A stretch of DNA of 64,000 nt from an uncultured Gemmatimonadales bacterium (GTDB taxonomy: Bacteria; Gemmatimonadota; Gemmatimonadetes; Gemmatimonadales; GWC2-71-9). The notes under the pieces are model-generated. The model saw only the letters and a program-made list of their open reading frames with translations. It was not told the DNA's origin and ran no database searches. Made by a program: the position numbers and the translations under genes. Shown here one piece after another: positions 1-64,000 of this stretch; within the stretch, counting starts at the first letter, position 1, and the number at the start of each line of letters is the position of its first letter. The DNA lies in assembly GCA_963847895.1 (NCBI GenBank), contig CAWKBO010000006.1, positions 83,451 to 147,450 of the forward strand, in the 5' to 3' direction.

Positions 1-173
1 CCACCGGCCGAATCCCGGAATCCATTGAGCAGGTGGCAACTCCCGTGCCCTGCCCGGGAACACTGGCGGCTCCGGGCCCGAGGGGATCCGTGGGCCTTGG
101 CGGCGATCTCGGGGGCCGGCGTCGTCTCGCCCCCCAACCCCGAGCCGGCAGCGCAGCGCCGACCCCTGCCCCT

Positions 174-271
174 GGTTACCGGTTACCGGTCACCGGTCAC
201 CGGTCACCTGTCGCCTGTCGCCTGTCGCCTGTCGCCTGTCGCCTGTCGCCTGTCGCCTGTCACCCGTCACT
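174..271. repeat. Tandem heptanucleotide array, 14 units: GGTTACC x2, GGTCACC x3, TGTCGCC x7, TGTCACC, CGTCACT
   Basis: Read directly; strict 7-nt period. GGTNACC units are self-complementary. The same TGTCGCC unit recurs at 34363-34404. Confidence 0.9.
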
Positions 272-280
272 CATGCAGCC

Positions 281-309
281 TTGACCCCCGGCCGATGCCC
301 CGGTATCAT
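281..309 (+). promoter_or_regulatory. Sigma70-like promoter candidate upstream of rpsL (TTGACC - 17 nt - TATCAT)
   Basis: TTGACC at 281-286, 17-nt spacer, TATCAT at 304-309, 66 nt upstream of the rpsL ATG. Motif match only. Confidence 0.4.
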
Positions 310-320
310 TGGGGTCTGTC

Positions 321-353
321 GCCGATCCGGGCTTGCCGGGTCGGCCCTGTTTT
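321..353 (+). terminator. Terminator/attenuator-like hairpin in the rpsL leader
   Basis: 10-bp stem GCCGAUCCGG/CCGGGUCGGC (one G.U), 5-nt loop, then CCUGUUUU. It sits between the promoter-like motif and the rpsL start. Confidence 0.3.
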
Positions 354-374
354 GGGCTGCTCAAGCGGAAACTG

Positions 375-754
<380 letters not shown>

Positions 755-758
<4 letters not shown>

Positions 759-1225
759 GCCGCCGCAACAAGGCGGTCAAGCGGCTGGTGCCGCCCGATC
801 CGCGCTACGACTCGCAGACGGTGTCGAAGTTCGTCAGCAACCTGATGTTCGAGGGGAAGAAGTCGCTGGCGGAGTCGATCTTCTACAAGGCGATGGACCT
901 GATCGAGGAGCGCACCGGACAGGCGGGCGTCGCGGTCTTCAAGCAGGCCGTGAACAATGCCAAGCCGGCGGTCGAGGTGAAGAGCCGCCGGGTCGGGGGC
1001 GCCTCGCTCCAGGTGCCGGTCGAGGTGCGGCCCGAGCGGCGCACCGCGCTGGCGATGCGCTGGCTGATCTCCTTCGCACGGGCCCGCGGCGAGAAGACGA
1101 TGGCCGAGCGGCTGGCGGCGGAGCTGATCCTGGCGAGCAAGGGCGAGGGCAGCACCATCAAGAAGAAGGAAGACACGCACCGGATGGCCGAGGCCAACCG
1201 CGCGTTTGCACACTATAGGTGGTGA
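755..1225 (+). CDS. rpsG: 30S ribosomal protein S7
   Basis: [10 protein letters not shown]...; GTG start overlaps the rpsL stop (GTGA). Canonical position after rpsL. Confidence 0.95.
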
Positions 1226-1459
1226 GGTCGAGTGCTGATGGCTGAGTGGCTCACCGCCATCAGGACCCACGACGGGGTGAAATCGGAATCACGTGAGCAG
1301 GGAAGGTCCCTGACCCACCTCTGGTTCCTCGGACAAACGCCGGGATGTCCCATGGGCATCCCCGTCACGGCCTCCGGGCCGGACGAGGCGCGGAGCGATA
1401 CCGCGGGCCCAGGCCCGGCCCGGTCGCCCCGCTTTTCTGCTGGGAGTGGACGGACGACG

Positions 1460-3583
1460 ATGGCGCGCAAGCATCCAATCGAGCTGTACCGGAATATCGG
1501 CATCATGGCCCACATCGATGCCGGGAAGACCACGACGACCGAGCGGATCCTCTATTACACGGGGAAGTCGCACAAGATCGGCGAGGTCCATGACGGTGCC
1601 GCGACCATGGACTGGATGGAGCAGGAGCAGGAGCGGGGGATCACCATCACCTCCGCCGCCACGACCTGTTTCTGGATGCGCCATGGCGAGAGCGATGAGC
1701 AGGGGAGCGGGGCCGAGTACCGGATCAACATCATCGACACCCCGGGCCACGTCGACTTCACGGTCGAGGTCGAGCGCTCGCTGCGGGTGCTCGACGGCGC
1801 GGTCGCGCTGCTCGACTCGGTGGCCGGGGTGGAGCCGCAGACCGAGACCGTCTGGAAGCAGGCCGACCGCTACCGCGTCCCGCGGATGATCTTCTCGAAC
1901 AAGATGGACCGGGTCGGCGCCAACTTCGACCGCTGCGTCGCGATGATCCGCGACCGGCTCAGCAAGAAGGCGCATCCGATCCAGCTGCCGGTGGGCACCG
2001 GCGAGACCTTCACCGGGCACATCGACGTCGTCACCCGGCGCCAGTACATCTTCGACGACTCGACGATGGGCAAGCGGTTCCAGGTCGTCGATGCCCCGGC
2101 CGAATTCCACGACGTCATCGAGACGACCCGTCACGAGTTGATCGAGGCGGTGGTGGAGCACGACGAGGCGCTGATGGAGAAGTACCTCGGCGGCGAGGAA
2201 CTGAGCCACGACGAGATCCGCCTGGCGATCCGCAAGGCGACGCTGGCGCTCGAGTTCGTCCCGATCCTCTGCGGCGCCTCGTTCAAGAACAAGGGCGTCC
2301 AGGCGCTGCTCGACGCGGTGATCGACTTCTTCCCGAGTCCGCTCGACGTGCCGGCGATCGTGGGCCACGCGCCCGACGACGAGCTGCACGTGGTCGAGCG
2401 GCACGCCGACGACAGCGAGCCCTTCAGCGCCCTCGCGTTCAAGGTGGCGACCGACCCGTTCGTCGGCCGGCTGACCTTCTTCCGGGTCTACTCGGGGAAG
2501 TTCTCCTCGGGCAGCTACGTGTACAACGCGACCAAGGACAAGAAGGAGCGGGTCGGCCGCCTGCTGCAGATGCACGCCAACAAGCGCGAGGAGATCGAGG
2601 AAGTGCTCGCGGGTGACATCGGCGCGGCGATCGGCCTCAAGGACACCCGGACCGGCGACACGCTCTGCGACGAGGACTCGCCGGTCATCCTCGAGGCGAT
2701 GAAGTTCCCCGAGCCGGTCATCGACGTGGCGATCGAGCCGAAGTCGAAGGCCGACCAGGACAAGCTGTCGATCGCCCTGCAGAAGCTGAGCGAGGAAGAT
2801 CCCACCTTCCGGGTCCGCAGCGATGCCGAGACCGGCCAGGTCATCATCGCCGGGATGGGCGAGCTGCACCTCGAGGTGCTGGTCGACCGGATGAAGCGCG
2901 AGTTCAAGGTCGAGGCCAACGTCGGCCGGCCGCAGGTCGCGTTCCGCGAGACGATCACCAAGCGGGTCGAGCAGGTCGAGGGGAAGTTCATCCGCCAGTC
3001 GGGCGGCAAGGGCCAGTACGGCCATGTGGTGATCAACGCCGAGCCCGGCGAGACCGGCTCCGGGTTCACCTTCGAGGACAAGATCGTCGGCGGCGTGATC
3101 CCGCGGGAGTTCATCAAGCCGGTCGAGGCGGGGATCCGCGAGGCGCTGGAGAACGGCATCATTGCCGGCTATCCGATGGTCGATGTCAAGGTGCAGCTGG
3201 TCTACGGCTCCTACCACGACGTCGACTCGAGCGAGACGGCGTTCAAGATCGCCGGCTCCATGGCGATCAAGGACGCGGTGCGCTCGGCGGGCGGCGTGAT
3301 CCTCGAGCCGATCATGGACGTCGAAGTGGTGGTGCCCGAGGACTTCCTCGGCTCGGTCATCGGTGACCTCTCGTCGCGTCGCGGCAAGGTCGGCGGGATG
3401 AGCCAGCGGGGCGAGTCGCAGGTCGTGACCGCGCACGTGCCGCTGGCCGAGATGTTCGGCTACTCGACGTCGCTGCGGAGCGCGACCCAGGGCCGCGCGG
3501 TGTACACGATGCAGTTCCATCACTACGAGGAAGTGCCGAAGAACGTCGCCGAGCAGATCATCGCCAAGGCGGCCGCGAGGTAG
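1460..3583 (+). CDS. fusA: Elongation factor G
   Basis: [51 protein letters not shown] at 1460 inside ORF 1232..3583, giving a 235-nt spacer after rpsG. Confidence 0.96.
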
Positions 3584-3681
3584 CTGCCGCGCTGGCGCGG
3601 CAAACGACACGACAGCGAACGGGTGGTGCCGCCACGCGGCGCCGCAATGGATCAACCGGGTACCACACGAGGAACGTCGCA

Positions 3682-4883
<1,202 letters not shown>

Positions 4884-4884
<1 letters not shown>

Positions 4885-4939
4885 GTCGATGGTCGAGGGC
4901 TGATGGTCGATCGACGATCGACCATCGACGATCGACCCC
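4884..4939. repeat. Heptamer-array hairpin: GGTCGAT-type units facing CGACCAT/CGACGAT units
   Basis: Eight consecutive 7-nt units. Left units are the reverse complement of right units (TGATGGTCGAT / ATCGACCATCG, 10 of 11). Lies between tuf and rpsJ. Confidence 0.8.
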
Positions 4940-4999
4940 AACGCGACAGTGGCCCGGCCGAGGGTGCCGGCTCATGATGCGCAACGAACGAGGACACTG

Positions 5000-5308
5000 A
5001 TGGCGGGCAAGATCCGCATCCGCCTCAAGGCGTTCGACCACGTGGTGCTCGACCAGGCCGCGGCGGACATCGTGCGCACGGCGGAAAAGACCGGCGCCCA
5101 GATCTCCGGGCCGATCCCGCTCCCGGTGAAGATGGAGCGGTGGACGGTGCTGCGCTCGCCGCACGTGGACAAGAAGAGCCGTGAGCAGTTCGAGCTGCGC
5201 ACCCACAAGCGCCTGCTCGACATCCACGACTCGCGACCCCAGACGATGGACGCGCTGACGAAGCTGGACCTGCCGGCGGGCGTGGACGTCGAGATCAAGG
5301 TCGAATAG
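5000..5308 (+). CDS. rpsJ: 30S ribosomal protein S10
   Basis: [21 protein letters not shown]...; ATG at 5000 inside ORF 4949..5308. Confidence 0.96.
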
Positions 5309-5310
5309 CC

Positions 5311-5937
5311 ATGGCGAGCAACGGACTGATCGGTCGCAAGCTCGGGATGACCCGGGTCTTCGCCGAGGACGGCACCGCGGTGCCGGTGACGGTGATCGAG
5401 GCCGGGCCCTGCCCGGTGCTCCAGGTGCGCGACGACCAGGTGCAGCTCGGCTGGGGCCGCAAGAAGGCGCTGCGCTCCTCGCGGGCCGAACTGGGCCACG
5501 CCGCCCGGGCCGGGGTCGATCACGCCCCGCAGGTGGTGCGCACCTTCGCGGCGGCCGGCGACGGGGTCGAGCCGGGCGCGCTGGTGACGGTGGCGATGTT
5601 CACCGAGGGCGAGCTGGTCAAGGTGACCGGGACGTCGAAGGGGCGGGGGTTCCAGGGCGTCGTGCACCGGCACGGTTTCGGTGGCGGCCCCGGCTCGCAC
5701 GGCAACACCCGGCATCGCAAGCCGGGTTCGATCGGGCCAGGCACCGACCCATCGCGGGTCATCAAGGGCAAGAAGATGCCGGGGCATCACGGCGCGGCGC
5801 GGCACACCGAGCTGGGCCTCCGGATCGTCAGGGTCGACGCGGAGCGGAACCTGCTCTTCGTGCGCGGGGCGGTTCCCGGCTCGAAGAATGGCATCGTCAC
5901 CGTCGCCAGGCAGGGGGGGAGGAGCCGCCATGATTGA
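5311..5937 (+). CDS. rplC: 50S ribosomal protein L3
   Basis: GLIGRKLGMTRVF...KGRGFQGVVHRHGF; S10-operon order. Confidence 0.95.
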   Translation: MASNGLIGRKLGMTRVFAEDGTAVPVTVIEAGPCPVLQVRDDQVQLGWGRKKALRSSRAELGHAARAGVDHAPQVVRTFAAAGDGVEPGALVTVAMFTEGELVKVTGTSKGRGFQGVVHRHGFGGGPGSHGNTRHRKPGSIGPGTDPSRVIKGKKMPGHHGAARHTELGLRIVRVDAERNLLFVRGAVPGSKNGIVTVARQGGRSRHD

Positions 5938-6595
5938 GGCCCCGCATTACAGCGCAGCTGGCAAGAAGCACGGGACCGCGTTCGCGCTGCCGGCCGAGCC
6001 GTTCGACGGCACCGTCAACGAGGCGGTGCTGCACCAGGCGGTGACCAGCTATCTCGCCAACCAGCGCCAGGGAACGGCCAAGGTGAAGCGCCGGCAGGAG
6101 GTCTCCGGCGGCAACCAGAAGCCGTGGCGGCAGAAGGGCACCGGCCGGGCCCGTCAGGGAACCACCCGGGCGCCGCACTGGCGCGGCGGTGGCGTGGTCT
6201 TCGGGCCGGCGCCGCGTGACTATCGCATCGACCTGCCCAAGAAGGTCCGCCAACTGGCGCGCCGCTCGGCCTTCAACGCCCGGGCGCGCGAGGGGATGGT
6301 CCGGGTGGTCGATCCGATCGCGATGGAGGCGCCCAAGACCAAGGCGCTGCTGGCGCTGCTCGACAAGCTGGGGCTGACCGGGACGCGCACGCTGATCCTG
6401 ACGGCCGCCCCGTCGACCACGGTCCACCTGTCGGCCCGCAACGTTCCGGGGCTCACGGTCCGGCCGTTCGCCGACGTGACCGCCTACGAGATCCTGCATG
6501 CCGAGGTGCTGGTCATCGAGAGCAGCGCGCTCGGGGCCGAGGACGCCCCGGCCACCGCGCCGCGGCGCCGCGCGACCAAGAAGGAGAGTGCCTGA
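5930..6595 (+). CDS. rplD: 50S ribosomal protein L4
   Basis: [35 protein letters not shown]; ATG at 5930 overlaps the rplC end. Confidence 0.94.
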
Positions 6596-6882
6596 TGGCC
6601 GACCTCCATCAGATCGTGGTGAAGCCGCTGATCACCGAGAAGAGTTCGCTCGCCTGGCAGCAGCGCGGCGAGTACACCTTCGAGGTGCATCCGGAGGCCA
6701 CCAAGCCGCAGATCCGTGCCGCCCTCCTCGAGCACTTCGGGGTGCATGCGGTGTCGGTGCGGACCATGCAGATGCGCCGCATCGCGGTGGCCCGGGCGCG
6801 GACGCGCGGGGTCACGCCGCGCTGGAAGAAGGCCATCGTCACGCTGCAGGACGGCGAGTCGCTCGCCGTGTTCGAGGGCTGA
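6595..6882 (+). CDS. rplW: 50S ribosomal protein L23
   Basis: [12 protein letters not shown]...; position between rplD and rplB. Confidence 0.93.
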
Positions 6883-6883
6883 G

Positions 6884-7722
<839 letters not shown>

Positions 7723-7723
<1 letters not shown>

Positions 7724-8010
7724 TGGCGCGAAGCATCCGGAAGGGCCCCTTCGTCCAGCAGGCACTGCTCGACAAGGTGTCGGCCCAAAACGAGCGGAAC
7801 GACAAGAAGGTGATCAAGACCTGGAGCCGGGCGAGCACCATCCTGCCCGAGTTCGTGGGTCACACCTTCGCGGTGCACAACGGCAACAAGTTCGTGCCGG
7901 TGTACGTCTCTGAGAACATGGTCGGGCACAAGCTCGGGGAGTTCGCCCCGACGCGGCTCTTCCGCGGCCACAGCGGCAAGCTGGTGGCCGACAAGAAGGC
8001 GAAGGCCTGA
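7723..8010 (+). CDS. rpsS: 30S ribosomal protein S19
   Basis: [11 protein letters not shown]...[17 protein letters not shown]; TAATG overlap with rplB. Confidence 0.96.
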
Positions 8011-8012
8011 CC

Positions 8013-8387
8013 ATGCGAGGCTATGCGATCCAGCGGTGGGTCCGCCAGTCGCCGCGCAAGATGCGGCTGGTGGTCGACCTGATCCGCGGCAAGAACGTCA
8101 ATGAGGCCTACGCCATCCTGCAGTTCAACAAGAAGCAGGCGGCGCGGCAGATCGCCAAGACGCTGAAGTCGGCGGTGGCGAACGCCGAGCAGCACGCGGC
8201 CCGCGACAACGAGGCGTTCGACCTCGACGCGCTCGTCGTGGTGGACGTCCAGGTCGACATGGGGGCGCCGCTGAAGCGCTTCACCGCGGCCGCGCAGGGC
8301 CGGGCCACGCCGATCCGGAAGCCGACCAGCCACGTGAAGATCGCGGTGGCCGAGAAGCCCGCGAAGAAGAAGAAGGGGGCGAAGTAA
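8013..8387 (+). CDS. rplV: 50S ribosomal protein L22
   Basis: [23 protein letters not shown]...; operon order. Confidence 0.94.
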
Positions 8388-9064
8388 TGGGACAGAAGAC
8401 CCATCCGGTCGGGTTCCGGCTCGGGATCACGCGCCAGGCGATGTCGCGGTGGTATGCCGGCAAGACGATGCCGGCGCTGCTCGGCGAGGATCGCCTGATC
8501 CGCGACTACATCCAGAAGCGGCTCGGGCACGCGGCGATTGCCGAGGTCCACATCGAGCGCAAGCCGGGGAAGGTGACCATCACCATCCACACCGGCCGGC
8601 CCGGCGTGGTGATCGGCAAGAAGGGCGCCGAGGTCGACAAGCTGCGCGAGGAACTGGCGCTGGTGCTCGAGCGGCACAGCGGCGCACCGCGCGAGGTGGC
8701 GGTCAACGTCGAGGAGATCAAGCGGCCGGAGATCTCCGCCAAGCTGGTCGCCGACAACATCGCCGCCCAGCTGGTGCAGCGGATCTCGTTCCGCCGGGCG
8801 ATGAAGCGCGCGGTCCAGAGCGCGATGCGGATGGGTGCGCAGGGGATCCGGGTGCGCGCGTCGGGGCGCCTGGGTGGCGCCGAGATCGCACGGACCGAGG
8901 GATACCGGGAGGGGCGGGTGCCGCTCCACACCCTGCGGGCCGACATCGACTACGCGACCAGCACGGCCAAGACCACCTACGGGACGATCGGGATCAAGGT
9001 CTGGATCTTCCGCGGTGAGGTGGTCGAGGACGTCGCCGGCCGCACCTACAGCACGGGGAGCTGA
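8387..9064 (+). CDS. rpsC: 30S ribosomal protein S3
   Basis: [14 protein letters not shown]...[12 protein letters not shown]. Confidence 0.97.
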
Positions 9065-9069
9065 CGGCC

Positions 9070-9482
<413 letters not shown>

Positions 9483-9483
<1 letters not shown>

Positions 9484-9680
9484 TGCTGGAAGCAACCGAC
9501 CTGCGCGAGCTGTCGGCCGAGGAGCTCGAGGCCAGGCTGGCCGAGCTCAAGGCGGCCCGGCTCAAGCTCTCGTTCCGCTCGGCCACCGAGTCGATCGAGA
9601 ATCCCATGGAGTTCCGGACGCTGCGTCGCGACATCGCGCGGGTGCAGACGATCCTGGGCGAGAAGGCGCGCGAGGGCTGA
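9483..9680 (+). CDS. rpmC: 50S ribosomal protein L29
   Basis: LRELSAEELEARLAELKAARLKLSFR; ATG at 9483 overlaps the rplP stop. Confidence 0.9.
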
Positions 9681-9687
9681 GGAACCG

Positions 9688-9966
9688 ATGACCGACGAGA
9701 CGACGACGACGGCTGGCGAGCGCGCCGCCCGGAAGACCCGAGTGGGCGTGGTGGTGAGCGACGCGATGGAGAAGACGGTGACCGTCCTCCTGACCCGGCG
9801 CTTCACGCACCCGAAGTACGGCAAGCAGATCACGCGCAGCACCAAGGTGAAGGCCCGCAACGAGCACGAGGCGAAGGCGGGCGACACCGTGCGCATCATG
9901 GAGACCCGACCGCTGGCGAAGACCGTTCGCTGGCGCACCGTCGCGGTCGTCGAGCGGGCCAAGTAG
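9688..9966 (+). CDS. rpsQ: 30S ribosomal protein S17
   Basis: GVVVSDAMEKTVTVLL...HPKYGK...H.EAKAGDTVRIMETRPL. Confidence 0.93.
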   Translation: MTDETTTTAGERAARKTRVGVVVSDAMEKTVTVLLTRRFTHPKYGKQITRSTKVKARNEHEAKAGDTVRIMETRPLAKTVRWRTVAVVERAK

Positions 9967-9984
9967 GCCCCGGGGGAACGAGCG

Positions 9985-10353
9985 ATGGTGCAGCAGGAGA
10001 GCATTCTCAAGATTGCGGACAACTCCGGCGCCAGGAAGGCGCTGGTGATCCGCGTGCTGGGCGGGTCGCGCCGGCGCTATGCCTCCCTTGGCGACAAGGT
10101 GGTCGTGGCGATCAAGGACGCGATCCCGACCGGCCAGGTGAAGAAGGGCGACGTGGCGAAGGCCGTGATCGTCCGGACCGCGAAGGAGGTCCGCCGCAAG
10201 GACGGATCGTACATCCGGTTCGACGAGAACGCCGCCGTCCTCATCGATGACAAGGGCGAGCCCCGGGCGACCCGCATCTTCGGGCCCGTGGCGCGCGAAC
10301 TGCGCGAGAAGCGGTACATGAAGATCGTCTCGCTCGCGCCGGAGGTGCTCTGA
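9985..10353 (+). CDS. rplN: 50S ribosomal protein L14
   Basis: [18 protein letters not shown]...IRFDENA...GPVAREL. Confidence 0.97.
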
Positions 10354-10354
10354 C

Positions 10355-10738
10355 ATGAAGCCGCTCGTGCACCGCAAGGCGGCCCGCATCCGCACCCAGG
10401 CCACCCCGGAGCGGAAGAAGCTCCACATCACCAAGGGCGACATCGTCCAGGTGATCCGGGGTGACGACAAGGGCAAGCGCGGCACCGTGCTCCGGGTCTT
10501 CCCGAAGACCGGCCGCGTGGTGGTCGAGGGAATCAACCTCGCCAAGCGGCACCGCAAGGCGACCCAGACCGCGGAGGCCGGGATCGTGACCTTCCCGGCC
10601 CCGATGGACCATTCGAAGGTGATGCTGATCGACCCGAAGACCGACGCGCCGACCCGCGTCCGGCGGCGCAAGGATGCCGACGGCACGCTGGAGCGGATCG
10701 CGGTCCGGTCGGGCGATGCCATCCCGAGGAACCGCTGA
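10355..10738 (+). CDS. rplX: 50S ribosomal protein L24
   Basis: [22 protein letters not shown] (KOW motif); operon order. Confidence 0.92.
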
Positions 10739-10740
10739 CG

Positions 10741-11436
10741 ATGGCGACGAAGACCACCAAGGGCGGCGCCGCCGCCCCGAAGACCAAGGCCGCGAAGTCG
10801 GCCGCCGCCGGCGGGAAGGGTGCCGCGTCGACCCTCCCGGTCGACGAGGCGCCGCGGGCCAGCATCGGCAAGCCCCGGCTGCAGCGGTACTACGAGGACA
10901 CGATCCGGGGCCGGCTGGCCAAGGAGTTCGGGCTCTCCAATCCGAACCAGGTGCCCCGGCTCACCAAGATCGTCCTCAACGTCGGCCTCGGCGAGGCGGC
11001 CAAGACCCCGCGCCTCGTCGAGGTGGCGGTCGAGGAGCTGGCCCAGGTGACCGGGCAGCGTGCCGTCGTGACCCGGGCCAAGAAGGCGATCGCCAACTTC
11101 GGCCTCCGGGCCGGGATGCCGGTCGGCGCCCGCGTGACGCTGCGCGGCGCCCGGATGTACGAGTTCCTGGACCGCTTCATCGCCCTGGCGATTCCCCGCA
11201 TCCGCGATTTCCGCGGGCTGCCGACCCGCTCGTTCGACGGGCGCGGGAGCTACACCTTCGGTGTGAAGGAACAGATGATCTTTCCCGAGGTCGACTACGA
11301 CAAGGTCGAGCAGGTGCACGGGATGGACATCACCCTGGTGACCACGGCAGGCCGCGATGACCTCGCGATGGCGCTGCTTCGCGAGTTCGGCTGGCCGTTC
11401 CGGGGCGAGACACCGTTGTCGCTCCAGCTGGCCTGA
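10741..11436 (+). CDS. rplE: 50S ribosomal protein L5 with a ~45-50 aa Lys/Ala-rich N-terminal extension
   Basis: PRLQRYYEDTIRGRLAKEFG...GMDITLVTTA. The start at 10741 is the first ATG; a later internal start cannot be excluded. Confidence 0.9.
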   Translation: MATKTTKGGAAAPKTKAAKSAAAGGKGAASTLPVDEAPRASIGKPRLQRYYEDTIRGRLAKEFGLSNPNQVPRLTKIVLNVGLGEAAKTPRLVEVAVEELAQVTGQRAVVTRAKKAIANFGLRAGMPVGARVTLRGARMYEFLDRFIALAIPRIRDFRGLPTRSFDGRGSYTFGVKEQMIFPEVDYDKVEQVHGMDITLVTTAGRDDLAMALLREFGWPFRGETPLSLQLA

Positions 11437-11446
11437 GGAGAGACGC

Positions 11447-11842
11447 ATGAGCATGACTGATCCGGTCGCGGATATGCTGACCCGCATCCGCAACGCCTGC
11501 TCGGCTGGGCACAAGCGCGTGGACATCCCCGCGTCGAAGCTCAAGGCCGAGTTCGCCCGGTTGCTGCGGGACAACCACTACATCGCCGACTACCGGGTGC
11601 TCGAGGACGGCCCGGCGGGGACGCTGCGACTGTACCTGAAGTACCACAACGAGCTGCCGGTGATTCGCGCCCTCCAGCGCGTCTCGACCCCGGGACTGCG
11701 GCGCTACGTCAAGTGCCGCGAGATCCCGCGAGTCAAGAACGGCCTCGGCATCGCGATCGTCTCGACCCCCAAGGGGCTGATGACCGATCGCGAGGCGCGC
11801 TCGGCCAACCTGGGCGGCGAGCTCCTCGCCGTCGTCTGGTAA
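11447..11842 (+). CDS. rpsH: 30S ribosomal protein S8
   Basis: MSMTDPVADMLTRIRNA...; begins 10 nt after rplE, so no S14 gene lies between them. Confidence 0.95.
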   Translation: MSMTDPVADMLTRIRNACSAGHKRVDIPASKLKAEFARLLRDNHYIADYRVLEDGPAGTLRLYLKYHNELPVIRALQRVSTPGLRRYVKCREIPRVKNGLGIAIVSTPKGLMTDREARSANLGGELLAVVW

Positions 11843-11852
11843 GGGGACGGCG

Positions 11853-12392
11853 ATGTCGCGCATTGGCAAGAAGCCGATCGAACTGCCCAGCGGGGTGAGT
11901 GTCGCGATCGACGGTTCCACGGTGACCGTCACGGGGCCCAAGGGCACCCTGACGCGGACCCTGCCTGCCGAGATGCTGATCTCGGCCGAGGGGAACATCG
12001 TGACCGTCGGGCGGCCCAGCGAGGCCACCCGCCACAAGGCGCTCCACGGCCTGTCGCGGACCCTCGTCGCCAACATGGTGCAGGGGGTGTCGCAGGGGTA
12101 CATGAAGGCCCTCGAGTTGCAGGGCGTCGGCTACAAGGCCGAGCCGAAGCCGTTCGGCGTCAACCTGGTGGTGGGGCTCTCCCACCAGGTGGCGGTGAAG
12201 GCGCCCGACGGGATCAAGCTGGTGGTCGAGACCCCGACGCTGCTCAAGGTCGAGGGGATCGACAAGGAACTGGTGGGTCAGGTCGCCGCGGAGATCCGTG
12301 CGGTGCGGCCGCCCGAGCCCTACAAGGGCAAGGGGATCCGCTATCAGGGTGAACAGGTCCGCCGCAAGGCGGGCAAGACCGGAGCGAAGTAG
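11853..12392 (+). CDS. rplF: 50S ribosomal protein L6
   Basis: [15 protein letters not shown]...[11 protein letters not shown]. Confidence 0.96.
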
Positions 12393-12764
12393 ATGCGGCC
12401 GATTCACAGCCCGAAGACCGAGCGCCAGCGGCGCTATCGCCGCCACCTCCGCGTGCGTCGGCGCGTCGCCGGCACCGCCGAGCGTCCCCGGCTGGTGGTC
12501 TTCCGCTCGCTCAAGCACATCTACGCCCAGCTGGTCGACGACGACCGCGGCGTGGCGCTGCTTGGCGTGGCGGACACCAGCGACGGGATCGCCATCGACG
12601 GTGCCGGCAAGACGGCCCGCGCCGTGGCGGTGGGCAAGCTGCTGGCCGACAAGGCCAAGGCGGCGGGGATCACCCGGGTGGTGTTCGACCGCGCCGGCTA
12701 CCAGTATCACGGCCGCGTGAAGGCGGTCGCCGACGGCGCCCGCGAGGGCGGATTGGAGTTCTGA
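12393..12764 (+). CDS. rplR: 50S ribosomal protein L18
   Basis: [30 protein letters not shown]...[24 protein letters not shown]. Confidence 0.96.
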
Positions 12765-13492
12765 TGAGCGACGAGACGACAGCGGCCGGCAGCACGCCGG
12801 AGCAGGGCAGCGCGCCCGCCGCCGCCACCCCGAGTGCGCCCGCTCCCAGCGCCCCGAGCGCGCCCGCGCAGGGCCAGGGTCGCGGCGGTGGTCGCGGTCG
12901 GGGTGGTCAGGGTGGTCGCGGCGGCCAGGGTGGCCGCGGTGGCCGTGGCGGCCCCGGGCGAGGTCGCGATCGCCGTGACGACCGCGACGGCGACAAGGAC
13001 ACGGTCGAGAACGTGATCGCCATCAACCGCGTCGCCAAGGTGGTCAAGGGCGGCCGGCGGTTCTCGTTCAACGCCCTCGTGGCGGTCGGCGACGGCAAGG
13101 GCCGGGTCGGCATCGCCACCGGCAAGGCGAACGAGGTGGCCGAGGCGGTCCGCAAGGCGGTCGAGGCCGCCAAGCGCGCAATGCAGCTGATTCCCCGGAC
13201 CGGCTCGACGATCCCGCACGAGATCATCGGCGAGCACGGCGCCGGCCGCGTGCTGCTCAAGCCCGCCGCGAGCGGTACCGGCGTGATCGCCGGTGGCCCG
13301 GTGCGCGCGGTGCTCGAGTGCGCCGGGATCACCGACATCCTCACCAAGAGCCTCGGCTCGAACAATCCGCACAACATGGTGCGGGCCACGATGGACGGGC
13401 TCGCCGACCTGGTGTCGGTCGAGCGGGTGGCCCGCGAGCGCGGCATCGAGGTCGACCAGGTCGGCTACCGCGCCCGCCAGCAGGAGGGCTGA
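12764..13492 (+). CDS. rpsE: 30S ribosomal protein S5 with a ~75 aa N-terminal low-complexity (RGG-rich) extension
   Basis: Core [28 protein letters not shown]...; N-terminus carries [29 protein letters not shown]. Confidence 0.93.
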
Positions 13493-13495
13493 ACG

Positions 13496-13755
13496 ATGGG
13501 ACGCAATCCAGTGGTCGGCCGGCAGGGGCCGGCGCACCACGCCGCGGTGATTCCGGCCGAGGCCGAGGCGACGCGGCTGCGCGTGAAGCAGATCCGCTCC
13601 GGGATCGGCCATCCGGAGACGATGCGCCGTACCCTCAAGGCGATCGGCCTCCGGCACCACCAGGCGACGGTCGAGGTGGCGAACACCGCGACCATGCGCG
13701 GCATGCTGTCCAAGGTGCGCCACCTCGTCGAGGTGGCGCCGGTCAGGAGAACTAG
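13496..13755 (+). pseudogene. rpmD: 50S ribosomal protein L30; the stop codon is out of frame as assembled (probable 1-nt deletion near 13748-13752)
   Basis: RLRVKQIRSGIGHPETMRRTLKAIGLRHH...VRHLVEV. The frame runs on to 14008, while TAG at 13753 is in the +1 frame. GTG 13547 is an alternative start. Confidence 0.8.
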
Positions 13756-13757
13756 CG

Positions 13758-14226
13758 ATGGCGAAGAAGGACGAGGAGACGGTCGAGCGGCTCACCCTCT
13801 CGAACCTTGCGCCCGGCCCCCGGGTCGCCGCAGGTGCGCAAGCGGGTCGGGCGCGGCCCCGGCAGCGGACTCGGCAAGACGTCGGGCAAGGGCCACAAGG
13901 GTCACAAGGCCCGCACCGGCGGCAGCACCAATCCCGGCTTCGAGGGCGGCCAGATGCCGATGTACCGGCGGCTGCCCAAGCGCGGCTTCACCAACCCGTT
14001 CAAGGTGACCTACCGTGGCGTCAACCTGCGCGACCTCGACAAGGTCGCCGGCGACGAGATCACCCCGGAGACCCTGACGGCCGCCGGGTTGCTCGACAAG
14101 GTCGGCGACGCGGTCAAGCTGCTGGGCACCGGTGAGATCGGCCGGGCGGTGACCGTGCGCGGGCTGCCGGTGTCGGCGTCGGCCCGGGCCAAGATCGAGG
14201 CAGCGGGCGGCAAGGTCGAGGGCTGA
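13758..14226 (+). pseudogene. rplO: 50S ribosomal protein L15, one frameshift near 13806 as assembled
   Basis: MAKKDEETVERLTLSN in frame 0 joins LRPAPGSPQVRKRVGRGPGSGLGKTSGKGHKG in frame +1. Removing one base in AACCTTG restores the canonical L15 N-terminus. Confidence 0.88.
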
Positions 14227-15541
14227 TGACCGCGCCGCGCATGCCGGGCCTCAGCATGGACGAGGAGCTCAAGAACAAGCTCCTCTTCACCGCCCTGGCG
14301 ATCCTCATCTACCGGGTCGGCGCGCACATCGTGGCGCCGGGCGTGGACGTGGCCGCGCTGCCAGGCCTCAATCCCCAACACCAGCGGCCGGGACCTTCTT
14401 CCGGCTCTACGACGCCCTCGGCGGCGGCCTCTCCCGGGCGACGGTCTTCGCGCTCGGGATCATGCCGTACATCTCGGCGTCGATCGTCTTCCAGCTCGCC
14501 GGCGGCGTGGTGCCGACCGTGGGCAAGATGCAGAAGGACGAGGAGGGCCGGAAGAAGCTCACCCAGTGGACCCGCTACCTCACGGTCGTGATCTCGCTCT
14601 CCCAGGCCTACACCTTCGCCCTGTTCACCGAGGGGCTCCGGCGCCGTCCCCAATCCGGGCTTCGTGAGCCGGATGATGATGGTGGTCATGCTCACGACCG
14701 GCGCGATCTTCGTCATGTGGCTGGGCGAGCAGATCACCGAGCGCGGGATCGGCAACGGCATGAGCCTGCTGATCACCTTGTCGATCCTCGAGCGGCTCTG
14801 GCCGGGCACCTTCCACATGATCGGCTTCGTCCGCGACGGGGTGATGTCCTTCCCGGCGGCGGTGCTCTTCCTGGCGGTGCTGGTCGGCATGATCGCCGCG
14901 GTGGTGGCGATGACGATCGCCGCGCGGCGGATCCCGATCCAGATCCCGCGCAAGGTCATGGGCCGGGGCCGGATCCGCGAGGGCCAGAAGACGTTCATCC
15001 CGATCCGGCTGATCACCGCCGGCGTGATGCCGATCATCTTCGCGCAGACGATCATCATCGTGCCGGGCACCCTGGCGCAGTTCACGCAGGCCGGGATGCT
15101 GCGCGAGGTGGCCGACTTCCTGGTTCCCGGTCGACCTGCCGTACAACATGCTCTTCGCGGTCATGATCGTGCTGTTCAGCTACTTCTACACGTCGATCAT
15201 CTTCAACTCGGTGGACCTGGCGGAGAACCTGAAGAAGCAGGGCGGGTTCATCCCGGGCGTGAAGCCGGGCGCCGCCACCGCCGACTACATCGACGGCGTG
15301 CTGGGCCGGATCACCCTGCCGGGGCGCTCTTCCTGGCGGTGGTGGCGCTCATCCCGATCATCGTCGCCAAGGTGCTCGGCGTCCCAGCCTCCAGTTCGGC
15401 GGGACCTCGGTGCTGATCGTCGTCGGCGTGCTGCTGGACACCATCGCCCAGATCGAGCAGCACCGCACGCTCCGCAAGTACGACGGCTTCATGAAGACCG
15501 GCCGGGTCAAGTTCCGGGGGCGGCAGCAGCGGTTCGCATGT
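14226..15541 (+). pseudogene. secY: Preprotein translocase SecY, at least 5 frameshifts as assembled; 3' end approximate
   Basis: SecY segments appear in alternating frames: LFTALAILIYRVGAHIVAPGVD / GIMPYISASIVFQLAGG...RKKLTQWTRY / VMWLGEQITERGIGNGMSLLI / NLKKQGGFIPGVKPG / LLDTIAQIEQH. Confidence 0.9.
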
Positions 15542-15548
15542 GACGGGC

Positions 15549-15638
15549 GAGTCGATGAGGTCGTGAGTCGTGAGGGGCGATCGCCCGGCGCGCACCCGCA
15601 GGTGCCGGACGTCCAATCTCAGGACTCAGGACTCACGC
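15549..15638. repeat. Heptamer-array inverted repeat (GTCGTGA units facing CTCAGGA units), same unit family as 16977-17077
   Basis: Left GTCGTGAGTCGTGAG, right CTCAGGACTCAGGACTCAC. The central part contains the palindrome GGGCGATCGCCC. Confidence 0.7.
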
Positions 15639-15660
15639 CTACACTCCCGGGAGTTGATCC

Positions 15661-16231
15661 ATGGATATCCTTCTCCTGGGCCCGCCGGGCGCCGGCAAGG
15701 GCACCCAGGGCGCGCTGCTCGCCGAGCGCTCGGCCTGCCCAAGTTCGCCACCGGTGATCTCCTGCGCGACGCGGTCGCGCGCCGGGCACGCCGCTCGGCC
15801 TCCAGGCCAAGGCGGTGATGGAGGCGGGCGAGCTGGTGAGCGACGACATCATCCTCGGCGTCATCCGGGACGAGCTGGCCAAGCCGCGCGCCGCGCGGCG
15901 GCGTCATCTTCGACGGCGTGGTGCGGACCATCCCGCAGGCGGAAGGGATGGCCGCGCTGCTCGCGGCACGGGGCCGCCGGATCGACCACGTGCTGTTCTT
16001 CGACGTGCCCGACGAGGAAATTCTCGCCCGGCTCGACAAGCGGCGCGCGATCGAGGGCCGGGCCGACGACGACCCCGCGGCGGTCGCCCGGCGGCTGCAG
16101 GCCTACCGGGAGCAGACGGCGCCGGTGCTGGCCTGGTACGGCGAGCGCGGCGGGGTCACCCGGATCGATGCCGTGGGCGACGGTGGCGGCGATCGCCGAC
16201 CGGGTGCGCAACGCGCGTCGACGCCGGATGA
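15661..16231 (+). pseudogene. adk: Adenylate kinase, about 5 frameshifts as assembled
   Basis: MDILLLGPPGAGKGTQ / [14 protein letters not shown] / [20 protein letters not shown] / [10 protein letters not shown]...[16 protein letters not shown], found in different frames. Confidence 0.88.
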
Positions 16232-16978
16232 TCACCCTCAAGTCGCCCCGCGAAATCGACACGATGGCCCATGCCGGCGCCATCGTCGCACGACACGCTG
16301 GCCTGCTGCGCGGACTGGTCCGGCCGGGCATCACCACCGAGGACCTCGACCGGAGGCCGAGGTTCATCCGCGAGCCACGCGGCGCCACGCCGTCGTTCAA
16401 GGGCCTCTACGGCTTCCCCAAGACCCTCTGCACCTCGATCGACGAGGAGATCGTCCACGGCATCCCCTCGCCCAAGCGGGTCCTGCGCGAGGGGAACATC
16501 GTGTCAGCGTCGACGTCGGGGTCTGCTCGACGGCCTGCACGCCGACTCGGCCACCACCATTCCGGTGGGCGAGATCGCGCCCGAGATGCACCCGGCTGCT
16601 CGAGGTGACCCAGGAGTGCCTCGCGGCCGGGATCGCCGCAGCGCGGGTCGGCAACCACGTCGGCGACATCGGCCACGCGGTCCAGACGGTGGCGGAGGCG
16701 CGGGGTACGGCGTGGTGCGGGAACTGGTGGGCCACGGCATCGGCACGCGCTTCCACGAGGAGCCGCAGGTGCCCAACTACGGCACGCCCAAGCCGGGGGC
16801 CGGCTGCTCGAGGGGATGACCATCGCCATCGAGCCGATGATCACCATGGGCGCACCGGCCACCCGGACCCTCGCCGACAAGTGGACCGTGGTCACCGCGG
16901 ACGGGTCCCTGTCGGCCCACTTCGAGCACACCGTGGCGATCACCGGCGACGGACCGGGGATCCTGACGACGGGGTAGT
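16228..16978 (+). pseudogene. map: Type I methionine aminopeptidase, several frameshifts as assembled
   Basis: [17 protein letters not shown]...[25 protein letters not shown]...; later segments ([29 protein letters not shown]) sit in other frames. ATGA overlap with adk. Confidence 0.88.
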
Positions 16979-17077
16979 CGTGAGTCCTGAGTCCTGAGTC
17001 GTGAGAGCTGCAAGGCCGGTACCCCGCTCGGGATGCCGGCCTTGTTCCACCCCTCAGGACTCAGGCCTCCGACTCAC
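16977..17077. repeat. Heptamer-array hairpin (GTCGTGA/GTCCTGA arms) enclosing a GC-rich inner hairpin
   Basis: Left arm GTCGTGAGTCCTGAGTCCTGAGTCGTGAG, right arm CCTCAGGACTCAGGCCTCCGACTCAC. Fills the gap between convergent map and the suhB-like gene. Confidence 0.85.
17011..17044. terminator. Inner hairpin of the element; candidate bidirectional terminator
   Basis: 9-bp stem CAAGGCCGG/CCGGCCTTG with a 16-nt loop between convergent genes; no U-tract. Confidence 0.4.
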
Positions 17078-17864
17078 CGCCAGCGTCCAGCAGCCACGTG
17101 CATCGCCGGGTTGCCCGCCACGACCGCCCCGTGCTCGATCCCCAGGTCCCGCCCGTCGAGTCGCGTCACCACGCCGCCCGCCTCCCGCACCAGCAGCGGT
17201 CCCCGCCGCGATGTCCCACGGGGCCAGCCGCAGCTCCCAGAAGCCGTCGAGATGCCCGGCCGCGACGTCGAGCCAGGTCGAGCGCCGCCGCACCGGCCCG
17301 GCGGATGCCGCTGGTGCGTGGCCAGACCGGCCGAACTGGGCTGAGATATGCCGGCAAGCTGGTCGGGGTCCTTGAACGGGAAGCCGGTGCCGATCAGGGC
17401 GTGGCCGGGATCGGCGATGCGCCGAGACCCGGAGCCGGCTGTCCATCGCACCAGGCGCCGCCGCCGGCGCCAGCCGGTGGCTCGCCGCATGCGTCGGCAC
17501 CTCGAAGACCACGCCGGCCTCCAGGGCGCCGTCGACCGCCGCGGCGATCGAGACGGCCCAGGCGGGAAGCCGTGCAGGAAGTTGGTGGTGCCGTCGAGCG
17601 GGTCGACGATCCAGACCGAGTCCCGGGTCGTCGATCAGGTCGGGACTCCCTTCCTCGCCCATCATCCGGCCGTCGGGCTCGGCCCGCAGCAGCGTCTCGG
17701 TGATGATCGCCTCGGCGGTGCGGTCGACCTCGGTGACGAAGTCGCTGGTGGCCCTTGGCGGTCCACGCGGCGGGGCCGGGCGGCGCGGCCCGCCGCAGGT
17801 AGGCCGCCGCCGCGCCGGCGGCCCGCTCCGCGAGCCGGGCGAGGCGCTCGGCGTCGCGGGTCAT
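17061..17864 (-). pseudogene. Inositol monophosphatase family protein, multiple frameshifts as assembled; 3' end 17061 or 17074
   Basis: Fragments MTRDAERLARLAERAAGAAAAYLR, MMGEEGSPDLIDDPG, AWAVSIAAAVDGALEAGVVFEVP, LRLAPWDIAAGT and VVAGNPAMH lie on the minus strand in different frames. Confidence 0.75.
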
Positions 17865-17900
17865 CTTGCCGCCCTTCCGGGCTGCGGGTAGCTTGCCGCC

Positions 17901-18901
<1,001 letters not shown>

Positions 18902-18905
<4 letters not shown>

Positions 18906-19977
18906 TGCCGCGACTGGCCTGCGATGCTCGATCGAGCGGATGCATCAAGGCGGCGGTCGAGCGCGGCGCGTCGGACCTCCATATCAAGGCGGGCGACGTC
19001 TTCCGCGCCCGGATCGACGGCAAGCTGGTGCCGCTCACCAAGCAGCGGCTCACCCCGGAGCAGACCCGGGCCGATGGCGCTCAGGCTGATCGCCAGCGAC
19101 GAGGACCGAGGCCCGCCTCGACACGCTGCGGGACTTCGATTGCTCCTGGGGAATGCCGGGGGTGGGGCGGTTCCGGGTCAACGTGCTGCGCCAGCGGTCG
19201 TCGCTTCATGATCGTGATGCGGGTCATCCCGTTCGCGGTGCCGACCCTCGAAGAGCTCCGAGCTGCCCGAGAGGTGCTCCGACTCTGGCCGAGTGCGGAC
19301 GCGGGCTGGTGCTGGTGACCGGGGTGAGCGGCAGCGGCAAGAGCTCGACCATCGCGGCGATGGTGCACCACATCAACCGCACCACCGCACCGGCACATCG
19401 ATCACCATCGAGAACCCGATCGAGTTCCTGCACCGCGACATCAAGTGCTCGGTGACCCAGCGCGAGGTCGGGATCGACACCGAGACGCTGGCCATCGGGC
19501 TCCGGGCCGCGCTCCGGCAGGATCCCGACGTCATCGTCGTCGGGCGACATGCGCGATCCGCAGGCGCTCGACACCGCGATCCAGGCGGCCGAGACCGGCC
19601 TGCTGGTGATCGGCATCGATCGCCTGCCCCGGACGCCGCCTCGGCGTTGCTGCAGGTCGGTGGCGATGCTGATCCCGATGAGCGCGACATCGGCCGGATC
19701 CGGTTTGCCGAGGTGCTCGCACGGGGTCGCTCGCCCAGCGCCTGGTCCCCCGGGCAGGACGGGAGAGGGGCGGCCGGCCGGTGGTGGAGTTGGTCGAGGC
19801 CACCGAACCGATCCGCGACGGCGCTCAGTGACGGGCGCCGATCCGGCGAGCTCAAGAAGGCGATTGACCGCCGGCCGGGAAGGACGGCCACGCGAGACCT
19901 TCGCGCAGCACCTCGACCGAACTGGTGAAGCCGGGCGCCACCCGCCGGCAGATTGTGGGGGCCTCGGCGGCGCGTAA
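18902..19977 (+). pseudogene. pilT: Type IV pilus twitching-motility ATPase PilT, multiple frameshifts as assembled
   Basis: ASDLHIKAGDVFRARIDGKLVPL / GLVLVTGVSGSGKSSTIAAMV (Walker A) / ITIENPIEFLHRDIKCSVTQREVG...LRQDPDVIVVG. Confidence 0.85.
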
Positions 19978-20010
19978 GGGGCCGTTTTCCGGTCGCAGCC
20001 GGGGTGTCGC

Positions 20011-21302
20011 GTGTTCGACCGGAAGCACACCTGTGTCGTCGTGGTCGGCGCCCAGTGGGGCGACGAAGGGAAGGGCAAGCTGGTCGACGTCCTCTCCGAG
20101 CAGGCCGACCTGGTGGTGCGCTACCAGGGCGGCGCCAACGCCGGCCATACGGTGGTGATCGGCGACCGCCAGTTCATCCTCCACCAGATCCCCTCCGGCA
20201 TCCTCCACCCGGCGGCGACCTGCGTCGTCGGCAACGGCGTGGTGCTCGATCCGGAGACCTTCTTCGCCGAGCTCGACGGGCTCGGCGAGCAGGGCATCGA
20301 CATCGCCGGCCGGCTCTTCGTCTCGGAGCGGGCGCACCTGGTGCTGCCGTATCACAAGCTGCTCGACGCCGGCCGAGCGAGCGGCAGCAACAGATCGGGA
20401 CCACCGGGCGCGGGATCGGCCCGGCCTACGAGGACAAGATCGGCCGCCGCGGGGATCCGGGTGGCCGACTCTGCCGGCAGCGGCGCGCGTGCGAGCCGCC
20501 TGCTCGCCGAGCGGATCGACCGGGCCAACCAGCTGCTGGAGCTGATGGGGGCGTCCGAGCGGGCCTCGTCGACGAGCACGTGGCCCTGCTGCGCAGCGGG
20601 TCGGCGCCACGCTGCTGCCCCTGGCCACCGACACCGGGCCTGGTGCACCAGGCGGGCACCGCGAGCCGGCCGCCGGGTGCTCCTGGAGGGCGCCCAGGGG
20701 GCGCTGCTCGACGTCGACCACGGCACCTACCCGTTCGTGACCTCCTCGAACACCACGGCGGGCGGCGCCGTCGGTCGGCGCCGGGATCGGCCCGACCGCG
20801 ATCGACGGCGTGCTCGGGGTGGTGAAGGCCTACACCACCCGGGTCGGCAACGGCCCGCTGCCGACCGGCAGCCGCCGGGCGTGCTCGAGGAGCAGCTCCG
20901 CGAGTTGGGCGACGAGTTCGGGGCCATCACCGGGCGGCCGCGGCGCTGCGGCTGGTTCGACGCCGAGGTGGTCCGCTACTCGGTGCGGGTGAACGGGCTC
21001 ACCGGGCTGGCGGTGACCAAGCTCGACGTGCTGGACGCATTCGACGAGATTCCGGTCGGGGTGGGCTACAAGCTCGACGGGGAGCGGTGCGACGGAATGC
21101 CGAGCGAGGTGGAGGCGCTGGAGCGGGTCGAGCCGGTCTACGAGATGCTGCCCGGCTGGCAGGCGAGCACCGCCGGCGCCGGTCGCTGGCCGACCTGCCG
21201 CCCGCGGCGCGGGCCTATCTCGACCGGCTGCAGGACCTGGCCGAGGCGCCGATCCGCTACGTGAGCGTGGGGACTCGGCGGGACCAGATCATCGAGTGCT
21301 AG
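20011..21302 (+). pseudogene. purA: Adenylosuccinate synthase, several frameshifts as assembled
   Basis: VVVGAQWGDEGKGKLVDVLS...VVRYQGGANAGHTVV...; the C-terminal part ...[29 protein letters not shown]... is in frame again. Confidence 0.9.
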
Positions 21303-21449
21303 GACGAGAGACGATAGGCGAGAGACGATAGACGATAGACGATAGACGATAGACGATAGACCGATAGACGCCCGAAGGCCAGCATCCCCATCGAGGAGCT
21401 GGCCTTCGTCGCGGTCACGTCTATCGTCTATCGTCTATCGTCTCTCGTC
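21303..21449. repeat. Heptamer-array hairpin: (GACGATA)n left arm, (GTCTATC)n right arm, inner GC hairpin
   Basis: About 10 left units (GACGAGA, GACGATA, GGCGAGA, GACGATA x5 ...) and about 5 right units. Fills the whole purA / minus-strand gene intergenic gap. Confidence 0.92.
21373..21408. terminator. Inner hairpin; candidate bidirectional terminator
   Basis: 11-bp stem CGAAGGCCAGC/GCTGGCCTTCG with a 14-nt loop between convergent stop codons. Confidence 0.45.
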
Positions 21450-21450
21450 A

Positions 21451-23521
21451 TCACTGCGCCTGCAGCTTCTCGAAATAGTTGGCCACGCCGAGGTCGTTGA
21501 GCCAGACCGGGTCGAGCTCGTAGTAGCGGCTCTTGATGAACCGCCCGGTGGTCGGGAAGTACGGCGGCGGATTGACCGCGCCGCAGTTGTCGTAGGCGTG
21601 CGCCTCGGCCCAGCCCGAGGAGTGCGCGTTGCCGACCGGGCAGTAGGTGCAGCAGTCGACCTTGCCCATCGCCAGGCCGCCGGTGATCCGGATGCAGCCC
21701 GGCGGCGTCCGCCAGCAGTTCCGCTGGTCGCCGAGGAGTTGAAGGTCCCCGGTGCATCCGGCAGGGCGGTGTCGGGCCCGGGTACGCCGGGGAGGCCGGT
21801 GGTGAAGAAGTTGCCCTTGCCCGACGAGCCATCGCCGGCGGCGAGGAAGAACATGTTGTAGTTCTCGTCGGCCGGGGTGTCGTCGTAGCCGCCGTAAATG
21901 GTGTTGTTGACCGGAACGGCGTCTGGAGGTTGTTGTCCTCGATCAGCACGTTGAGCGTCGCGATCGCGCCGAAGATGTCGCCCTCGGCGTCGCATTGGTG
22001 CCGGGGGTGTTCTAGTACAGGAGGTCGTCGGCCAGCACGATGTTGCCGGTCGCGAACACCGAGACCGGCCGCGGAGCCGGCCGCTGATGGCGACGTCGCC
22101 GGTGACGAAGATCACGCCCTTGAAGTTCGGGTTCTTGCCGAGCGGGATCAGGTAGTCGGCGTCGCCCCGGATGCGCGGAGACCGAGCGCGTGCCGGGCCG
22201 AGTCGCCGGGGCTGCCAGGCACCCATGCCGCGTTGCGTGGCGCTGTTGGTCACCGCCGGGATCGGGCGTGAGAACGGTGTCAGCCGGTCGAGTGGTAGAG
22301 CTGCGGGTCGCCGCCGAGGTAGCAGCGCTGCTCGCTCGGGGTGCCGAGACGTTGTCGAGCGGCGAACGGCGGATACCGGTCACGCCGCGTGACAGCGCCC
22401 ATCGCACCCATCGCGGGCGTAGCTGTGCTTGGTGCTCGAAGTGCCCGACGTGGCGTTGTAGACCGAGTCGTAGATCTCCGCCGCGGTGAACCAGCCGTAG
22501 GTGCCGTTCATCCGCACCCGCGCCCGCAGTTCCGGGAGACCATGTTGGGGTCTTTGACTGACACGCGGCGATGCCACTCGGCACGGTTGGGCCAGCGGCG
22601 TCCGGTGGCGTAGGCGAGCACCGAGTCCGAGGTGCCCCCGGAGTGCCAGCACCCGCACGTAGCCCTCGTCCCACTGGATCATCCCGTCGCCGTTGGCGTC
22701 GATGGAGAGGAACTCGAGCCGGAGGCCCGGGTGTGGGAGCCGAGGTGTCGGCGCGGTGATGTCATAGTCGCCGTCCGCGGCGTCGGCGTCCTGGGCGTAC
22801 TGACTGCATCAGCGAGATCGGGCGGGGGTCGGCCAGGCGATCGGCGGCACGCGCCGGTCTTGAGCCCGCGGTGAAGTTGCCCGAACTCTGGTTGGCTGAC
22901 GAGCCGACCACGGAGGCGGGCCCGGCGAACAGCGACCTTGGGGCTGCAGCACCCGCTCTGGAGCCGGAGCATGTCGTTGGAGAAGAACGGGCCGTTGATC
23001 GACTCGCCGCAGCCGTAGACGCCGCAGCCGCTCCAGTCGTTGATCGCCACGGCGAACTTGGCCCACGACTCCTGGGTCATCAGCAGCCGCCGGGCGGCGA
23101 CCGCGCCGCGGTCGTTGCGGATCACCGAGAGTGCTCAGGCGAAGTTGCTGCCGTACTGGCCGGCGGTCGCGGGCCCGCCGGTCCGGCCGCCGGTGCGGCC
23201 GACGTAGAGCGATCGGGTCATCCGGGGAGCACGTTGCCCGAGGCGTCGGTCACCTGGGCTTCGACGCGATGGTGGTGTAGCTGTTGAGCGGCAGCAACGA
23301 GTCGAAGTTGCCGCGGTTGACCGAGTCGCGAATCATCTCGAGCCCGCCATTGGCGGCCGACTGCAGCGCGGCCTCGGTGGCGGTGAACCTGGTGGTCAGC
23401 CGGGCGCCCGACGCGATCATGATGGCGCCCATCGCCATCGCGGCGACGGCGATCGAGACGAGCAGGGCGAGCACCAGGGCGGCGCCCCGGCGTTCGGATG
23501 GCTTGCGCGGACGGACCGCAT
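21451..23521 (-). pseudogene. Large pilus-associated protein (PilX-type N-terminus plus a DUF4900-like region), many frameshifts as assembled
   Basis: N-terminus RGAALVLALLVSIAVAAMAMGA; internal QESWAKFAVAINDW...INGPFFSNDML and NPNFKGVIFVTGDVAISG. Family assignment is from recalled motifs only. Confidence 0.5.
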
Positions 23522-23636
23522 GGGAACTCTCCCGCTCAGGGGGCGCTCAGGGTGACGTGGAGGTACGACCGTGGACGTGTCGGGGTGCAGTCCTGCGCCG
23601 CAATGCCGAAGATGTAGGCCTCGCCCGGGGTCCTGG

Positions 23637-24727
23637 TCAGAAGACGTTGGTGTCGTACGGGTCTGGCCCGCCTCGGCGCGGACCACCAGGATCGGGGCTG
23701 TCCACACCGTGGCCGACGACGCGGCGCTAGAGGATGTACTGCCGCACGTCGACCTCACCGGCATCCTGGTCGGTGGACCGCGACCAGCACCAGGTGCGAC
23801 CTGCGCCGAGCCCGGTGCCGACCTGGGTGGTGGTGAGGCTTCCCGGGGCGATCGGGGCGCGGCCGCAGACGGTGGGCATGTCGACGCCGTTGTTGGGGAT
23901 CTCGATGATCTAGGTGAACTCTCGGGTCCGCTCCGCGGTGCCGGTGTGGCCGTTGGTGATCCGGAAGTTGATCCGGACCGCCCGGACCGAGTCGGGCCGG
24001 ACATCGTCGGCGCTGTCGCTGGCCGAGATGCCGCTCACCAGCTCGCGCCGGATCAGTGGCAGCAGGGAACCGGTCGCGGTGATCAGGGTGTCGCCGGTCG
24101 ACAGGATGCGCTGCATCAGGTACTGGAAGAACGGCCGAGCCGTTGCTGGCCGGGAGGATGTTCCGGGCGATCACCTCCGGGGTGCCGGTTGATCCGCTCC
24201 CAGAGGACATAGTCGTCGGTGCGCGCGGTGGCGTCATCGGGCTGGAAGAAGAGCAGGTAGGTCTCGGCCGGGGACGAGCGCGCCGTTGCCCATCCGGTAG
24301 GTGGTCGAGGGATAGGTGTAGCTGGGCGAGGAATTGGGGATCGTCGTGGCCGGGGCCGCGTCCCAGACGATCGCCTCGGTCGCCGGCGACATCCGGGTTC
24401 CAGTAGGCCGCCCAGCGCATGTCGATGGTGTCCCGCTCCGGCGTAGTCGGTGTTGAAGGCCACGACGTCGTTCTTGCCGTAGACCAGCATCGGCTGCTGG
24501 CCGGTGACGCCGGCCCCCATGGTCCGGATCACCCGCTCCGACGGGCTCGATCGAGTCGCGGGCGTTCTGGAGCAGGTCGAACCGCTCGGTGTTCTTCCGG
24601 AACGAGACGGCTCTGGGACCGGAAGAGCTAGACGGTCGCGCCCATGATCAGCGACCAGCATGGTGACGACGATCAGCAGCTCGATCAGCGAGAAGCCGGC
24701 GGTCGGAACGAGGTTGGGTCGCATCAT
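23637..24727 (-). pseudogene. PilW-like type IV minor pilin, frameshifted as assembled
   Basis: N-terminus MMRPNLVPTAGFSLIELLIVVTMLV (prepilin methylation motif); ATGA overlap with the upstream pilin gene. The body is split over at least 3 frames. Confidence 0.6.
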
Positions 24728-25116
24728 GGACTCGCGATCACGGCGGTGACGGCGACGGTGTCGCGCATGGCCGGGTCGGTGACGCGGACCGTGACCGTGG
24801 TGCGGTCGCGGTTGCCGCTCTGGTCGCGGACGAGCGTGGTCAGCCGGCGCATCCGGGGATACCCCTGGAACCCGGTCGTGTCGGCACCCGCGGAGCCACT
24901 GCCGTACAGGTTGCCCAGCCGCGTGTATCGCGGGTCGGCCCGGATCAGCTCGAGGCGGGCCGTGGCGGTGCTGCTGCCGATCAGCCGGATCGAGGCGTCC
25001 CCCATGCTGCGGGCATAGCTCGCCGAGAACTTCGCGAAGGTGGTGGCCACGATCACGAGAATCACGACCGTGATCAGCACCTCGATCAGGGTGAAGCCGT
25101 TGCGGCGACGGTGCAT
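24724..25116 (-). CDS. Type IV pilin-like protein (PilV-like minor pilin)
   Basis: MHRRRNGFTLIEVLITVVILVIVA N-terminal cleavage/methylation motif; 130 aa intact ORF. Confidence 0.75.
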   Translation of the reverse strand: MHRRRNGFTLIEVLITVVILVIVATTFAKFSASYARSMGDASIRLIGSSTATARLELIRADPRYTRLGNLYGSGSAGADTTGFQGYPRMRRLTTLVRDQSGNRDRTTVTVRVTDPAMRDTVAVTAVIASP

Positions 25117-25680
25117 TCAGTTCCCCCGGACCCAGCTGTGGGTGGCATAGGAGTAGACCACCGCGCGGCCGGTGGCCCGGGTGATCTCGACCGCCCGGCA
25201 ATAGTGGCAGTCGCTGTCGGTCACCGGACTGTGGATGTAGAACGACCCGCTGATCGAGGCGGTCCCGTCACGGCGGAAGATCAGTGAGGTCAGTTCGCCG
25301 CCTGCGGCCGGTGCCGGCACCGCCGCGACCGTCCCCTGTCCCAGGGTGAAGCCGTCGTCCAGCACGCTGAAGATCACCCGCTCCCCGCTGTCGAGGGTGC
25401 CGTTGTTGTTGGCGTCCTCATGGATTCGCAGCCTCGTGGGCGACATCTGGGTCACCCGCACGTCGGTCTGCAACGACACCGCCGTCCGCTGCGCCTGGCT
25501 CAGGTCGGCAAGGACCCCTCGCGCCACGCTGTTCGCGCGGTACTGGACCCAGTCGAGATGGGACACCGCAATCGCCGCCAGGATGCCGATCAGGACGATC
25601 ACGATCAGCATCTCGATCAGGGTGATGCCGTGCCGGGCCGCCCGGGGGTCGGACCGTCGGGAGAAGGGGAGGGGAATCAT
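25117..25680 (-). CDS. GspH/FimT-like pseudopilin
   Basis: ARHGITLIEMLIVIVLIGILAAIAV methylation motif; ATG at 25680 inside ORF 25117..25899. Confidence 0.7.
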   Translation of the reverse strand: MIPLPFSRRSDPRAARHGITLIEMLIVIVLIGILAAIAVSHLDWVQYRANSVARGVLADLSQAQRTAVSLQTDVRVTQMSPTRLRIHEDANNNGTLDSGERVIFSVLDDGFTLGQGTVAAVPAPAAGGELTSLIFRRDGTASISGSFYIHSPVTDSDCHYCRAVEITRATGRAVVYSYATHSWVRGN

Positions 25681-25904
25681 GACCTCCAAGAATACGCAAG
25701 AAACCGGCCCGATGGCACCTGTTTTCCACATTCCCTTCCAGCGAGCCACTTTGGCCCCCGGCCCGGATGGGCCCGCCGGCGTGGGGGCACGGCAAAATGC
25801 CATACCGGGTCCCCCGGGTTCGTGGAGCCAAACCGCTGTCACGATTAGCTTTCTGGCTCCCGACGGCCCCAAAGGGCACCACCCCGATACCCAAAGCATC
25901 GACC

Positions 25905-27242
25905 ATGGCCGACACGACCCTGATGGACAAGCTCGTGTCGCTCTGCAAGCGGCGCGGATTCGTCTTCCAGTCCTCCGAGATCTACGGCGGCCTCGGTTCG
26001 GTCTGGGACTACGGCCCGCTGGGCGTCGAGCTCAAGAGGAACGTCAAGGACCGCTGGTGGCGGGCCATGGTCCAGGCCCGGGACGACATCGAGGGCCTCG
26101 ATGCCGCCATCCTGATGCACCCCAAGGTCTGGGAGGCGTCGGGCCACGTGCGCGGGCTTCACCGACCCGCTGGTCGACTGCCGGACCTGCAAGGCGCGCT
26201 TCCGGGCCGACAAGCTCGAGGACGCCGCCTGCCCCCAGAAGCCGAGCAAGCAGCCCGGGCGAGCACACCACCTGCGAGCTGACCGAGCCGCGCCTGTTCA
26301 ACCTGATGTTCAAGACCTTCATGGGGCCGGTGGAGGAATCGGCCGCGGTGGTCTATCTGCGCCCCGAGACGGCCCAGGGGATCTACGTCAACTACCTCAA
26401 CGTCCTGCAGGGCTCGCGCCAGAAGATCCCGTTCGGCATCGCCCAGATCGGCAAGGCGTTCCGCAACGAGATCACGCCCGGCAACTTCATCTTCCGGACC
26501 CGCGAGTTCGAGCAGATGGAGATGCAGTTCTTCGTGCAAGCCGGGCAGCCGACGAGGAGTGGTTCGAGCAGTGGCGCGAGCTCCGGATGGCCTGGCACCA
26601 CGACCTCGGCCTCGACCCCGGCCAAGCTGCGCTGGCACCAGCACGGCCCGGGCGAGCTGGCCCACTACGCCAAGGCGGCCTACGACATCGAGTACGAGTT
26701 TCCCTTCGGCTGGAAGGAGATCGAGGGGATCCACAACCGCACCGACTTCGACCTGCAGCGCCACCAGGAGGCCTCCGGCAAGAAGCTCGAGTACTTCGAC
26801 CAGGCCACCAACGAGCGGTTCCTGCCCTACATCGTCGAGACCTCGGCCGGCGCCGACCGGGTCACCCTGACGGTGCTGGTCGATGCCTATCGCGAGGAGC
26901 AGGTCGAGGGGGAGACCCGCGTGGTGCTCGGGCTTCCACCCGCCATCGCGCCGATCAAGGTGGCGGTGTTTCCGCTGGTCAAGAAGGACGGGATGCCGGA
27001 GTTGGCCACGCGGCTGTACCACGACCTCAAGCCGCACGTGCCTGCGTTCTACGACGACAGCGGTGCGATCGGCCGGCGCTACCGGCGGCATGGACGAGGC
27101 CGGCACGCCGTTCTGCATCACGGTGGACGGACAGACGCTGCAGGACGGCACCGTGACGGTGCGGCACCGGGATTCGATGGCGCAGGAGCGGGTGGCGCGG
27201 ATCGATCAGGTGCCGGCCTGGATCCGCGATCGCCTCGGCTGA
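25905..27242 (+). pseudogene. glyQS: Glycine--tRNA ligase (dimeric GlyQS type), several frameshifts as assembled
   Basis: [41 protein letters not shown] / FNLMFKTFMGP...YLRPETAQGIYVNY...FRNEITPGNFIFRTREFEQMEMQFF. Confidence 0.9.
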
Positions 27243-27250
27243 GGATCGAC

Positions 27251-28544
27251 ATGAGGACGGGCGATGAGCACGCACCGCGGAAGATCGGCGAGCGAGTGCT
27301 GCGGCCCGAGAGCTCGATGATGAGCTACGGGTACGACCCGCCGCTCTCCGAGGGGGCGGTCAAGTGCCCGATCTTCCAGACCTCGACCTTCGCCTTCGAG
27401 ATCGGCGGAGGCGGGCAAGGCGTTCTTCGAGGTGGCCTACGGACTGCGCGAGCCGGAGTGGTGGCGAGGAAACTGGGGCTGATCTACAGCCGGCTCAACA
27501 ACCCGGACCTGGAAATCCTCGAGGACCGGCTGGCGCTCTGGGATGATGCCGAGTCGCGCCGCGGTCTTCGCCAGCGGCATGGCGGCCATCACCACCTCGC
27601 TGCTCGCGTACCTGCGCCCGGCGACGTGCTGGTGCACAGCGAGCCGCTCTACGGCGGCTCGGACCATTTCATCCGCCACATCCTCCCCGCCTGGACATCG
27701 AGATGATTCCAGTTCCCGGCGGGTGTACCGATGTCGGCCTCGCTCGAGGCCGAGCTGCGGCAGGCGATCGGCGGCCGCCGGTGGCCGCCGTGCTGGTCGA
27801 GACACCGGCCAATCCGACCAACGCCTGGTGGACATCGCCGGCCCTCGTCGCCGATTCACCGCCTCCCTGGCCCGTGGCGACCGGCGCCCCCCGTGATGGT
27901 GGACAACACCTTCCTCGGCCCGATCTTCCAGCAGCCGCTCGATCACGGCGCCGACCTGGTGCTCTACTCGCTCACCAAGTTCATCGGCGGGCACAGCGAC
28001 GTGATCGCCGGCGCCGTCTTTGGCAGTCTCGAGGCGATGGCGCCGGTCCGCGCCCTGCGCACCTTCATGGGCACCATGGCGGGCCCCTGGTCGGGCTGGC
28101 TGCTGCTGCGGAGCCTCGAGACGCTCAAGATGCGGATGGAGGCTGGCGCCCGAAGAATGCCGGTCGGGTGGCCGACTTCCTGGCCGGGCACCCGAAGGTG
28201 CGCCAGGTGAACTGGCTGGGGCTGCTCCCGGTCGATGACCCGATGTGCGAGGTCTACCGATCGGCAGTGCGCGGACCCGGGGCGATGATCTCGTTCGAGG
28301 TGCACGGCGGCGAGGCCGAGGCGTTCCGGTTCCTCGAACGCCCTCACGCTGGTGAAGCTGGCGGTGTGCCTGGGTGGCACCGAGTCGCTGGCGGAGCATC
28401 CGCAGACGATGACGCACGCCGACGTCGACCCGGCGGATCAGGCGCGCATCGGGATCACCCCGGCGCTGGTGCGCCTGTCGGTCGGGATCGAGGACGCCGA
28501 CGACCTCGCTGCCGATCTCGGTGCGGCGCTCGACGCCGGTGTAG
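27251..28544 (+). pseudogene. Cys/Met-metabolism PLP-dependent enzyme (cystathionine gamma-synthase/beta-lyase family), frameshifted; no in-frame stop before the next gene
   Basis: AVKCPIFQTSTFAF / [18 protein letters not shown] / GGTESLAEHPQTMTHA...LVRLSVGIEDADDL, in different frames. Confidence 0.75.
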
Positions 28545-28552
28545 CGGGGGCG

Positions 28553-29251
28553 ATGCAGCTCGACGCCTTCGAGGCCATGGTGCGGGAGCTCAGCCGCGAG
28601 ATGCCCGACCGCTACTTCGACGGCGTGTCCGAGATCGTGGTGTCACCCCGCGCCGTTCCGCACCCGGTCCACGGCGACGTGTTCACGCTCGGGGAGTGCA
28701 TCGCATTGCCACTCGACGGCGAAGGCCCCGAGTCGGTGCAGAGTCGAGTCGTGCTCTATCACGGCTCGTTCCGGGCGCTCGCCGAGCTCGACCCGGCGTT
28801 CGACTGGCGTGAGGAGGCGTGGGAGACGCTTACTCACGAGCTGCGGCATCACGTCGAGTGGCGGGCCCGCCGCGACGACCTCGGCGCCTCCGACGAGGCC
28901 GCCGACCAGAACTGGGCTCGGCAACGCGGCGAGCCATTCGACCCGCTCTTCCACCTCGATGGCGAGGAACTGGCGGATGGGGTCTTCCAGGTGGACGAGG
29001 ACTGGTTCCTCGACCGGGTGGTGCGCGAGATGCCCCACCGGGTCGATATTGGCTGGCACGGCAGGCGCTACTTCGTGACGATGCCCCGGGCGGCCGTCCT
29101 GCCGGCGTTCGTGGCGCTCGACGGGGTAGAGGAACCCCCTGCGGGCGACCTGGTGCTGGTGTTGCGCCGCCGGCCGCGATGGCGGGACCTCTTCCGCCCA
29201 ACCCGGCCCTGGCAGGGCCGCGCAACTGTCTCCTTGCTCGAGGGCGACTGA
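28553..29251 (+). CDS. Zincin-like metallopeptidase family protein (HExxH: THELRHH) with a ~100 aa C-terminal extension
   Basis: ATG 28553 lies inside ORF 28352..29251. The layout resembles small 'metallopeptidase family protein' (Zincin_1-like); assignment from memory of the family. Confidence 0.55.
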   Translation: MQLDAFEAMVRELSREMPDRYFDGVSEIVVSPRAVPHPVHGDVFTLGECIALPLDGEGPESVQSRVVLYHGSFRALAELDPAFDWREEAWETLTHELRHHVEWRARRDDLGASDEAADQNWARQRGEPFDPLFHLDGEELADGVFQVDEDWFLDRVVREMPHRVDIGWHGRRYFVTMPRAAVLPAFVALDGVEEPPAGDLVLVLRRRPRWRDLFRPTRPWQGRATVSLLEGD

Positions 29252-29253
29252 CA

Positions 29254-29523
29254 ATGGTGCACGAGACCATGACGACCCTGGCACCCGATGAGGTGCTCGA
29301 CCGCGCCGAGTCGTTCTTTGGCGAGCGGGTGCCGCTCCAGGCGGCGTTTCCCGAGCGACGCGGACCGACCCATCTGGTCTTGCGTGGCCAGGGCGGGGAA
29401 GAGGTCGCGATCGCGGTCCGGCCCGCCGAGGCCGGCACCCGGGTGCGCGGTTCCACGCTGCTCTTCGACCAGGCACTGGCGCGTTTCCTCACCACCCTCC
29501 CGCCGCTTCCGGGGGTCGCATGA
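29254..29523 (+). CDS. Hypothetical protein (89 aa)
   Basis: ATG 29254; translationally coupled (ATGA) to the next ORF. No motif recognised. Confidence 0.5.
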   Translation: MVHETMTTLAPDEVLDRAESFFGERVPLQAAFPERRGPTHLVLRGQGGEEVAIAVRPAEAGTRVRGSTLLFDQALARFLTTLPPLPGVA

Positions 29524-29771
29524 GCGCCTTGCGCGTGACGGTGCTCGACACGTGGGACGAGATCGCCCTGCCGCTGGAGGCCAACCAGACCGTGGCGGCG
29601 ATCAAGCAGGCGGCACTCGAGGCGGCGCGGGTCCCCGACGATCCCGGTGCCTTCGCGGTGAAGTATCTCGGGGCCGAGTTGCGCGATGAGCAGCAGACCG
29701 TGGCGGAGGCCGGATTTCCCGACGGCGCCGCGTTGATCGTCCTGCGTCGTCGGCGCCGCGCCGTGCGCTGA
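29520..29771 (+). CDS. Small ubiquitin-like (beta-grasp) protein candidate, 83 aa, no C-terminal GG
   Basis: By-eye alignment to ubiquitin: LRVTVLD.../...TVAAIKQAALEAARVP.../...KYLGAELRDEQQTVAEAGFPDGAALIVLRRRRR versus ...[32 protein letters not shown]. Confidence 0.45.
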   Translation: MSALRVTVLDTWDEIALPLEANQTVAAIKQAALEAARVPDDPGAFAVKYLGAELRDEQQTVAEAGFPDGAALIVLRRRRRAVR

Positions 29772-30652
29772 TGACCGCAGTCTTCACCGCGACCGCCTGC
29801 CTGGGCCACGAGGGATTCCCCGAGCAGCCGGCTCGACTCGCCGCGGTGCAGGAGCGGCTGGCCAGCGACGGCCGGTTCGTCCCGCGCGAGGCCCCACCCG
29901 CCGGTCTCGAGCCGCTGGAGCTCCGCCACCCACATGAGTGGTTGCTGACCCTCGAATATCGGGCCGCGCATCGCGAGGACGCCGGGGAGGAGGTGCCACT
30001 GGTGCCCGCCTCCTGGTCGGCGATCCTCGGGGCGGCCGGGGCGGTCGCTGCCGCGGTCGAACACGCGATGCCGGGGCGGGCGGCATTCGCCGCAGTGCGT
30101 CCCCCAGGCCACCACGCGTCGGCCCAGCGAGCGATGGGATTCTGCCCGGTCAACCTGGTCACCGTGGCGGTGGCGATGGCCCGTCGTGCCGGGGCCGAGC
30201 GGGCGCTGATCGTCGACTGGGACGTGCACCACGGCAACGGGACCCAGGAGATCATCCAGGCCGAGGCGGCGACCCGATTCGTCTCGATGCACCAGCATCC
30301 GTGGTATCCCGGCACCGGTCGTGCCGACGAACGCGGGGTCGGCAACTGCTTCAATGTGCCGATGCCCGCCGGCCAGTCACGCGCGGACTACCTCGAGGCG
30401 CTCTGGGACGCCGTCACGGCGGCCACCGACGACTGGAGTCCGGACGCGCTCTTCGTGAGCGCCGGCTACGATGGGATGGCGGGCGACCCGCTCGGTGGCT
30501 TCACCCTCGAGCCGGCCGATTACGCCACCTGGATCACCCGACTCCGCGACCGGTGGCCCGACCGGCCGATGGTGGCACTGATGGAAGGCGGCTACGATCC
30601 CGCCCGCCTCGCGGACGGCGTGCTGAGCACGGTCGAGGCGATGGTAGATTAG
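29771..30652 (+). CDS. Histone deacetylase-family amidohydrolase
   Basis: RPPGHHA...IVDWDVHHGNGTQEI...SAGYDGMAGDPLGGF. Confidence 0.88.
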   Translation: MTAVFTATACLGHEGFPEQPARLAAVQERLASDGRFVPREAPPAGLEPLELRHPHEWLLTLEYRAAHREDAGEEVPLVPASWSAILGAAGAVAAAVEHAMPGRAAFAAVRPPGHHASAQRAMGFCPVNLVTVAVAMARRAGAERALIVDWDVHHGNGTQEIIQAEAATRFVSMHQHPWYPGTGRADERGVGNCFNVPMPAGQSRADYLEALWDAVTAATDDWSPDALFVSAGYDGMAGDPLGGFTLEPADYATWITRLRDRWPDRPMVALMEGGYDPARLADGVLSTVEAMVD

Positions 30653-30696
30653 GGACGAGATCAGCGATCAGAGATCTGCCGTTCGAGGTTCGATAG

Positions 30697-30716
30697 ACCA
30701 GCGGCGCGCCGCTGGT
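30697..30716. terminator. Perfect 20-nt palindrome after the HDAC-family gene (possible terminator stem)
   Basis: ACCAGCGGCG|CGCCGCTGGT; no U-tract. Confidence 0.3.
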
Positions 30717-30820
30717 GTCCGGCTTCGGCATCCAGGACCCCGGCCCGATCCCGAGGCCGACGTCCTTCGTCTCCGTTCCCGGCTCGCGCACCTCGTATCT
30801 CCCCGCCAAGGAACACTGCC

Positions 30821-31840
30821 ATGCCGCTCACGCTCTCCACCGAAATTCTCACTCTCAGGACCCGGCATCCATTCATCATCGCCCGCGGGGGACAGTCGGA
30901 ATACCGCACCGTGATGGTGCGGATCTCCGATGGCGACGGCATGGAGGGGTGGGGTGAGGCCGCGGCCACGCGGTTCTACGGCGAGACGCTCGAGACGGTG
31001 CAGGCGGCGTTGCCAACCTACGCCGCGGTGCTCGGTGATGACCCGCAGCAGCTCGAGGCGATCGAGACCCGGTTGCTCGCGACCCTCGGGCGCAACGCAG
31101 CCGCACGAGTGGCGATCTCGGCGGCGCTCCACGACCTGGTCGCCAGGCGCGCCGGCGTGTCGCTCTGTCGCTACTGGGGACTCGACCCGGCGGCGGCTCC
31201 GCAATCGACCTTCACGATCGGGATGGACACCGCCGAGATGGTGCGTCGCAAGGTCGGCGAGGCGGACGAGTATCCGGTGCTCAAGATCAAGCTCGGGGGT
31301 GACCACGATCTCGAGCTGCTCGAGACGATCCGCAGCGTCACCGACAAGGAGTTGCGGGTCGACGCCAATTGCGGCTGGACCGCACCGCACGCCGTGAGGA
31401 TGTTGCCCATCCTCGAGGAGTTCGGCGTGACGCTGCTCGAGCAACCAGTGGCGCCTGGCGACCTCGAGGGGCTCGCCCGGGTTCGTGCCCACAGCCGGAT
31501 GCCGGTCATCGCCGATGAGAGCTGTGTCACGGCGCAGGACATCCCGGCGCTGGTGGGTCGGGTCGATGGCATCAACATCAAGCTCGCCAAGTGCGGTTCG
31601 CTGCGGGAGGCGATCCGGATGATCGCGATCGCACGGGCCCACGGGCTGATGGTGATGATCGGCTGCATGATCGAGTCCTCGCTCGGCATCACCGCCGCGG
31701 CCCATCTCACGCCTCTCGTGGACGTGGTCGACCTCGATGGCGCCGCGTTGCTTGCCGAGGACCCGTTCGCCGGGGCGACGATCGCCGGGGGACAGGTGCG
31801 GATTCCCGAGGGACCCGGTCTGGGTGTCGCCCGGCGGTGA
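30821..31840 (+). CDS. Dipeptide epimerase (L-Ala-D/L-Glu epimerase-like, enolase superfamily)
   Basis: LKIKLGG...LRVDANCGW...EQP...ADES...INIKLAKCG pattern. Confidence 0.8.
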   Translation: MPLTLSTEILTLRTRHPFIIARGGQSEYRTVMVRISDGDGMEGWGEAAATRFYGETLETVQAALPTYAAVLGDDPQQLEAIETRLLATLGRNAAARVAISAALHDLVARRAGVSLCRYWGLDPAAAPQSTFTIGMDTAEMVRRKVGEADEYPVLKIKLGGDHDLELLETIRSVTDKELRVDANCGWTAPHAVRMLPILEEFGVTLLEQPVAPGDLEGLARVRAHSRMPVIADESCVTAQDIPALVGRVDGINIKLAKCGSLREAIRMIAIARAHGLMVMIGCMIESSLGITAAAHLTPLVDVVDLDGAALLAEDPFAGATIAGGQVRIPEGPGLGVARR

Positions 31841-34257
31841 GCGACGGGCTGTTCGCGCAGGTCGCACTGCCGTTGCCGGTGGCCGATCCCTACCGCTACC
31901 GGATCCCGATCGCCCTCGCCGACCGCGCGCTCCCCGGGGCGCGCGTCGTCGTTCCGGTCCGGGCCCGCGAGATGGTGGGCATCGTGGTGGCCGTCGACGA
32001 CATCGCCCCGGACGGTGTGGCACGCGAGATCCTCGCGGCACCCGATCCCGAGCCGGCGTTGCCACCGGGCCTGCTCGCCCTCGCTGACGAGGCAGCGAGG
32101 CACTGGGGCGCGCCCCTGGGGCTGATGCTGCGCGCGATGCTTCCCGGCGCGCTCTGGGGGCGCTCGACGGTGGAGCTGGTGGCCCTCGATGTGGGCGCCC
32201 CTGCAATCGGCGGAGTGGCCGGCGAGCTGCTCGAGTGGCTGGCGCGTCGCGGCGGGCGTGCCCGCGCGAGCGCCGCGTCGAAGGCGCTGCGTCGTCCGGT
32301 CTGGGATGCCGCCGATCGGCTGCAGCGGATCGGATTGCTGGCGATCGAAGTGGTTCCTCCCGATCTGCGCGGCGGCGTTCGCACCGAACGGGTCGCGGTG
32401 CTGGCGGGCGACCCGATGCCGCTGCTCGAGCGTGAACGACAGTTCAAGCGGTCGCCAGCCCAGCGCCGGCTCTACGAGACACTCGAATCGAGTGCTGGCC
32501 GATTGGAGGTGCAGCGGCTGCTCGAGCGGGCGGGCGCCAGCGACGGACCCCTGCGGCAGCTCGTCGTGGCCGGCCTGGTGAAGGTGGACGCGGAGGAGAG
32601 CCGCCGCGATCCGTTCGCGGGCCTGCCTGCCACGCCGCCCCCGGCCCGGCTCACGACCGCGCAGGACGCCGCGCTGGAGCGGCTCGACGCGCTGGAGCCG
32701 ACGCGACCGGGACTCCTCTTCGGCGTGACCGGCTCGGGCAAGACCGCGGTCTACCTGGCCTGCATCCGGCGCCTGCTCGACGCCGATCGCGGTGCAATCC
32801 TGCTGGTCCCCGAGATCGCCCTCACCCCACAGACAGTGGCCCGGGTGCGGGGTGCGTTCGGCGATGGCGTGGCGGTGCTGCACAGCGGCCTCTCCGATGG
32901 CGAACGGGCCGACGCATGGCGGGCCCTCCGCCGCGGTGATTGCCGGGTTGCGGTTGGCGCGCGCTCCGCGGTGTTCGCGCCGGTCCGGGATCTCGGCATC
33001 ATCGTGCTCGACGAGGAGCACGAGGCCACCTACAAGAACGGCGAGACACCGCGCTATCATGCCCGCGATGTGGCCCGGATGCGGGCCCGACTCGAAGGCG
33101 CCGCCCTCGTGCTCGGAAGTGCCACACCTTCGGTGGAGAGCTGGGCCCGGGCGCTTCGCGAGGAGACACTGATCCGATTGCCGGCCCGGATCGGCGACCG
33201 CCCGATGCCGCCGGTCACGATGGTGGACCTCCGGTCGGAGCCGTCACTAGGCGGGGCGGGACTTCCCTGGACCGCCCCACTCGACACGGCCGTCACCGCC
33301 ACCCTCGGCCGCGGCGAGCAGGTGCTCCTGCTCCTCAACCGGCGCGGCTGGGCGTCGTTCATCCAGTGCACCGCGTGCGGCGAGGCGGTCGAGTGCCCCA
33401 ACTGCAGCATCGCGATGACCGTGCACCGGTCGCCCGATCACCTGCGGTGCCACTACTGCGATCATCGCGCCGACATCCCGCGGCGCTGCGCCGTCTGTGA
33501 CGGCGAGACCACCAGTCATCGAGGTGCCGGCACCCAGCAACTCGAGCGACTGGTCGCCGAACGCTTCCCGGCGGCGCGCCTGGCTCGGATGGACCTCGAC
33601 ACCACCACCGGCCGTTGGTCGCATCACCGCATCCTCGAACGGGTCGGTCGGCGCGAAGTCGACATCCTGCTCGGCACCCAGATGATCGCCAAGGGGATCG
33701 ACTTCCCCAATGTGACGCTGGTGGGAGTGGTCGATGCCGACCTCGCGCTCCATCTCCCCGACTTTCGCGCCGCGGAACGGGCCTTCCAGCTGGTGGCGCA
33801 AGTGGCGGGTCGGGCCGGCCGCGGTCCCCGCGGCGGCACCGTGCTGGTGCAGACCCGGCAGCCGGAACACCCGGCGCTGCAGTTCGCCGCCGCCCACGAT
33901 GCCGAGGGGTTCCTCACCGCCGAGCTCGAGTCACGGGCCAGTCCGGCCTATCCGCCGTGCACGGCACTGGCGCGGGTGGTGGCGAGCGGCCCCGATCGCG
34001 ACGAGGTGCAGCGCCGGATCCTGGAATTCACCGCCTGGAGCGAGCGGGCGATCGCCCGCTCGGGTCGGGCGCTGATCGTGCTGGGTCCGGCTGCGTGTCC
34101 GGTGGAGCGGATCCGCAACGAATGGCGGATGCACCTCCTCATCAAGGGCGACGACCGGGCACTCGGCGCCTGGGTCCGCACCGTGGGCCCGAGGCTGTCG
34201 GCGCGGCGCGGCAACGTGCGGCTCACCCTCGACCGGGATCCGGTGAGCCTCTTGTGA
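31837..34257 (+). CDS. priA: Primosomal protein N' (replication restart helicase PriA)
   Basis: GVTGSGKTAVYL...LVPEIALTPQ; Cys-rich zinc region CTACGE..CPNCS...CHYCDH...CAVCDG. GTG 31837 overlaps the previous stop. Confidence 0.92.
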   Translation: MSDGLFAQVALPLPVADPYRYRIPIALADRALPGARVVVPVRAREMVGIVVAVDDIAPDGVAREILAAPDPEPALPPGLLALADEAARHWGAPLGLMLRAMLPGALWGRSTVELVALDVGAPAIGGVAGELLEWLARRGGRARASAASKALRRPVWDAADRLQRIGLLAIEVVPPDLRGGVRTERVAVLAGDPMPLLERERQFKRSPAQRRLYETLESSAGRLEVQRLLERAGASDGPLRQLVVAGLVKVDAEESRRDPFAGLPATPPPARLTTAQDAALERLDALEPTRPGLLFGVTGSGKTAVYLACIRRLLDADRGAILLVPEIALTPQTVARVRGAFGDGVAVLHSGLSDGERADAWRALRRGDCRVAVGARSAVFAPVRDLGIIVLDEEHEATYKNGETPRYHARDVARMRARLEGAALVLGSATPSVESWARALREETLIRLPARIGDRPMPPVTMVDLRSEPSLGGAGLPWTAPLDTAVTATLGRGEQVLLLLNRRGWASFIQCTACGEAVECPNCSIAMTVHRSPDHLRCHYCDHRADIPRRCAVCDGETTSHRGAGTQQLERLVAERFPAARLARMDLDTTTGRWSHHRILERVGRREVDILLGTQMIAKGIDFPNVTLVGVVDADLALHLPDFRAAERAFQLVAQVAGRAGRGPRGGTVLVQTRQPEHPALQFAAAHDAEGFLTAELESRASPAYPPCTALARVVASGPDRDEVQRRILEFTAWSERAIARSGRALIVLGPAACPVERIRNEWRMHLLIKGDDRALGAWVRTVGPRLSARRGNVRLTLDRDPVSLL

Positions 34258-34265
34258 CGCGAGCG

Positions 34266-34404
34266 GCGAACAGCGAACAGCGAACGGCGAAGGGGTGGAC
34301 GAGCGGACCCGGGCCCCGCGGGTCGCCTCTCGCCGGTTGGCTTCCCCGACAGTAACTTCGCCTGTCGCCTGTCGCCTGTCGCCTGTCGCCTGTCGCCTGT
34401 CGCC
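34266..34404. repeat. Heptamer arrays: (GCGAACA)x3-4 at 34266-34293 and (TGTCGCC)x6 at 34363-34404
   Basis: Read directly. The right array is identical in unit to 209-257. The arms are imperfectly complementary (4 of 7 positions per unit plus 7 bp at the base). Confidence 0.85.
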
Positions 34405-34422
34405 CCTATCCTCGAGGCCACA

Positions 34423-35052
34423 ATGAAGAAGCTGCTTACCGAGTTCATCGGCACCTACTTCCTCGTGCTGGTGATCGGACTGGCGGTGACCGGTTCGGTG
34501 GCGATGGCACCGCTCGCGATCGGTGGAGTGCTCGCCGTGGTGGTCTACATGGGTGGTCACGTATCCGGGGGCCACTACAATCCGGCGGTCAGCACGGCGG
34601 TCCTGCTCCGCGGGGCGATGCCGCGAGGCGATTTCGTGCCATACGTCCTCGCGCAGCTGCTGGGTGCCCTCGCGGCGGCGGCAACGGTCCAGCTGGCGAC
34701 CGGGCACACCTTTGCCCCGGCACCGGCAGCGGAGGCGGGCCTGGTCGCCCCCTTCCTGCTCGAGCTGCTCTTCACCTTCCTGCTCGCGCTGGTGGTGCTC
34801 AATACCGCTGCGACGGAGGCGACCAAGGGCAACTCCTACTTCGGCTTGGCGATCGGTGGCACGGTGATGGTCGGGGCATTCGTGGCGGGCGGGATTTCGG
34901 GCGGTGCGTTCAACCCGGCGGTGGGAACCGGGCCGATCGTCTTCCAGGCATTTGCGGGCACGGGCGGGCTGGAGCACCTCTGGCTCTACATCGTCGCGCC
35001 GCTCACCGGTGGCGTGCTCGCTGCGGTGGTGCACCGGTTGCAGTCGCAGTAA
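34423..35052 (+). CDS. MIP-family channel (aquaporin-like)
   Basis: Two NPA boxes (GGHYNPAVS, GGAFNPAVG) and six hydrophobic segments. Confidence 0.9.
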   Translation: MKKLLTEFIGTYFLVLVIGLAVTGSVAMAPLAIGGVLAVVVYMGGHVSGGHYNPAVSTAVLLRGAMPRGDFVPYVLAQLLGALAAAATVQLATGHTFAPAPAAEAGLVAPFLLELLFTFLLALVVLNTAATEATKGNSYFGLAIGGTVMVGAFVAGGISGGAFNPAVGTGPIVFQAFAGTGGLEHLWLYIVAPLTGGVLAAVVHRLQSQ

Positions 35053-35067
35053 GCGGCTCGCCGTGCG

Positions 35068-37116
35068 CTAGCGGCCGAGGTCGATGCTGAGGCCGGCGAT
35101 GAGCCGTCGCCCGCCGCCGGGTTCCACCACCCGTCCGAAGCCGCCATTGGCCACCACGCCTGCGACGAATCGACGGTCGAAGAGGTTCTGCACCGCCAGC
35201 GAGGTGGACACCCCGCTGCTGACCTGCCATCGGGCCGCAAGGTTGATGACTCCGGGACCCCATCCCGGTACGACGATCGTGTGGTCGTCGTCGGCGGAGA
35301 CGCTGCTCGACCATTCCTGATCGATGTCGAGCGCCAGCGCACCGCGCTGGAATGCCGCCCCGAGGCGTGCCGTCATTCGCGCCACCCCCGGAAGCGGATT
35401 GCCGGCAATGGAGCTTCCGTTCGCATCGCGCGCGCCCTTCCCGAAGCTGGCGTCGATCCAGGTCCCGGTTGCCCGAAGGCCGAGCCCGGGCGTTGGGGTC
35501 CAGGCACCACCAAGCTCCACCCCGGCGCGATGTGTCGTGCCGACGTTGGCGAAGTAGCTCCGACCACCCTCCTCGGCGATCGGCAGGATGGCGTCGCGGG
35601 TCTCGGCCCGGAACGCGGTGGCCTCCGCCTGCACGGTGCCACGCACCAGTCTCGCGCCGATTTCCACGCTGAGCGTGCGGGCCGGATCGAGGTCGTGATT
35701 GAGACCCGTCGAGCCATCGGGCCGATTCGCGAGCTCGGTCGTCGTGGGCGTCTCGAAGGCCGTTGCCACGCCGAGCCATACCGTGTGGCCACCCGCGGCA
35801 TGACTGAGCACCGCGTCGCCGCTCCAGGCCGCCAGCACGCGCGAGCCACCGGCAGCGGCGTCGAGATGGTCGGTCACCGCGAAGGCCACCCGGTCGCGGC
35901 GAACCCCGGCCCGAAGCCCGAGTGCCGAACCGATCGGCACGGAGAACTGCCCGAACATCCCGGCTTCGCTGGTGCGCTCCTGTTGATCGAGGAAGGGGTC
36001 GCCGCTCGGGATCCCCGCGTCGTGACGGCGATTCACCCGGTCATCGCGCTGATGCTGGAGGTCCACGCCGCCAGTGAACAGGACCCGACCCACGCGGGTG
36101 GACAGGCTGCCTCGCAGGCCCTCCACCGCGCGCTCGATCCCGATCCAGATCCCCTCGCTCGCCCTTGCTGGCGCTGGGGCAGGGGCAGCGATCGGATTCT
36201 CGAGCGAGCGACCCAGCACCCAGGCATGGAGCTCACTCCGTATCGGACCGGCGTCGCGCCGCCATCCCAGCGCGAGTTGCGATTGCCGCAGCGACTTGCC
36301 GGCGTTGCGCAGCACCGAAGTGGGTGAGGCGCTGGTCGGATCGTCCCGCCACTCCGCAAGGGTGAGGGCGCCAGGGCTCTCGAGGTGCGGGTCGTCGGCG
36401 TGGTCGGCGCGCAGCGTCACGGTCGCGTCCGGTGCGACTTGCCAGTCGACGGCACCGTGGAGGCGCCACTGTCGGGCGGTGGCGTGGGCGCGCGACCCGT
36501 CGGTGGCGAGCCGGTTGGCCGACAACGAGCCGCCGAGGCGCCGCCCGCCGCCGCCGAGCACCAGCCAGTTCCGGAGCGTCGACTCGCCGCCACCATCGGT
36601 TCCTGCGCGCACCTGCCACGGACCGTCCGGCCTTGCCGCGGTGGTGATCGCCACCACTCCCTCGGTGCCGTTGCCGTGCAGCGCCGCCAGCGGACCGCGC
36701 ACCACCTCGATCCGCTCGGCGAGGTCGAGGGCGAGCACAGTCAGGGGAGTCTGGCCGTCGGGCAGCGTGGCGGGCACGCCATCGACCAGCACCCGGATCC
36801 CCCGCACGCCAAAATTGGCCCGGGCGCCGGCGCCGCGGATCGCGAGGCGCTGGTCGAGCGAGTGATCGCCCCGATCGCGCGCGACCACCCCAGGGACGAA
36901 GGCGAGCGCTTCGTCGAGGCCGGGCAGGTTTCGTGAGCGGCGAAGCGCCTCGCGGCCAAGCACGGTGAGGGCGAGTCCCGCCGTCGTCGGGTCCATCGCG
37001 GTCCGGACCACGACCAGCTCGGGAAGCACCACGGCGGAGTCCGTCCGCTGGGCGGCAAGCGGGCCGCCGAGGCACAGCGCCGGCGTGAGCAGGAGGAGAC
37101 CTCGGCGAGATGTCAT
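35068..37116 (-). CDS. TonB-dependent receptor
   Basis: Signal peptide MTSRRGLLLLTPALCLGGPLAAQ, plug-like N-terminus, beta-barrel-type C-terminus (VQNLFDRRFV...). ATG at 37116. Confidence 0.8.
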   Translation of the reverse strand: MTSRRGLLLLTPALCLGGPLAAQRTDSAVVLPELVVVRTAMDPTTAGLALTVLGREALRRSRNLPGLDEALAFVPGVVARDRGDHSLDQRLAIRGAGARANFGVRGIRVLVDGVPATLPDGQTPLTVLALDLAERIEVVRGPLAALHGNGTEGVVAITTAARPDGPWQVRAGTDGGGESTLRNWLVLGGGGRRLGGSLSANRLATDGSRAHATARQWRLHGAVDWQVAPDATVTLRADHADDPHLESPGALTLAEWRDDPTSASPTSVLRNAGKSLRQSQLALGWRRDAGPIRSELHAWVLGRSLENPIAAPAPAPARASEGIWIGIERAVEGLRGSLSTRVGRVLFTGGVDLQHQRDDRVNRRHDAGIPSGDPFLDQQERTSEAGMFGQFSVPIGSALGLRAGVRRDRVAFAVTDHLDAAAGGSRVLAAWSGDAVLSHAAGGHTVWLGVATAFETPTTTELANRPDGSTGLNHDLDPARTLSVEIGARLVRGTVQAEATAFRAETRDAILPIAEEGGRSYFANVGTTHRAGVELGGAWTPTPGLGLRATGTWIDASFGKGARDANGSSIAGNPLPGVARMTARLGAAFQRGALALDIDQEWSSSVSADDDHTIVVPGWGPGVINLAARWQVSSGVSTSLAVQNLFDRRFVAGVVANGGFGRVVEPGGGRRLIAGLSIDLGR

Positions 37117-37199
37117 GCCGGGCAAACTCGCCCTGGGGTGATGGGTCGCCAAGGCCGCGGCTTGTCCCCGCTCCCTGCCGCGGCCTAGCTTACTCGCCC

Positions 37200-38279
37200 A
37201 TGAGCTGGCTTCCCGACGTGACCCGCGCCCCGTTCCACGACGCCCCGGTGGCACAATTCGCCCCTGCGCCGGCCGACGGCGTCCTCCCCGAGGGGTTCTT
37301 CTCCACCTCCAATCTGCCGACCTACATCCGGCTCGAGCATGGCTGGGTCGCGCCGAGCCGGCCGAGGATGGACGGTGCGGTGGTGCGTCGGGGTGACGCG
37401 CTGGAGACGCTGGAGCCGCGCAAGGTGCGCCGGGGCGAGCCGGTGCTGGTGGGGCTGCGGGAGCATGGCGAGGACGGTGTCGTGGTGTACACCGAGGGAT
37501 TCCTGGCGGCGACCCACTCGGCGAACGAATTCTCCTTCATGAGCACCGATGTCTCGCGCGAGCGACCGGTGAACTACGAGGACATCGCGGCGCGGTTGGT
37601 GGCCCAGCGCGATGGCGGCGGCTACCTGCTCTGGGTTGCCGGTCCGGCGGTGGTGCATTCGCGGGCCCGGAACGACTTCGAGTGGTTCGTCCGCGAGGGC
37701 TTCGTGCAGGCGGTGCTCGCCGGCAACGCGGTGGCGGTGCACGACATCGAGGCGGCGATCTTCGGCACCACGCTCGGCATGAACAACGCCGGCCGGCCGA
37801 CGTCCGGTGGGCACGGCACCCACATGCGCGCGATCAATGCAGTCCGCGCCGCCGGCAGCATCGAGGCCGCCGTGGCCGGCGGCACCATCGGCAGTGGAAT
37901 CATGCACGCCCTGGTCACCACCGGCACGCCATACGTGCTCGCCGGATCGATCCGTGATGACGGACCACTCCCCGGCGTGATCACCGACGCCGGGGAGGCC
38001 CAGGACGCGATGCGCGAGCACACCGTGCGCGCCACCGGAGCGGTGTTCGTCGCCACCGCGCTGCACGCGATCGCGGTCGGCAACATGCTCCCCTCGTTTC
38101 ACACCAACACCCCTGACGGCCATCCGGAGCCGTTGCTCACCATCTGTGTCGACCAGACGGAGTTCGTCGTGACCAAGCTGAAGGACCGCGGGACCCACCA
38201 GGCCTACGGTGTGGTGACCAATGCCCAGGACTTCATGCACGTGCTCCGCCACTTCGTGGAACGATGCTCCCGGAACTGA
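37200..38279 (+). CDS. TIGR00300/LOR-SDH-like family protein (archaeal-type ornithine cyclodeaminase homolog?)
   Basis: VLAGNAVAVHDIEAAIFGTTLG...GHGTHMRAIN...GSIRDDGPLPGV resembles that family from memory; needs an HMM check. Confidence 0.45.
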   Translation: MSWLPDVTRAPFHDAPVAQFAPAPADGVLPEGFFSTSNLPTYIRLEHGWVAPSRPRMDGAVVRRGDALETLEPRKVRRGEPVLVGLREHGEDGVVVYTEGFLAATHSANEFSFMSTDVSRERPVNYEDIAARLVAQRDGGGYLLWVAGPAVVHSRARNDFEWFVREGFVQAVLAGNAVAVHDIEAAIFGTTLGMNNAGRPTSGGHGTHMRAINAVRAAGSIEAAVAGGTIGSGIMHALVTTGTPYVLAGSIRDDGPLPGVITDAGEAQDAMREHTVRATGAVFVATALHAIAVGNMLPSFHTNTPDGHPEPLLTICVDQTEFVVTKLKDRGTHQAYGVVTNAQDFMHVLRHFVERCSRN

Positions 38280-38701
38280 GCCTCGGCCCGGGCGAGGGCG
38301 AGCGCTGGGAGCGGCTCGCCGACTGGCTCCGCGACCAGGTCCCGGTCGATGAGGTCGACGGCATCTGGGTATTCCGGGTGGTGCGGCGCGAGCAGAGTGA
38401 GTACGGCACCGCTGTCCTCTCCCTGGTGAGCGGTGACCGCCGGCGGATCCTCACCGCGCGCTACGTCGCCACGATCAAGGGACGGGAGCGTGGCGGCTTC
38501 GAGACCGCGCTCACCGAGGTCGGCAGCGGTCCGCTGGAGGCACTGCACGAGCTCCTCGCCCTGGTGCCGATCCGGGCCGACGATGAGGACCCGCCTGCCG
38601 AGGTGGCCCCGGGGCGGTGGTTCCCACCGCTCCCGGAGCCCGACCCGAGTGAGCACGCCGATCCGAGCGACGCGGTGGCCGCCGATGCCGGTGGAGCCTG
38701 A
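38264..38701 (+). CDS. Hypothetical protein
   Basis: 145-aa ORF overlapping both neighbours by a few codons; no motif recognised. Confidence 0.4.
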   Translation: MLPELSLGPGEGERWERLADWLRDQVPVDEVDGIWVFRVVRREQSEYGTAVLSLVSGDRRRILTARYVATIKGRERGGFETALTEVGSGPLEALHELLALVPIRADDEDPPAEVAPGRWFPPLPEPDPSEHADPSDAVAADAGGA

Positions 38702-39173
38702 GGCAACCCGTGAACTGGCGCAGCGCTTCCGGCGCTGGCTTCGCGACCGGCACCAGCCGGTCACCCGGCCGCGCGACCGGGTCGCCCAGGTGATCTTCGC
38801 GAGCGATCGTCACCTCTCGGCCGACGAGGTCGCCGAGCGACTGCGCCAGGACGGCTCCCCGATCGGGACCGCCACCATCTACCGGGCCCTCGACACCCTG
38901 GTCGAGGCCGGCTTCGCCCGCGCCCACGATTTCGGTGAGGGATTCCGCCGCTACGAGACGCTGCATCCCGGCACTCAGCACGGCCACCTCATCTGCACTC
39001 GTTGTGGTGGAGTCACCGAGTTCAGCCTCGACCGGATGGAACGCCCGCTGGCCCTGCTGGCCGATGAGCACGGCTTCGTGGTGGAGCGCAACCGCGTCGA
39101 GCTGCACGGACTCTGCCAGGGGTGTCGGCGCCGGGGCATTGGCGCACTGGCGCGCGCGGGGAGCGGTCGATGA
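38685..39173 (+). CDS. fur: Fur-family transcriptional regulator
   Basis: SADEVAERLR...IGTATIYRALDTLVEAG...HGHLICTRCGGVTEF...HGLCQGC. Confidence 0.88.
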   Translation: MPVEPEATRELAQRFRRWLRDRHQPVTRPRDRVAQVIFASDRHLSADEVAERLRQDGSPIGTATIYRALDTLVEAGFARAHDFGEGFRRYETLHPGTQHGHLICTRCGGVTEFSLDRMERPLALLADEHGFVVERNRVELHGLCQGCRRRGIGALARAGSGR

Positions 39174-39898
39174 ACGAGTCCGTCAGTCTCGGACCGCTGG
39201 TCGCCTTCCTCGGTGGCCTGCTCTCGTTCCTCTCGCCCTGCGTGCTGCCCCTGGTGCCGTCCTATCTCGGCTTCCTCACCGGAATGACCCTCGAGGAAAT
39301 GGAGGACAAGCGGCACTGGGCCGTGTTGCACGCGCTCGCCTTCATCGCTGGCTTCTCGCTCGTCTTCATTGCACTCGGTGCCGGGGCCACCGCCCTCGGC
39401 TCGACGCTGCTCTACCACAAGCAGACGCTGGCCCGGGTCGGTGGGGTGGTGATCATCCTGTTCGGGATCTACGCCACCGGGATCGTTCACTTCGGCTTCA
39501 TGGAACGTGAGCGCAAGGTCCACCTTGATCGGAAGCCGATGGGCTTCTTCGGATCGCTCTTCGTCGGGATGGCATTCGCATTCGGTTGGACCCCGTGCCT
39601 CGGCCCGATCCTCGCTGGGATCCTGGCGCTGGCCGGGGTCGGGGGTGACCTCTCGCGGGGGATGCTGTTGCTCGCTGCCTATTCGGCTGGGCTGGCGGTG
39701 CCCTTCCTGATCGCTGCCGTGGCGGTCGACAAGTTCCGTGACTGGTTCCAGCGGTTCCGGCGCTGGCTCCCCTGGGTGCAACGGGCCAGCGGGATCCTCC
39801 TGATCCTCGTGGGGTTGTTGCTGGTGACCGGAGAGTTCACCCGACTGGCACAGCTCCTCAACGGCGTGACGCCGGAGTGGCTCCGCTCACGGCTCTAG
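39170..39898 (+). CDS. ccdA: Cytochrome c biogenesis / thiol-disulfide transporter CcdA (DsbD-like TM protein)
   Basis: LSFLSPCVLPLVPSYLGFLTG...GWTPCLGPIL; ATGA overlap with fur. Confidence 0.88.
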   Translation: MNESVSLGPLVAFLGGLLSFLSPCVLPLVPSYLGFLTGMTLEEMEDKRHWAVLHALAFIAGFSLVFIALGAGATALGSTLLYHKQTLARVGGVVIILFGIYATGIVHFGFMERERKVHLDRKPMGFFGSLFVGMAFAFGWTPCLGPILAGILALAGVGGDLSRGMLLLAAYSAGLAVPFLIAAVAVDKFRDWFQRFRRWLPWVQRASGILLILVGLLLVTGEFTRLAQLLNGVTPEWLRSRL

Positions 39899-40092
39899 GG
39901 CCATTGTGCGGCCGTCGCGATGAGAAACGTCTCCTAGCTGTGGACGGCGACCCGCCCTTGGGGTGGAGAGCCGGTCCGATCACACTGCATTCCCGGCGAT
40001 GGCAGCGGCTCGACGAGCCGCCCTCCGAGCGGTCCTGCCGCTTCGGGGGCTGGGTGGCATGGCCACCGCCACGTCGTCACCATGGAGAGGAT

Positions 40093-40929
40093 ATGTCACG
40101 AGGACATGAGCTGATGAAGGTCACGGCGGTACTGGTGCTGGTCGCGTGTGGCGGCGGGGACAAGGGGCTGGCCCCCGGCGACACCACCGCGATGCTCAAC
40201 GACTCGCTGGTGCCGATCGCCGACCAGGCGCTGTTGCCCGACTCCTCCCCGCCGGCCCCGCCGGAGACGGTGTACGTGGATCATGGCACGCCACCACCCG
40301 CGTCACGGCCGGCACCATCGCGCACCACGCCGAGCCCCGCGCCGGTCCCCTCCCCGGCGCCGGCGTCGACTCCACCGCCGGCTCCGGCCCCCGCGCCGGC
40401 CGTGCCACAACTGGCGAGCGGCACCAAGCTCAACACCGTGACCCTCGACACCATCAGCTCGCGCACCAACAAGGCCGGTGACCAGGTGCGCGTGCGGGTC
40501 GCCAGCGACGTGGTGGATGCCGACGGAGTCACCGTGATTCCGGCCGGGTCCATCGTCACGCTCGCGATCGTCGAGATCGCCCCTGCCGCCAACAAGGGTG
40601 GCGTCGGGACGCTCACCCTCAGCGCACGCACCGTCACCATCAACGGAACCAGCGTTCCGATCACGGCGCGGGCGACCGACTACGCCTTCGAGATGCGGGG
40701 ACGCGGGGTGACCGGTCGCGAAGTCGCCAAGACCGGAGCCGGCGCCGCCGCCGGAGCGATCATCGGGCGGGTGATCGGTGGCAAGAAGGGCACCGTGATC
40801 GGCGCGGTCGGCGGTGCCGCCGCTGGCGCGGCCGTGGCGGATGCCACCCAGGACCGCGACATCGTGGTCGACGCCGGCAGCGCGATGGTGCTCACGCTGC
40901 GCGACGAGTTCAGCCGGACGGCACCATGA
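40093..40929 (+). CDS. Lipoprotein with a Pro-rich linker and a C-terminal glycine-zipper segment
   Basis: Lipobox LVLVAC; PAPSRTTPSPAPVPSPAPASTPPPAPAPAPA; GAGAAAGAIIGRVIGGKKGTVIGAVGGAAAGAAVA. The start is 40093 or 40114. Confidence 0.65.
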   Translation: MSRGHELMKVTAVLVLVACGGGDKGLAPGDTTAMLNDSLVPIADQALLPDSSPPAPPETVYVDHGTPPPASRPAPSRTTPSPAPVPSPAPASTPPPAPAPAPAVPQLASGTKLNTVTLDTISSRTNKAGDQVRVRVASDVVDADGVTVIPAGSIVTLAIVEIAPAANKGGVGTLTLSARTVTINGTSVPITARATDYAFEMRGRGVTGREVAKTGAGAAAGAIIGRVIGGKKGTVIGAVGGAAAGAAVADATQDRDIVVDAGSAMVLTLRDEFSRTAP

Positions 40930-41522
40930 GGACGCGCCTCCTGATGCTCGGCCTCAGCGCCGCACTCGGCGCGACAACCGGCTGCGGCGGGGTGACCGGC
41001 AGCGGCCCGCAGCTTTCCGAGGGCACCCAGATTGTGGCAAACTTCACCGCCGCGGTCTCCTCGCGCGAGAATCATGTCGGTGACAAGGTCGCCGTGAAGG
41101 TGAACCGGGATGTCGCCGACTCCGCCGGTCGAGTCGTGATCCCGGCGGGGTCCACCATCGACCTGACCATCACCGCCATCGAACCGGCTGCCCACAAGGG
41201 TGGTGAGGGGATCCTCACCTTCGGCGTCGGCGACGTGACGGTCGGCGGTTCGTCGCACGGGCTCGACGCCGAGGTCGTCGACTTTGCCCACGAGATGCGC
41301 GGCAGTGGGGTTGGCGCCGCCGAAGTGGGCAAGACCGCGGCCGGTGGCGTGGCAGGGGCCATCATCGGTCACGCCGTCGGCGGCGACAAGGGCACCGCGG
41401 TTGGCGCCGTGGGTGGCGCTGCGGCCGGCGCGGCGGTGGCCGACTACTCCCAGGATCGCGACATCGTCGTCGCGGCGGGGAACCGGGTCACGCTCAGGCT
41501 CACGGGCGCGTTCAGGGGATAG
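40926..41522 (+). CDS. Paralogous glycine-zipper lipoprotein
   Basis: Lipobox GATTGC; same domain order as 40093..40929 (IPAGS...L.I..IEPAA.KGG..., GAIIGHAVGGDKGTAVGAVGGAAAGAAVA). Confidence 0.65.
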   Translation: MRTRLLMLGLSAALGATTGCGGVTGSGPQLSEGTQIVANFTAAVSSRENHVGDKVAVKVNRDVADSAGRVVIPAGSTIDLTITAIEPAAHKGGEGILTFGVGDVTVGGSSHGLDAEVVDFAHEMRGSGVGAAEVGKTAAGGVAGAIIGHAVGGDKGTAVGAVGGAAAGAAVADYSQDRDIVVAAGNRVTLRLTGAFRG

Positions 41523-41626
41523 ACGGGGACAGAGGACGGAGGACGGAGGACGGAGGACGGAGGACAGAGGACGGAGAACAGCAATCTCTGATCTCCGTCC
41601 TCTGTCCTCCGTCCTCCGTCCTCTGT
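41523..41626. repeat. Heptamer-array hairpin: (GGACGGA/GGACAGA)x7 facing (TCCGTCC/TCTGTCC)x5
   Basis: About 35-bp stem with one mismatch and a 14-nt loop. Occupies the entire gap between convergent stops (41522 and 41627). Confidence 0.92.
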
Positions 41627-43357
41627 TCAGTATCCGGCTCCGCCGCCTCCACTGCGCGGATCGCTCACACCGACCCAGCCGGTGGCGGTGCGCATGATCG
41701 CCTCGAAGTCGCCCCAGCTGCCGCCGATCTCGAGATGGTGCCCCAACGCTCGCAGGGCATCGAGAGTCGCCTCGGCGAAGCCGTCGGGTCCCTCGAGGCG
41801 CAGCTCGTCGGGGAGCGCCTGGTGATGGCTGCGTGGTGCCGCGACGGCGTCGGCCAGTGACATCCGGTGGTCGATCACGTTGCTGATCACATGGAAGACC
41901 TGGGTGATGATCGTCGGGCCACCCGGCGAGCCGACCACCATCCGCAACTCACCGCTCGGGTCGACCACCACGCTGGGCGTCATCGCCGAGAGCATCCGCT
42001 TGCCGGGCTCGATCGCGTTCACCTCGCCCTGCACCAGGCCGAAGCCGTTGGGCTTGCCGGGCGCGGCGGCGAAGTCATCCATCTCGTCGTTGAGCAGGAA
42101 CCCGGCACCGGAAACGGTCACCTTGGAGCCGTAGCTGAAGTTCAGCGTCGTGGTGGTCGACACCGCGTTGCCCTCGGCGTCGACCACCGAGTAGTGCGTG
42201 GTGTTGTTGCCGTCGCGAATCGACGGATCGAACGGCGGGGTCGGCGTCGCATGATTCGGGTCGATCGTGGAGCGCAGCGAGTCGAGGTGTGCCTTCGACA
42301 GCATCCACTCCAGCGGCACCGACTCGAAATCCGGGTCGCCAAGGAAGCGGTTGCGGTCGGTGAACGCCCGACGCATCGCCTCCGCCTCGAGGTGCATCAA
42401 CTGCGGCGTCCCGAAATCGGGAAGCGGGTCGTACGGTTCCAGGAGCTTGAGGATCATCGCCAGCGTCACGCCACCCGACGAGGCCGGCGGCATCGAGTGG
42501 ATCGTCCAGCCCCGATAGGTGACCGTGATCGGCGTCCGCCACTTGGCCTGGTACCCCTCGAGATCGGCATGGGTGATGATCCCGTCGCCGCGCGCCATCT
42601 CGGCCACGATCGAGTCGGCGACCCAGCCACGGTAAAAGCCGTCGCGGCCCTCCCGCTTGATCGACTCGAGGGTCCGCGCCAAGTCGGGCTGCTTGAGGAG
42701 GTAACCGTCCGGCGGACCCGCAGTGCCGTCGGGCAGGAACTGGCGTGCCGAGGCGGGAAACTGGGCCAGCCGTCGAGCCGAGGCGCGAATCGACCCGGCG
42801 TGATGGCTGTCGAGCACGAAGCCGTCGCGCGCGAGCCGTATCGCCGGGTCGATCACCTGGGCGAGTGTCAGTCGACCGAAGCGACGGTGCGCCTCGAGCA
42901 TCCCTGCCACCGCGCCCGGCACCCCGGCTGCCAGGTGCCCGGTGAGCGACTTGCCATTGAGCTCGCCGTGCTCGTCGAGGTACATGTCCCGGCTCGCGGC
43001 AGCCGGGGCGGTCTCGCGGTAGTCGAGCGCCTGGACCTCGCCGCTGCGCATCCGCATCACCATGAAGCCACCGCCGCCGATGTTGCCCGCGGCCGGATGG
43101 ACCACTGCCAGCGCGAAGCCGACCGCGACGGCCGCGTCGACCGCGTTGCCACCAGCCTCGAGCACATCGCGGCCGACCGCACTGGCGATCGGGGAAGACG
43201 ACACCACCATGGCGTGCTGCCCCTCGGCCACTGGCGCCTTGCCGGTGTAGCGCCAGTCGGGAGGCAGGACGCTCGTCTGTTGTGCCGGTGCGACCGCGAG
43301 GGGCGATACCAGCAGGAGGAGGGCCGGAAGGAGGTGCGCGAGGCGGCGATGGGGCAT
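41627..43357 (-). CDS. ggt: Gamma-glutamyltransferase
   Basis: Signal peptide, then NIGGGGFMV...; catalytic-Thr region NTTHYSVVDAEGNAVSTTTTLN. Confidence 0.93.
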   Translation of the reverse strand: MPHRRLAHLLPALLLLVSPLAVAPAQQTSVLPPDWRYTGKAPVAEGQHAMVVSSSPIASAVGRDVLEAGGNAVDAAVAVGFALAVVHPAAGNIGGGGFMVMRMRSGEVQALDYRETAPAAASRDMYLDEHGELNGKSLTGHLAAGVPGAVAGMLEAHRRFGRLTLAQVIDPAIRLARDGFVLDSHHAGSIRASARRLAQFPASARQFLPDGTAGPPDGYLLKQPDLARTLESIKREGRDGFYRGWVADSIVAEMARGDGIITHADLEGYQAKWRTPITVTYRGWTIHSMPPASSGGVTLAMILKLLEPYDPLPDFGTPQLMHLEAEAMRRAFTDRNRFLGDPDFESVPLEWMLSKAHLDSLRSTIDPNHATPTPPFDPSIRDGNNTTHYSVVDAEGNAVSTTTTLNFSYGSKVTVSGAGFLLNDEMDDFAAAPGKPNGFGLVQGEVNAIEPGKRMLSAMTPSVVVDPSGELRMVVGSPGGPTIITQVFHVISNVIDHRMSLADAVAAPRSHHQALPDELRLEGPDGFAEATLDALRALGHHLEIGGSWGDFEAIMRTATGWVGVSDPRSGGGGAGY

Positions 43358-43462
43358 GGCTACGGCTCGGATAGAGGGGACGGGCGGGGGATGCCGTGGT
43401 CCGGCAGCGGGTGGCCACGTAAGTTAAGCCGCAATGAAGCCGATGCCACCAGCCCGGGCCCG

Positions 43463-44392
43463 GTGCCCTTGATCCCACCCCTCCCACCGCGCGACACCGA
43501 GCGGCGCAACCCGCGGTCGGTCGACATCGACGAACTCGAGCCGGGGGCCCTCGTCGATCTCTTCCTCGCCGAGGATGCCACCGTCCCCGCGGCAGTGCAC
43601 ACCGCACGCGACGCCATCGCCGCCGCTGTGCGCCTGGTCGAGGCGGCGTTTCGCGCCGGGCATCGGCTGTTCTATGTCGGCGCCGGGACCTCCGGTCGGC
43701 TGGGCGTGCTCGACGCCTCGGAATGCCCGCCCACCTTCGGGACCGATCCCGAGATGGTCCAGGGGATCATCGCCGGTGGCGAGGCGGCGCTGACCCGCTC
43801 CATCGAGGGGGCCGAGGACGACCCGAGCGCCGGGAGCGCCGCGCTCAGGGAGCGCGGGGCGGTCGCGGGCGATGTGGTGGTGGGGATCGCGGCCAGTGGG
43901 TCGACGCCGTTCGTGGTCGGGGCGCTCGAGGCCGCGCGGTCGCTTGGCTCGGCGACGGTCCTGGTGACCTGTGCCACGCCATCGCCCGAGGCTGCCCGGG
44001 TGGCCGATGTCCTGGTCCACGTCGACGTCGGCCCCGAACTGGTGACCGGAAGCACCCGGCTCAAGGCGGGTACTGCCACCAAGCTGGTACTCAACATGTT
44101 GACCACCGGGGCGCTGATCCGGATCGGCAAGACCTACGGGAACCTGATGGTCGACCTCGAGGCGCGGAACGCCAAGCTGCGCGATCGGGGCGAGCGGATC
44201 GTGATGGAGGTGCTCGGCGTCGATCGCCCCACGGCCCGCACGGCGATCGAGGGTGCGGGGGGCAGTGTGCGCACCGCGATCGTGATGGCCCGCTTCAGGA
44301 TCGGTCGGGATGACGCCGAAGCGCGGCTCGCCTCGGTCGACCGGCACCTGCGTCGCCTGCTCGGCCCGCCGCCGCGGCTGGAGTCACCATGA
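43463..44392 (+). CDS. murQ: N-acetylmuramic acid 6-phosphate etherase
   Basis: TERRNPRSVDID...YVGAGTSGRLGVLDASECPPTFG...TGSTRLKAGTATKLVLN. Start uncertain (GTG 43463 or ATG 43391). Confidence 0.88.
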   Translation: MPLIPPLPPRDTERRNPRSVDIDELEPGALVDLFLAEDATVPAAVHTARDAIAAAVRLVEAAFRAGHRLFYVGAGTSGRLGVLDASECPPTFGTDPEMVQGIIAGGEAALTRSIEGAEDDPSAGSAALRERGAVAGDVVVGIAASGSTPFVVGALEAARSLGSATVLVTCATPSPEAARVADVLVHVDVGPELVTGSTRLKAGTATKLVLNMLTTGALIRIGKTYGNLMVDLEARNAKLRDRGERIVMEVLGVDRPTARTAIEGAGGSVRTAIVMARFRIGRDDAEARLASVDRHLRRLLGPPPRLESP

Positions 44393-45498
44393 GCGAGGCG
44401 GCCATGCTCGTCGTCGGACTGATGTCGGGCACCTCGCTCGACGGGATGGATGCTGCCCTGGTGCGGATCGGCGGCCCGACGCGAGTGGAACTGCTGCAGT
44501 TCGCGCATCGCCCCTACTCGCTGGTGGAGCGGGCCCAGCTCGAGGCGGTGCTCGCCGGTGGCCCGGTGGCGGAGGTGGCCCGACTGCACGCCGCGATCGC
44601 CAACTGGGCGGCCGATGCGGTCGACATGGTGCTCACCGCCGCCCACTGTCGTGCCGACACGCTGGGATGCATCGCGTTCCCGGGCCAGACGATCTGGCAC
44701 GAACCCCCGGTGGTCACCCTGCAGCTCGGGGCGGCCGCGCACCTTGCGGAGCGGTTCGGGGTGCGGGTGGTCCACGACTTCCGCTCGCGCGATCTCGCGG
44801 CGGGAGGGCAGGGTGCTCCGCTCGTGCCGCTGATCGATGCCCTCTGCTTCGGCGATGACCACCAGCCGCGCATCCTGCTCAACCTCGGTGGGATGGCCAA
44901 CGCAACCTGGGTCGAACGCCGTGCTCGACTCGAGGGTGTGATCGCCGGCGACAGCGGGCCGGGAATGGCGGTGCTCGATGCGATCGCCAGGCTGGTCGAC
45001 CCGACGCTCCCCTTTGACGCCGGCGGGGTGCTCGCCGAGCTCGGCGAGGTCGACCACGAGGTGCTCCAGCAACTGCTCGCCGAGCCGTTCTTTGCGACCG
45101 CCCCTCCCCGGAGCACCGGGCGCGAGCATTTCGGTGCCGAGTATGCGCAGCGGCTCCACCGCCGGGTCCCGGGTCCCGACGGTGTGCGCACCGCGGTGGC
45201 GCTCACCGTGGCAACGGTGGTGGCGTTCTGTCGCGATTTTCTTCCCCGCGCTGCCGACGTGGTGGTGGCCGGCGGTGGGACCCATCATCCGGTGCTGATG
45301 CGCGAACTCGCTGCGGAATTCGCTCGACTGGAGATGCCCCTGCGGCACTTCGACGAACTCTTCTTCCCGGCCGATGCCAAGGAGGCCGTGGCGTTCGCGA
45401 TGCTGGGGTGGCTCACGCTGCACGGCCAGCCGGGCTCCCTCCCCGCGGTCACCGGTGCGTCCGGGACGCGGGTGCTCGGCTCGGTGGTGCCGGGCTGA
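44389..45498 (+). CDS. anmK: Anhydro-N-acetylmuramic acid kinase
   Basis: GLMSGTSLDGMDAALV...; overlaps the murQ stop. Confidence 0.88.
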   Translation: MSEAAMLVVGLMSGTSLDGMDAALVRIGGPTRVELLQFAHRPYSLVERAQLEAVLAGGPVAEVARLHAAIANWAADAVDMVLTAAHCRADTLGCIAFPGQTIWHEPPVVTLQLGAAAHLAERFGVRVVHDFRSRDLAAGGQGAPLVPLIDALCFGDDHQPRILLNLGGMANATWVERRARLEGVIAGDSGPGMAVLDAIARLVDPTLPFDAGGVLAELGEVDHEVLQQLLAEPFFATAPPRSTGREHFGAEYAQRLHRRVPGPDGVRTAVALTVATVVAFCRDFLPRAADVVVAGGGTHHPVLMRELAAEFARLEMPLRHFDELFFPADAKEAVAFAMLGWLTLHGQPGSLPAVTGASGTRVLGSVVPG

Positions 45499-45544
45499 AC
45501 GAGGGGAGCGGGAACGGAGCGTGCCGGCGGTTGCCGGCGGGGCG

Positions 45545-46573
45545 TCAGCCGAAGATCAGTGCCAATCCGAGGATCGCCATGAGGACTGCCAGCGCGGTGA
45601 GCGCCATGGCGGTTGGCGAGCCGCGGCGGCGGGGCGCGATGGTGGGACGGGGCGCCGACGTGGCGGGGAACGCGGCGGTCGGCTGCAGGGCGGGGCGGTC
45701 GCCGAGGGTGGGGAACTCGTGATACCCGGGTTCGTCTGGTGACCGGTCGGTGAGCCCCTCGCCCTCGAAGCGCACGGCCACCACCGTGATGTTGTCCGGA
45801 CCACCCCGTTCGTTGGCCATGTCGACCAGCCGTTCGCAGATCTGCTGCACATCGCCGGCATCGCGGGCCACCGCGGCGATGTCGTCGCGCCGCACCACGC
45901 TCGACAGTCCGTCGGAGCAGAGGATCAGCAAGTCGCCGCGCTGGAGCATCTGCCAGCTCAGGTCGACGTGGATATCGGAGTCGGGGCCGAGTGCCTGCAG
46001 GATGATGTTGCGGCGCTCGCTCGCCTCGGCCTCCTCCTCGGTCAGCTCGCCGACCTCCACCAGTCGCTGGGTCAGCGATTGATCACGGGTCAGCTGCCGG
46101 GCGTGGCCGTCACGAATCAGGTAGGCTCGCGAGTCGCCGATCTGGGCCAGGTAGAGCCGGTCGTGCCAGAGACCGACCACCGTGGCGGTGGTGCCCATCC
46201 CCCGCACCTCGGGGTGACCGACGGCGTAGTCGTGGAGTTCCTGGTTGGCCCCCTCCACCGCCCGACGGAGCGCCTCGGCGAACGCCTCCTCGCTCGGCAC
46301 GACCACCGTGGCCCAGCCGTCGGCGAGGTGGCGATGGATGGCCACCGCGGCCATCTCGCTGGCGATCTCGCCGGCGGCGGCACCGCCCATCCCGTCGGCA
46401 ACCAGGAAGAGCATCCCCCGGTCACCGAGCGACACCTCCTGACGCCGCGACGCCCGGACCGGCTCGTCGGAACCGAGGTCGGCGACGAGGAAGGTGTCCT
46501 CGTTGTGGTCGCGGGTCCGGCCGCGGTCGGTGAGCGCGTACAGCGTGGCGCGAATGGGCGGCGTTGTCATCAT
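45545..46573 (-). CDS. PP2C-family Ser/Thr phosphatase with a C-terminal membrane anchor
   Basis: TDRGRTRDHNEDTF...FLVADGMGG...LILCSDGL...GGPDNITVV; C-terminal AMALTALAVLMAILGLALIF. Confidence 0.88.
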   Translation of the reverse strand: MMTTPPIRATLYALTDRGRTRDHNEDTFLVADLGSDEPVRASRRQEVSLGDRGMLFLVADGMGGAAAGEIASEMAAVAIHRHLADGWATVVVPSEEAFAEALRRAVEGANQELHDYAVGHPEVRGMGTTATVVGLWHDRLYLAQIGDSRAYLIRDGHARQLTRDQSLTQRLVEVGELTEEEAEASERRNIILQALGPDSDIHVDLSWQMLQRGDLLILCSDGLSSVVRRDDIAAVARDAGDVQQICERLVDMANERGGPDNITVVAVRFEGEGLTDRSPDEPGYHEFPTLGDRPALQPTAAFPATSAPRPTIAPRRRGSPTAMALTALAVLMAILGLALIFG

Positions 46574-46825
46574 CCCGGTTGGGTGGCCAACGGTCGGCGA
46601 TCGATGACCGCCGCGCCAGTGCCGACGGCACGACGGCTGAAGATAGGATCGGTGAGGGGCAGCGTCAACGCGAAATCGGCCTAAATGAAGCGTTTTCAGC
46701 GCCTTATGCCGCCGGGGCGCGGTTTCCCGGTGGCCGGTCGGCACTGGAGGATGCCGGATGTCTCCCCCAAACCGCTTCACTCGTCCTTGACAGCAACACC
46801 CCCGACTTTCCCGGTAGATTCCCCT

Positions 46826-49090
46826 ATGCGCTCTCGCTGGCTGGCCATCCTCACCGTCCTGCCCCTCGCGTCGCTGCCCGTCGCGGCGCCGGCGCAGACT
46901 CCCACCCAGCGGGTCGGGCTCGAGCGATTCCGCGACTCGCTCGATGTGATCGGCGATGCCGGTGCGCTGAAGTCCCTCGAGGCCGCCCTCATCGGCCAGG
47001 CGAAGAAAGACCGCGACAACGCCGAGCTGCACCTCCGCCTCGGGTTCGTGGCGATCCGACTCGGAGAGGTGACGGCCGACGACGACCAGACCGCATCCCG
47101 CCGGCACTACGATGAGGCCGGGGGTGAATTCGAGTGGGCGGTGCAGGTCAAGCCCGACTGGCCGTACGGCTGGTATGGTCTCGGCCTTGCCGAGCTGGGT
47201 GTCGGGGATTCCGAGGTGTCGCTGGTCGAGGGGCTCCAGACGATGCTGGGGCGCGACGCGCTGACCCGGTCGGCAAACGCCTTTGCCAAGAGTGCCGAAG
47301 TCGATCCGGGCTTCGTGGCGGGCCTGGTGGAGTTGAGCAACACGGCGCTCCGGCAACGGATCAACGCCCGCATGGATGTGGCACTGGCGGCGCTCCGGCG
47401 GGCCTCACGCACGGCGTCGGCCGGATCCCCGGCGGTGCTGCTCGCCCGCGGCCGGGTGGAGCGGGTGGTGGGCAATCTCGACTCGTCGACGGCCGCGCTC
47501 TCGCGACTGCTCAAGCGCGACAGCACCAACTCCATGGCGCGCTACGAGCTGGCCCGGACCCGGTTCCTGCAGGGTGACTCCACGGCGCCAGCTCTCTGGT
47601 ACCGGGCTCTCGTCGAGGCCGACTCCGCCACGCTGGCGATGTACCGCGCCGACCTGGCGACCATCCTGCCCGACTCCACGCTGACAGTGTTCGACCGGGA
47701 CGCACCGGACGACCGGGTTCGGCTGGTGCGCGACTTCTGGCGCGAACGCGACGACGACGAACTCCATCCACCTGGCGACCGGGTGGCGGAGCACTACCGG
47801 CGACTCGACGTGGCACGGCGCAACTACCGACTGGTGACCGAGAACCGGCAGTACGGCATCGCCGAGCGGTATCGGTCGAGACAGTCGGAATACGACGACC
47901 GCGGCATCATCTACATCCGCCACGGCGATCCCGACGAGCGAACCCAGTACAATGCCCCCGGAATCGAGCCGAACGAGTCGTGGCTCTATCGTCGCGAGAG
48001 CGGTGACCTGCTCTTCCACTTCGTGGCGCGGCAGGACGTGCAGGACTACCGGTTGGTCGAGTCGCTCTTCGACGTGCTCGACTATGCCTCGACGGTGGCG
48101 ATGCGAAACCTCGATCGGCTCGAGAGCACCGATGCGGCCTCGGCCGAACTGGCCCGGCACATCGAGGCACTGTTGCTGTCGCGGGAGGGATTCGACCCGA
48201 TCTACTCGCGGCTGTTGAGTGCCGGGCGCGGCTCGCGTGACCAGCTGCTCACCGAGGAGCGGGCGGCGGGGCGCCGGGCGATCGCGATCGGGACCTCGAC
48301 CGATTCGTGGCCGCTGGATCTCGGCGATCGGATCGACGCCACGGTGCAGGTGCTGGCGGTGGGGAGCGACGCCGGCGGCCCGCAGCTGCAGGTGGCGTTC
48401 GCGATCCCGGGGCGGGGGATGACGCCGCGCGAGTTGCCGCAGGGCTTTGCCTACCCCGTGCGCATCCGTGCCTCGGCGCTGTCGCTCGACGGCACCACGG
48501 TCGGGCTGGTGGACACCACCCGGACCTTCCTCGCCACCGGGCCGCTCGCCGACGACCAGATGCTCCTCGGGCGGCTGCCGGTCCATGTCCCGCCCGGCAT
48601 CCTCACGGTCCGCGTTGCGGTGCAGACCGACGCCGGCGGGCTGGTGACCGAACGCGACACGGTGCGCGTCCCATCGCCGCTCGGTCCGGAGCCCGGACTG
48701 AGTGACCTGGCGATCGGCGTGCGCTCGGTCAACCTGCCGTGGGTGGTTCCGGGTGGCGACACTGCGTGGGTCTCGCCCTTGGCACGATTCCACCAGGGTG
48801 AACCGCTGAAGCTTTACTTCGAGGTGACCGGCCTGACGCCGGGACAGCCGTACGACCTCGAGCTGTCGGTGCGCCGGGCCGGCGGCGGCTCGATCCTTCG
48901 CCGGATCTTCGGTGGCGGCACTGCGATCAAGCTCGAGTCGGAGCAACGCCATCCCGGCGGGATCGAGCGGATCGCGCGCGAGCTTTCCCTCGAGCGGGTC
49001 TCGCCCGGCAACTACGAGCTCCAGGTGCAGGTGCGCACCGCCGATGGTCGCGAGGTTGTCCGCCGCCGGCGGATCGAGGTCGTCGAGTGA
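46826..49090 (+). CDS. Secreted TPR-like / GWxTD-like domain protein, paralog 1
   Basis: Signal peptide MRSRWLAILTVLPLASLPVAAPAQ; core YDDRGIIYIRHGDPDE...NESWLYRRESGDLLFHFV resembles the GWxTD domain (recalled, not searched). Confidence 0.6.
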   Translation: MRSRWLAILTVLPLASLPVAAPAQTPTQRVGLERFRDSLDVIGDAGALKSLEAALIGQAKKDRDNAELHLRLGFVAIRLGEVTADDDQTASRRHYDEAGGEFEWAVQVKPDWPYGWYGLGLAELGVGDSEVSLVEGLQTMLGRDALTRSANAFAKSAEVDPGFVAGLVELSNTALRQRINARMDVALAALRRASRTASAGSPAVLLARGRVERVVGNLDSSTAALSRLLKRDSTNSMARYELARTRFLQGDSTAPALWYRALVEADSATLAMYRADLATILPDSTLTVFDRDAPDDRVRLVRDFWRERDDDELHPPGDRVAEHYRRLDVARRNYRLVTENRQYGIAERYRSRQSEYDDRGIIYIRHGDPDERTQYNAPGIEPNESWLYRRESGDLLFHFVARQDVQDYRLVESLFDVLDYASTVAMRNLDRLESTDAASAELARHIEALLLSREGFDPIYSRLLSAGRGSRDQLLTEERAAGRRAIAIGTSTDSWPLDLGDRIDATVQVLAVGSDAGGPQLQVAFAIPGRGMTPRELPQGFAYPVRIRASALSLDGTTVGLVDTTRTFLATGPLADDQMLLGRLPVHVPPGILTVRVAVQTDAGGLVTERDTVRVPSPLGPEPGLSDLAIGVRSVNLPWVVPGGDTAWVSPLARFHQGEPLKLYFEVTGLTPGQPYDLELSVRRAGGGSILRRIFGGGTAIKLESEQRHPGGIERIARELSLERVSPGNYELQVQVRTADGREVVRRRRIEVVE

Positions 49091-51387
49091 GGGTGCCGGG
49101 CCAGCGCCAGCGCTGGTGGCAGTGGGGGGCGATTGCGCTGCTCGCCGTCGGCCGGCCCCTGGCGGCCCAGCGACCGATCGACCTCGCCCCCCTCCGGGCC
49201 TTGCACGATTCGCTCGCCGGGATCGAGGGCGAGGCCCTCCTGGCGGAAATGCTTCGCGATGCCCGCGCCATCGCCGACCGGCAGCGCGATGACCCCGAAG
49301 AGGAGCTCCGCCTCGGGCTGATCGCGCTCCGCCTTGGCGAACTTTCCGGTGAGACGCGGTACCTCAACCTCGCCGGTCGCACCTTCGCCGGGATCACCGA
49401 GGATCGTCCCGACCTCACCCTGGGGTGGTACGGACTGGCCCGAACCGATCTCGACCAGTCCGACCACTCGCTGTCGTTCGGCATGGCGTCGATGTTCGGC
49501 CTCGACCCGGCCAAGGGGATCGTCCAGGAGTTCATGCGCTCCAGCGGTGCCGATTCGAGCAACCTTTTCGGCGTGCTCCAGCTGGCCCATCGCGCGTTGC
49601 GCAGCCGCGACGACCTCGACGAGGAGATCGGGCTGCGGACGTTGCGGCTGCTGCCGGCCCGCGCGATGGCCCGCGACGCGGAGCTGGCGCTGGTGCGCGC
49701 CCGGCTTGAACGGGAAACCGGCGACAAGGATTCCGCCACCGCCGTGGCGGAGCGCGCTGCCCGGTTGCATCCCGACGATGCCGGGGTACTGCGCGCCCAG
49801 GCCCAGATGCGCTTCGTGGTCGGCCGCAGCGACGGGGCGGGGCCGTGGTATCGCGGCCTGGTCCGCGCGAAGGGTGAGGCGCTGGTCCGCTATCGCCGCG
49901 ACCTGCAGATCGTGATCCCCGACTCGGTGCTGGCAAGCTTCGACACGGTGCGCGCCGCCGATCGCGACACCGTGATTCGCGCCTACTGGGCCTCGCAGGA
50001 TCCCGACGGGTTGCCGACGGCCGACGACCGACTGGCGGAGCACTACCGGCGGCTCGAGTTTGCCCGCCATCACTACGTCCGCACCACGCTGGTGCACACC
50101 CACCCGGTCTTCGAGCTCGACACCCTGGGCACCGAGGCGTTCGACGCCCGCGGCGAGACAATCCTCCGCCACGGCTCCCCCGATGAGCGGACCGCGATCG
50201 GGCAGGGTGGCGGGCCCGAGGTGAAGGTCACGTTGCACGTGATCGGGATGCCACCCAATGAGTCGTGGGCCTATCACGACACCCACGACGGCGACCGGTT
50301 CTACCACTTCGTGGCGGCGAATCGTGACAGCGACTTCGTGGCGGTCACCAGTCTCCTCGACATCCTCGCCCTGTCGTCGCAGTTCCAGCGCTTCCGGCCC
50401 GGCGACGATCCGTCCCAGGCGGTGACCAAGACCTGGGGCGCCGAACTCGTGTCGGCGCTGGCGCAGGAGCTGCTCCGGTCACGGCAGGATATGAGCCCGC
50501 TCTACACCCGGATGCTCAACGAGGGGATGGGGGGCGCCGATTCGCTCCAGGCGCGCGAGCGCGAGATCGGCCGCCTCGCCCTGCTCAAGCCGTACAGCTA
50601 CGAGCTTGGCTTCGAGCTGCCGATCAACGGGGCGATCGACATTCTCGCCGTGGGATCCGACCGTCGTGGCCCGCTGGTGCAGATCGCGTTCGCGGTGCCG
50701 GGTGATGATCTCACCCCGGAGCGGTTGCGCACCGGGGCGATGGCCTATCCGGTTCGCATGCGTGTCGCCGTCGTCAACACTGCCGGGACCACCGTGATGC
50801 AGGTGGACACCGTGCGCGGCTTCGTCACGGCACAGCGGCTCGCCAACGGCCAGTATCTCCTCGGCCAGCTGCCGCTGCGGGTGCCGCCGGGCACCTACCG
50901 GATCCGTGCGTCGCTGGAGGAGGGTCGGCGGGGGATGCTGTCGCGCCCCGTGACCGTCCACGTGCCCGCCCCGGCCGGACACGCGCTGGCACTCTCCGAC
51001 GTGTCGCTCGGGGTGCGCAGTGTGCGGATCCCCTGGGCCGCCTCGGCTGCCGACACCGCCTGGGCGAATCCGTTGCGCCGCTTCCCGCTCGATGAACCGA
51101 TGCAGCTCTACGTCGAGGTCAACGGGCTCGATGCCGGGACCGAGTACGAGACGGCCGTGGCAATCGACCGGCTCGATGCGCTCCCCGAGACCGGTACCAG
51201 CTGTGGGGGAAGCGGCGCGATGCTCTCGCTCGCGACCCGCGCCACGGCCGGCGGCGGCATCGAGCGGGTGTCGCGCGCGGTGGCGCTCGATCCCCTCAGG
51301 CCCGGCGAGTACCAGCTCACGATCACCGTGCGGGCCGATGGCGCCGTGGCCAGCCGGTGCCGGAACTTCACGGTGGTCAAGCCGTGA
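49087..51387 (+). CDS. GWxTD-like domain protein, paralog 2
   Basis: GTG start overlapping the previous stop (GTGA). Same architecture: FDARGETILRHGSPDE...NESWAYHD...FYHFVA. Confidence 0.6.
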   Translation: MRVPGQRQRWWQWGAIALLAVGRPLAAQRPIDLAPLRALHDSLAGIEGEALLAEMLRDARAIADRQRDDPEEELRLGLIALRLGELSGETRYLNLAGRTFAGITEDRPDLTLGWYGLARTDLDQSDHSLSFGMASMFGLDPAKGIVQEFMRSSGADSSNLFGVLQLAHRALRSRDDLDEEIGLRTLRLLPARAMARDAELALVRARLERETGDKDSATAVAERAARLHPDDAGVLRAQAQMRFVVGRSDGAGPWYRGLVRAKGEALVRYRRDLQIVIPDSVLASFDTVRAADRDTVIRAYWASQDPDGLPTADDRLAEHYRRLEFARHHYVRTTLVHTHPVFELDTLGTEAFDARGETILRHGSPDERTAIGQGGGPEVKVTLHVIGMPPNESWAYHDTHDGDRFYHFVAANRDSDFVAVTSLLDILALSSQFQRFRPGDDPSQAVTKTWGAELVSALAQELLRSRQDMSPLYTRMLNEGMGGADSLQAREREIGRLALLKPYSYELGFELPINGAIDILAVGSDRRGPLVQIAFAVPGDDLTPERLRTGAMAYPVRMRVAVVNTAGTTVMQVDTVRGFVTAQRLANGQYLLGQLPLRVPPGTYRIRASLEEGRRGMLSRPVTVHVPAPAGHALALSDVSLGVRSVRIPWAASAADTAWANPLRRFPLDEPMQLYVEVNGLDAGTEYETAVAIDRLDALPETGTSCGGSGAMLSLATRATAGGGIERVSRAVALDPLRPGEYQLTITVRADGAVASRCRNFTVVKP

Positions 51388-52931
51388 GGCGCCGCGTGTT
51401 GGCGGCGCTGCTGATCGCGCTGGCCGCACGCAGCACCGCCGCGCGTGCCCAGGCGTCGTGGGAGCGGGACGCGCTGACCCGCTTGCGCGACTCCATCCGC
51501 TATTCGGGCGACACCACCGGGATCCGGATGCTCGAGCGGGGGCTCATCGAACAGGCCGCCGCCGAGCGGTTCGAGGCGATGCACCACCTCCGGCTCGGCA
51601 TCATCGCATTGCGGCTGAGTGAGCTCGAGCCCGGTGTGGCCCATCTCGACGACGCGATTGGCGAGTTCCAGTGGGCCGCGGAGCTCCGGCCCGACTGGCC
51701 CTGGCCGTGGTACGGCCTCGGACTGGCCGAGGCGAGTGGCACCGATCGCGCCGCCGGGTTCGCCGGCGGCCTCTATACGATGCTCGGGATCGATCGCGAT
51801 CGGCTCTCCGGCAGTGCGTTCGCTCGCGCCATCGCGGCTGATCCTGCCTTCATCGACGGCCTGCTCGAGTTTGCCCGCGTGGCGCTGGAGCAGCGAATCG
51901 ATGCCCCCCTGGGCCCGGCGGTCGACGCGCTCCGCGCCGCCACGGCATCGCCGATCGGCTGGGACCCGGCGCTACTGCTTGCCCGTGGCCGGCTCGAACG
52001 CCAGGCGGGTCACCCCGATTCGGCGCAGGTCGCCTTCCGCCGCGCCGTGCTGCTGTCGCGCGCGCCCGCGACCGCCGAGGTCGAACTGGCACGGACCATT
52101 CCGCTCACCGGCCCAATCGACGGGCCGTCCGGGCTCCTGCTGCGGCGCGACACCCGGCGCGCCTACCGCATCGCGGCCGCTTCGGCCGATCCGGCGGTGG
52201 TCGCGATGCTTCGCCGCGACATCGAGCCGATCGCCGACTCCGCCGAGCTGTCCGGCTTCGATGCCCAGGCGGCCGCCGATCGGCCAGCGTGGCTCGACGC
52301 ATTCTGGGCGGCCCGCGACGCCGCCGACTTGCGCGACCCGGGTTCCCGGCTCGCCGAGCATTTCCGCCGCTGGGATGTGGCACGGCGCGAGTTCCGCCTG
52401 CCGCCGTTCCGGCGCCGGTATCGCTGGGGCATCGAGACCTGGAAGAGTGGCGACGGTGAGCTCGACGATCGCGGCCTGGTGTACATCCGGCAGGGGGAAC
52501 CGTCGCTTCGCATCGTCTGGCCCAAGTCACGGTCCGCCGGACGGGTCGATCCGCTCCAGCGGAACTACGGCAACGAGTCGTGGCGCTACGACCGGCCCGA
52601 CGGCACCCTCACGCTGCACTTCGTGGCCCGCGATGATCCAGCCGACTACCGGTTGGTCGAGACACCGCTCGAGCTCGACGTCGCCCTCGACCAGCTGGAA
52701 CGCCACGCCCACGAGATCCCCGGGCTCGACCGGCTCGTTCGTGCCGGGGAATACTCGGCCACCTGGGTGAGCGAGGATGTTCGCCAGAAAATCTCGGCGG
52801 GTTGCCCAGCTACAAGTCAAGTCGTGCCGTCAGCGACGGGGCTGACAAGAAAGGCATCGCAGCGGTGTGATTTGTACCGTACGTTGCTTCCAACTGCCCC
52901 CCGGCGCCAATTGGAGAAGTTTACATGTTGA
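51384..52931 (+). CDS. GWxTD-like domain protein, paralog 3; paralog similarity is lost near ~52.79 kb and the ORF tail runs into foreign-looking sequence
   Basis: GTGA-coupled start; [15 protein letters not shown]...[19 protein letters not shown]. The last ~45 codons have no counterpart in paralogs 1 and 2. Confidence 0.55.
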
Positions 52932-53137
52932 TTTTGACCCGCCGTGTAGGTGAGACGCTGATGATAGGGGACGAAGTCACGGTGACGGTCCTCGGCGTCA
53001 AAGGCAATCAGGTCCGTATCGGCATCAATGCGCCGAAGGACGTGCCCGTCCATCGCGAGGAGATCTACCAGCGCATCAAGCGCGAACAAAGCGGTGATGC
53101 GATGCCGCATCAGGAGGAACCCGAGGGCGACAGCTGA
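52925..53137 (+). CDS. csrA: Carbon storage regulator CsrA/RsmA
   Basis: [51 protein letters not shown]. Confidence 0.97.
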
Positions 53138-53240
53138 AACGCTTTACCCGTCGAGCACGGGACCGCTATCCTGCGCGTCCGCCGTTGAAGGCATCAGCGC
53201 GCGGCGCAGTACAAGCACAGCCAGCAACACCAAGAATCCC

Positions 53241-53333
53241 GGAGAGATGCCCGAGTGGCTGAAGGGGCTCCCCTGCTAAGGGAGTATAGGGTTTATAGCT
53301 CTATCGAGGGTTCGAATCCCTCTCTCTCCGCCA
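53241..53333 (+). tRNA. tRNA-Ser (anticodon GCU), long variable arm, encoded CCA
   Basis: Hand-folded cloverleaf: acceptor GGAGAGA/UCUCUCC, anticodon stem CUCCC/GGGAG, loop CUGCUAA, T-arm GAGGG-UUCGAAU-CCCUC. Confidence 0.92.
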
Positions 53334-53370
53334 GACACAAAAGCGCCCCGAAAGGGGCGTTTTTGTGTCT
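53334..53370 (+). terminator. Rho-independent terminator after tRNA-Ser
   Basis: Stem ACACAAAAGCGCCCC / GGGGCGUUUUUGUGU with a GAAA loop; the U-run lies within and after the 3' arm. Confidence 0.7.
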
Positions 53371-53496
53371 GGCGGAGAGAGAGGGTAAGCGGAACCCTCT
53401 CGGTTCGACAAATTGATTCGGGCTGATCCCGGCCCTCTCCCTCTGGGCCATCGCCTTCGGCGACGTTCGCTTCGGCATCCTGCCTCCGCAGTGTCA

Positions 53497-54037
53497 GGAA
53501 CGAATTTGGACAGCCGAAGGGCTGGCCCGCAGCGCAAAGCGCGAAGGGGTGACCCCCATGGATGGGGTGAGCACTAAAATCGTCTGGAACGAATTTGGAC
53601 AGCCGGAGGCTGGCCCCGAAGGGGCGAGTCCCATGGATGGGACGAGCACTAAATCGTTTGGAACGAATTGGGAAGCCGGAGGCTGGCCCCGAAGGGGCGA
53701 GTCCCATGGATGGGACGAGCACTAAAATCGTTTGGAACGAATTTGGACAGCCGGAGGCTGGCCCCGAAGGGGCGAGTCCCATGGATGGGACGAGCAATCC
53801 CAATCTGCATGCTGGGCGAATGCCCCAGCGAGGCCGGCGCTCAACTACGCCGATTGCCACCGATTCCGCCCGGAACGAATTTGGACAGCCGAAGGGCTGG
53901 CCCCGCAGCGCAAAGCGCGAAGGGGTGAACCCCATGGATGGGGTGAACACTAAATCGTGTGGAACGATTTGGACAGCCGGAGGCTGGCCCCGAAGGGGCG
54001 AGTCCCATGGATGGGACGAGCAATCCCGATCTGCATG
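53497..54037 (+). repeat. Six tandem ~73-87-nt modules (two sequence variants), GGA-rich on the + strand
   Basis: Module GGAACGAATTTGGACAGCCGGAGGCTGGCCCCGAAGGGGCGAGTCCCATGGATGGGACGAGCACTAAAATCGTTT. Variant modules carry a 14-nt insertion and compensatory stem changes. Confidence 0.9.
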
Positions 54038-54068
54038 CCGCGGGAACCTCGCAGGGAGTCTGGCGGCT

Positions 54069-54304
54069 TCAGTGCGTCAGCCATTGTTCGACCTTGTCGC
54101 GGCTCGGCACCCCGCCGGCATGGACGACCTTGCCATCGATGACGACCCGGGCGTGGACATGACGTTGTAGCTCATGATGTCTCGCGGCTCCTCGACCTTT
54201 TGCAGCGTGACTTCAATGCCCTTCGCCTGTGCAACCTGTTCGATCAGGGCGACTGTCGATTTGCACTTCGCACAGCCGGTTCCCAGTACCTTGATCTCTT
54301 TCAT
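54069..54304 (-). pseudogene. Small thioredoxin-fold protein (redox-active disulfide protein 2-like), one frameshift in a G-run as assembled
   Basis: MKEIKVLGTGCAKCKSTVALIEQ... Adding one G in CCCGGG restores ...STPGVVIDGKVVHAGGVPSRDKVEQWLTH*. Confidence 0.75.
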
Positions 54305-54337
54305 GACGGACTCCTTGCATTCACAAAACGATGATTC

Positions 54338-55384
54338 CTAGAGCACCGCGTTGAAGACGTAGCCCACGATCAGGATCCCGACTGCAACCACGCCGACGAA
54401 GGTGGCGATCAGTCGCAGCTTCAGGACCTTGCGCAGGATCACCATCTCCGGGAGCGACAGCGCGATCACGCTCATCATGAACGCGAGCACCGTGCCCAGG
54501 GCTGCTCCCTTGGCCAGCAGCGCTTGAACGATCGGGATCACGCCAGCCGCGTTCGTGTACATCGGCACGCCAATGATCACGGCCAGGGGCACGGCCCACC
54601 AGGCCTCCTTGCCCATGAAGGAAGCCATGAAATCCTCGGGAACGTAGCCATGGATTCCCGCACCGATCGCGATGCCTGCGAGGATGTACGGCCAGACCTT
54701 GCCGACGATTTCGCGCACGCCGGCTATCCCCGCATCAATGCGTTCGCCGAGGCCGATTGTTCGTTGCTGGTGCGTGACCGCCGTTCGAGGCATCTCGCGC
54801 ACCCAATCCTCGAGGTAGGCCTCCATAGTCAGCCGTCCAATGACCCAACCGGCCAGGATCGCAATGGTCAAGACCCAGACCGAGATACAGCATGGCGACA
54901 CGCCAGCCGAACATGCCGAACAGCAAGGTAAGAGCCACCTCGTTCACCATGGGTGCCGCAATGAGGAACGAGAACGTGACGCCCAATGGCACGCCGGCCT
55001 GCACAAAGCCAATGAACAGCGGCACCGCCGAGCACGAGCAGAAGGGCGTTACGACACCCAGGCTTGCCGCCATGACATTGGCGACACCTTCCGTACGACC
55101 GGCGAGCAGCGCGCGCGTGCGCTCCGGCGTGAAGTAGGAATTGATCATTCCCATCACGAATACGATGCCGGTGAGGAGCAGCAGCACTTTGGGTGTGTCG
55201 TAGAGAAAGAACTGCAGTGCTCCACCGAGGTGGCTGCTGCGGTCCACCGGCAGCGCGCAACAAGGGCTTCTGACAGCGGTGCGAGGGCCGTGTACAAGCC
55301 CAGCCAGGTGATGAGCGCCAAGGCGATGAACAGGGTGGGTTGCTGGCTGGGCCAGCGCCGCATTGCGGTGGAAACAGCGCTCAT
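54338..55384 (-). pseudogene. Permease (COG0701/ArsP-like), two frameshifts as assembled
   Basis: ...FFLYDTPKVLLLL...VVTPFCSCSAVPLFIGF...APMVNEVAL... plus the C-terminal half in ORF 54338..54901. Confidence 0.7.
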
Positions 55385-55847
55385 AGGTCAAAACCGAAGC
55401 CTTTTCAAACGCGTGTCTTGTCGCCATCCAGTCCAGCAGACGAACGATCATTCGAAGGGATGCAGCGGACGCCCCGGATTGCCGACGCACGATCAGGGCA
55501 GCCGATATCCCGGCGGCCGCACCGACGGCAGCAGTGGCAAATATAGGCGGATTGTCGCGGGCAATCTGTACGGCAACGCACGCTGCGATACGGCAGTCAG
55601 CGCCGGCGATCGCTTCCCAAGTCGAACTCCGTCGCAATGAGCTTTGCGACCACACTTCCGAGGCTATGGCGGTAATGCTCATCAGCGCTCGCCGCTCACC
55701 GCCCTGGCTCGGACTCGTATTGGCGGAGCATGCCCCATGGATAGACGAGCGATTCCAATCAATACCGGAGCGGCTTGCGGTCTTTCCGTTGCCCCTCTAC
55801 CAGCCCCTCGTGTAAACTGCGCGGCCGCATCGCGGGACAGCTTGCAA

Positions 55848-55924
55848 CGCGCCCGTAGCTCAGTTGGATAGAGTACCAGGCTTCGAACTTGGTGGTCGGG
55901 AGTTCGAATCTCTCCGGGCGCGCC
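55848..55924 (+). tRNA. tRNA-Arg (anticodon UCG), encoded CCA
   Basis: Acceptor GCGCCCG/CGGGCGC, D-arm GCUC-AGUUGGAUA-GAGU, anticodon loop CUUCGAA, T-loop UUCGAAU. Confidence 0.88.
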
Positions 55925-55932
55925 ATACACGA

Positions 55933-55969
55933 CAGGCCAGCGAGTTCATTCTCGCTGGCCTTTTTATTT
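55933..55969 (+). terminator. Rho-independent terminator after tRNA-Arg
   Basis: 11-bp stem AGGCCAGCGAG/CUCGCUGGCCU, 6-nt loop, UUUUAUUUU tail. Confidence 0.8.
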
Positions 55970-56121
55970 TGCCCATCCTTCGGCGCTGGCGTTCGTGCGG
56001 GCTGACACATGCGCGCGCATCGGGTGAGCAGTTAAAATGCCGCGTTCGGCACGGAGTTTCAGCTTCTCGTTGTGCTATGCCCACCGCGCTTCGCCGAATC
56101 CCATCCTAACCGGAATCCCGC

Positions 56122-57577
56122 ATGAGTTCGCACATCAGCAACGTTCGCCCCAAGCCCGACCAGGTTCTCGTCGACATCGTCGATTACGTGACCGAAGTAC
56201 GAGATCAAATCGGCCTTGGCCTACGAGACGGCGCGCAGTTGCCTGATCGATACGCTCGGTTGCGGACTCGAAGCGCTCGAATATCCGGCCTGCACCAAGC
56301 TGCTCGGGCCGATCGTGCCGGGAACGGTGGTGCCGAATGGCGCGAAGGTTCCGGGGACGCAATTCCAGCTCGATCCGGTCCAGGCCGCATTCAATATCGG
56401 CTGCCATGATCCGCTGGCTGGATTTCAACGACACCTGGCTGGCGGCCGAGTGGGGTCATCCGTCCGACAATCTCGGCGGCATTCTGGCCGTTGCCGATTG
56501 GCTCAGCCGCAATGCAGTCGCGGCCGGCAAGCCGGCGCTGACGATGAAAGCCGTGCTCACCGGCATGATCAAGGCGCACGAAATCCAGGGCTGCATCGCG
56601 CTGGAGAACTCTTTCAACAAGGTCGGCCTCGATCATGTCGTGCTGGTCAAGGTTGCCTCGACCGCGGTGGTCGCCGAGATGCTCGGGCTTGTCGCGCGAC
56701 GAAATCCTCAATGCGGTGTCGCTGGCCTGGGTCGATGGCCAGTCGCTGCGCACCTATCGCCATTCGCCGAATACCGGCAGCCGCAAATCGTGGGCGGCCG
56801 GCGATGCGACCAGCCGCGCGGTGCGCCTCGCCTTGATCGCGAAAACCGGCGAGATGGGCTATCCGTCCGTGCTCACCGCAAAGACCTGGGGCTTCTACGA
56901 CGTGCTGTTCAAGGGCAAGGAGTTCCAGTTCCAGCGTCCGTACGGCAGCTACGTGATGGAAAACGTGCTGTTCAAGATCAGCTTCCCGGCCGAGTTCCAT
57001 AGCCAGACCGGTGTCGAAGCGGCGATGACCTTGCACGGCCAGTTGCTGAAGGCCGGCAAGAAAGTCGAGGACATCAAGCAGATCACGATCCGCACCCATG
57101 AAGCCTGCATCCGCATCATCGACAAGAAGGGCCCGCTCAACAATCCGGCCGATCGCGATCACTGCATCCAGTACATGGTCGCGGTGCCGCTGATCTATGG
57201 TCGCCTGACTGCCGGCGATTACGAGGATTCCGTCGCTGCCGATCCGCGCATCGATGCCCTGCGCGACAAGATCGTCTGCGTCGAAGACCCGCAATTCACC
57301 AAGGACTATCACGATCCCGACAAGCGCTCGATCGCCAACGCGATGACGGTCGAGTTCAACGACGGCAGTAAGTTCGATGAGGTCGTCGTCGAATATCCGA
57401 TCGGCCACAAGCGCCGCCGCGCCGAAGGCATTCCGGTGCTGGTCGAGAAGTTCAAGACCAATCTCGCGCGCCGCTTTCCGGCCGAAGCAGCAGAAGGCCA
57501 TTCTCGATGTCTCGCTCGATCAGAAAAAACTGGAAGCGATGGCGGTCAATGAATACGTCGATTTGTACGTGATATGA
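56122..57577 (+). pseudogene. prpD: 2-methylcitrate dehydratase, at least 3 frameshifts as assembled
   Basis: DQVLVDIVDYV / [28 protein letters not shown] / [21 protein letters not shown] / ...[15 protein letters not shown]...DRDHCIQYMVAVPLI... Confidence 0.88.
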
Positions 57578-57728
57578 GCGTCATCTGGCGGCGCGATTCG
57601 CGCGCAGGAATGGCGCGAATTCGTTGCATCGCAGCGAGAGGCTTAGAATGAGATCGTGATTGTCGCGTTTGCGCGGTCGTTCGTCCGAAGAAAGGCCGCA
57701 GGCGCACCCGTTCAAGAGGAAACGTTTG

Positions 57729-59757
57729 ATGAGCAGTACCGCAAAGCACGCGTCCGACATCGTTGAGCGCGATCTATCCGCCGAGCCGACGCCGTTGCGC
57801 TTTGTCACCGCCGCCAGCCTGTTCGACGGCCACGATGCGGCGATCAACATCATGCGCCGGCTGATCCAGTCGCAGGGCGCCGAAGTGATCCACCTGGGCC
57901 ACAACCGCAGCGTCGAGGACGTCGTGCGCGCGGCCTTGCAGGAAGACGCCGACGCGATCGCGCTGTCGTCGTACCAGGGCGGCCACGTCGAGTACTTCAA
58001 GTACATGGTCGACATGCTGCGCGAGCGCGGCGCCGGGCCATATCCGCGTGTTCGGCGGCGGTGGCGGCACGATCACGCCGGAAGAGATCCGCGAGCTGCA
58101 GGATTACGGCGTCGAGCGCATCTACCACCCGAACGACGGCATGCATCTCGGCCTGGTCGCGATGATCGAGGATGTGGTCGCGCGCGCCGAGAAAAGTCGT
58201 GAATCCGCGCGATGCAAACGTCCACGCGAAGCACCGGCAGCGTCGACATCACCGATGAAATCGCGATCGGCCGCATCCTCAGTGCGATCGAGGATGGCGG
58301 CTACAGCGAAAGCGAACTGACCAAGCTGCGCAAGACATGGTCATCACCATCCGAGTCGCGCGGCGTAGCCAAGATCGCGCCGCCACGTCAGGCACCGGTG
58401 GTCGGCATCACCGGCACCGGCGGCGCCGGCAAGTCGAGCGTGGTCGACGAGCTGCTGCTGCGCTTCCTGCACGCATTCCCGGAAATGCGCATCGCCGTGC
58501 TTGCGGTCGATCCGACCCGGCGCCGTTCCGGCGGCGCGCTGCTCGGCGATCGCATCCGCATGAACTCGCTGCGCAGCCCGCGCGTGTTCATGCGCTCGAT
58601 GGCCACGCGCCGCCAGCACGCCGCGACCTCGCGCATGCTCAAGGATTGCATCGCGTTCCTCAAAGGCTGCGGGCGAACGGGCAGGGCTTCGACCTGGTCA
58701 TCGTCGAAACCGCCGGCATCGGCCAGTCCGACAGCGAGATCGTCGATCTGGTCGATTTCCCGATGTACGTGATGACCAGCGAATACGGTGCGGCCAGCCA
58801 GCTCGAAAAAATCGACATGATCGATTTCGCCGAACTCATCGTGCTCAACAAGTACGACAAGCGCGGCGCCGAAGATGCGCTGCGCGACGTGCGCAAGCAA
58901 TGGAAGCGCAACCGCACCGCGTTCCAGATGAAGGACGAAAACGTGCCGGTCTATCCGACCATCGCCAGCCAGTTCAACGATCCCGGCATCAGCTGGATGT
59001 TCGTCAACCTGTGCCGGCTGTTGCGCGAGAAAGTGCCGGGACTCGTCGCGACCGAGGACTCGGAACGCTGGCGACTCGTCATTGCGACTTCGACCCGCAA
59101 CTCGATACCTCGCTCAAGGAACCGCGCGCGACCGTGCTGATTCCCGGCAACCGCGTGCGCTATCTCGCCGAGATTGCCGAGGGGGACGCGCAATCAACAC
59201 CGACATCGCGCGCCAGGCCGAAGCGGCGAACAAGGTGCAGCACTATTTCTCCGCGTTGAAGGAACTTGGCGACGATCGTTTGCCGCGTGCATTCGATCTG
59301 TATCAGGGCGACGAATTGCGCTATGCGGATTTAGAGCAACCCCTCTCCCCAACCCCTCTCCCTCAAGGGGCGAGGGGCTCAACGGCAGGGGCGAACGCTC
59401 TGCCGCAAGGTGGGAGGGGCTCAAAGGCAGAGGCGCGCGTTTCAGCTCAACTGCAAGGCGAGGCCGGCGGAAGCTCTTTCACCTCTCCCCTCGCGGGAGA
59501 GGTCGACGCGCGCAGCGCGGCGGGAGAGGGGGAATCGCGGGGACGTGACGACGCGTCGAAAAACTCCCCATCCAGCCTGAGTGGAACCCAGCAACCCGAC
59601 CGCAGCCTGATCACCCTGCGCCAGCGCTACAACGAAGCCGTCAAGCAACTTTCATCGGAAGCGATCGAGCTGCTGCGCGAATGGCCGGCGCGCTCGCGTT
59701 CGGTTACCGACGAGATCACCGAATACTCGGTGCGCGGCAAGACCATTCGCGTCGAGA
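57729..59757 (+). pseudogene. icmF: Fused isobutyryl-CoA mutase IcmF, 5' portion only (B12 domain, MeaB-like GTPase, linker); frameshifted, and truncated at ~59757
   Basis: [21 protein letters not shown] (B12 domain), [12 protein letters not shown]...[10 protein letters not shown]...[12 protein letters not shown] (G-domain). Ends ...YSVRGKTIRVE; the mutase barrel is absent. Confidence 0.75.
59335..59535. repeat. REP-like GC-rich palindromic elements inside the icmF linker reading frame
   Basis: CCCCTC...GAGGGG at 59353-59377; CCTCTCCC-CTCGC-GGGAGAGG at 59472-59492; another GGGAGAGGGG at ~59521. Translates as ...SPLAGEVDARSAAGEG... Confidence 0.6.
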
Positions 59758-59759
59758 TG

Positions 59760-60653
59760 CGCCACTTCGTCGTCCTCGACGCCGAGATAGGCGGCGATGA
59801 CGCGCGGATCATTGCGCACGCTGTCCGGCGTGCCGTCGGAGATGCGCAGCCCGTATTCCAGCACGACGACGTGGTCGGATATCTCCATGACCACCGACAT
59901 GTCGTGCTCGATCAGCAGAATGGACGTGGCGTGCTCGTCGCGTATGGCGCGCAGCAGCACGTTGAGCATGGCGCTTTCGCGCGGGTTGAGGCCGGCTGCC
60001 GGCTCGTCGAGGCACAGCAGCACCGGATCGGTGCACATGGCGCGCACGATCTCCAGCCGCCGCTGGTCGCCATAGGGCAGGGCGCCGGCCGCATCGTCGG
60101 CGCGGTGCGTCAGCTCGATCCGGTCAAGCCAGTAGCGCGCGATGTTCACCGCGGCCGCCTCGGCCTGCTTGTAGATCGGTGAACCGACGAGGCCGAGCAG
60201 CGACCACCCGGAGGCGTGCATCAGCGGGTTGTGCTGGGCGATGATAAGGTTCTCTAAAACCGTCATGCCGGGAAACAGGCGGATGTTCTGGAACGTGCGG
60301 GCGACGCGCGCGCGCCGGGCGATTTCGAAATCGGGCATGCGCTCGAGCAGGAACAGCCCGTCGGCACCCATGTGCTCGCCGCGGCATACGTAGCGCCGGC
60401 TCGATGCCGTGAGGTCGGCAACCGCCTGCGGCTCGATAGGGCCGCCGGTCGACAGCGCCATGAGGCCGCTGGTCGGTTTGTAGAAGCCGGTGATGCAATT
60501 GAACACGGTCGTCTTGCCGGCGCCGTTGGGGCCGATGAGGGCGGTGATGTCGCCGCGGCCGACGGAGAACGACAGGTCGCGCACGGCGACGAGGCCGCCA
60601 AAACGCATGGTGAGGCCTTCGACGACGAGCAGCGGGTCACGCAGCCAGCGCAT
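59760..60653 (-). CDS. livG: Branched-chain amino acid ABC transporter ATP-binding protein LivG, 3' end cut at the junction (no native stop)
   Basis: MRFGGLVAVRDLSFSV..GDITALIGPNGAGKTT...LPYGDQRRLEIVRA...LLCLDEPAAGLN...IAAYLGVEDDEV. Confidence 0.85.
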
Positions 60654-62056
60654 CAGCCGTGCCCCTCCTTGACGTGGGCGCTGGATACCGCCTTGGCCTC
60701 GTTGAGCGCGATCGACGGCTCGCGCGCGGCGATCAGACCGCGCGGGCGCCACACCATCACCAGCACCATGGCGAGGCCGAAGATGAGCATGCGGTATTGG
60801 CCAGGATCGAAGTCGGGACCGAAGATCGACTTCATCCAGTCGAGTTCGCGCAGCAACTCGATGCCGCCGATGACCACCACCGCCGCGACCGCGACGCCGG
60901 TCAGCGAGCCCATGCCGCCAAGCACGACGATGGCAAGGACGGTCGCCGATTCCATGAACTCGAACGAGCGCGGCGTGACGAAACCCTGCCGCGCTCCGAA
61001 GAAGGCGCCCGCGAAGCCGCCGAACAGGGCGCCCATGGCGAAGGCAGTGAGCTTGGTGTTGACGGTGTTGATGCCGAGCGAGCGGCAGGCGATCTCGTCC
61101 TCGCGCAGGGCTTCCCAGGCGCGCCCGATAGGCAGCCGCCGCATGCGCTGGGTGATGAAGGCGACCAGCAGCGCCAAGCCTAAGATCACGTAATAGAGGA
61201 AGATGACCCGATGCAGCGTCGGCGAGCCGGGCAGATGGAAGACATCGGCGAACGTCGTCTCGCCGGTGCGTGAGGTGAACGGCAAGCCGAAGAAGGTGAT
61301 GTACGGGGTCTGCATGCCGACGTTGCCGTTGGTCAGCGCGACCCAGTTGATGAGCACCAGGCGGATGATCTCGCCGAAGGCCAGCGTGACGATGGCGAGA
61401 TAGTCGCCGCGCAGCCGCAGCACCGGCATGCCGAGCAGGATGCCCCAGAAGGCGGCGAGGATGCCGGCGATAGGCAGGCAGACCCAGAATGCCCACGGCC
61501 CGAGCGCGGGCAGCGTCGCCGGGATCACGTAGGTGGCGATGATGGCGTAGGCGTAGGCGCCGACCGCATAGAACGCGACATAGCCGAGGTCCAACAGGCC
61601 GGCGAGGCCGACGACGATGTTGAGCCCCCAGGCCAGCATCACGTAGATGAGGATCTGCACGCCGAAATTGTCGATCCACTTGATGGCGCCGGCCTGCCCG
61701 GTCAGCGTCACCGCCGCCCAGGGAAAGATCAGCAGCGCGGCGAGCCCGAGACGCGGCAGCCACGCCTTATGGTGAGCGCCGAGTGCGAGAGGCGGGAAGA
61801 GCACGCGGGGGGCGGGACGCGGATGCGCGTAGAGGCGCCACAGCAGCCGGCCGGCGAATACGGTGAAGACGAACAGCGCGGTGAGGTAGGGCCGCACATC
61901 GAGAACGGGCTGGTGGGAGAAGTTCAGATCGGTGCGGAAGGCGATGAGCGGAAAGCACAGCCCGAGCGCGACCAGCGCCCACATCGCCGCGTCCTTGATC
62001 ATGTCCCGCATGGGGATCGATGCGGGCGGCAGCCCGCCCTGGCCGCCCAAGCTCAT
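60653..62056 (-). CDS. livM: Branched-chain amino acid ABC transporter permease LivM
   Basis: 467-aa multi-TM ORF (...LLDLGYVAFYAVGAY...). ATGA overlap with livG; starts 3 nt after the livH stop. Confidence 0.85.
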   Translation of the reverse strand: MSLGGQGGLPPASIPMRDMIKDAAMWALVALGLCFPLIAFRTDLNFSHQPVLDVRPYLTALFVFTVFAGRLLWRLYAHPRPAPRVLFPPLALGAHHKAWLPRLGLAALLIFPWAAVTLTGQAGAIKWIDNFGVQILIYVMLAWGLNIVVGLAGLLDLGYVAFYAVGAYAYAIIATYVIPATLPALGPWAFWVCLPIAGILAAFWGILLGMPVLRLRGDYLAIVTLAFGEIIRLVLINWVALTNGNVGMQTPYITFFGLPFTSRTGETTFADVFHLPGSPTLHRVIFLYYVILGLALLVAFITQRMRRLPIGRAWEALREDEIACRSLGINTVNTKLTAFAMGALFGGFAGAFFGARQGFVTPRSFEFMESATVLAIVVLGGMGSLTGVAVAAVVVIGGIELLRELDWMKSIFGPDFDPGQYRMLIFGLAMVLVMVWRPRGLIAAREPSIALNEAKAVSSAHVKEGHG

Positions 62057-62059
62057 CGA

Positions 62060-62974
62060 TCAGACCTTCTCGACGTCCGGCCGGCCGAGCAGGCCGGAGG
62101 GGAGGAAAATCAGCACAACGGCAAGAATAGAGAACGCAGCAACATCCTTGTAGTCGATTGAAAAGTACGCCGACCACATCGTCTCGATCAGTCCAATCAG
62201 TAGACCGCCAATGACGGCGCCAGGCAGTGAGCCGATGCCGCCGAGGACGGCGGCGGTGAACGCTTTGACGCCGGGGGTGAAGCCGTCGGAGAAATTCACG
62301 ACGCCGTAGTAGGTCATGAACATCATGCCGGCCACCGCGGCCAAGGCGCCGCCGATGACGAAGGTGAGCGACACGGTGCGGTTCACGTCGATGCCGATCA
62401 GCGCCGCCATGCGCCGATCCTGTTCGCAGGCGCGCTGCGCGCGGCCGAGCCGCGTCTTCTGCACCAGCGCCCAGAAGGCGACCAGCAGCACTGCCGTGAC
62501 GACAAAGATGAGGAACTGCTTTTCCGAGATCGTGACGCTGCCGCTACCGACCGGGATGCTGATCACATCGTTGAGCATCGGCGGCACCGGCTTGTTGCGC
62601 GGTCCCTGCGCCACCTGCACGAAGTTCGACAGGAATATCGACATGCCGATGGCCGAGATGAGCGGTGCCAGGCGGAATGATCCGGCCAACGGCCGGTAGG
62701 CGATGCGCTCGATGACCCAGCTCCACAAGGCGGTCAGGGCCATGCCGAGCACGAGCACGATCAGCAGCGCGAGGCCGATGGAGGTGAGCCCGAGGATCTG
62801 CGTCAGGATGAGGAACAGGATGAGGGCAATAAAAGCGGAGACCATGAACACGTCGCCGTGGGCGAAGTTCACCATGCCGATGATGCCGAATACCATCGTG
62901 TAACCGATGGCAATGAGCCCGTAGATGGAGCCGAGCGTCAGACCGTTGATCAGCTGCTGAACGAAATAATCCAT
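62060..62974 (-). CDS. livH: Branched-chain amino acid ABC transporter permease LivH
   Basis: MDYFVQQLINGLTLGSIYGLIAIGYTMVFGIIGMVNFAHGD. Confidence 0.9.
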   Translation of the reverse strand: MDYFVQQLINGLTLGSIYGLIAIGYTMVFGIIGMVNFAHGDVFMVSAFIALILFLILTQILGLTSIGLALLIVLVLGMALTALWSWVIERIAYRPLAGSFRLAPLISAIGMSIFLSNFVQVAQGPRNKPVPPMLNDVISIPVGSGSVTISEKQFLIFVVTAVLLVAFWALVQKTRLGRAQRACEQDRRMAALIGIDVNRTVSLTFVIGGALAAVAGMMFMTYYGVVNFSDGFTPGVKAFTAAVLGGIGSLPGAVIGGLLIGLIETMWSAYFSIDYKDVAAFSILAVVLIFLPSGLLGRPDVEKV

Positions 62975-63004
62975 GCGTCCCCCGTCGCCCGAACTCCTCG
63001 TACC

Positions 63005-63247
63005 CTAGAGCAAAAGATGCGATCCGTCGCAGAACGGCTCGTCGTCGGTCTGCTTGCAGCCGCAGATGTTGAAGGTGCCGGAGTGATCGACGACGAAGCG
63101 CAGGGGCTCGATGCCGGTGCCGGTGTGCGTGCCGTCGCAGAAGGGCTGCTTCTGCGAGCGCCCGCAGCGGCAGTAGAAGTAGGGCTTTCCTTCGGTGAGT
63201 TCGACCTGATAGGGCCCTGCCTGCGCGACGATCGCCTCTTCTGCCAT
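63005..63247 (-). CDS. CDGSH iron-sulfur domain protein (two CDGSH-type motifs)
   Basis: CRCGRSQKQPFCDGTH and CGCKQTDDEPFCDGSH. Confidence 0.85.
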   Translation of the reverse strand: MAEEAIVAQAGPYQVELTEGKPYFYCRCGRSQKQPFCDGTHTGTGIEPLRFVVDHSGTFNICGCKQTDDEPFCDGSHLLL

Positions 63248-63555
63248 GGGCGCCTCTCCCTGCCTGCGTGGCGCCGCATTTCGGCGTCGCCCGTCGATCC
63301 ATTTGTAGATGGCTAGCGGCTTCGGTGCAGCGCGACAAGCCCGGCGCGCTGATGTGGGTCGCTAGATTGCGCGGCGAATCGCGCATCGACGTGCCTTGCC
63401 GGTCACACATGCGGCCCGCGGGCGGGAAAGGGCGTGCGCGCAGCTCCGCTCGGCGCGCCGGCATGGCGGCGAATTGTGCGAATTCTCAGCCTCGGTGCGC
63501 GGCCGGAAGACGGCACGTCGCGGCGCCGTCGCGACTCCTAGGGTGGGAAGGCGGA

Positions 63556-64000
63556 ATGGCGCGTGAGGGGGACGCTGCTCGCAAGTTCGGCGCAGCCGCC
63601 AGGGCGCGTCCGCGCTTGGCGTGCCCGCTTGCGTTGCTGCTTGCCGCCGCCGCACTTGCCTCGCACGTTACTCCCGCCACGGCGCAAACGGTGGAGCAGG
63701 AAGGCGGCCGCGTTCCCGGCATCCCCGAGCCGTCAATCGCCGTCAACTTCCCAACCTGGTTCGGCGACCCGGGCGGCATCCGCTCGACGCTGGCCCGCCG
63801 TGGTGTCACGTACGCCGTCAACTACATCGGTGAGACGTCCGGCAATCCAACCGGCGGCTTTGCGCAGGGGACGTTCTATGACGGGCGTCTCGAAGTTGCG
63901 GTCACCATCGACATGGAGAAGGCGATCGGCTGGGACGGGCTGACGCTCTTCGCCAACGCCTACGACATCCACGGCCGCAGCATCACCGCCAACAACCTCG
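63556..64000 (+). CDS. OprB-family carbohydrate-selective porin, N-terminal part (runs off the window)
   Basis: My own translation from ATG 63556: signal peptide ...LALLLAAAALASHVTPATAQ, then NFPTWFGDPGGIRSTLARRGVTYAVNYIGETSGNPTGGF. This ORF is not in the supplied track because it has no stop. Confidence 0.6.
   Translation, partial: MAREGDAARKFGAAARARPRLACPLALLLAAAALASHVTPATAQTVEQEGGRVPGIPEPSIAVNFPTWFGDPGGIRSTLARRGVTYAVNYIGETSGNPTGGFAQGTFYDGRLEVAVTIDMEKAIGWDGLTLFANAYDIHGRSITANNL

Follow-up and report, generated by a model that had tools for sequence, protein, structure and literature searches.

Intergenic elements composed of tandem heptamers, mostly a pair of inverted arrays that enclose a loop or an internal GC hairpin, constitute a real repeat family in the DNA analyzed here and in its relatives. 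The window, a stretch of 64,000 nt from an uncultured soil bacterium of the Gemmatimonadales, carries seven loci, all of them detected by Tandem Repeats Finder (TRF) at period 7, with 2.6–13.9 copies. As the best explanation, held with about even confidence, we propose hairpins at terminator positions whose arms were built from, or overwritten by, tandem 7-nt (sometimes 8-nt) repeats that grow by slippage; their function is one that we infer.

The type example occupies the convergent gap between purA and a pilus-cluster gene (21303–21450, 148 nt) as a single hairpin, with the following features:

20011–21302, + strand: purA (adenylosuccinate synthetase), the upstream gene, seen as ORF pieces in three frames; homologs are so named in Gemmatimonadales.
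21303–21372, + strand: 5′ arm of about 10 heptamer units, from TRF and a unit-by-unit layout.
21373–21408, + strand: inner GC hairpin with exact coordinates, paired in the minimum free energy (MFE) structure of both strands.
21409–21450, + strand: 3′ arm, GTCTATC three times, GTCTCTC, and GTC, from TRF, inverted-repeat pairs, and the mirror layout.
21451–23230, − strand: convergent gene, frameshifted in the assembly, placed by tblastn with the L161 protein and by synteny in the relatives L161 and L162.

The first-pass annotation described this hairpin as some 10 units of GACGATA or GACGAGA on one arm, an 11-bp GC hairpin inside, and some 5 complementary units on the other arm, and this make-up was confirmed by TRF, by pairing, and by an RNA MFE of −92.8 kcal/mol versus −47.7 ± 4.3 for dinucleotide shuffles (z = −10.4). 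The 5′ arm runs GACGAGA, GACGATA, GGCGAGA, five times GACGATA, GACCGATA, and GACGCC (TRF, 21303–21370: period 7, 9.6 copies of GACGATA, 88% matches), and the purA stop codon (TAG, 21300–21302) shares the register of the TAG triplets in the adjoining array. In the inner stem, CGAAGGCCAGC (21373–21383) pairs with GCTGGCCTTCG (21398–21408) across a 14-nt loop; it is probably the original terminator stem, and no T-tract was found 3′ of it. The 3′ arm (TRF, 21418–21449: period 7, 4.6 copies of CGTCTAT) is a mirror image of the outermost 5′-arm units and stops 1 nt short of the stop codon of the convergent gene, which reads TCA on the + strand (21451–21453). The unequal unit counts per arm and the several pairing registers noted earlier were borne out by the TRF counts and the inverted-repeat pairs, with 91–100% pairing in several registers and offsets that are multiples of 7 in four of the five pairs listed.

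The label "pilus gene" also proved apt: the convergent gene is a homolog of a 616-aa DUF4900-like protein, and the corresponding cluster of syntenic relatives is a type IV minor-pilin (prepilin, N_methyl) cluster. The L161 protein matched the window by tblastn at 21508–21699 (50% identity) and 22880–23227, while a Pfam search with the fragments of the gene gave no match. Because pilus genes lie nearby, we considered DNA-uptake-sequence pairs acting as terminators, as in Neisseria and Haemophilus, and rejected them since the units here are tandem and differ between loci. CRISPR and integron attC sites were likewise rejected, given the lack of spacers and the housekeeping nature of the flanking genes.

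The other six loci of the window are as follows:

174–271, + strand: locus 1, a one-orientation array, (GGTNACC)5 then (TGTCGCC)7 (TRF 13.9 copies; fold z = 0).
4884–4939, + strand: locus 2, a loop-less array hairpin in the tuf/rpsJ gap (TRF, inverted repeats, z = −5).
15549–15638, + strand: locus 3, an array hairpin after secY (TRF, inverted repeats, z = −3).
16977–17077, + strand: locus 4, an array hairpin between map and a convergent inositol-monophosphatase-like gene (TRF, inverted repeats, z = −12).
34259–34404, + strand: locus 6, two arrays in the gap between priA and an aquaporin gene (TRF, inverted repeats, z = −1.6).
41523–41626, + strand: locus 7, an array hairpin between a Gly-zipper protein gene and the convergent GGT gene (TRF, inverted repeats, z = −13).

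All seven had been grouped as one family of array-armed hairpins. This architecture was found at the type example (locus 5) and at four of the six others; it did not hold at 34259–34404, where complementarity is only 71%, or at 174–271, for which an inverted partner arm was sought across the window and was absent. The arms thus pair well at five of the seven loci and weakly at one, and the remaining locus lacks a partner arm. It follows that pairing is not maintained everywhere, as locus 1 stands alone and the arms of locus 6, (GCGAACA)3.7 and (TCGCCTG)6.7, have diverged yet are internally uniform. The absence of arrays from the last 12 kb was correctly noted, although it carries little weight because a density of 7 loci per 52 kb predicts only ~1.6 in that part.

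All seven loci are situated at operon boundaries (upstream of the rpsL promoter, tuf|rpsJ, secY|next gene, map|convergent gene, purA|pilus gene, priA|aquaporin gene, and Gly-zipper gene|GGT), with array starts 0–17 nt past stop codons. Locus 1 lies directly upstream of an rpsL promoter-like site (TTGACC 281–286, TATCAT 304–309). The arm units are GGTCGAT versus TCGACNA at locus 2 (tuf TAG at 4882–4884) and GAGTCGT versus CTCAGGA at locus 3 (secY TGA at 15541–15543), and at locus 4 GAGTCGT/GAGTCCT arms enclose an inner GC hairpin (17011–17044). Locus 6 is flanked by the priA TGA (34255–34257) and the aquaporin gene ATG at 34423; a (TGTCGCC)n array stands 18 nt upstream of this start codon and, in the window and in L163, directly before the −35 of the rpsL promoter. 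Locus 7 fills its whole gap (Gly-zipper gene TAG 41520–41522, GGT stop 41627–41629) with mirror arms of the form ACAGAGG-(ACGGAGG)n-ACAGAGG-ACGGAGA, with n being 4 in the left arm and 2 in the right arm. The arms are mirror copies that include the variant units in the same order and differ mainly in the copy number of homogeneous inner units.

The window contains seven period-7 arrays, and the remaining periods between 4 and 12 have 0–1 each. Across 2.1 Mb of related sequence, counted at a threshold of at least 3 units, period 7 formed the peak with 45 arrays and period 8 came second with 15, whereas a Markov-1 simulation of all 161 sequences produced 0 arrays at period 7 or above, so that the arrays exceed chance. 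It is hardly credible that the arrays reflect chance or an assembly artifact. The window is a noisy assembly, with several frameshifts in purA and the pilus gene, and errors may therefore affect its exact copy numbers and unusual units like GACCGATA; against an artifact, the same architecture recurs in many independent MAGs and metagenome contigs (megahit k141, SPAdes NODE, long-read) and is identical in several samples of the P0129 clade. Besides Gemmatimonadota, arrays were also found in Acidobacteriota.

Stop codons abut the arrays, and the elements lie within a few bases of stops, mostly between convergent pairs. With the GGT site left out, arrays occupied 10/82 convergent, 6/227 co-directional, and 1/131 divergent gaps (odds ratio of 7 for convergent gaps, p = 2e-4), as counted with a crude GC3-based gene caller that misses genes in frameshifted assemblies. 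This enrichment between convergent genes and near absence from divergent gaps makes the terminator role suggested earlier plausible from position.

The folds are strong at loci 4, 5, and 7 (z = −10 to −13), and a GC-rich stem-loop shortly past the stop codon was found, with inner stems at 21373–21408 and 17011–17044. Sense and antisense fold energies were about equal, with no consistent difference, and hence provided no evidence for G-U wobble on the transcribed strand. None of the seven elements is followed by a T-run; a canonical terminator scan of 15001–35000 called none of the array loci, and canonical terminators were not in excess (5 found versus 3.7 expected). In L163, a canonical T-tract terminator precedes the array hairpin, which is thus an extra element there rather than the terminator itself. 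The array stems measure 30–50 bp, far beyond the needs of termination, and as RNA would be RNase III substrates. In an Rfam search, only two tRNAs and none of the array loci reached gathering thresholds; at E-values up to 1, loci 5 and 7 gave sub-threshold hits to miRNA-precursor models, which we take as generic long hairpins.

Comparison with orthologous sites bears on how the arrays arose. Metagenome and genome scans yielded no relatives above 74% identity to GGT. Most relatives carry a plain GC hairpin where the window has arrays, as seen at window array sites in L162, L163, and L165. At the GGT 3′ site, 70 of 87 relatives lacked an array and 13 had period-7 or period-8 arrays of different units; about half of the array-less sites fold significantly (54% with z < −2; median z of −2.1). 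At the tuf/rpsJ site (locus 2), L163 and L165 possess plain GC hairpins, and at the secY site (locus 3), L161 has arrays of another unit (GGTGAGA) and L162 a plain hairpin. Loci 4 and 5, and likewise L005 and L062, still enclose an inner GC hairpin. At the rpsL site, the L163 ortholog shows (GGCGACA)12 about 84 nt upstream of some four imperfect TGTCGC-type units, so that locus 1 and this ortholog have the unit TGTCGCC in common in 7 versus ~4 copies; a lone TGTCGCC is kept in the rpsL leader even of array-free relatives. Unit sequence and copy number turn over fast between related genomes. Syntenic relatives can contrast strongly, L161 being array-rich and L162 having none. Among long-read Gemmatimonadales contigs, ERZ25039467 contig_54927 (611 kb) is rich in arrays, whereas ERZ25039539 contig_15472 (1.14 Mb) has none over the 20 kb examined. 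The short arrays of the P0129 clade (2.6–4.4 units) had equal counts in all samples, with point changes only.

According to the slippage account, a plain GC hairpin at the end of a transcription unit would be the ancestral state, with arrays arising on its arms. Slipped-strand mispairing during replication, beside a hairpin that stalls the polymerase, may let the arrays grow and shrink, and fold-back or template-switch copying between the arms, together with selection for pairing, could account for their rough complementarity. The dominance of period 7, followed by 8, the same order of variant units at unequal copy number between arms, and the differing TGTCGCC counts of locus 1 and its L163 ortholog support slippage. 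Transcribed into RNA, the stem would act as a terminator-like structure or 3′-end barrier lacking a U-tract, in both directions at convergent genes.

The elements are polarized relative to the gene. The post-stop arm is purine-rich in 28 elements versus 9 (p = 0.003), a stop triplet occurs in 17/37 sense versus 5/37 antisense units, and TGAG was present in 11 sense and 0 antisense units of 40. The post-stop arm often carries (G)TGAG, which yields a stop codon in all three frames: since 7 is not a multiple of 3, units bearing TGA or TAG place stops in every frame before the stem. Such three-frame stops may allow arrays to run up to a gene's own stop codon, or even to supply it.

The unit sequences follow no universal rule. 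The first-pass annotation phased every unit as GTCNNNN, and a GTC/GAC core is indeed found in all five window unit families and missing from GGTTACC and GCGAACA. The chance that five random units have some trinucleotide in common is 0.06, and neither enrichment nor strand bias of GTC or GAC was observed in 40 independent elements of relatives. This borderline chance and the relatives' elements together rule out the core as a general rule. Nor does each locus have an independent unit, as had been supposed: loci 3 and 4 both carry GAGTCGT/GAGTCCT, and loci 1 and 6 both carry TGTCGCC. Across elements, GAGTC occurs in 5/40 versus 0.34 expected. Single-linkage clustering of units at ≤1 mismatch chained 55 of 87 arrays and was uninformative, and 195 related unit pairs were counted versus ~93 expected, an excess inflated by strain duplicates. 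Two observations sit apart from slippage alone: distant loci of one genome have a common unit, which purely local slippage does not explain, and the GAGTCGT/GTGAGTC unit occurs at non-orthologous loci of at least 5 genomes.

These shared units argue for a dispersed REPIN- or MITE-like family, a rather unlikely alternative in which array hairpins are copied by transposition or by ectopic or short-range conversion, or kept by a lineage-specific trans-acting enzyme, with a small unit repertoire per genome and terminator positions as tolerated landing sites. Common units link loci 3 and 4, which flank one gene, and loci 1 and 6, which lie 34 kb apart. In L161, units of the GTGAGCG type occur at three sites and AGGTCGA flanks one gene on either side, L022 carries GAACCGT twice, and L020 carries GGCTCGGC three times; the genes next to GAGTCGT/GTGAGTC differ among the window, L003, L161, and the P0129 clade, and GAGTC is in excess. 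The sharp difference between L161 and L162 also fits dispersal, and short-read contigs often end within arrays, as expected for multi-copy repeats. Against it, the window loci show neither conserved element ends nor target-site duplications, inner parts are wholly different between loci with a common unit, and units differ at most loci and turn over at orthologous sites, where plain hairpins look replaced rather than interrupted. No transposase or RAYT gene was noticed in a non-systematic look at the fetched DNA, and a test of whether arrays cluster by genome gave no significant result (p = 0.12, using the crude GC3-based gene caller).

The arrays could alternatively be periodic protein binding sites of ~7 nt per monomer, in RNA for a cold-shock-domain or S1-type protein or in DNA for a regulator near promoters, with the hairpin being secondary. 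We consider this improbable. It would fit the strand-specific, recurrent (G)TGAG core and the purine-rich sense arms, the placement of (TGTCGCC)n at the conserved rpsL promoter and before the aquaporin start codon, and the single TGTCGCC kept in rpsL leaders of array-free relatives. There are precedents in CspB, which binds heptamer repeats with one protein per unit (PMC4679880), and in Nostoc, where heptamer repeats affect promoter use (bioRxiv 10.1101/2022.06.06.494920). However, dozens of unrelated units exist across and within genomes, most arrays lie at the 3′ ends of convergent genes and serve no promoter or translation start, and a protein that binds single strands would have no access to an arm engaged in pairing.

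A bolder reading, which we regard as a long shot, is that Gemmatimonadota and some Acidobacteriota possess a system of their own lineage by which a limited set of heptamer arrays is seeded and kept at the ends of transcription units. Its recurrent, strand-specific (G)TGAG/GAGTC units would be recognized or copied by a dedicated trans-acting factor, and the array hairpin would combine a three-frame translation stop with a bidirectional transcription stop, making it a new class of dispersed regulatory repeat rather than a by-product of slippage. The factor could be a hairpin-specific nuclease, a transposase, or a protein binding 7 nt per monomer.

If the stems are working terminators, they would account for the closure of transcription units in the compact, high-GC genomes of a little-studied phylum seemingly without U-tract terminators, and terminator predictors would need to admit repetitive, multi-register stems. 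Heptamer repeats are over-represented in many bacteria for unexplained reasons, and plain versus array hairpins at orthologous sites offer a natural series that could show the birth of repeats at hairpins and the co-evolution of mirror arms. In practical terms, the arrays interrupt short-read assemblies, can provide a stop codon or move it, and could be very fast strain markers for uncultured soil lineages.

We found no papers on such arrays in Gemmatimonadota or Acidobacteriota, and two large surveys of short tandem repeats and hairpins mention neither these phyla nor heptamers. With Rho-independent terminators, including bidirectional ones, the elements have in common a GC-rich hairpin just past stops, enrichment between convergent genes, a purine-rich upstream and pyrimidine-rich downstream arm, and plain hairpins at the relatives' sites; they differ in lacking a U-tract, in stems of 30–50 bp versus 5–15 bp, and in repetitive arms with multi-register pairing. 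REP, BIME, and REPIN elements are likewise intergenic and lineage-specific, form long hairpins from two inverted copies, often at 3′ ends or between convergent genes, and have proposed roles that include transcription termination and regulation of mRNA decay (PMC3333891, PMC3116915). They are, however, a conserved 20–40-nt palindrome at hundreds of loci with a cognate RAYT transposase, whereas here only a 7-nt unit is common to some loci, the inner sequences are unrelated, and the arms are tandem arrays. Identity with REP/REPIN was rejected, as the loci have at most a heptamer in common instead of a 20–40-nt imperfect palindrome, and so was identity with MITEs: the arms are inverted, but the flanks, GAGTGCTAG / ATCACTGCG at locus 5 and GGGGATAG / TCAGTATCC at locus 7, contain no target-site duplication.

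Cyanobacterial STRR and Nostoc heptamers resemble the present arrays as tandem heptamers in non-coding DNA with few unit families per genome, and differ in units and phylum and in being often near start codons or promoters, not stops. STRR heptanucleotide repeats were reportedly described by Mazel in 1990. The heptamers CCCCAGT, TTGGTCA, and CAACAGT occur in heterocystous cyanobacteria, and cyanobacterial heptamer repeats lengthen helix P12. None of these three is a unit of the window, whose host belongs to Gemmatimonadales. Vioque 1997, on cyanobacterial heptamer repeats, is among the references of PMC2858038, and only a few inverted pairs are reported for Nostoc (PMC4692102). In Beggiatoaceae, TAACTGA forms intergenic heptamer direct repeats with a similarly patchy phylogenetic distribution, although as a single unit in 2–6 copies, mostly forward and directly upstream of start codons, with one inverted case (PMC4679880). 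Among long simple-sequence repeats of prokaryotes, units of 5–11 nt are in excess and heptanucleotides are the most abundant, for which polymerase slippage with a ~7-nt footprint was proposed (Mrazek et al. 2007, as summarized in PMC4679880); in that summary the survey concerns arrays in general, without a paired inverted gene-end architecture or strand polarity.

The closest precedent is the GGGAATC arrays of Xanthomonas, and the earlier remark that this is no recognized repeat class is not supported: intergenic heptamer arrays with inverted pairs just past ORFs are known there (PMC4692102), besides the cyanobacterial and Beggiatoaceae repeats. Those repeats are ~90% intergenic, on average 28 nt past the upstream ORF and far nearer to it than to the next; each genome has 70–75 cases of two convergent arrays able to form a stem-loop, copy number ranges from 2 to 26, related species differ in array length at the same genes, and the function was reported as unknown (Rehm et al. 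2015, PMC4692102). At least 3 head-to-tail 7-nt units, an intergenic position near the upstream ORF end, and convergent stem-loop pairs are all found here as well. In Xanthomonas, a single G-rich consensus, GGGANTN, holds throughout the genome and is interpreted as a G-quadruplex motif (PMC4692102), a reading also proposed for Nostoc GGGGAYT. Some units of the present family do have GG runs at 7–8-nt spacing (GGACGGA, GGCGGAC, GGGAAAC), but G-quadruplex formation is very improbable here, as GACGATA and most window units contain no G-tract of at least 3 and a complementary arm would compete through ordinary pairing. In contrast to Xanthomonas, the hosts are Gemmatimonadota and also Acidobacteriota, and the window holds five unit families in 52 kb, none with such a G-tract except at chance junctions; several unrelated units, mostly unable to form G-quadruplexes, coexist per genome, period-8 variants occur, and the arrays begin at the stop codon or within a few nucleotides of it.

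The gap between purA and its convergent neighbour is wholly occupied by one element, as the first-pass annotation had proposed: two inverted heptamer arrays surround an inner stem. Both purA (20011–21302) and the convergent pilus-cluster gene (21451–23230) are broken across several reading frames, indicating an error-prone, indel-rich and probably long-read window assembly; neither the copy numbers listed here nor odd units such as GACCGATA are reliable at the level of single bases. In the syntenic long-read contigs L161 and L162, purA is similarly fragmented.

Features of the purA gap (451 bases around the element inspected; arms from Tandem Repeats Finder, convergent gene end from an ORF check)
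21300–21302, plus strand: purA stop codon, TAG
21303–21370: left arm, period 7, 9.6 copies of GACGATA, 88% matches
21373–21383 and 21398–21408: inner stem between the arms, CGAAGGCCAGC pairing with GCTGGCCTTCG
21418–21449: right arm, period 7, 4.6 copies of CGTCTAT, 96%
21451–21453, other strand: end of the convergent gene

The arms pair at 91–100% in several registers; of the five pairs listed, four are offset by a multiple of 7 nt. The predicted RNA fold reaches −92.8 kcal/mol against −47.7 ± 4.3 kcal/mol for dinucleotide shuffles (z = −10.4), and the opposite strand folds about equally stably. Read from the outside inward, both arms begin with GACGAGA and then GACGATA, the left arm carrying additional GACGATA units; the purA stop codon is the stop of the first unit, in register with the array. 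The label "pilus gene" is fair, the convergent gene being homologous to a DUF4900-like protein whose gene, in two syntenic contigs, adjoins prepilin-type N_methyl genes. A Pyr_redox_2 (pyridine-nucleotide-disulfide oxidoreductase) gene separates purA from the pilus cluster in L161 (11369–12427) and L162 (11357–12337); tblastn found no match for it between the two in the window, which places the array hairpin 21303–21450 at a rearranged junction.

Tandem Repeats Finder also detected period-7 arrays at the six other loci, and all seven lie at operon boundaries. The earlier claim of one architecture at seven sites thus stands for the arrays and fails in part for the arms, which are only 71% complementary at 34266–34404 and lack a partner in the window at 174–271.

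The other six window loci
Locus 1, 174–271: one-orientation array, partner arm absent from the window, z = 0; upstream of an rpsL promoter-like site (TTGACC, 17 nt, TATCAT at 281–309)
Locus 2, 4884–4939: array-armed hairpin, z = −5; tuf/rpsJ boundary
Locus 3, 15549–15638: array-armed hairpin, z = −3; boundary of secY and the next gene
Locus 4, 16977–17077: array-armed hairpin, z = −12; between map and a convergent inositol-monophosphatase-like gene
Locus 6, 34266–34404: two arrays, z = −1.6; between priA and an aquaporin gene
Locus 7, 41523–41626: array-armed hairpin, z = −13; between a Gly-zipper gene and the gamma-glutamyltranspeptidase gene (GGT)

The best relatives of this GGT are Gemmatimonadales MAGs (≤74% identity), and the purA and EF-Tu homologs likewise carry Gemmatimonadales names. 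Past about 52 kb, GC drops from ~0.71 to 0.61–0.65. This tail (52000–64000) contains tRNA-Ser (53241–53333), tRNA-Arg (55849–55925) and genes for an ArsP-type permease, PrpD/MmgE, a MeaB-like GTPase and LivH/LivM permeases; its LivM shares 58% identity with Rhizobiales genes, in a plasmid database skewed to Proteobacteria. Possible origins of the tail are a chimeric join, the concatenation of two contigs, or an island at tRNA-Ser. Its 75-bp tandem repeat (3.4 copies, 93% matches, 53542–53796, directly downstream of tRNA-Ser) and 42-bp repeat (1.9 copies, 59337–59435, with CTCTCCCGCAAGGGGCGAGGGG-type palindromic motifs) bear no relation to the heptamer arrays. Overlapping repeats of periods 9, 18, 24 and 27 at 12809–12957, within ORF 12764–13492, probably encode a low-complexity Ala/Pro/Gly-rich protein segment.

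The window holds seven arrays of period 7 and at most one of any other period between 4 and 12. A census of arrays of at least three units in 161 sequences totalling 2.1 Mb (the window and 160 loci fetched with GGT) gave 10, 11, 45, 15, 2, 1 and 1 arrays at periods 5, 6, 7, 8, 9, 10 and 12, respectively, whereas a Markov-1 simulation produced none at periods of 7 or more; the 45 period-7 arrays confirm enrichment over chance. Inverted pairs around a loop or inner GC hairpin were a frequent form, and Acidobacteriota contigs (L074, L080, L156, L159) also contained examples. Arrays occur in megahit, SPAdes and long-read assemblies and are identical between samples of one species-level cluster, ruling out an assembly artefact. 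Short-read contigs L011, L013, L022 and L025 stop inside heptamer or octamer arrays just past the GGT stop codon; since arrays break assemblies, short-read MAGs probably under-count them. In L020, two inverted octamer arrays of one unit (GACGGTAA and its complement; 4183–4241 and 4750–4797) lie about 500 nt apart rather than in a compact hairpin, and may bracket a small gene or form a long-range stem.

Arrays favoured convergent gaps. With a GC3-based gene caller, and the GGT site itself left out, they occupied 10 of 82 convergent, 6 of 227 co-directional and 1 of 131 divergent gaps (convergent versus all others: odds ratio 7, p = 2e-4; divergent gaps poorer, p = 0.03); the genes flanking the lone "divergent" case are co-directional by the stored gene calls. 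An array typically starts 0–17 nt past a stop codon or overlaps it.

Among 87 Gemmatimonadota relatives, the GGT 3′ end was array-free in 70, of which 54% fold at z < −2 (median −2.1). Thirteen carried period-7 or period-8 arrays with differing units (including GACGGAAG, GCGGGGCA, GTGAGAA, GGCGGAC, CATCGGC, GGGAAAC and GAGGGAA), the contig ending inside the array at four of these sites, and four had arrays of other periods. In L161 (purA N-terminus 84% identical), array hairpins follow secY (GGTGAGA-type units) and purA (GTGAGCG facing CCGCTCA) and further ones lie at other genes, whereas L162 (80% identical) has plain hairpins at these places and no arrays in 20 kb. A relative with 98% identical EF-Tu, L163, has a plain hairpin after tuf, the site of window locus 2. 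In one Gemmatimonadales species cluster (L166–L174), most contigs have a GAGTC-unit hairpin after tufB (tuf-secE-nusG), and L172 has it after tufA (fusA-tuf-rpsJ) instead; the hairpin after tufA is plain in L165 and L170. From these sequences, gene conversion between tufA and tufB appears to take the 3′ hairpin along.

At the locus 1 ortholog, L163 has (GGCGACA)12, a spacer of ~84 nt and an imperfect run of about four TGTCGC-type units abutting the same rpsL promoter as in the window. The unit was thus inherited while copy numbers differ; in the window, the partner arm was either lost or never present. The promoter-like site is conserved (window 281–375; L163 6520–6680; L165 6520–6625; L172 4470–4510) and followed by a ~60-nt leader containing a GC hairpin and T-run (GCCGATCCGGGCTTGCCGGGTCGGCC CTGTTTTGGG) that resemble a leader attenuator or terminator. 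The leader keeps a single TGTCGCC (317–323), the unit of the upstream array, even in array-free relatives. Arrays acting as protein-binding sites would suit (TGTCGCC)n adjoining this promoter and are at odds with the diversity of units.

Arms mirror each other down to variant units: both arms of locus 7 read ACAGAGG-(ACGGAGG)n-ACAGAGG-ACGGAGA, n being 4 in the left arm and 2 in the right. Locus 6 has uniform units within each arm, yet the arms have diverged (GCGAACA versus GGCGACA), so within-arm homogenisation is faster than any arm-matching process. Units are also shared between loci: GAGTCGT/GAGTCCT at loci 3 and 4, either side of one gene; (TGTCGCC)n at loci 1 and 6, 34 kb apart; in L161, GTGAGCG-type units at three sites and AGGTCGA either side of one gene; and comparably in L022 and L020. 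The GAGTCGT/GTGAGTC unit follows different genes: secY and map in the window, another gene in L003, a Cys/Met-metabolism enzyme gene in L161 and tuf in the P0129 clade, a Gemmatimonadales species-level cluster. Such sharing goes beyond what local slippage alone explains; part of it might reflect seeding of arrays from an NNG-TGA-G stop context. Shared units, together with the sharp contrast between syntenic genomes, keep the main rival explanation in contention, a dispersed repeat family or one maintained by a trans-acting factor.

Units are polarised. On the sense strand of the gene whose stop codon directly precedes the arm, they are purine-rich in 28 elements versus 9 (p = 0.003) and contain a stop triplet in 17/37 versus 5/37 antisense (sign test p = 0.008; 11.5 sense expected from composition, p = 0.04). 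In a curated set of 40 independent elements, 11 sense units contain TGAG, 8 contain GTGAG and 5 contain GAGTC, with no antisense occurrence of any; GTGAG is the commonest 5-mer, at a count that 1% of random unit sets reach. Neither 7 nor 8 is divisible by 3, so three units in a row place a stop in every frame. Several genes have stop codons in array register, including locus 5 and the P0129-clade tuf hairpin (TGA-GGCA-TGA-GTCC-TGA-GTCC-TGA). The GTC/GAC core suggested earlier was not sustained as a general rule: relatives show neither enrichment nor strand bias (GTC 10 sense versus 8 antisense), and for the window, five random units would share some trinucleotide with a chance of 0.06.

The best-supported reading is that ordinary terminator-position hairpins, in some lineages, gain tandem 7–8-nt repeats in or beside their stems. 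Beyond the observed position, ancestral state, mirror symmetry and turnover, repeats would grow and shrink by slipped-strand mispairing and be copied from arm to arm through fold-back or template switching. The long stems, as RNA, would still mark transcription-unit ends, and would do so bidirectionally between convergent genes. Several points argue against a simple terminator role: the arrays have no U-tract, stems are very long, some loci lack an arm or have mismatched arms, in L163 a distinct canonical T-tract terminator lies upstream of the array hairpin, and a terminator scan found no excess of canonical terminators in the window genome.

The array hairpins are real and non-random, and of a kind known but poorly understood. 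Rfam contains no matching family, and our literature search found no description of such arrays for Gemmatimonadota or Acidobacteriota. The first-pass view that they belong to no described repeat class nevertheless does not hold, as intergenic heptamer arrays in convergent pairs near upstream ORFs are known from Xanthomonas. This closest precedent, the GGGAATC repeat, forms some 186 arrays per genome, of which roughly 90% are intergenic, at a mean of 28 nt from the upstream ORF, with 70–75 convergently oriented pairs; copy number varies, and arrays are not conserved at the same genes across species (PMC4692102). Its single G-rich unit was interpreted as a G-quadruplex motif (PMC4692102), whereas units here are varied and mostly unable to form one. 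A heptamer excess in bacterial simple repeats, with polymerase slippage as the idea, is attributed to Mrazek 2007 in the summary of PMC4679880. Repeats related in kind also include the cyanobacterial STRRs and the TAACTGA repeats of Beggiatoaceae. New relative to these systems are the plain and array states at orthologous terminator sites, the mirror-image arms, the bias towards convergent gaps and the strand-specific (G)TGAG/three-frame-stop polarity of the units.

Follow-up and report, generated by a model that had tools for sequence, protein, structure and literature searches.

The csrA and tRNA-Ser(GCU) locus and its repeat array

The window, by which we mean the whole 64,000-nt stretch of DNA analyzed here, carries on its + strand a csrA gene encoding 70 aa (52925-53137; Pfam PF02599 CsrA, 93.4 bits), followed by a tRNA-Ser(GCU) gene (53241-53333, + strand; ARAGORN; Rfam tRNA, 56.4 bits). 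The latter is the stable-RNA gene to which the repeats described here are linked, and the csrA product, encoded upstream of the array on the same strand, is its candidate protein partner; the closest CsrA relatives of this protein were those of Dyella, with 88-93% identity over 55-59 aa. [quoted passage not shown] Next comes the lead-in of a tRNA-linked repeat (TLR; 53392-53414, + strand), in which hairpin 0 (GAACC-CTCTC-GGTTC) precedes GA and the remnant 5′ arm CAAATT of H1, the first of the four hairpins (H1 to H4) that make up the repeat unit; past hairpin 0, the lead-in up to 53414 reads GACAAATT. This lead-in begins approximately 60-75 nt past tRNA-Ser, as it does in the other loci compared (L011, L047, L055, L067, and L117). 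Between it and the remainder of the first module lie approximately 85 nt of inserted sequence (53415-53499), which split H1 of that module and are themselves weakly matched on the − strand by the module model R1 (18.1 bits, E 0.014, 53411-53496).

The array comprises six modules on the + strand between 53492 and 54026 and begins 360 nt beyond the csrA stop codon, which bears out the original prediction of six same-strand modules about 360 nt past csrA. A profile built without window sequences returned exactly six + strand matches (E 4.9e-19 to 1.6e-12) and no module copy elsewhere in the 64-kb window. Tandem repeat analysis (TRF) detected a 75-nt period, and the sequence CCCATGGATGGG occurred six times in the window, always on the + strand and always inside the array, against 0.67 occurrences expected. 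A recount of GGA triplets in 53497-54037 reproduced exactly the 26 on the + strand and seven on the − strand that had been reported, with mononucleotide shuffles giving 16.4 +/- 3.3.

The modules, all on the + strand, fall into A-type copies, which carry a nested hairpin in H3, and B-type copies, which do not. M1 (53492-53575) is of the A-type, with the GGA of its H4 loop at 53560 (nhmmer without window rows, E 1.6e-12), and is fused head to tail with three B-type modules: M2 (53572-53652; R1 87 bits), displaying GGA in the H1 loop (53586), in an H2 triloop (53605), and in the H4 loop (53635); M3 (53648-53725; nhmmer E 1.1e-14), with its H1 and H4 GGAs at 53660 and 53708; and M4 (53720-53814; R1 86 bits), which ends in a tail. 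A 47-nt spacer then precedes M5 (53862-53951; nhmmer E 3.2e-14), an A-type copy lacking the 5′ arm of H1 and with its H4 GGA at 53936, and M6 (53947-54040; R1 81.4 bits), a B-type copy that again ends in a tail. The array thus consists of two sub-arrays, M1-M4 and M5-M6, each of which closes with AATCCC[A/G]ATCTGCATGC. In every complete module the H1 loop reads C-N-GGA and the H4 loop A-N-GGA-N, so that the array holds about ten loop GGAs, namely six A-N-GGA-N hexaloops and four complete C-N-GGA pentaloops, to which the B-type modules add their H2 triloops. The spacing between loop GGAs alternates between 49 and 25 nt.

On the 3′ side, the array faces convergent genes, encoding a thioredoxin-like protein and a frameshifted ArsP permease, which end at 54077. 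The promoter scan called no sigma-70-like promoter for the array, and the terminator scan found no + strand terminator at its 3′ end, the terminator-like sites near the array being called on the − strand only (53359-53344). A search for the GacA/UvrY box TGTAAGN6CTTACA gave no match with up to three mismatches allowed.

Structure and conservation of the four-hairpin unit

An alignment of 48 copies from several gammaproteobacterial orders (alignment A1) delimits the true unit as four hairpins spanning approximately 75-90 nt. H1 has 9 bp (9-10 bp in the window) and the loop C-N-GGA, and in tandem copies its 5′ arm is formed by the end of the preceding module. H2 has 4-5 bp and a variable loop; H3 pairs GCCCC with GGGGY around a variable loop that in A-type copies contains the nested 14-nt hairpin; and H4 has 5-6 bp and the hexaloop A-N-GGA-N, after which the module ends in GA(G/A)(C/U)A. 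The module borders had originally been misplaced, cutting H1 in two with its 5′ arm at the end of the preceding module, and the motif UGGAAC, then described as unpaired, is in fact the loop of this 9-10 bp hairpin. The distinction of A-type from B-type modules by a 14-nt nested hairpin is borne out by the alignment. The two compensatory swaps that had been proposed to separate the apex hairpins of these variants are likewise present, although the apex hairpin of M1 has a C-U mismatch at its outermost position.

The same four hairpins were recovered by RNAalifold without guidance, and, at the level of a single sequence, the minimum free energy fold of M2 consists of these hairpins and accounts for 47% of its ensemble. 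In A1, pairing holds in 95.3% of cells, compared with 30-46% when the partners are slid by one to three columns, and double changes were found at 15 pairs and in 188 cells, values that none of 500 shuffles attained. The claim that the stem rather than the sequence is conserved is supported by the covariation across the 48 copies and by RNAalifold. The most informative hairpin is H1, which shows compensatory changes in eight of its nine pairs and which lay outside the H4-derived pattern GGGGNGANNCCCANGGANGGGNNGA with which the loci were gathered. In 47 of 48 copies the loops of H1 and H4 retain GGA, in contrast to the loops of H2 and H3, which are free to vary. Since the loci were collected with the H4 pattern, part of the conservation seen in the stem core of H4 and in its GGA follows from the way they were sampled.

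The type of pair tolerated in the stems bears on the strand. Across A1, G-U pairs outnumber A-C pairs (43 vs 20), as exemplified by columns 53-79, where 28 copies form G-C and the other 20 form G-U, and this excess is as expected of an RNA read from the + strand. Folding energy is uninformative in this respect, the + and − strands folding about equally well. Taken together, the covarying stems, the two invariant loop motifs, and the one-strand bias of G-U pairing point to selection acting on the RNA of the module, with its two GGA loops fixed. We also considered a pseudoknot between GGAU of the H4 loop and AUCC of the tail, which could form in copies with AAUCC tails; many copies without such a tail still keep the GGA, and this candidate was rejected.

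Family membership and distribution of the module

By definition, the TLRs of E. coli close with an exact copy of the final 18-19 nt of the tRNA or rRNA that precedes them (Egan and Landy 1978; Rudd 1999; reviewed in PMC8144298). The array in the window has the placement of a TLR, being situated directly 3′ of a stable-RNA gene and on its strand, and there is little doubt in our view that it is a TLR locus with six four-hairpin modules 3′ of tRNA-Ser(GCU). Its tails have degenerated in the feature that defines TLRs: the M4 tail AATCCCAATCTGCATGCTG (53796-53814, + strand) and the M6 tail AATCCCGATCTGCATGCCG (54022-54040, + strand) agree with the tRNA-Ser 3′ end at just 11 and 12 of 19 positions, respectively, consisting of AATCCC plus scattered positions. 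This loss of tail identity suggests that tRNA-like processing signals may be degenerate here as well. In at least seven other loci (L011, L025, L030, L035, L038, L064, and L091) the tail reproduces 17-19 of the 19 nt at the 3′ end of the upstream tRNA.

Among the characterized TLRs, the closest in architecture are RrA, RrB, and RrF, which lie between T1 and T2 of the E. coli operons rrnA, rrnB, and rrnD (Stenum et al. 2021, PMC8144298). The profile matched the rrnB T1-T2 spacer with 22.5 bits (E 5.8e-5) when RrB was left out of the model and with 50 bits when it was included; in the opposite direction, a profile made from enterobacterial copies and RrB alone recovered every one of the six modules in the window (E 1.5e-13 to 2.4e-7). 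RrB is laid out as H1 GGACAAAUCCGCC-GGGA-GCGGAUUUG, AAC, H2 GUUGC-GAAG-CAAC, H3 GCCC-GGA-GGGU, and H4 GGCGGGC-AGGAC-GCCCGCC, followed by the last 13 nt of 5S rRNA. It hence shares with the window modules the order of hairpins (H1 ACAAAUCCGCC-GGGA-GCGGAUUUG, AAC, H2, H3, and H4 with AGGA in the loop), the GGA loops, and the placement behind the first terminator of a stable-RNA gene; it also ends in a copy of the 3′ end of its stable RNA, the feature that is degenerate in the window tails. RrB differs in being linked to 5S rRNA, in occurring as a single copy, in having a second strong terminator, and in its H3 and H4 sequences, whereas the window has six modules that are mostly fused head to tail, with no second + strand terminator detected.

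A second link was provided by Rfam RF02902 (AaHKsRNA22), an sRNA identified by RNA-seq in Aggregatibacter actinomycetemcomitans (PMC5909427), whose consensus forms the same four hairpins as a window module and for which neither a function nor tRNA linkage is described. This family scored 41.1 bits on a Serratia copy, above its gathering score of 39.8, and 26.3, 24.3, and 23.6 bits on window modules, below that score. At gathering thresholds, Rfam reported only tRNAs in the window, and RtT (RF00391) gave no match there at E up to 10. We conclude with high confidence that the array, RrA/RrB/RrF, and RF02902 constitute one family, to which RtT-type TLRs are more distantly related.

The RtT-type relatives are found in E. 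coli K-12 in the tRNA operon adjoining csrA, where csrA is followed by serV (tRNA-Ser GCU), argV, argY, argZ, and argQ, and where the spacers after argV, argZ, and argQ hold TLRs that R1 scored at 26, 22.9, and 14.8 bits (E 3.9e-5 and 1.9e-4 for those of argV and argZ, neither of which was in the seed). Two of these arg-spacer TLRs match Rfam RtT, with 31 and 29 bits. [quoted passage not shown] The window modules are nevertheless of the RrB type, with GGA loops, whereas in the arg TLRs of K-12 the loop of H4 is a GCAA tetraloop and H1 cannot be recognised, which fits the scores below 0.01 that these repeats received for CsrA binding (PMC8144298).

This comparison also accounts for the proximity of the array to csrA, a layout that had been thought unusual. 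The linkage of TLRs to tRNAs, in combination with an old synteny of csrA and tRNA-Ser(GCU) that extends to E. coli, suffices to explain it, and adjacency to csrA alone is no sign of a dedicated partnership. The linkage was also checked in relatives, as the original prediction had proposed: at least three Dyella loci keep the order csrA, tRNA-Ser(GCU), terminator, antisense tRNA end, hairpin 0, and modules found in the window, with two, two, and four module copies, so that copy number at this locus ranges from two to six when the window is included. A hammerhead-like sequence (CUGAUGAG) in a Dyella spacer was rejected as a conserved component, since L047, L011, and the window do not conserve it.

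The wider distribution was established with a pattern scan over one genome per species, which returned at least 120 loci, from which chance matches and those in Lon protease coding sequence (PEGATPKDGPSAG) were then removed, the former comprising unrelated sequences of Actinobacteria and Firmicutes. Among the matches listed that remained, the module was confined to Gammaproteobacteria, occurring in Dyella, Rhodanobacter, Dokdonella, and other Lysobacterales, in Chromatiales, Methylococcus, Thiotrichales, Aliiglaciecola, and Arenicella, and in many Enterobacterales. The RrB-type module is accordingly spread across several gammaproteobacterial orders among the matches listed, RrA/RrB/RrF having been reported as conserved within Enterobacterales only (PMC8144298). 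In at least 15 genome loci, and in four of five metagenome loci, the first module lies 29-87 nt (mostly 64-87 nt) past a tRNA gene on the same strand, the upstream tRNAs being Ser (GCU, GGA, CGA, and UGA), Gln (CUG), and Arg (CCU). The tRNA-linked modules frequently form arrays of two to four and, among the matches listed, are all co-oriented with the tRNA. The five metagenome loci were obtained with a looser A-type pattern, and four of them are linked to tRNA-Gln; the exact 37-nt B-type core had no match in the metagenomes.

Candidate CsrA titration and competing explanations

In the time since 1978, to our knowledge, no function proposed for tRNA-linked repeats has gained acceptance. The hexaloop A-N-GGA-N displayed by H4 is the CsrA/RsmE consensus; the H1 loop has C rather than A 5′ of NGGA, which counts against the proposed role in CsrA titration. 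The sole functional lead for TLRs is that the three rRNA-linked copies of E. coli bind CsrA in vitro (PMC8144298), and within the family as delimited here the evidence for CsrA binding comes from E. coli alone. RrB was found to bind CsrA in vitro in pull-downs and EMSA, with a Kd near 100 nM, and the replacement of three GGA by UUU abolished the binding (PMC8144298). RrA, RrB, and RrF are made by read-through of T1 and subsequent processing; RrB binds Hfq too, CsrB out-competes it, and the deletion or overexpression of rrA/B/F in E. coli had modest and paradoxical CsrA phenotypes (PMC8144298).

By analogy with RrB, we consider a decoy role plausible, with arguments about evenly balanced, in which array RNA generated by read-through from tRNA-Ser and then processed would titrate CsrA. 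Transcription, processing, and CsrA binding at the window locus are all inferred from this homologue. Transcription from the tRNA-Ser promoter, and possibly from that of csrA, would read through the post-tRNA hairpin as it does through T1 at rrnB; the tRNA would be cut out, leaving the downstream RNA as one or several processed species, in which each module would display GGA in the H1 pentaloop and the H4 hexaloop. Given that these loops are 49 and 25 nt apart, one CsrA dimer could bridge two neighboring loops and the whole array could hold several dimers. CsrA would in this manner be titrated in proportion to stable-RNA transcription and perhaps also to transcription of csrA itself, the latter amounting to negative feedback.

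The original prediction had proposed a CsrA/RsmA-sequestering sRNA that resembles the CsrB/Rsm sponges in its GGA-bearing hairpins. The hairpin units proved to be structured and RNA-like, with invariant loops and with a homologue, RrB, that binds CsrA in a GGA-dependent manner (PMC8144298), but a dedicated gene of the CsrB/Rsm type was not supported: the array has no Rfam match of this kind, no GacA/UvrY box, and neither a promoter nor a 3′ terminator was called. When the Rfam check that had been suggested was run with the CsrB/Rsm families (clan CL00106), the best result on the array was RsmY, with 10.9 bits (E 5.9) against a threshold of 57. CsrB, CsrC, RsmX/Y/Z, and RsmU resemble the array in carrying many GGA hairpin loops and in the proposed mechanism of titration; CsrB/Rsm RNAs, unlike the array, are stand-alone genes with their own terminator, and RsmU, which originates from the 3′ UTR of comEA, is confined to Xanthomonas (PMC7694677).

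CsrB/RsmXYZ are absent from Xanthomonas, which has only the genus-restricted RsmU (PMC7694677). We found no described CsrA antagonist for Rhodanobacteraceae-like bacteria in the literature, and multi-site arrays are found behind tRNA genes, and right behind csrA too, in a lineage without a known one; the array is hence a candidate for the missing CsrA sponge, and conservation of the unit supplies a comparative argument that selection keeps its display of GGA. TLRs in general, and CsrA-binding TLRs of the RrB type in particular, are already known; our literature search found no report of RrB-type modules outside Enterobacterales or of multi-module tRNA-linked arrays of them. A further-reaching proposal is that the module is a portable CsrA-titration cassette of Gammaproteobacteria, located 3′-terminally in tRNA and rRNA operons and transported by ERIC/MITE-like elements, with the array acting as the main, csrA-autoregulating antagonist where CsrB/RsmXYZ are missing. 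We regard this proposal as unlikely. If it were true, CsrA activity would be tied to stable-RNA synthesis, an array co-transcribed with csrA and tRNA-Ser would close an autoregulatory loop in lineages lacking CsrB/RsmXYZ (Dyella and the Rhodanobacteraceae-like lineage of the window), and tRNA-linked repeats, unexplained since 1978, would gain a function.

The strongest competitor of CsrA titration holds that the module is a selfish or neutral mobile cassette, which accumulates at tRNA 3′ ends and elsewhere, whose GGA motifs serve its own propagation or processing rather than CsrA, and whose array in the window grew by unequal recombination. Dispersed copies lend it weight. A Thiotrichales metagenome-assembled genome (MAG) carries at least 13 copies on ten contigs, in both orientations and without tRNAs, with a 3′ extension that contains another GGA-loop hairpin, and among the matches listed other MAGs also have dispersed copies. 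In Enterobacterales the module rides inside ERIC elements that are present or absent between strains, as in E. coli strain 104, where it lies inside an ERIC element between queA and acpH at a site that is empty in K-12; copies of this ERIC type occur in 689 of 5,426 complete E. coli genomes. The variation from two to six copies at the csrA and tRNA-Ser locus, the insert splitting the first module of the window, and the decay of its tails are in keeping with such a history, and the dispersal in other genomes and the carriage by ERIC imply that neither spread nor array growth needs a host function. Scatter of the unit in both orientations, which had been named beforehand as the mark of an ordinary repeat, is thus seen in the Thiotrichales MAG and, through ERIC, in E. 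coli, while the window itself holds a single tRNA-linked tandem array in one orientation and, unlike ERIC/MITE repeats, without terminal inverted repeats. The mobile-cassette explanation is weakened by the covarying stems, the two loop motifs invariant across orders, and the one-strand G-U bias, by the lack of inverted terminal repeats or target duplications in the module, and by the binding of CsrA to RrB (PMC8144298). Dispersed copies located between tandem genes were sense in eight cases and antisense in three, which is not significant. We know of no transposase that reads GGA loops, and we judge this explanation possible, though on balance doubtful.

Less probable still, and quite unlikely in our assessment, is that the array is a cis-acting processing or stability element of the tRNA operon without a role in trans, whose hairpins and tRNA-end mimics would act as guides for RNase E or RNase P or would shield the precursor at its 3′ end. 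The near-constant distance from the tRNA (mostly 64-87 nt), the terminator and antisense tRNA 3′-end copy built into each unit, and the tails copying the 3′ end of a stable RNA would all suit such an element, and the repeat has been suggested to direct cleavage by RNase E (authors of PMC8144298). This explanation leaves the invariance of GGA in two loops unexplained and does not account for head-to-tail modules without tRNA-end tails (M1-M3 and M5) or for copies far from any tRNA.

It is very improbable that the functional strand is the − strand, with the array forming part of the 3′ UTR or terminator region of the thioredoxin-like and ArsP genes that converge on it: these genes do end at 54077, the only terminator-like sites called near the array (53359-53344) are on that strand, and the two strands fold comparably well, but across the family the orientation tracks the tRNA rather than the downstream genes, the conserved loop motif is GGA and not UCC, and G-U exceed A-C pairs. 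Finally, the 191-aa ORF at 53595-54170, which runs through the array and repeats a GQPEAGPEGASPMDGTS motif, with some periods of 75 nt, can be dismissed as encoding a repetitive protein, since the copies are spaced 73, 74-75, and 88-89 nt apart and so disrupt the reading frame, the variation is compensatory in stems as in an RNA, and homologues after tRNAs have no conserved ORF.

Stable-RNA ends bracketing the modules

The 3'-terminal ~25 nt of the preceding stable RNA, separated into two halves, bracket each four-hairpin (H1–H4) module of the tRNA-linked repeat (TLR) family, as observed at window positions 53401-53416 and in two retrieved loci of other genomes, L038 (1885-2240, - strand) and L121 (480-585). 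The order in L038 is GGTTCGA, the module and then AATCCTGTCGGGCGCGCCA, and in E. coli rrnB it is GAGTAGG, the module and then AACTGCCAGGCAT. The module seems to have entered an incomplete copy of the gene, at the T-loop or, for 5S, at the 3' end. The H1 hairpin of the first window module is itself split by an insert, which contains an inverted, weak match to the module model (53411-53496, - strand, 18.1 bits, E 0.014); this match may represent a decayed nested copy or chance.

The csrA and tRNA-Ser neighborhood

In E. coli K-12, the csrA-serV-argV-argY-argZ-argQ row (L129 2600-3660, - strand) harbors three TLRs of the RtT type (Rfam RF00391), located 3' of argV, argZ and argQ, and therefore the neighborhood of csrA, tRNA-Ser(GCU) and TLR is common to K-12 and the window. 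The K-12 copies in this operon differ in their H4 loop, which reads GCAA instead of carrying GGA.

Upstream of the array, the tRNA-Ser 3' end combines with the terminator hairpin that follows it and with its own antisense copy into a 32-bp hairpin (window 53318-53385), an arrangement also detected in L047 (7620-7700), L055 (2340-2420, - strand) and L067 (5490-5570, - strand). The antisense piece, TGGCGGAGAGAGAGGG, is kept in Dyella, and it could alternatively pair with a TLR tail, which would mimic an acceptor/T minihelix.

Beyond the array, toward tRNA-Arg (window 55849-55925), two irregular genes lie on the - strand (window 54080-55682). The ArsP_1 permease is divided into two overlapping ORFs covering profile positions 1-120 and 121-293, and the adjacent Thioredoxin_3 ORF, whose C-terminus is unusual, aligns with no more than positions 2-52 of its 76-position profile. 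Together, the split and the partial gene point to sequencing errors, frameshifts or pseudogenes in the interval from tRNA-Ser to tRNA-Arg.

Dispersed and ERIC-embedded copies

Seven loci gathered with the H4-derived search pattern (L023, L026, L029, L039, L087, L092 and L120) were rejected as modules, since the pattern also fits the sequence around the active site of Lon protease (…PEGATPKDGPSAG…); its occurrence in Lon of unrelated bacteria is a sequence coincidence and not homology.

In E. coli strain 104 (L122 1100-1330), an ERIC element encloses a module in the order …AAGTAAGTGACTGGGGTGAG, module, …CAGTTTGAAGGATGAAGTGTATA, and this module-bearing ERIC constitutes a ~205-nt insertion between queA and acpH relative to K-12 (L130 1900-2030). 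The Thiotrichales MAG CAZUZO01 carries at least 13 scattered module copies, which face either way and have no tRNA in their vicinity (loci L027, L048, L063, L075, L088, L096, L103, L106, L111 and L114). These copies have 5' and 3' extensions in common, the latter comprising an additional hairpin, GUGUAC-AAGGGA-GUACAU, followed by GAGGAU.
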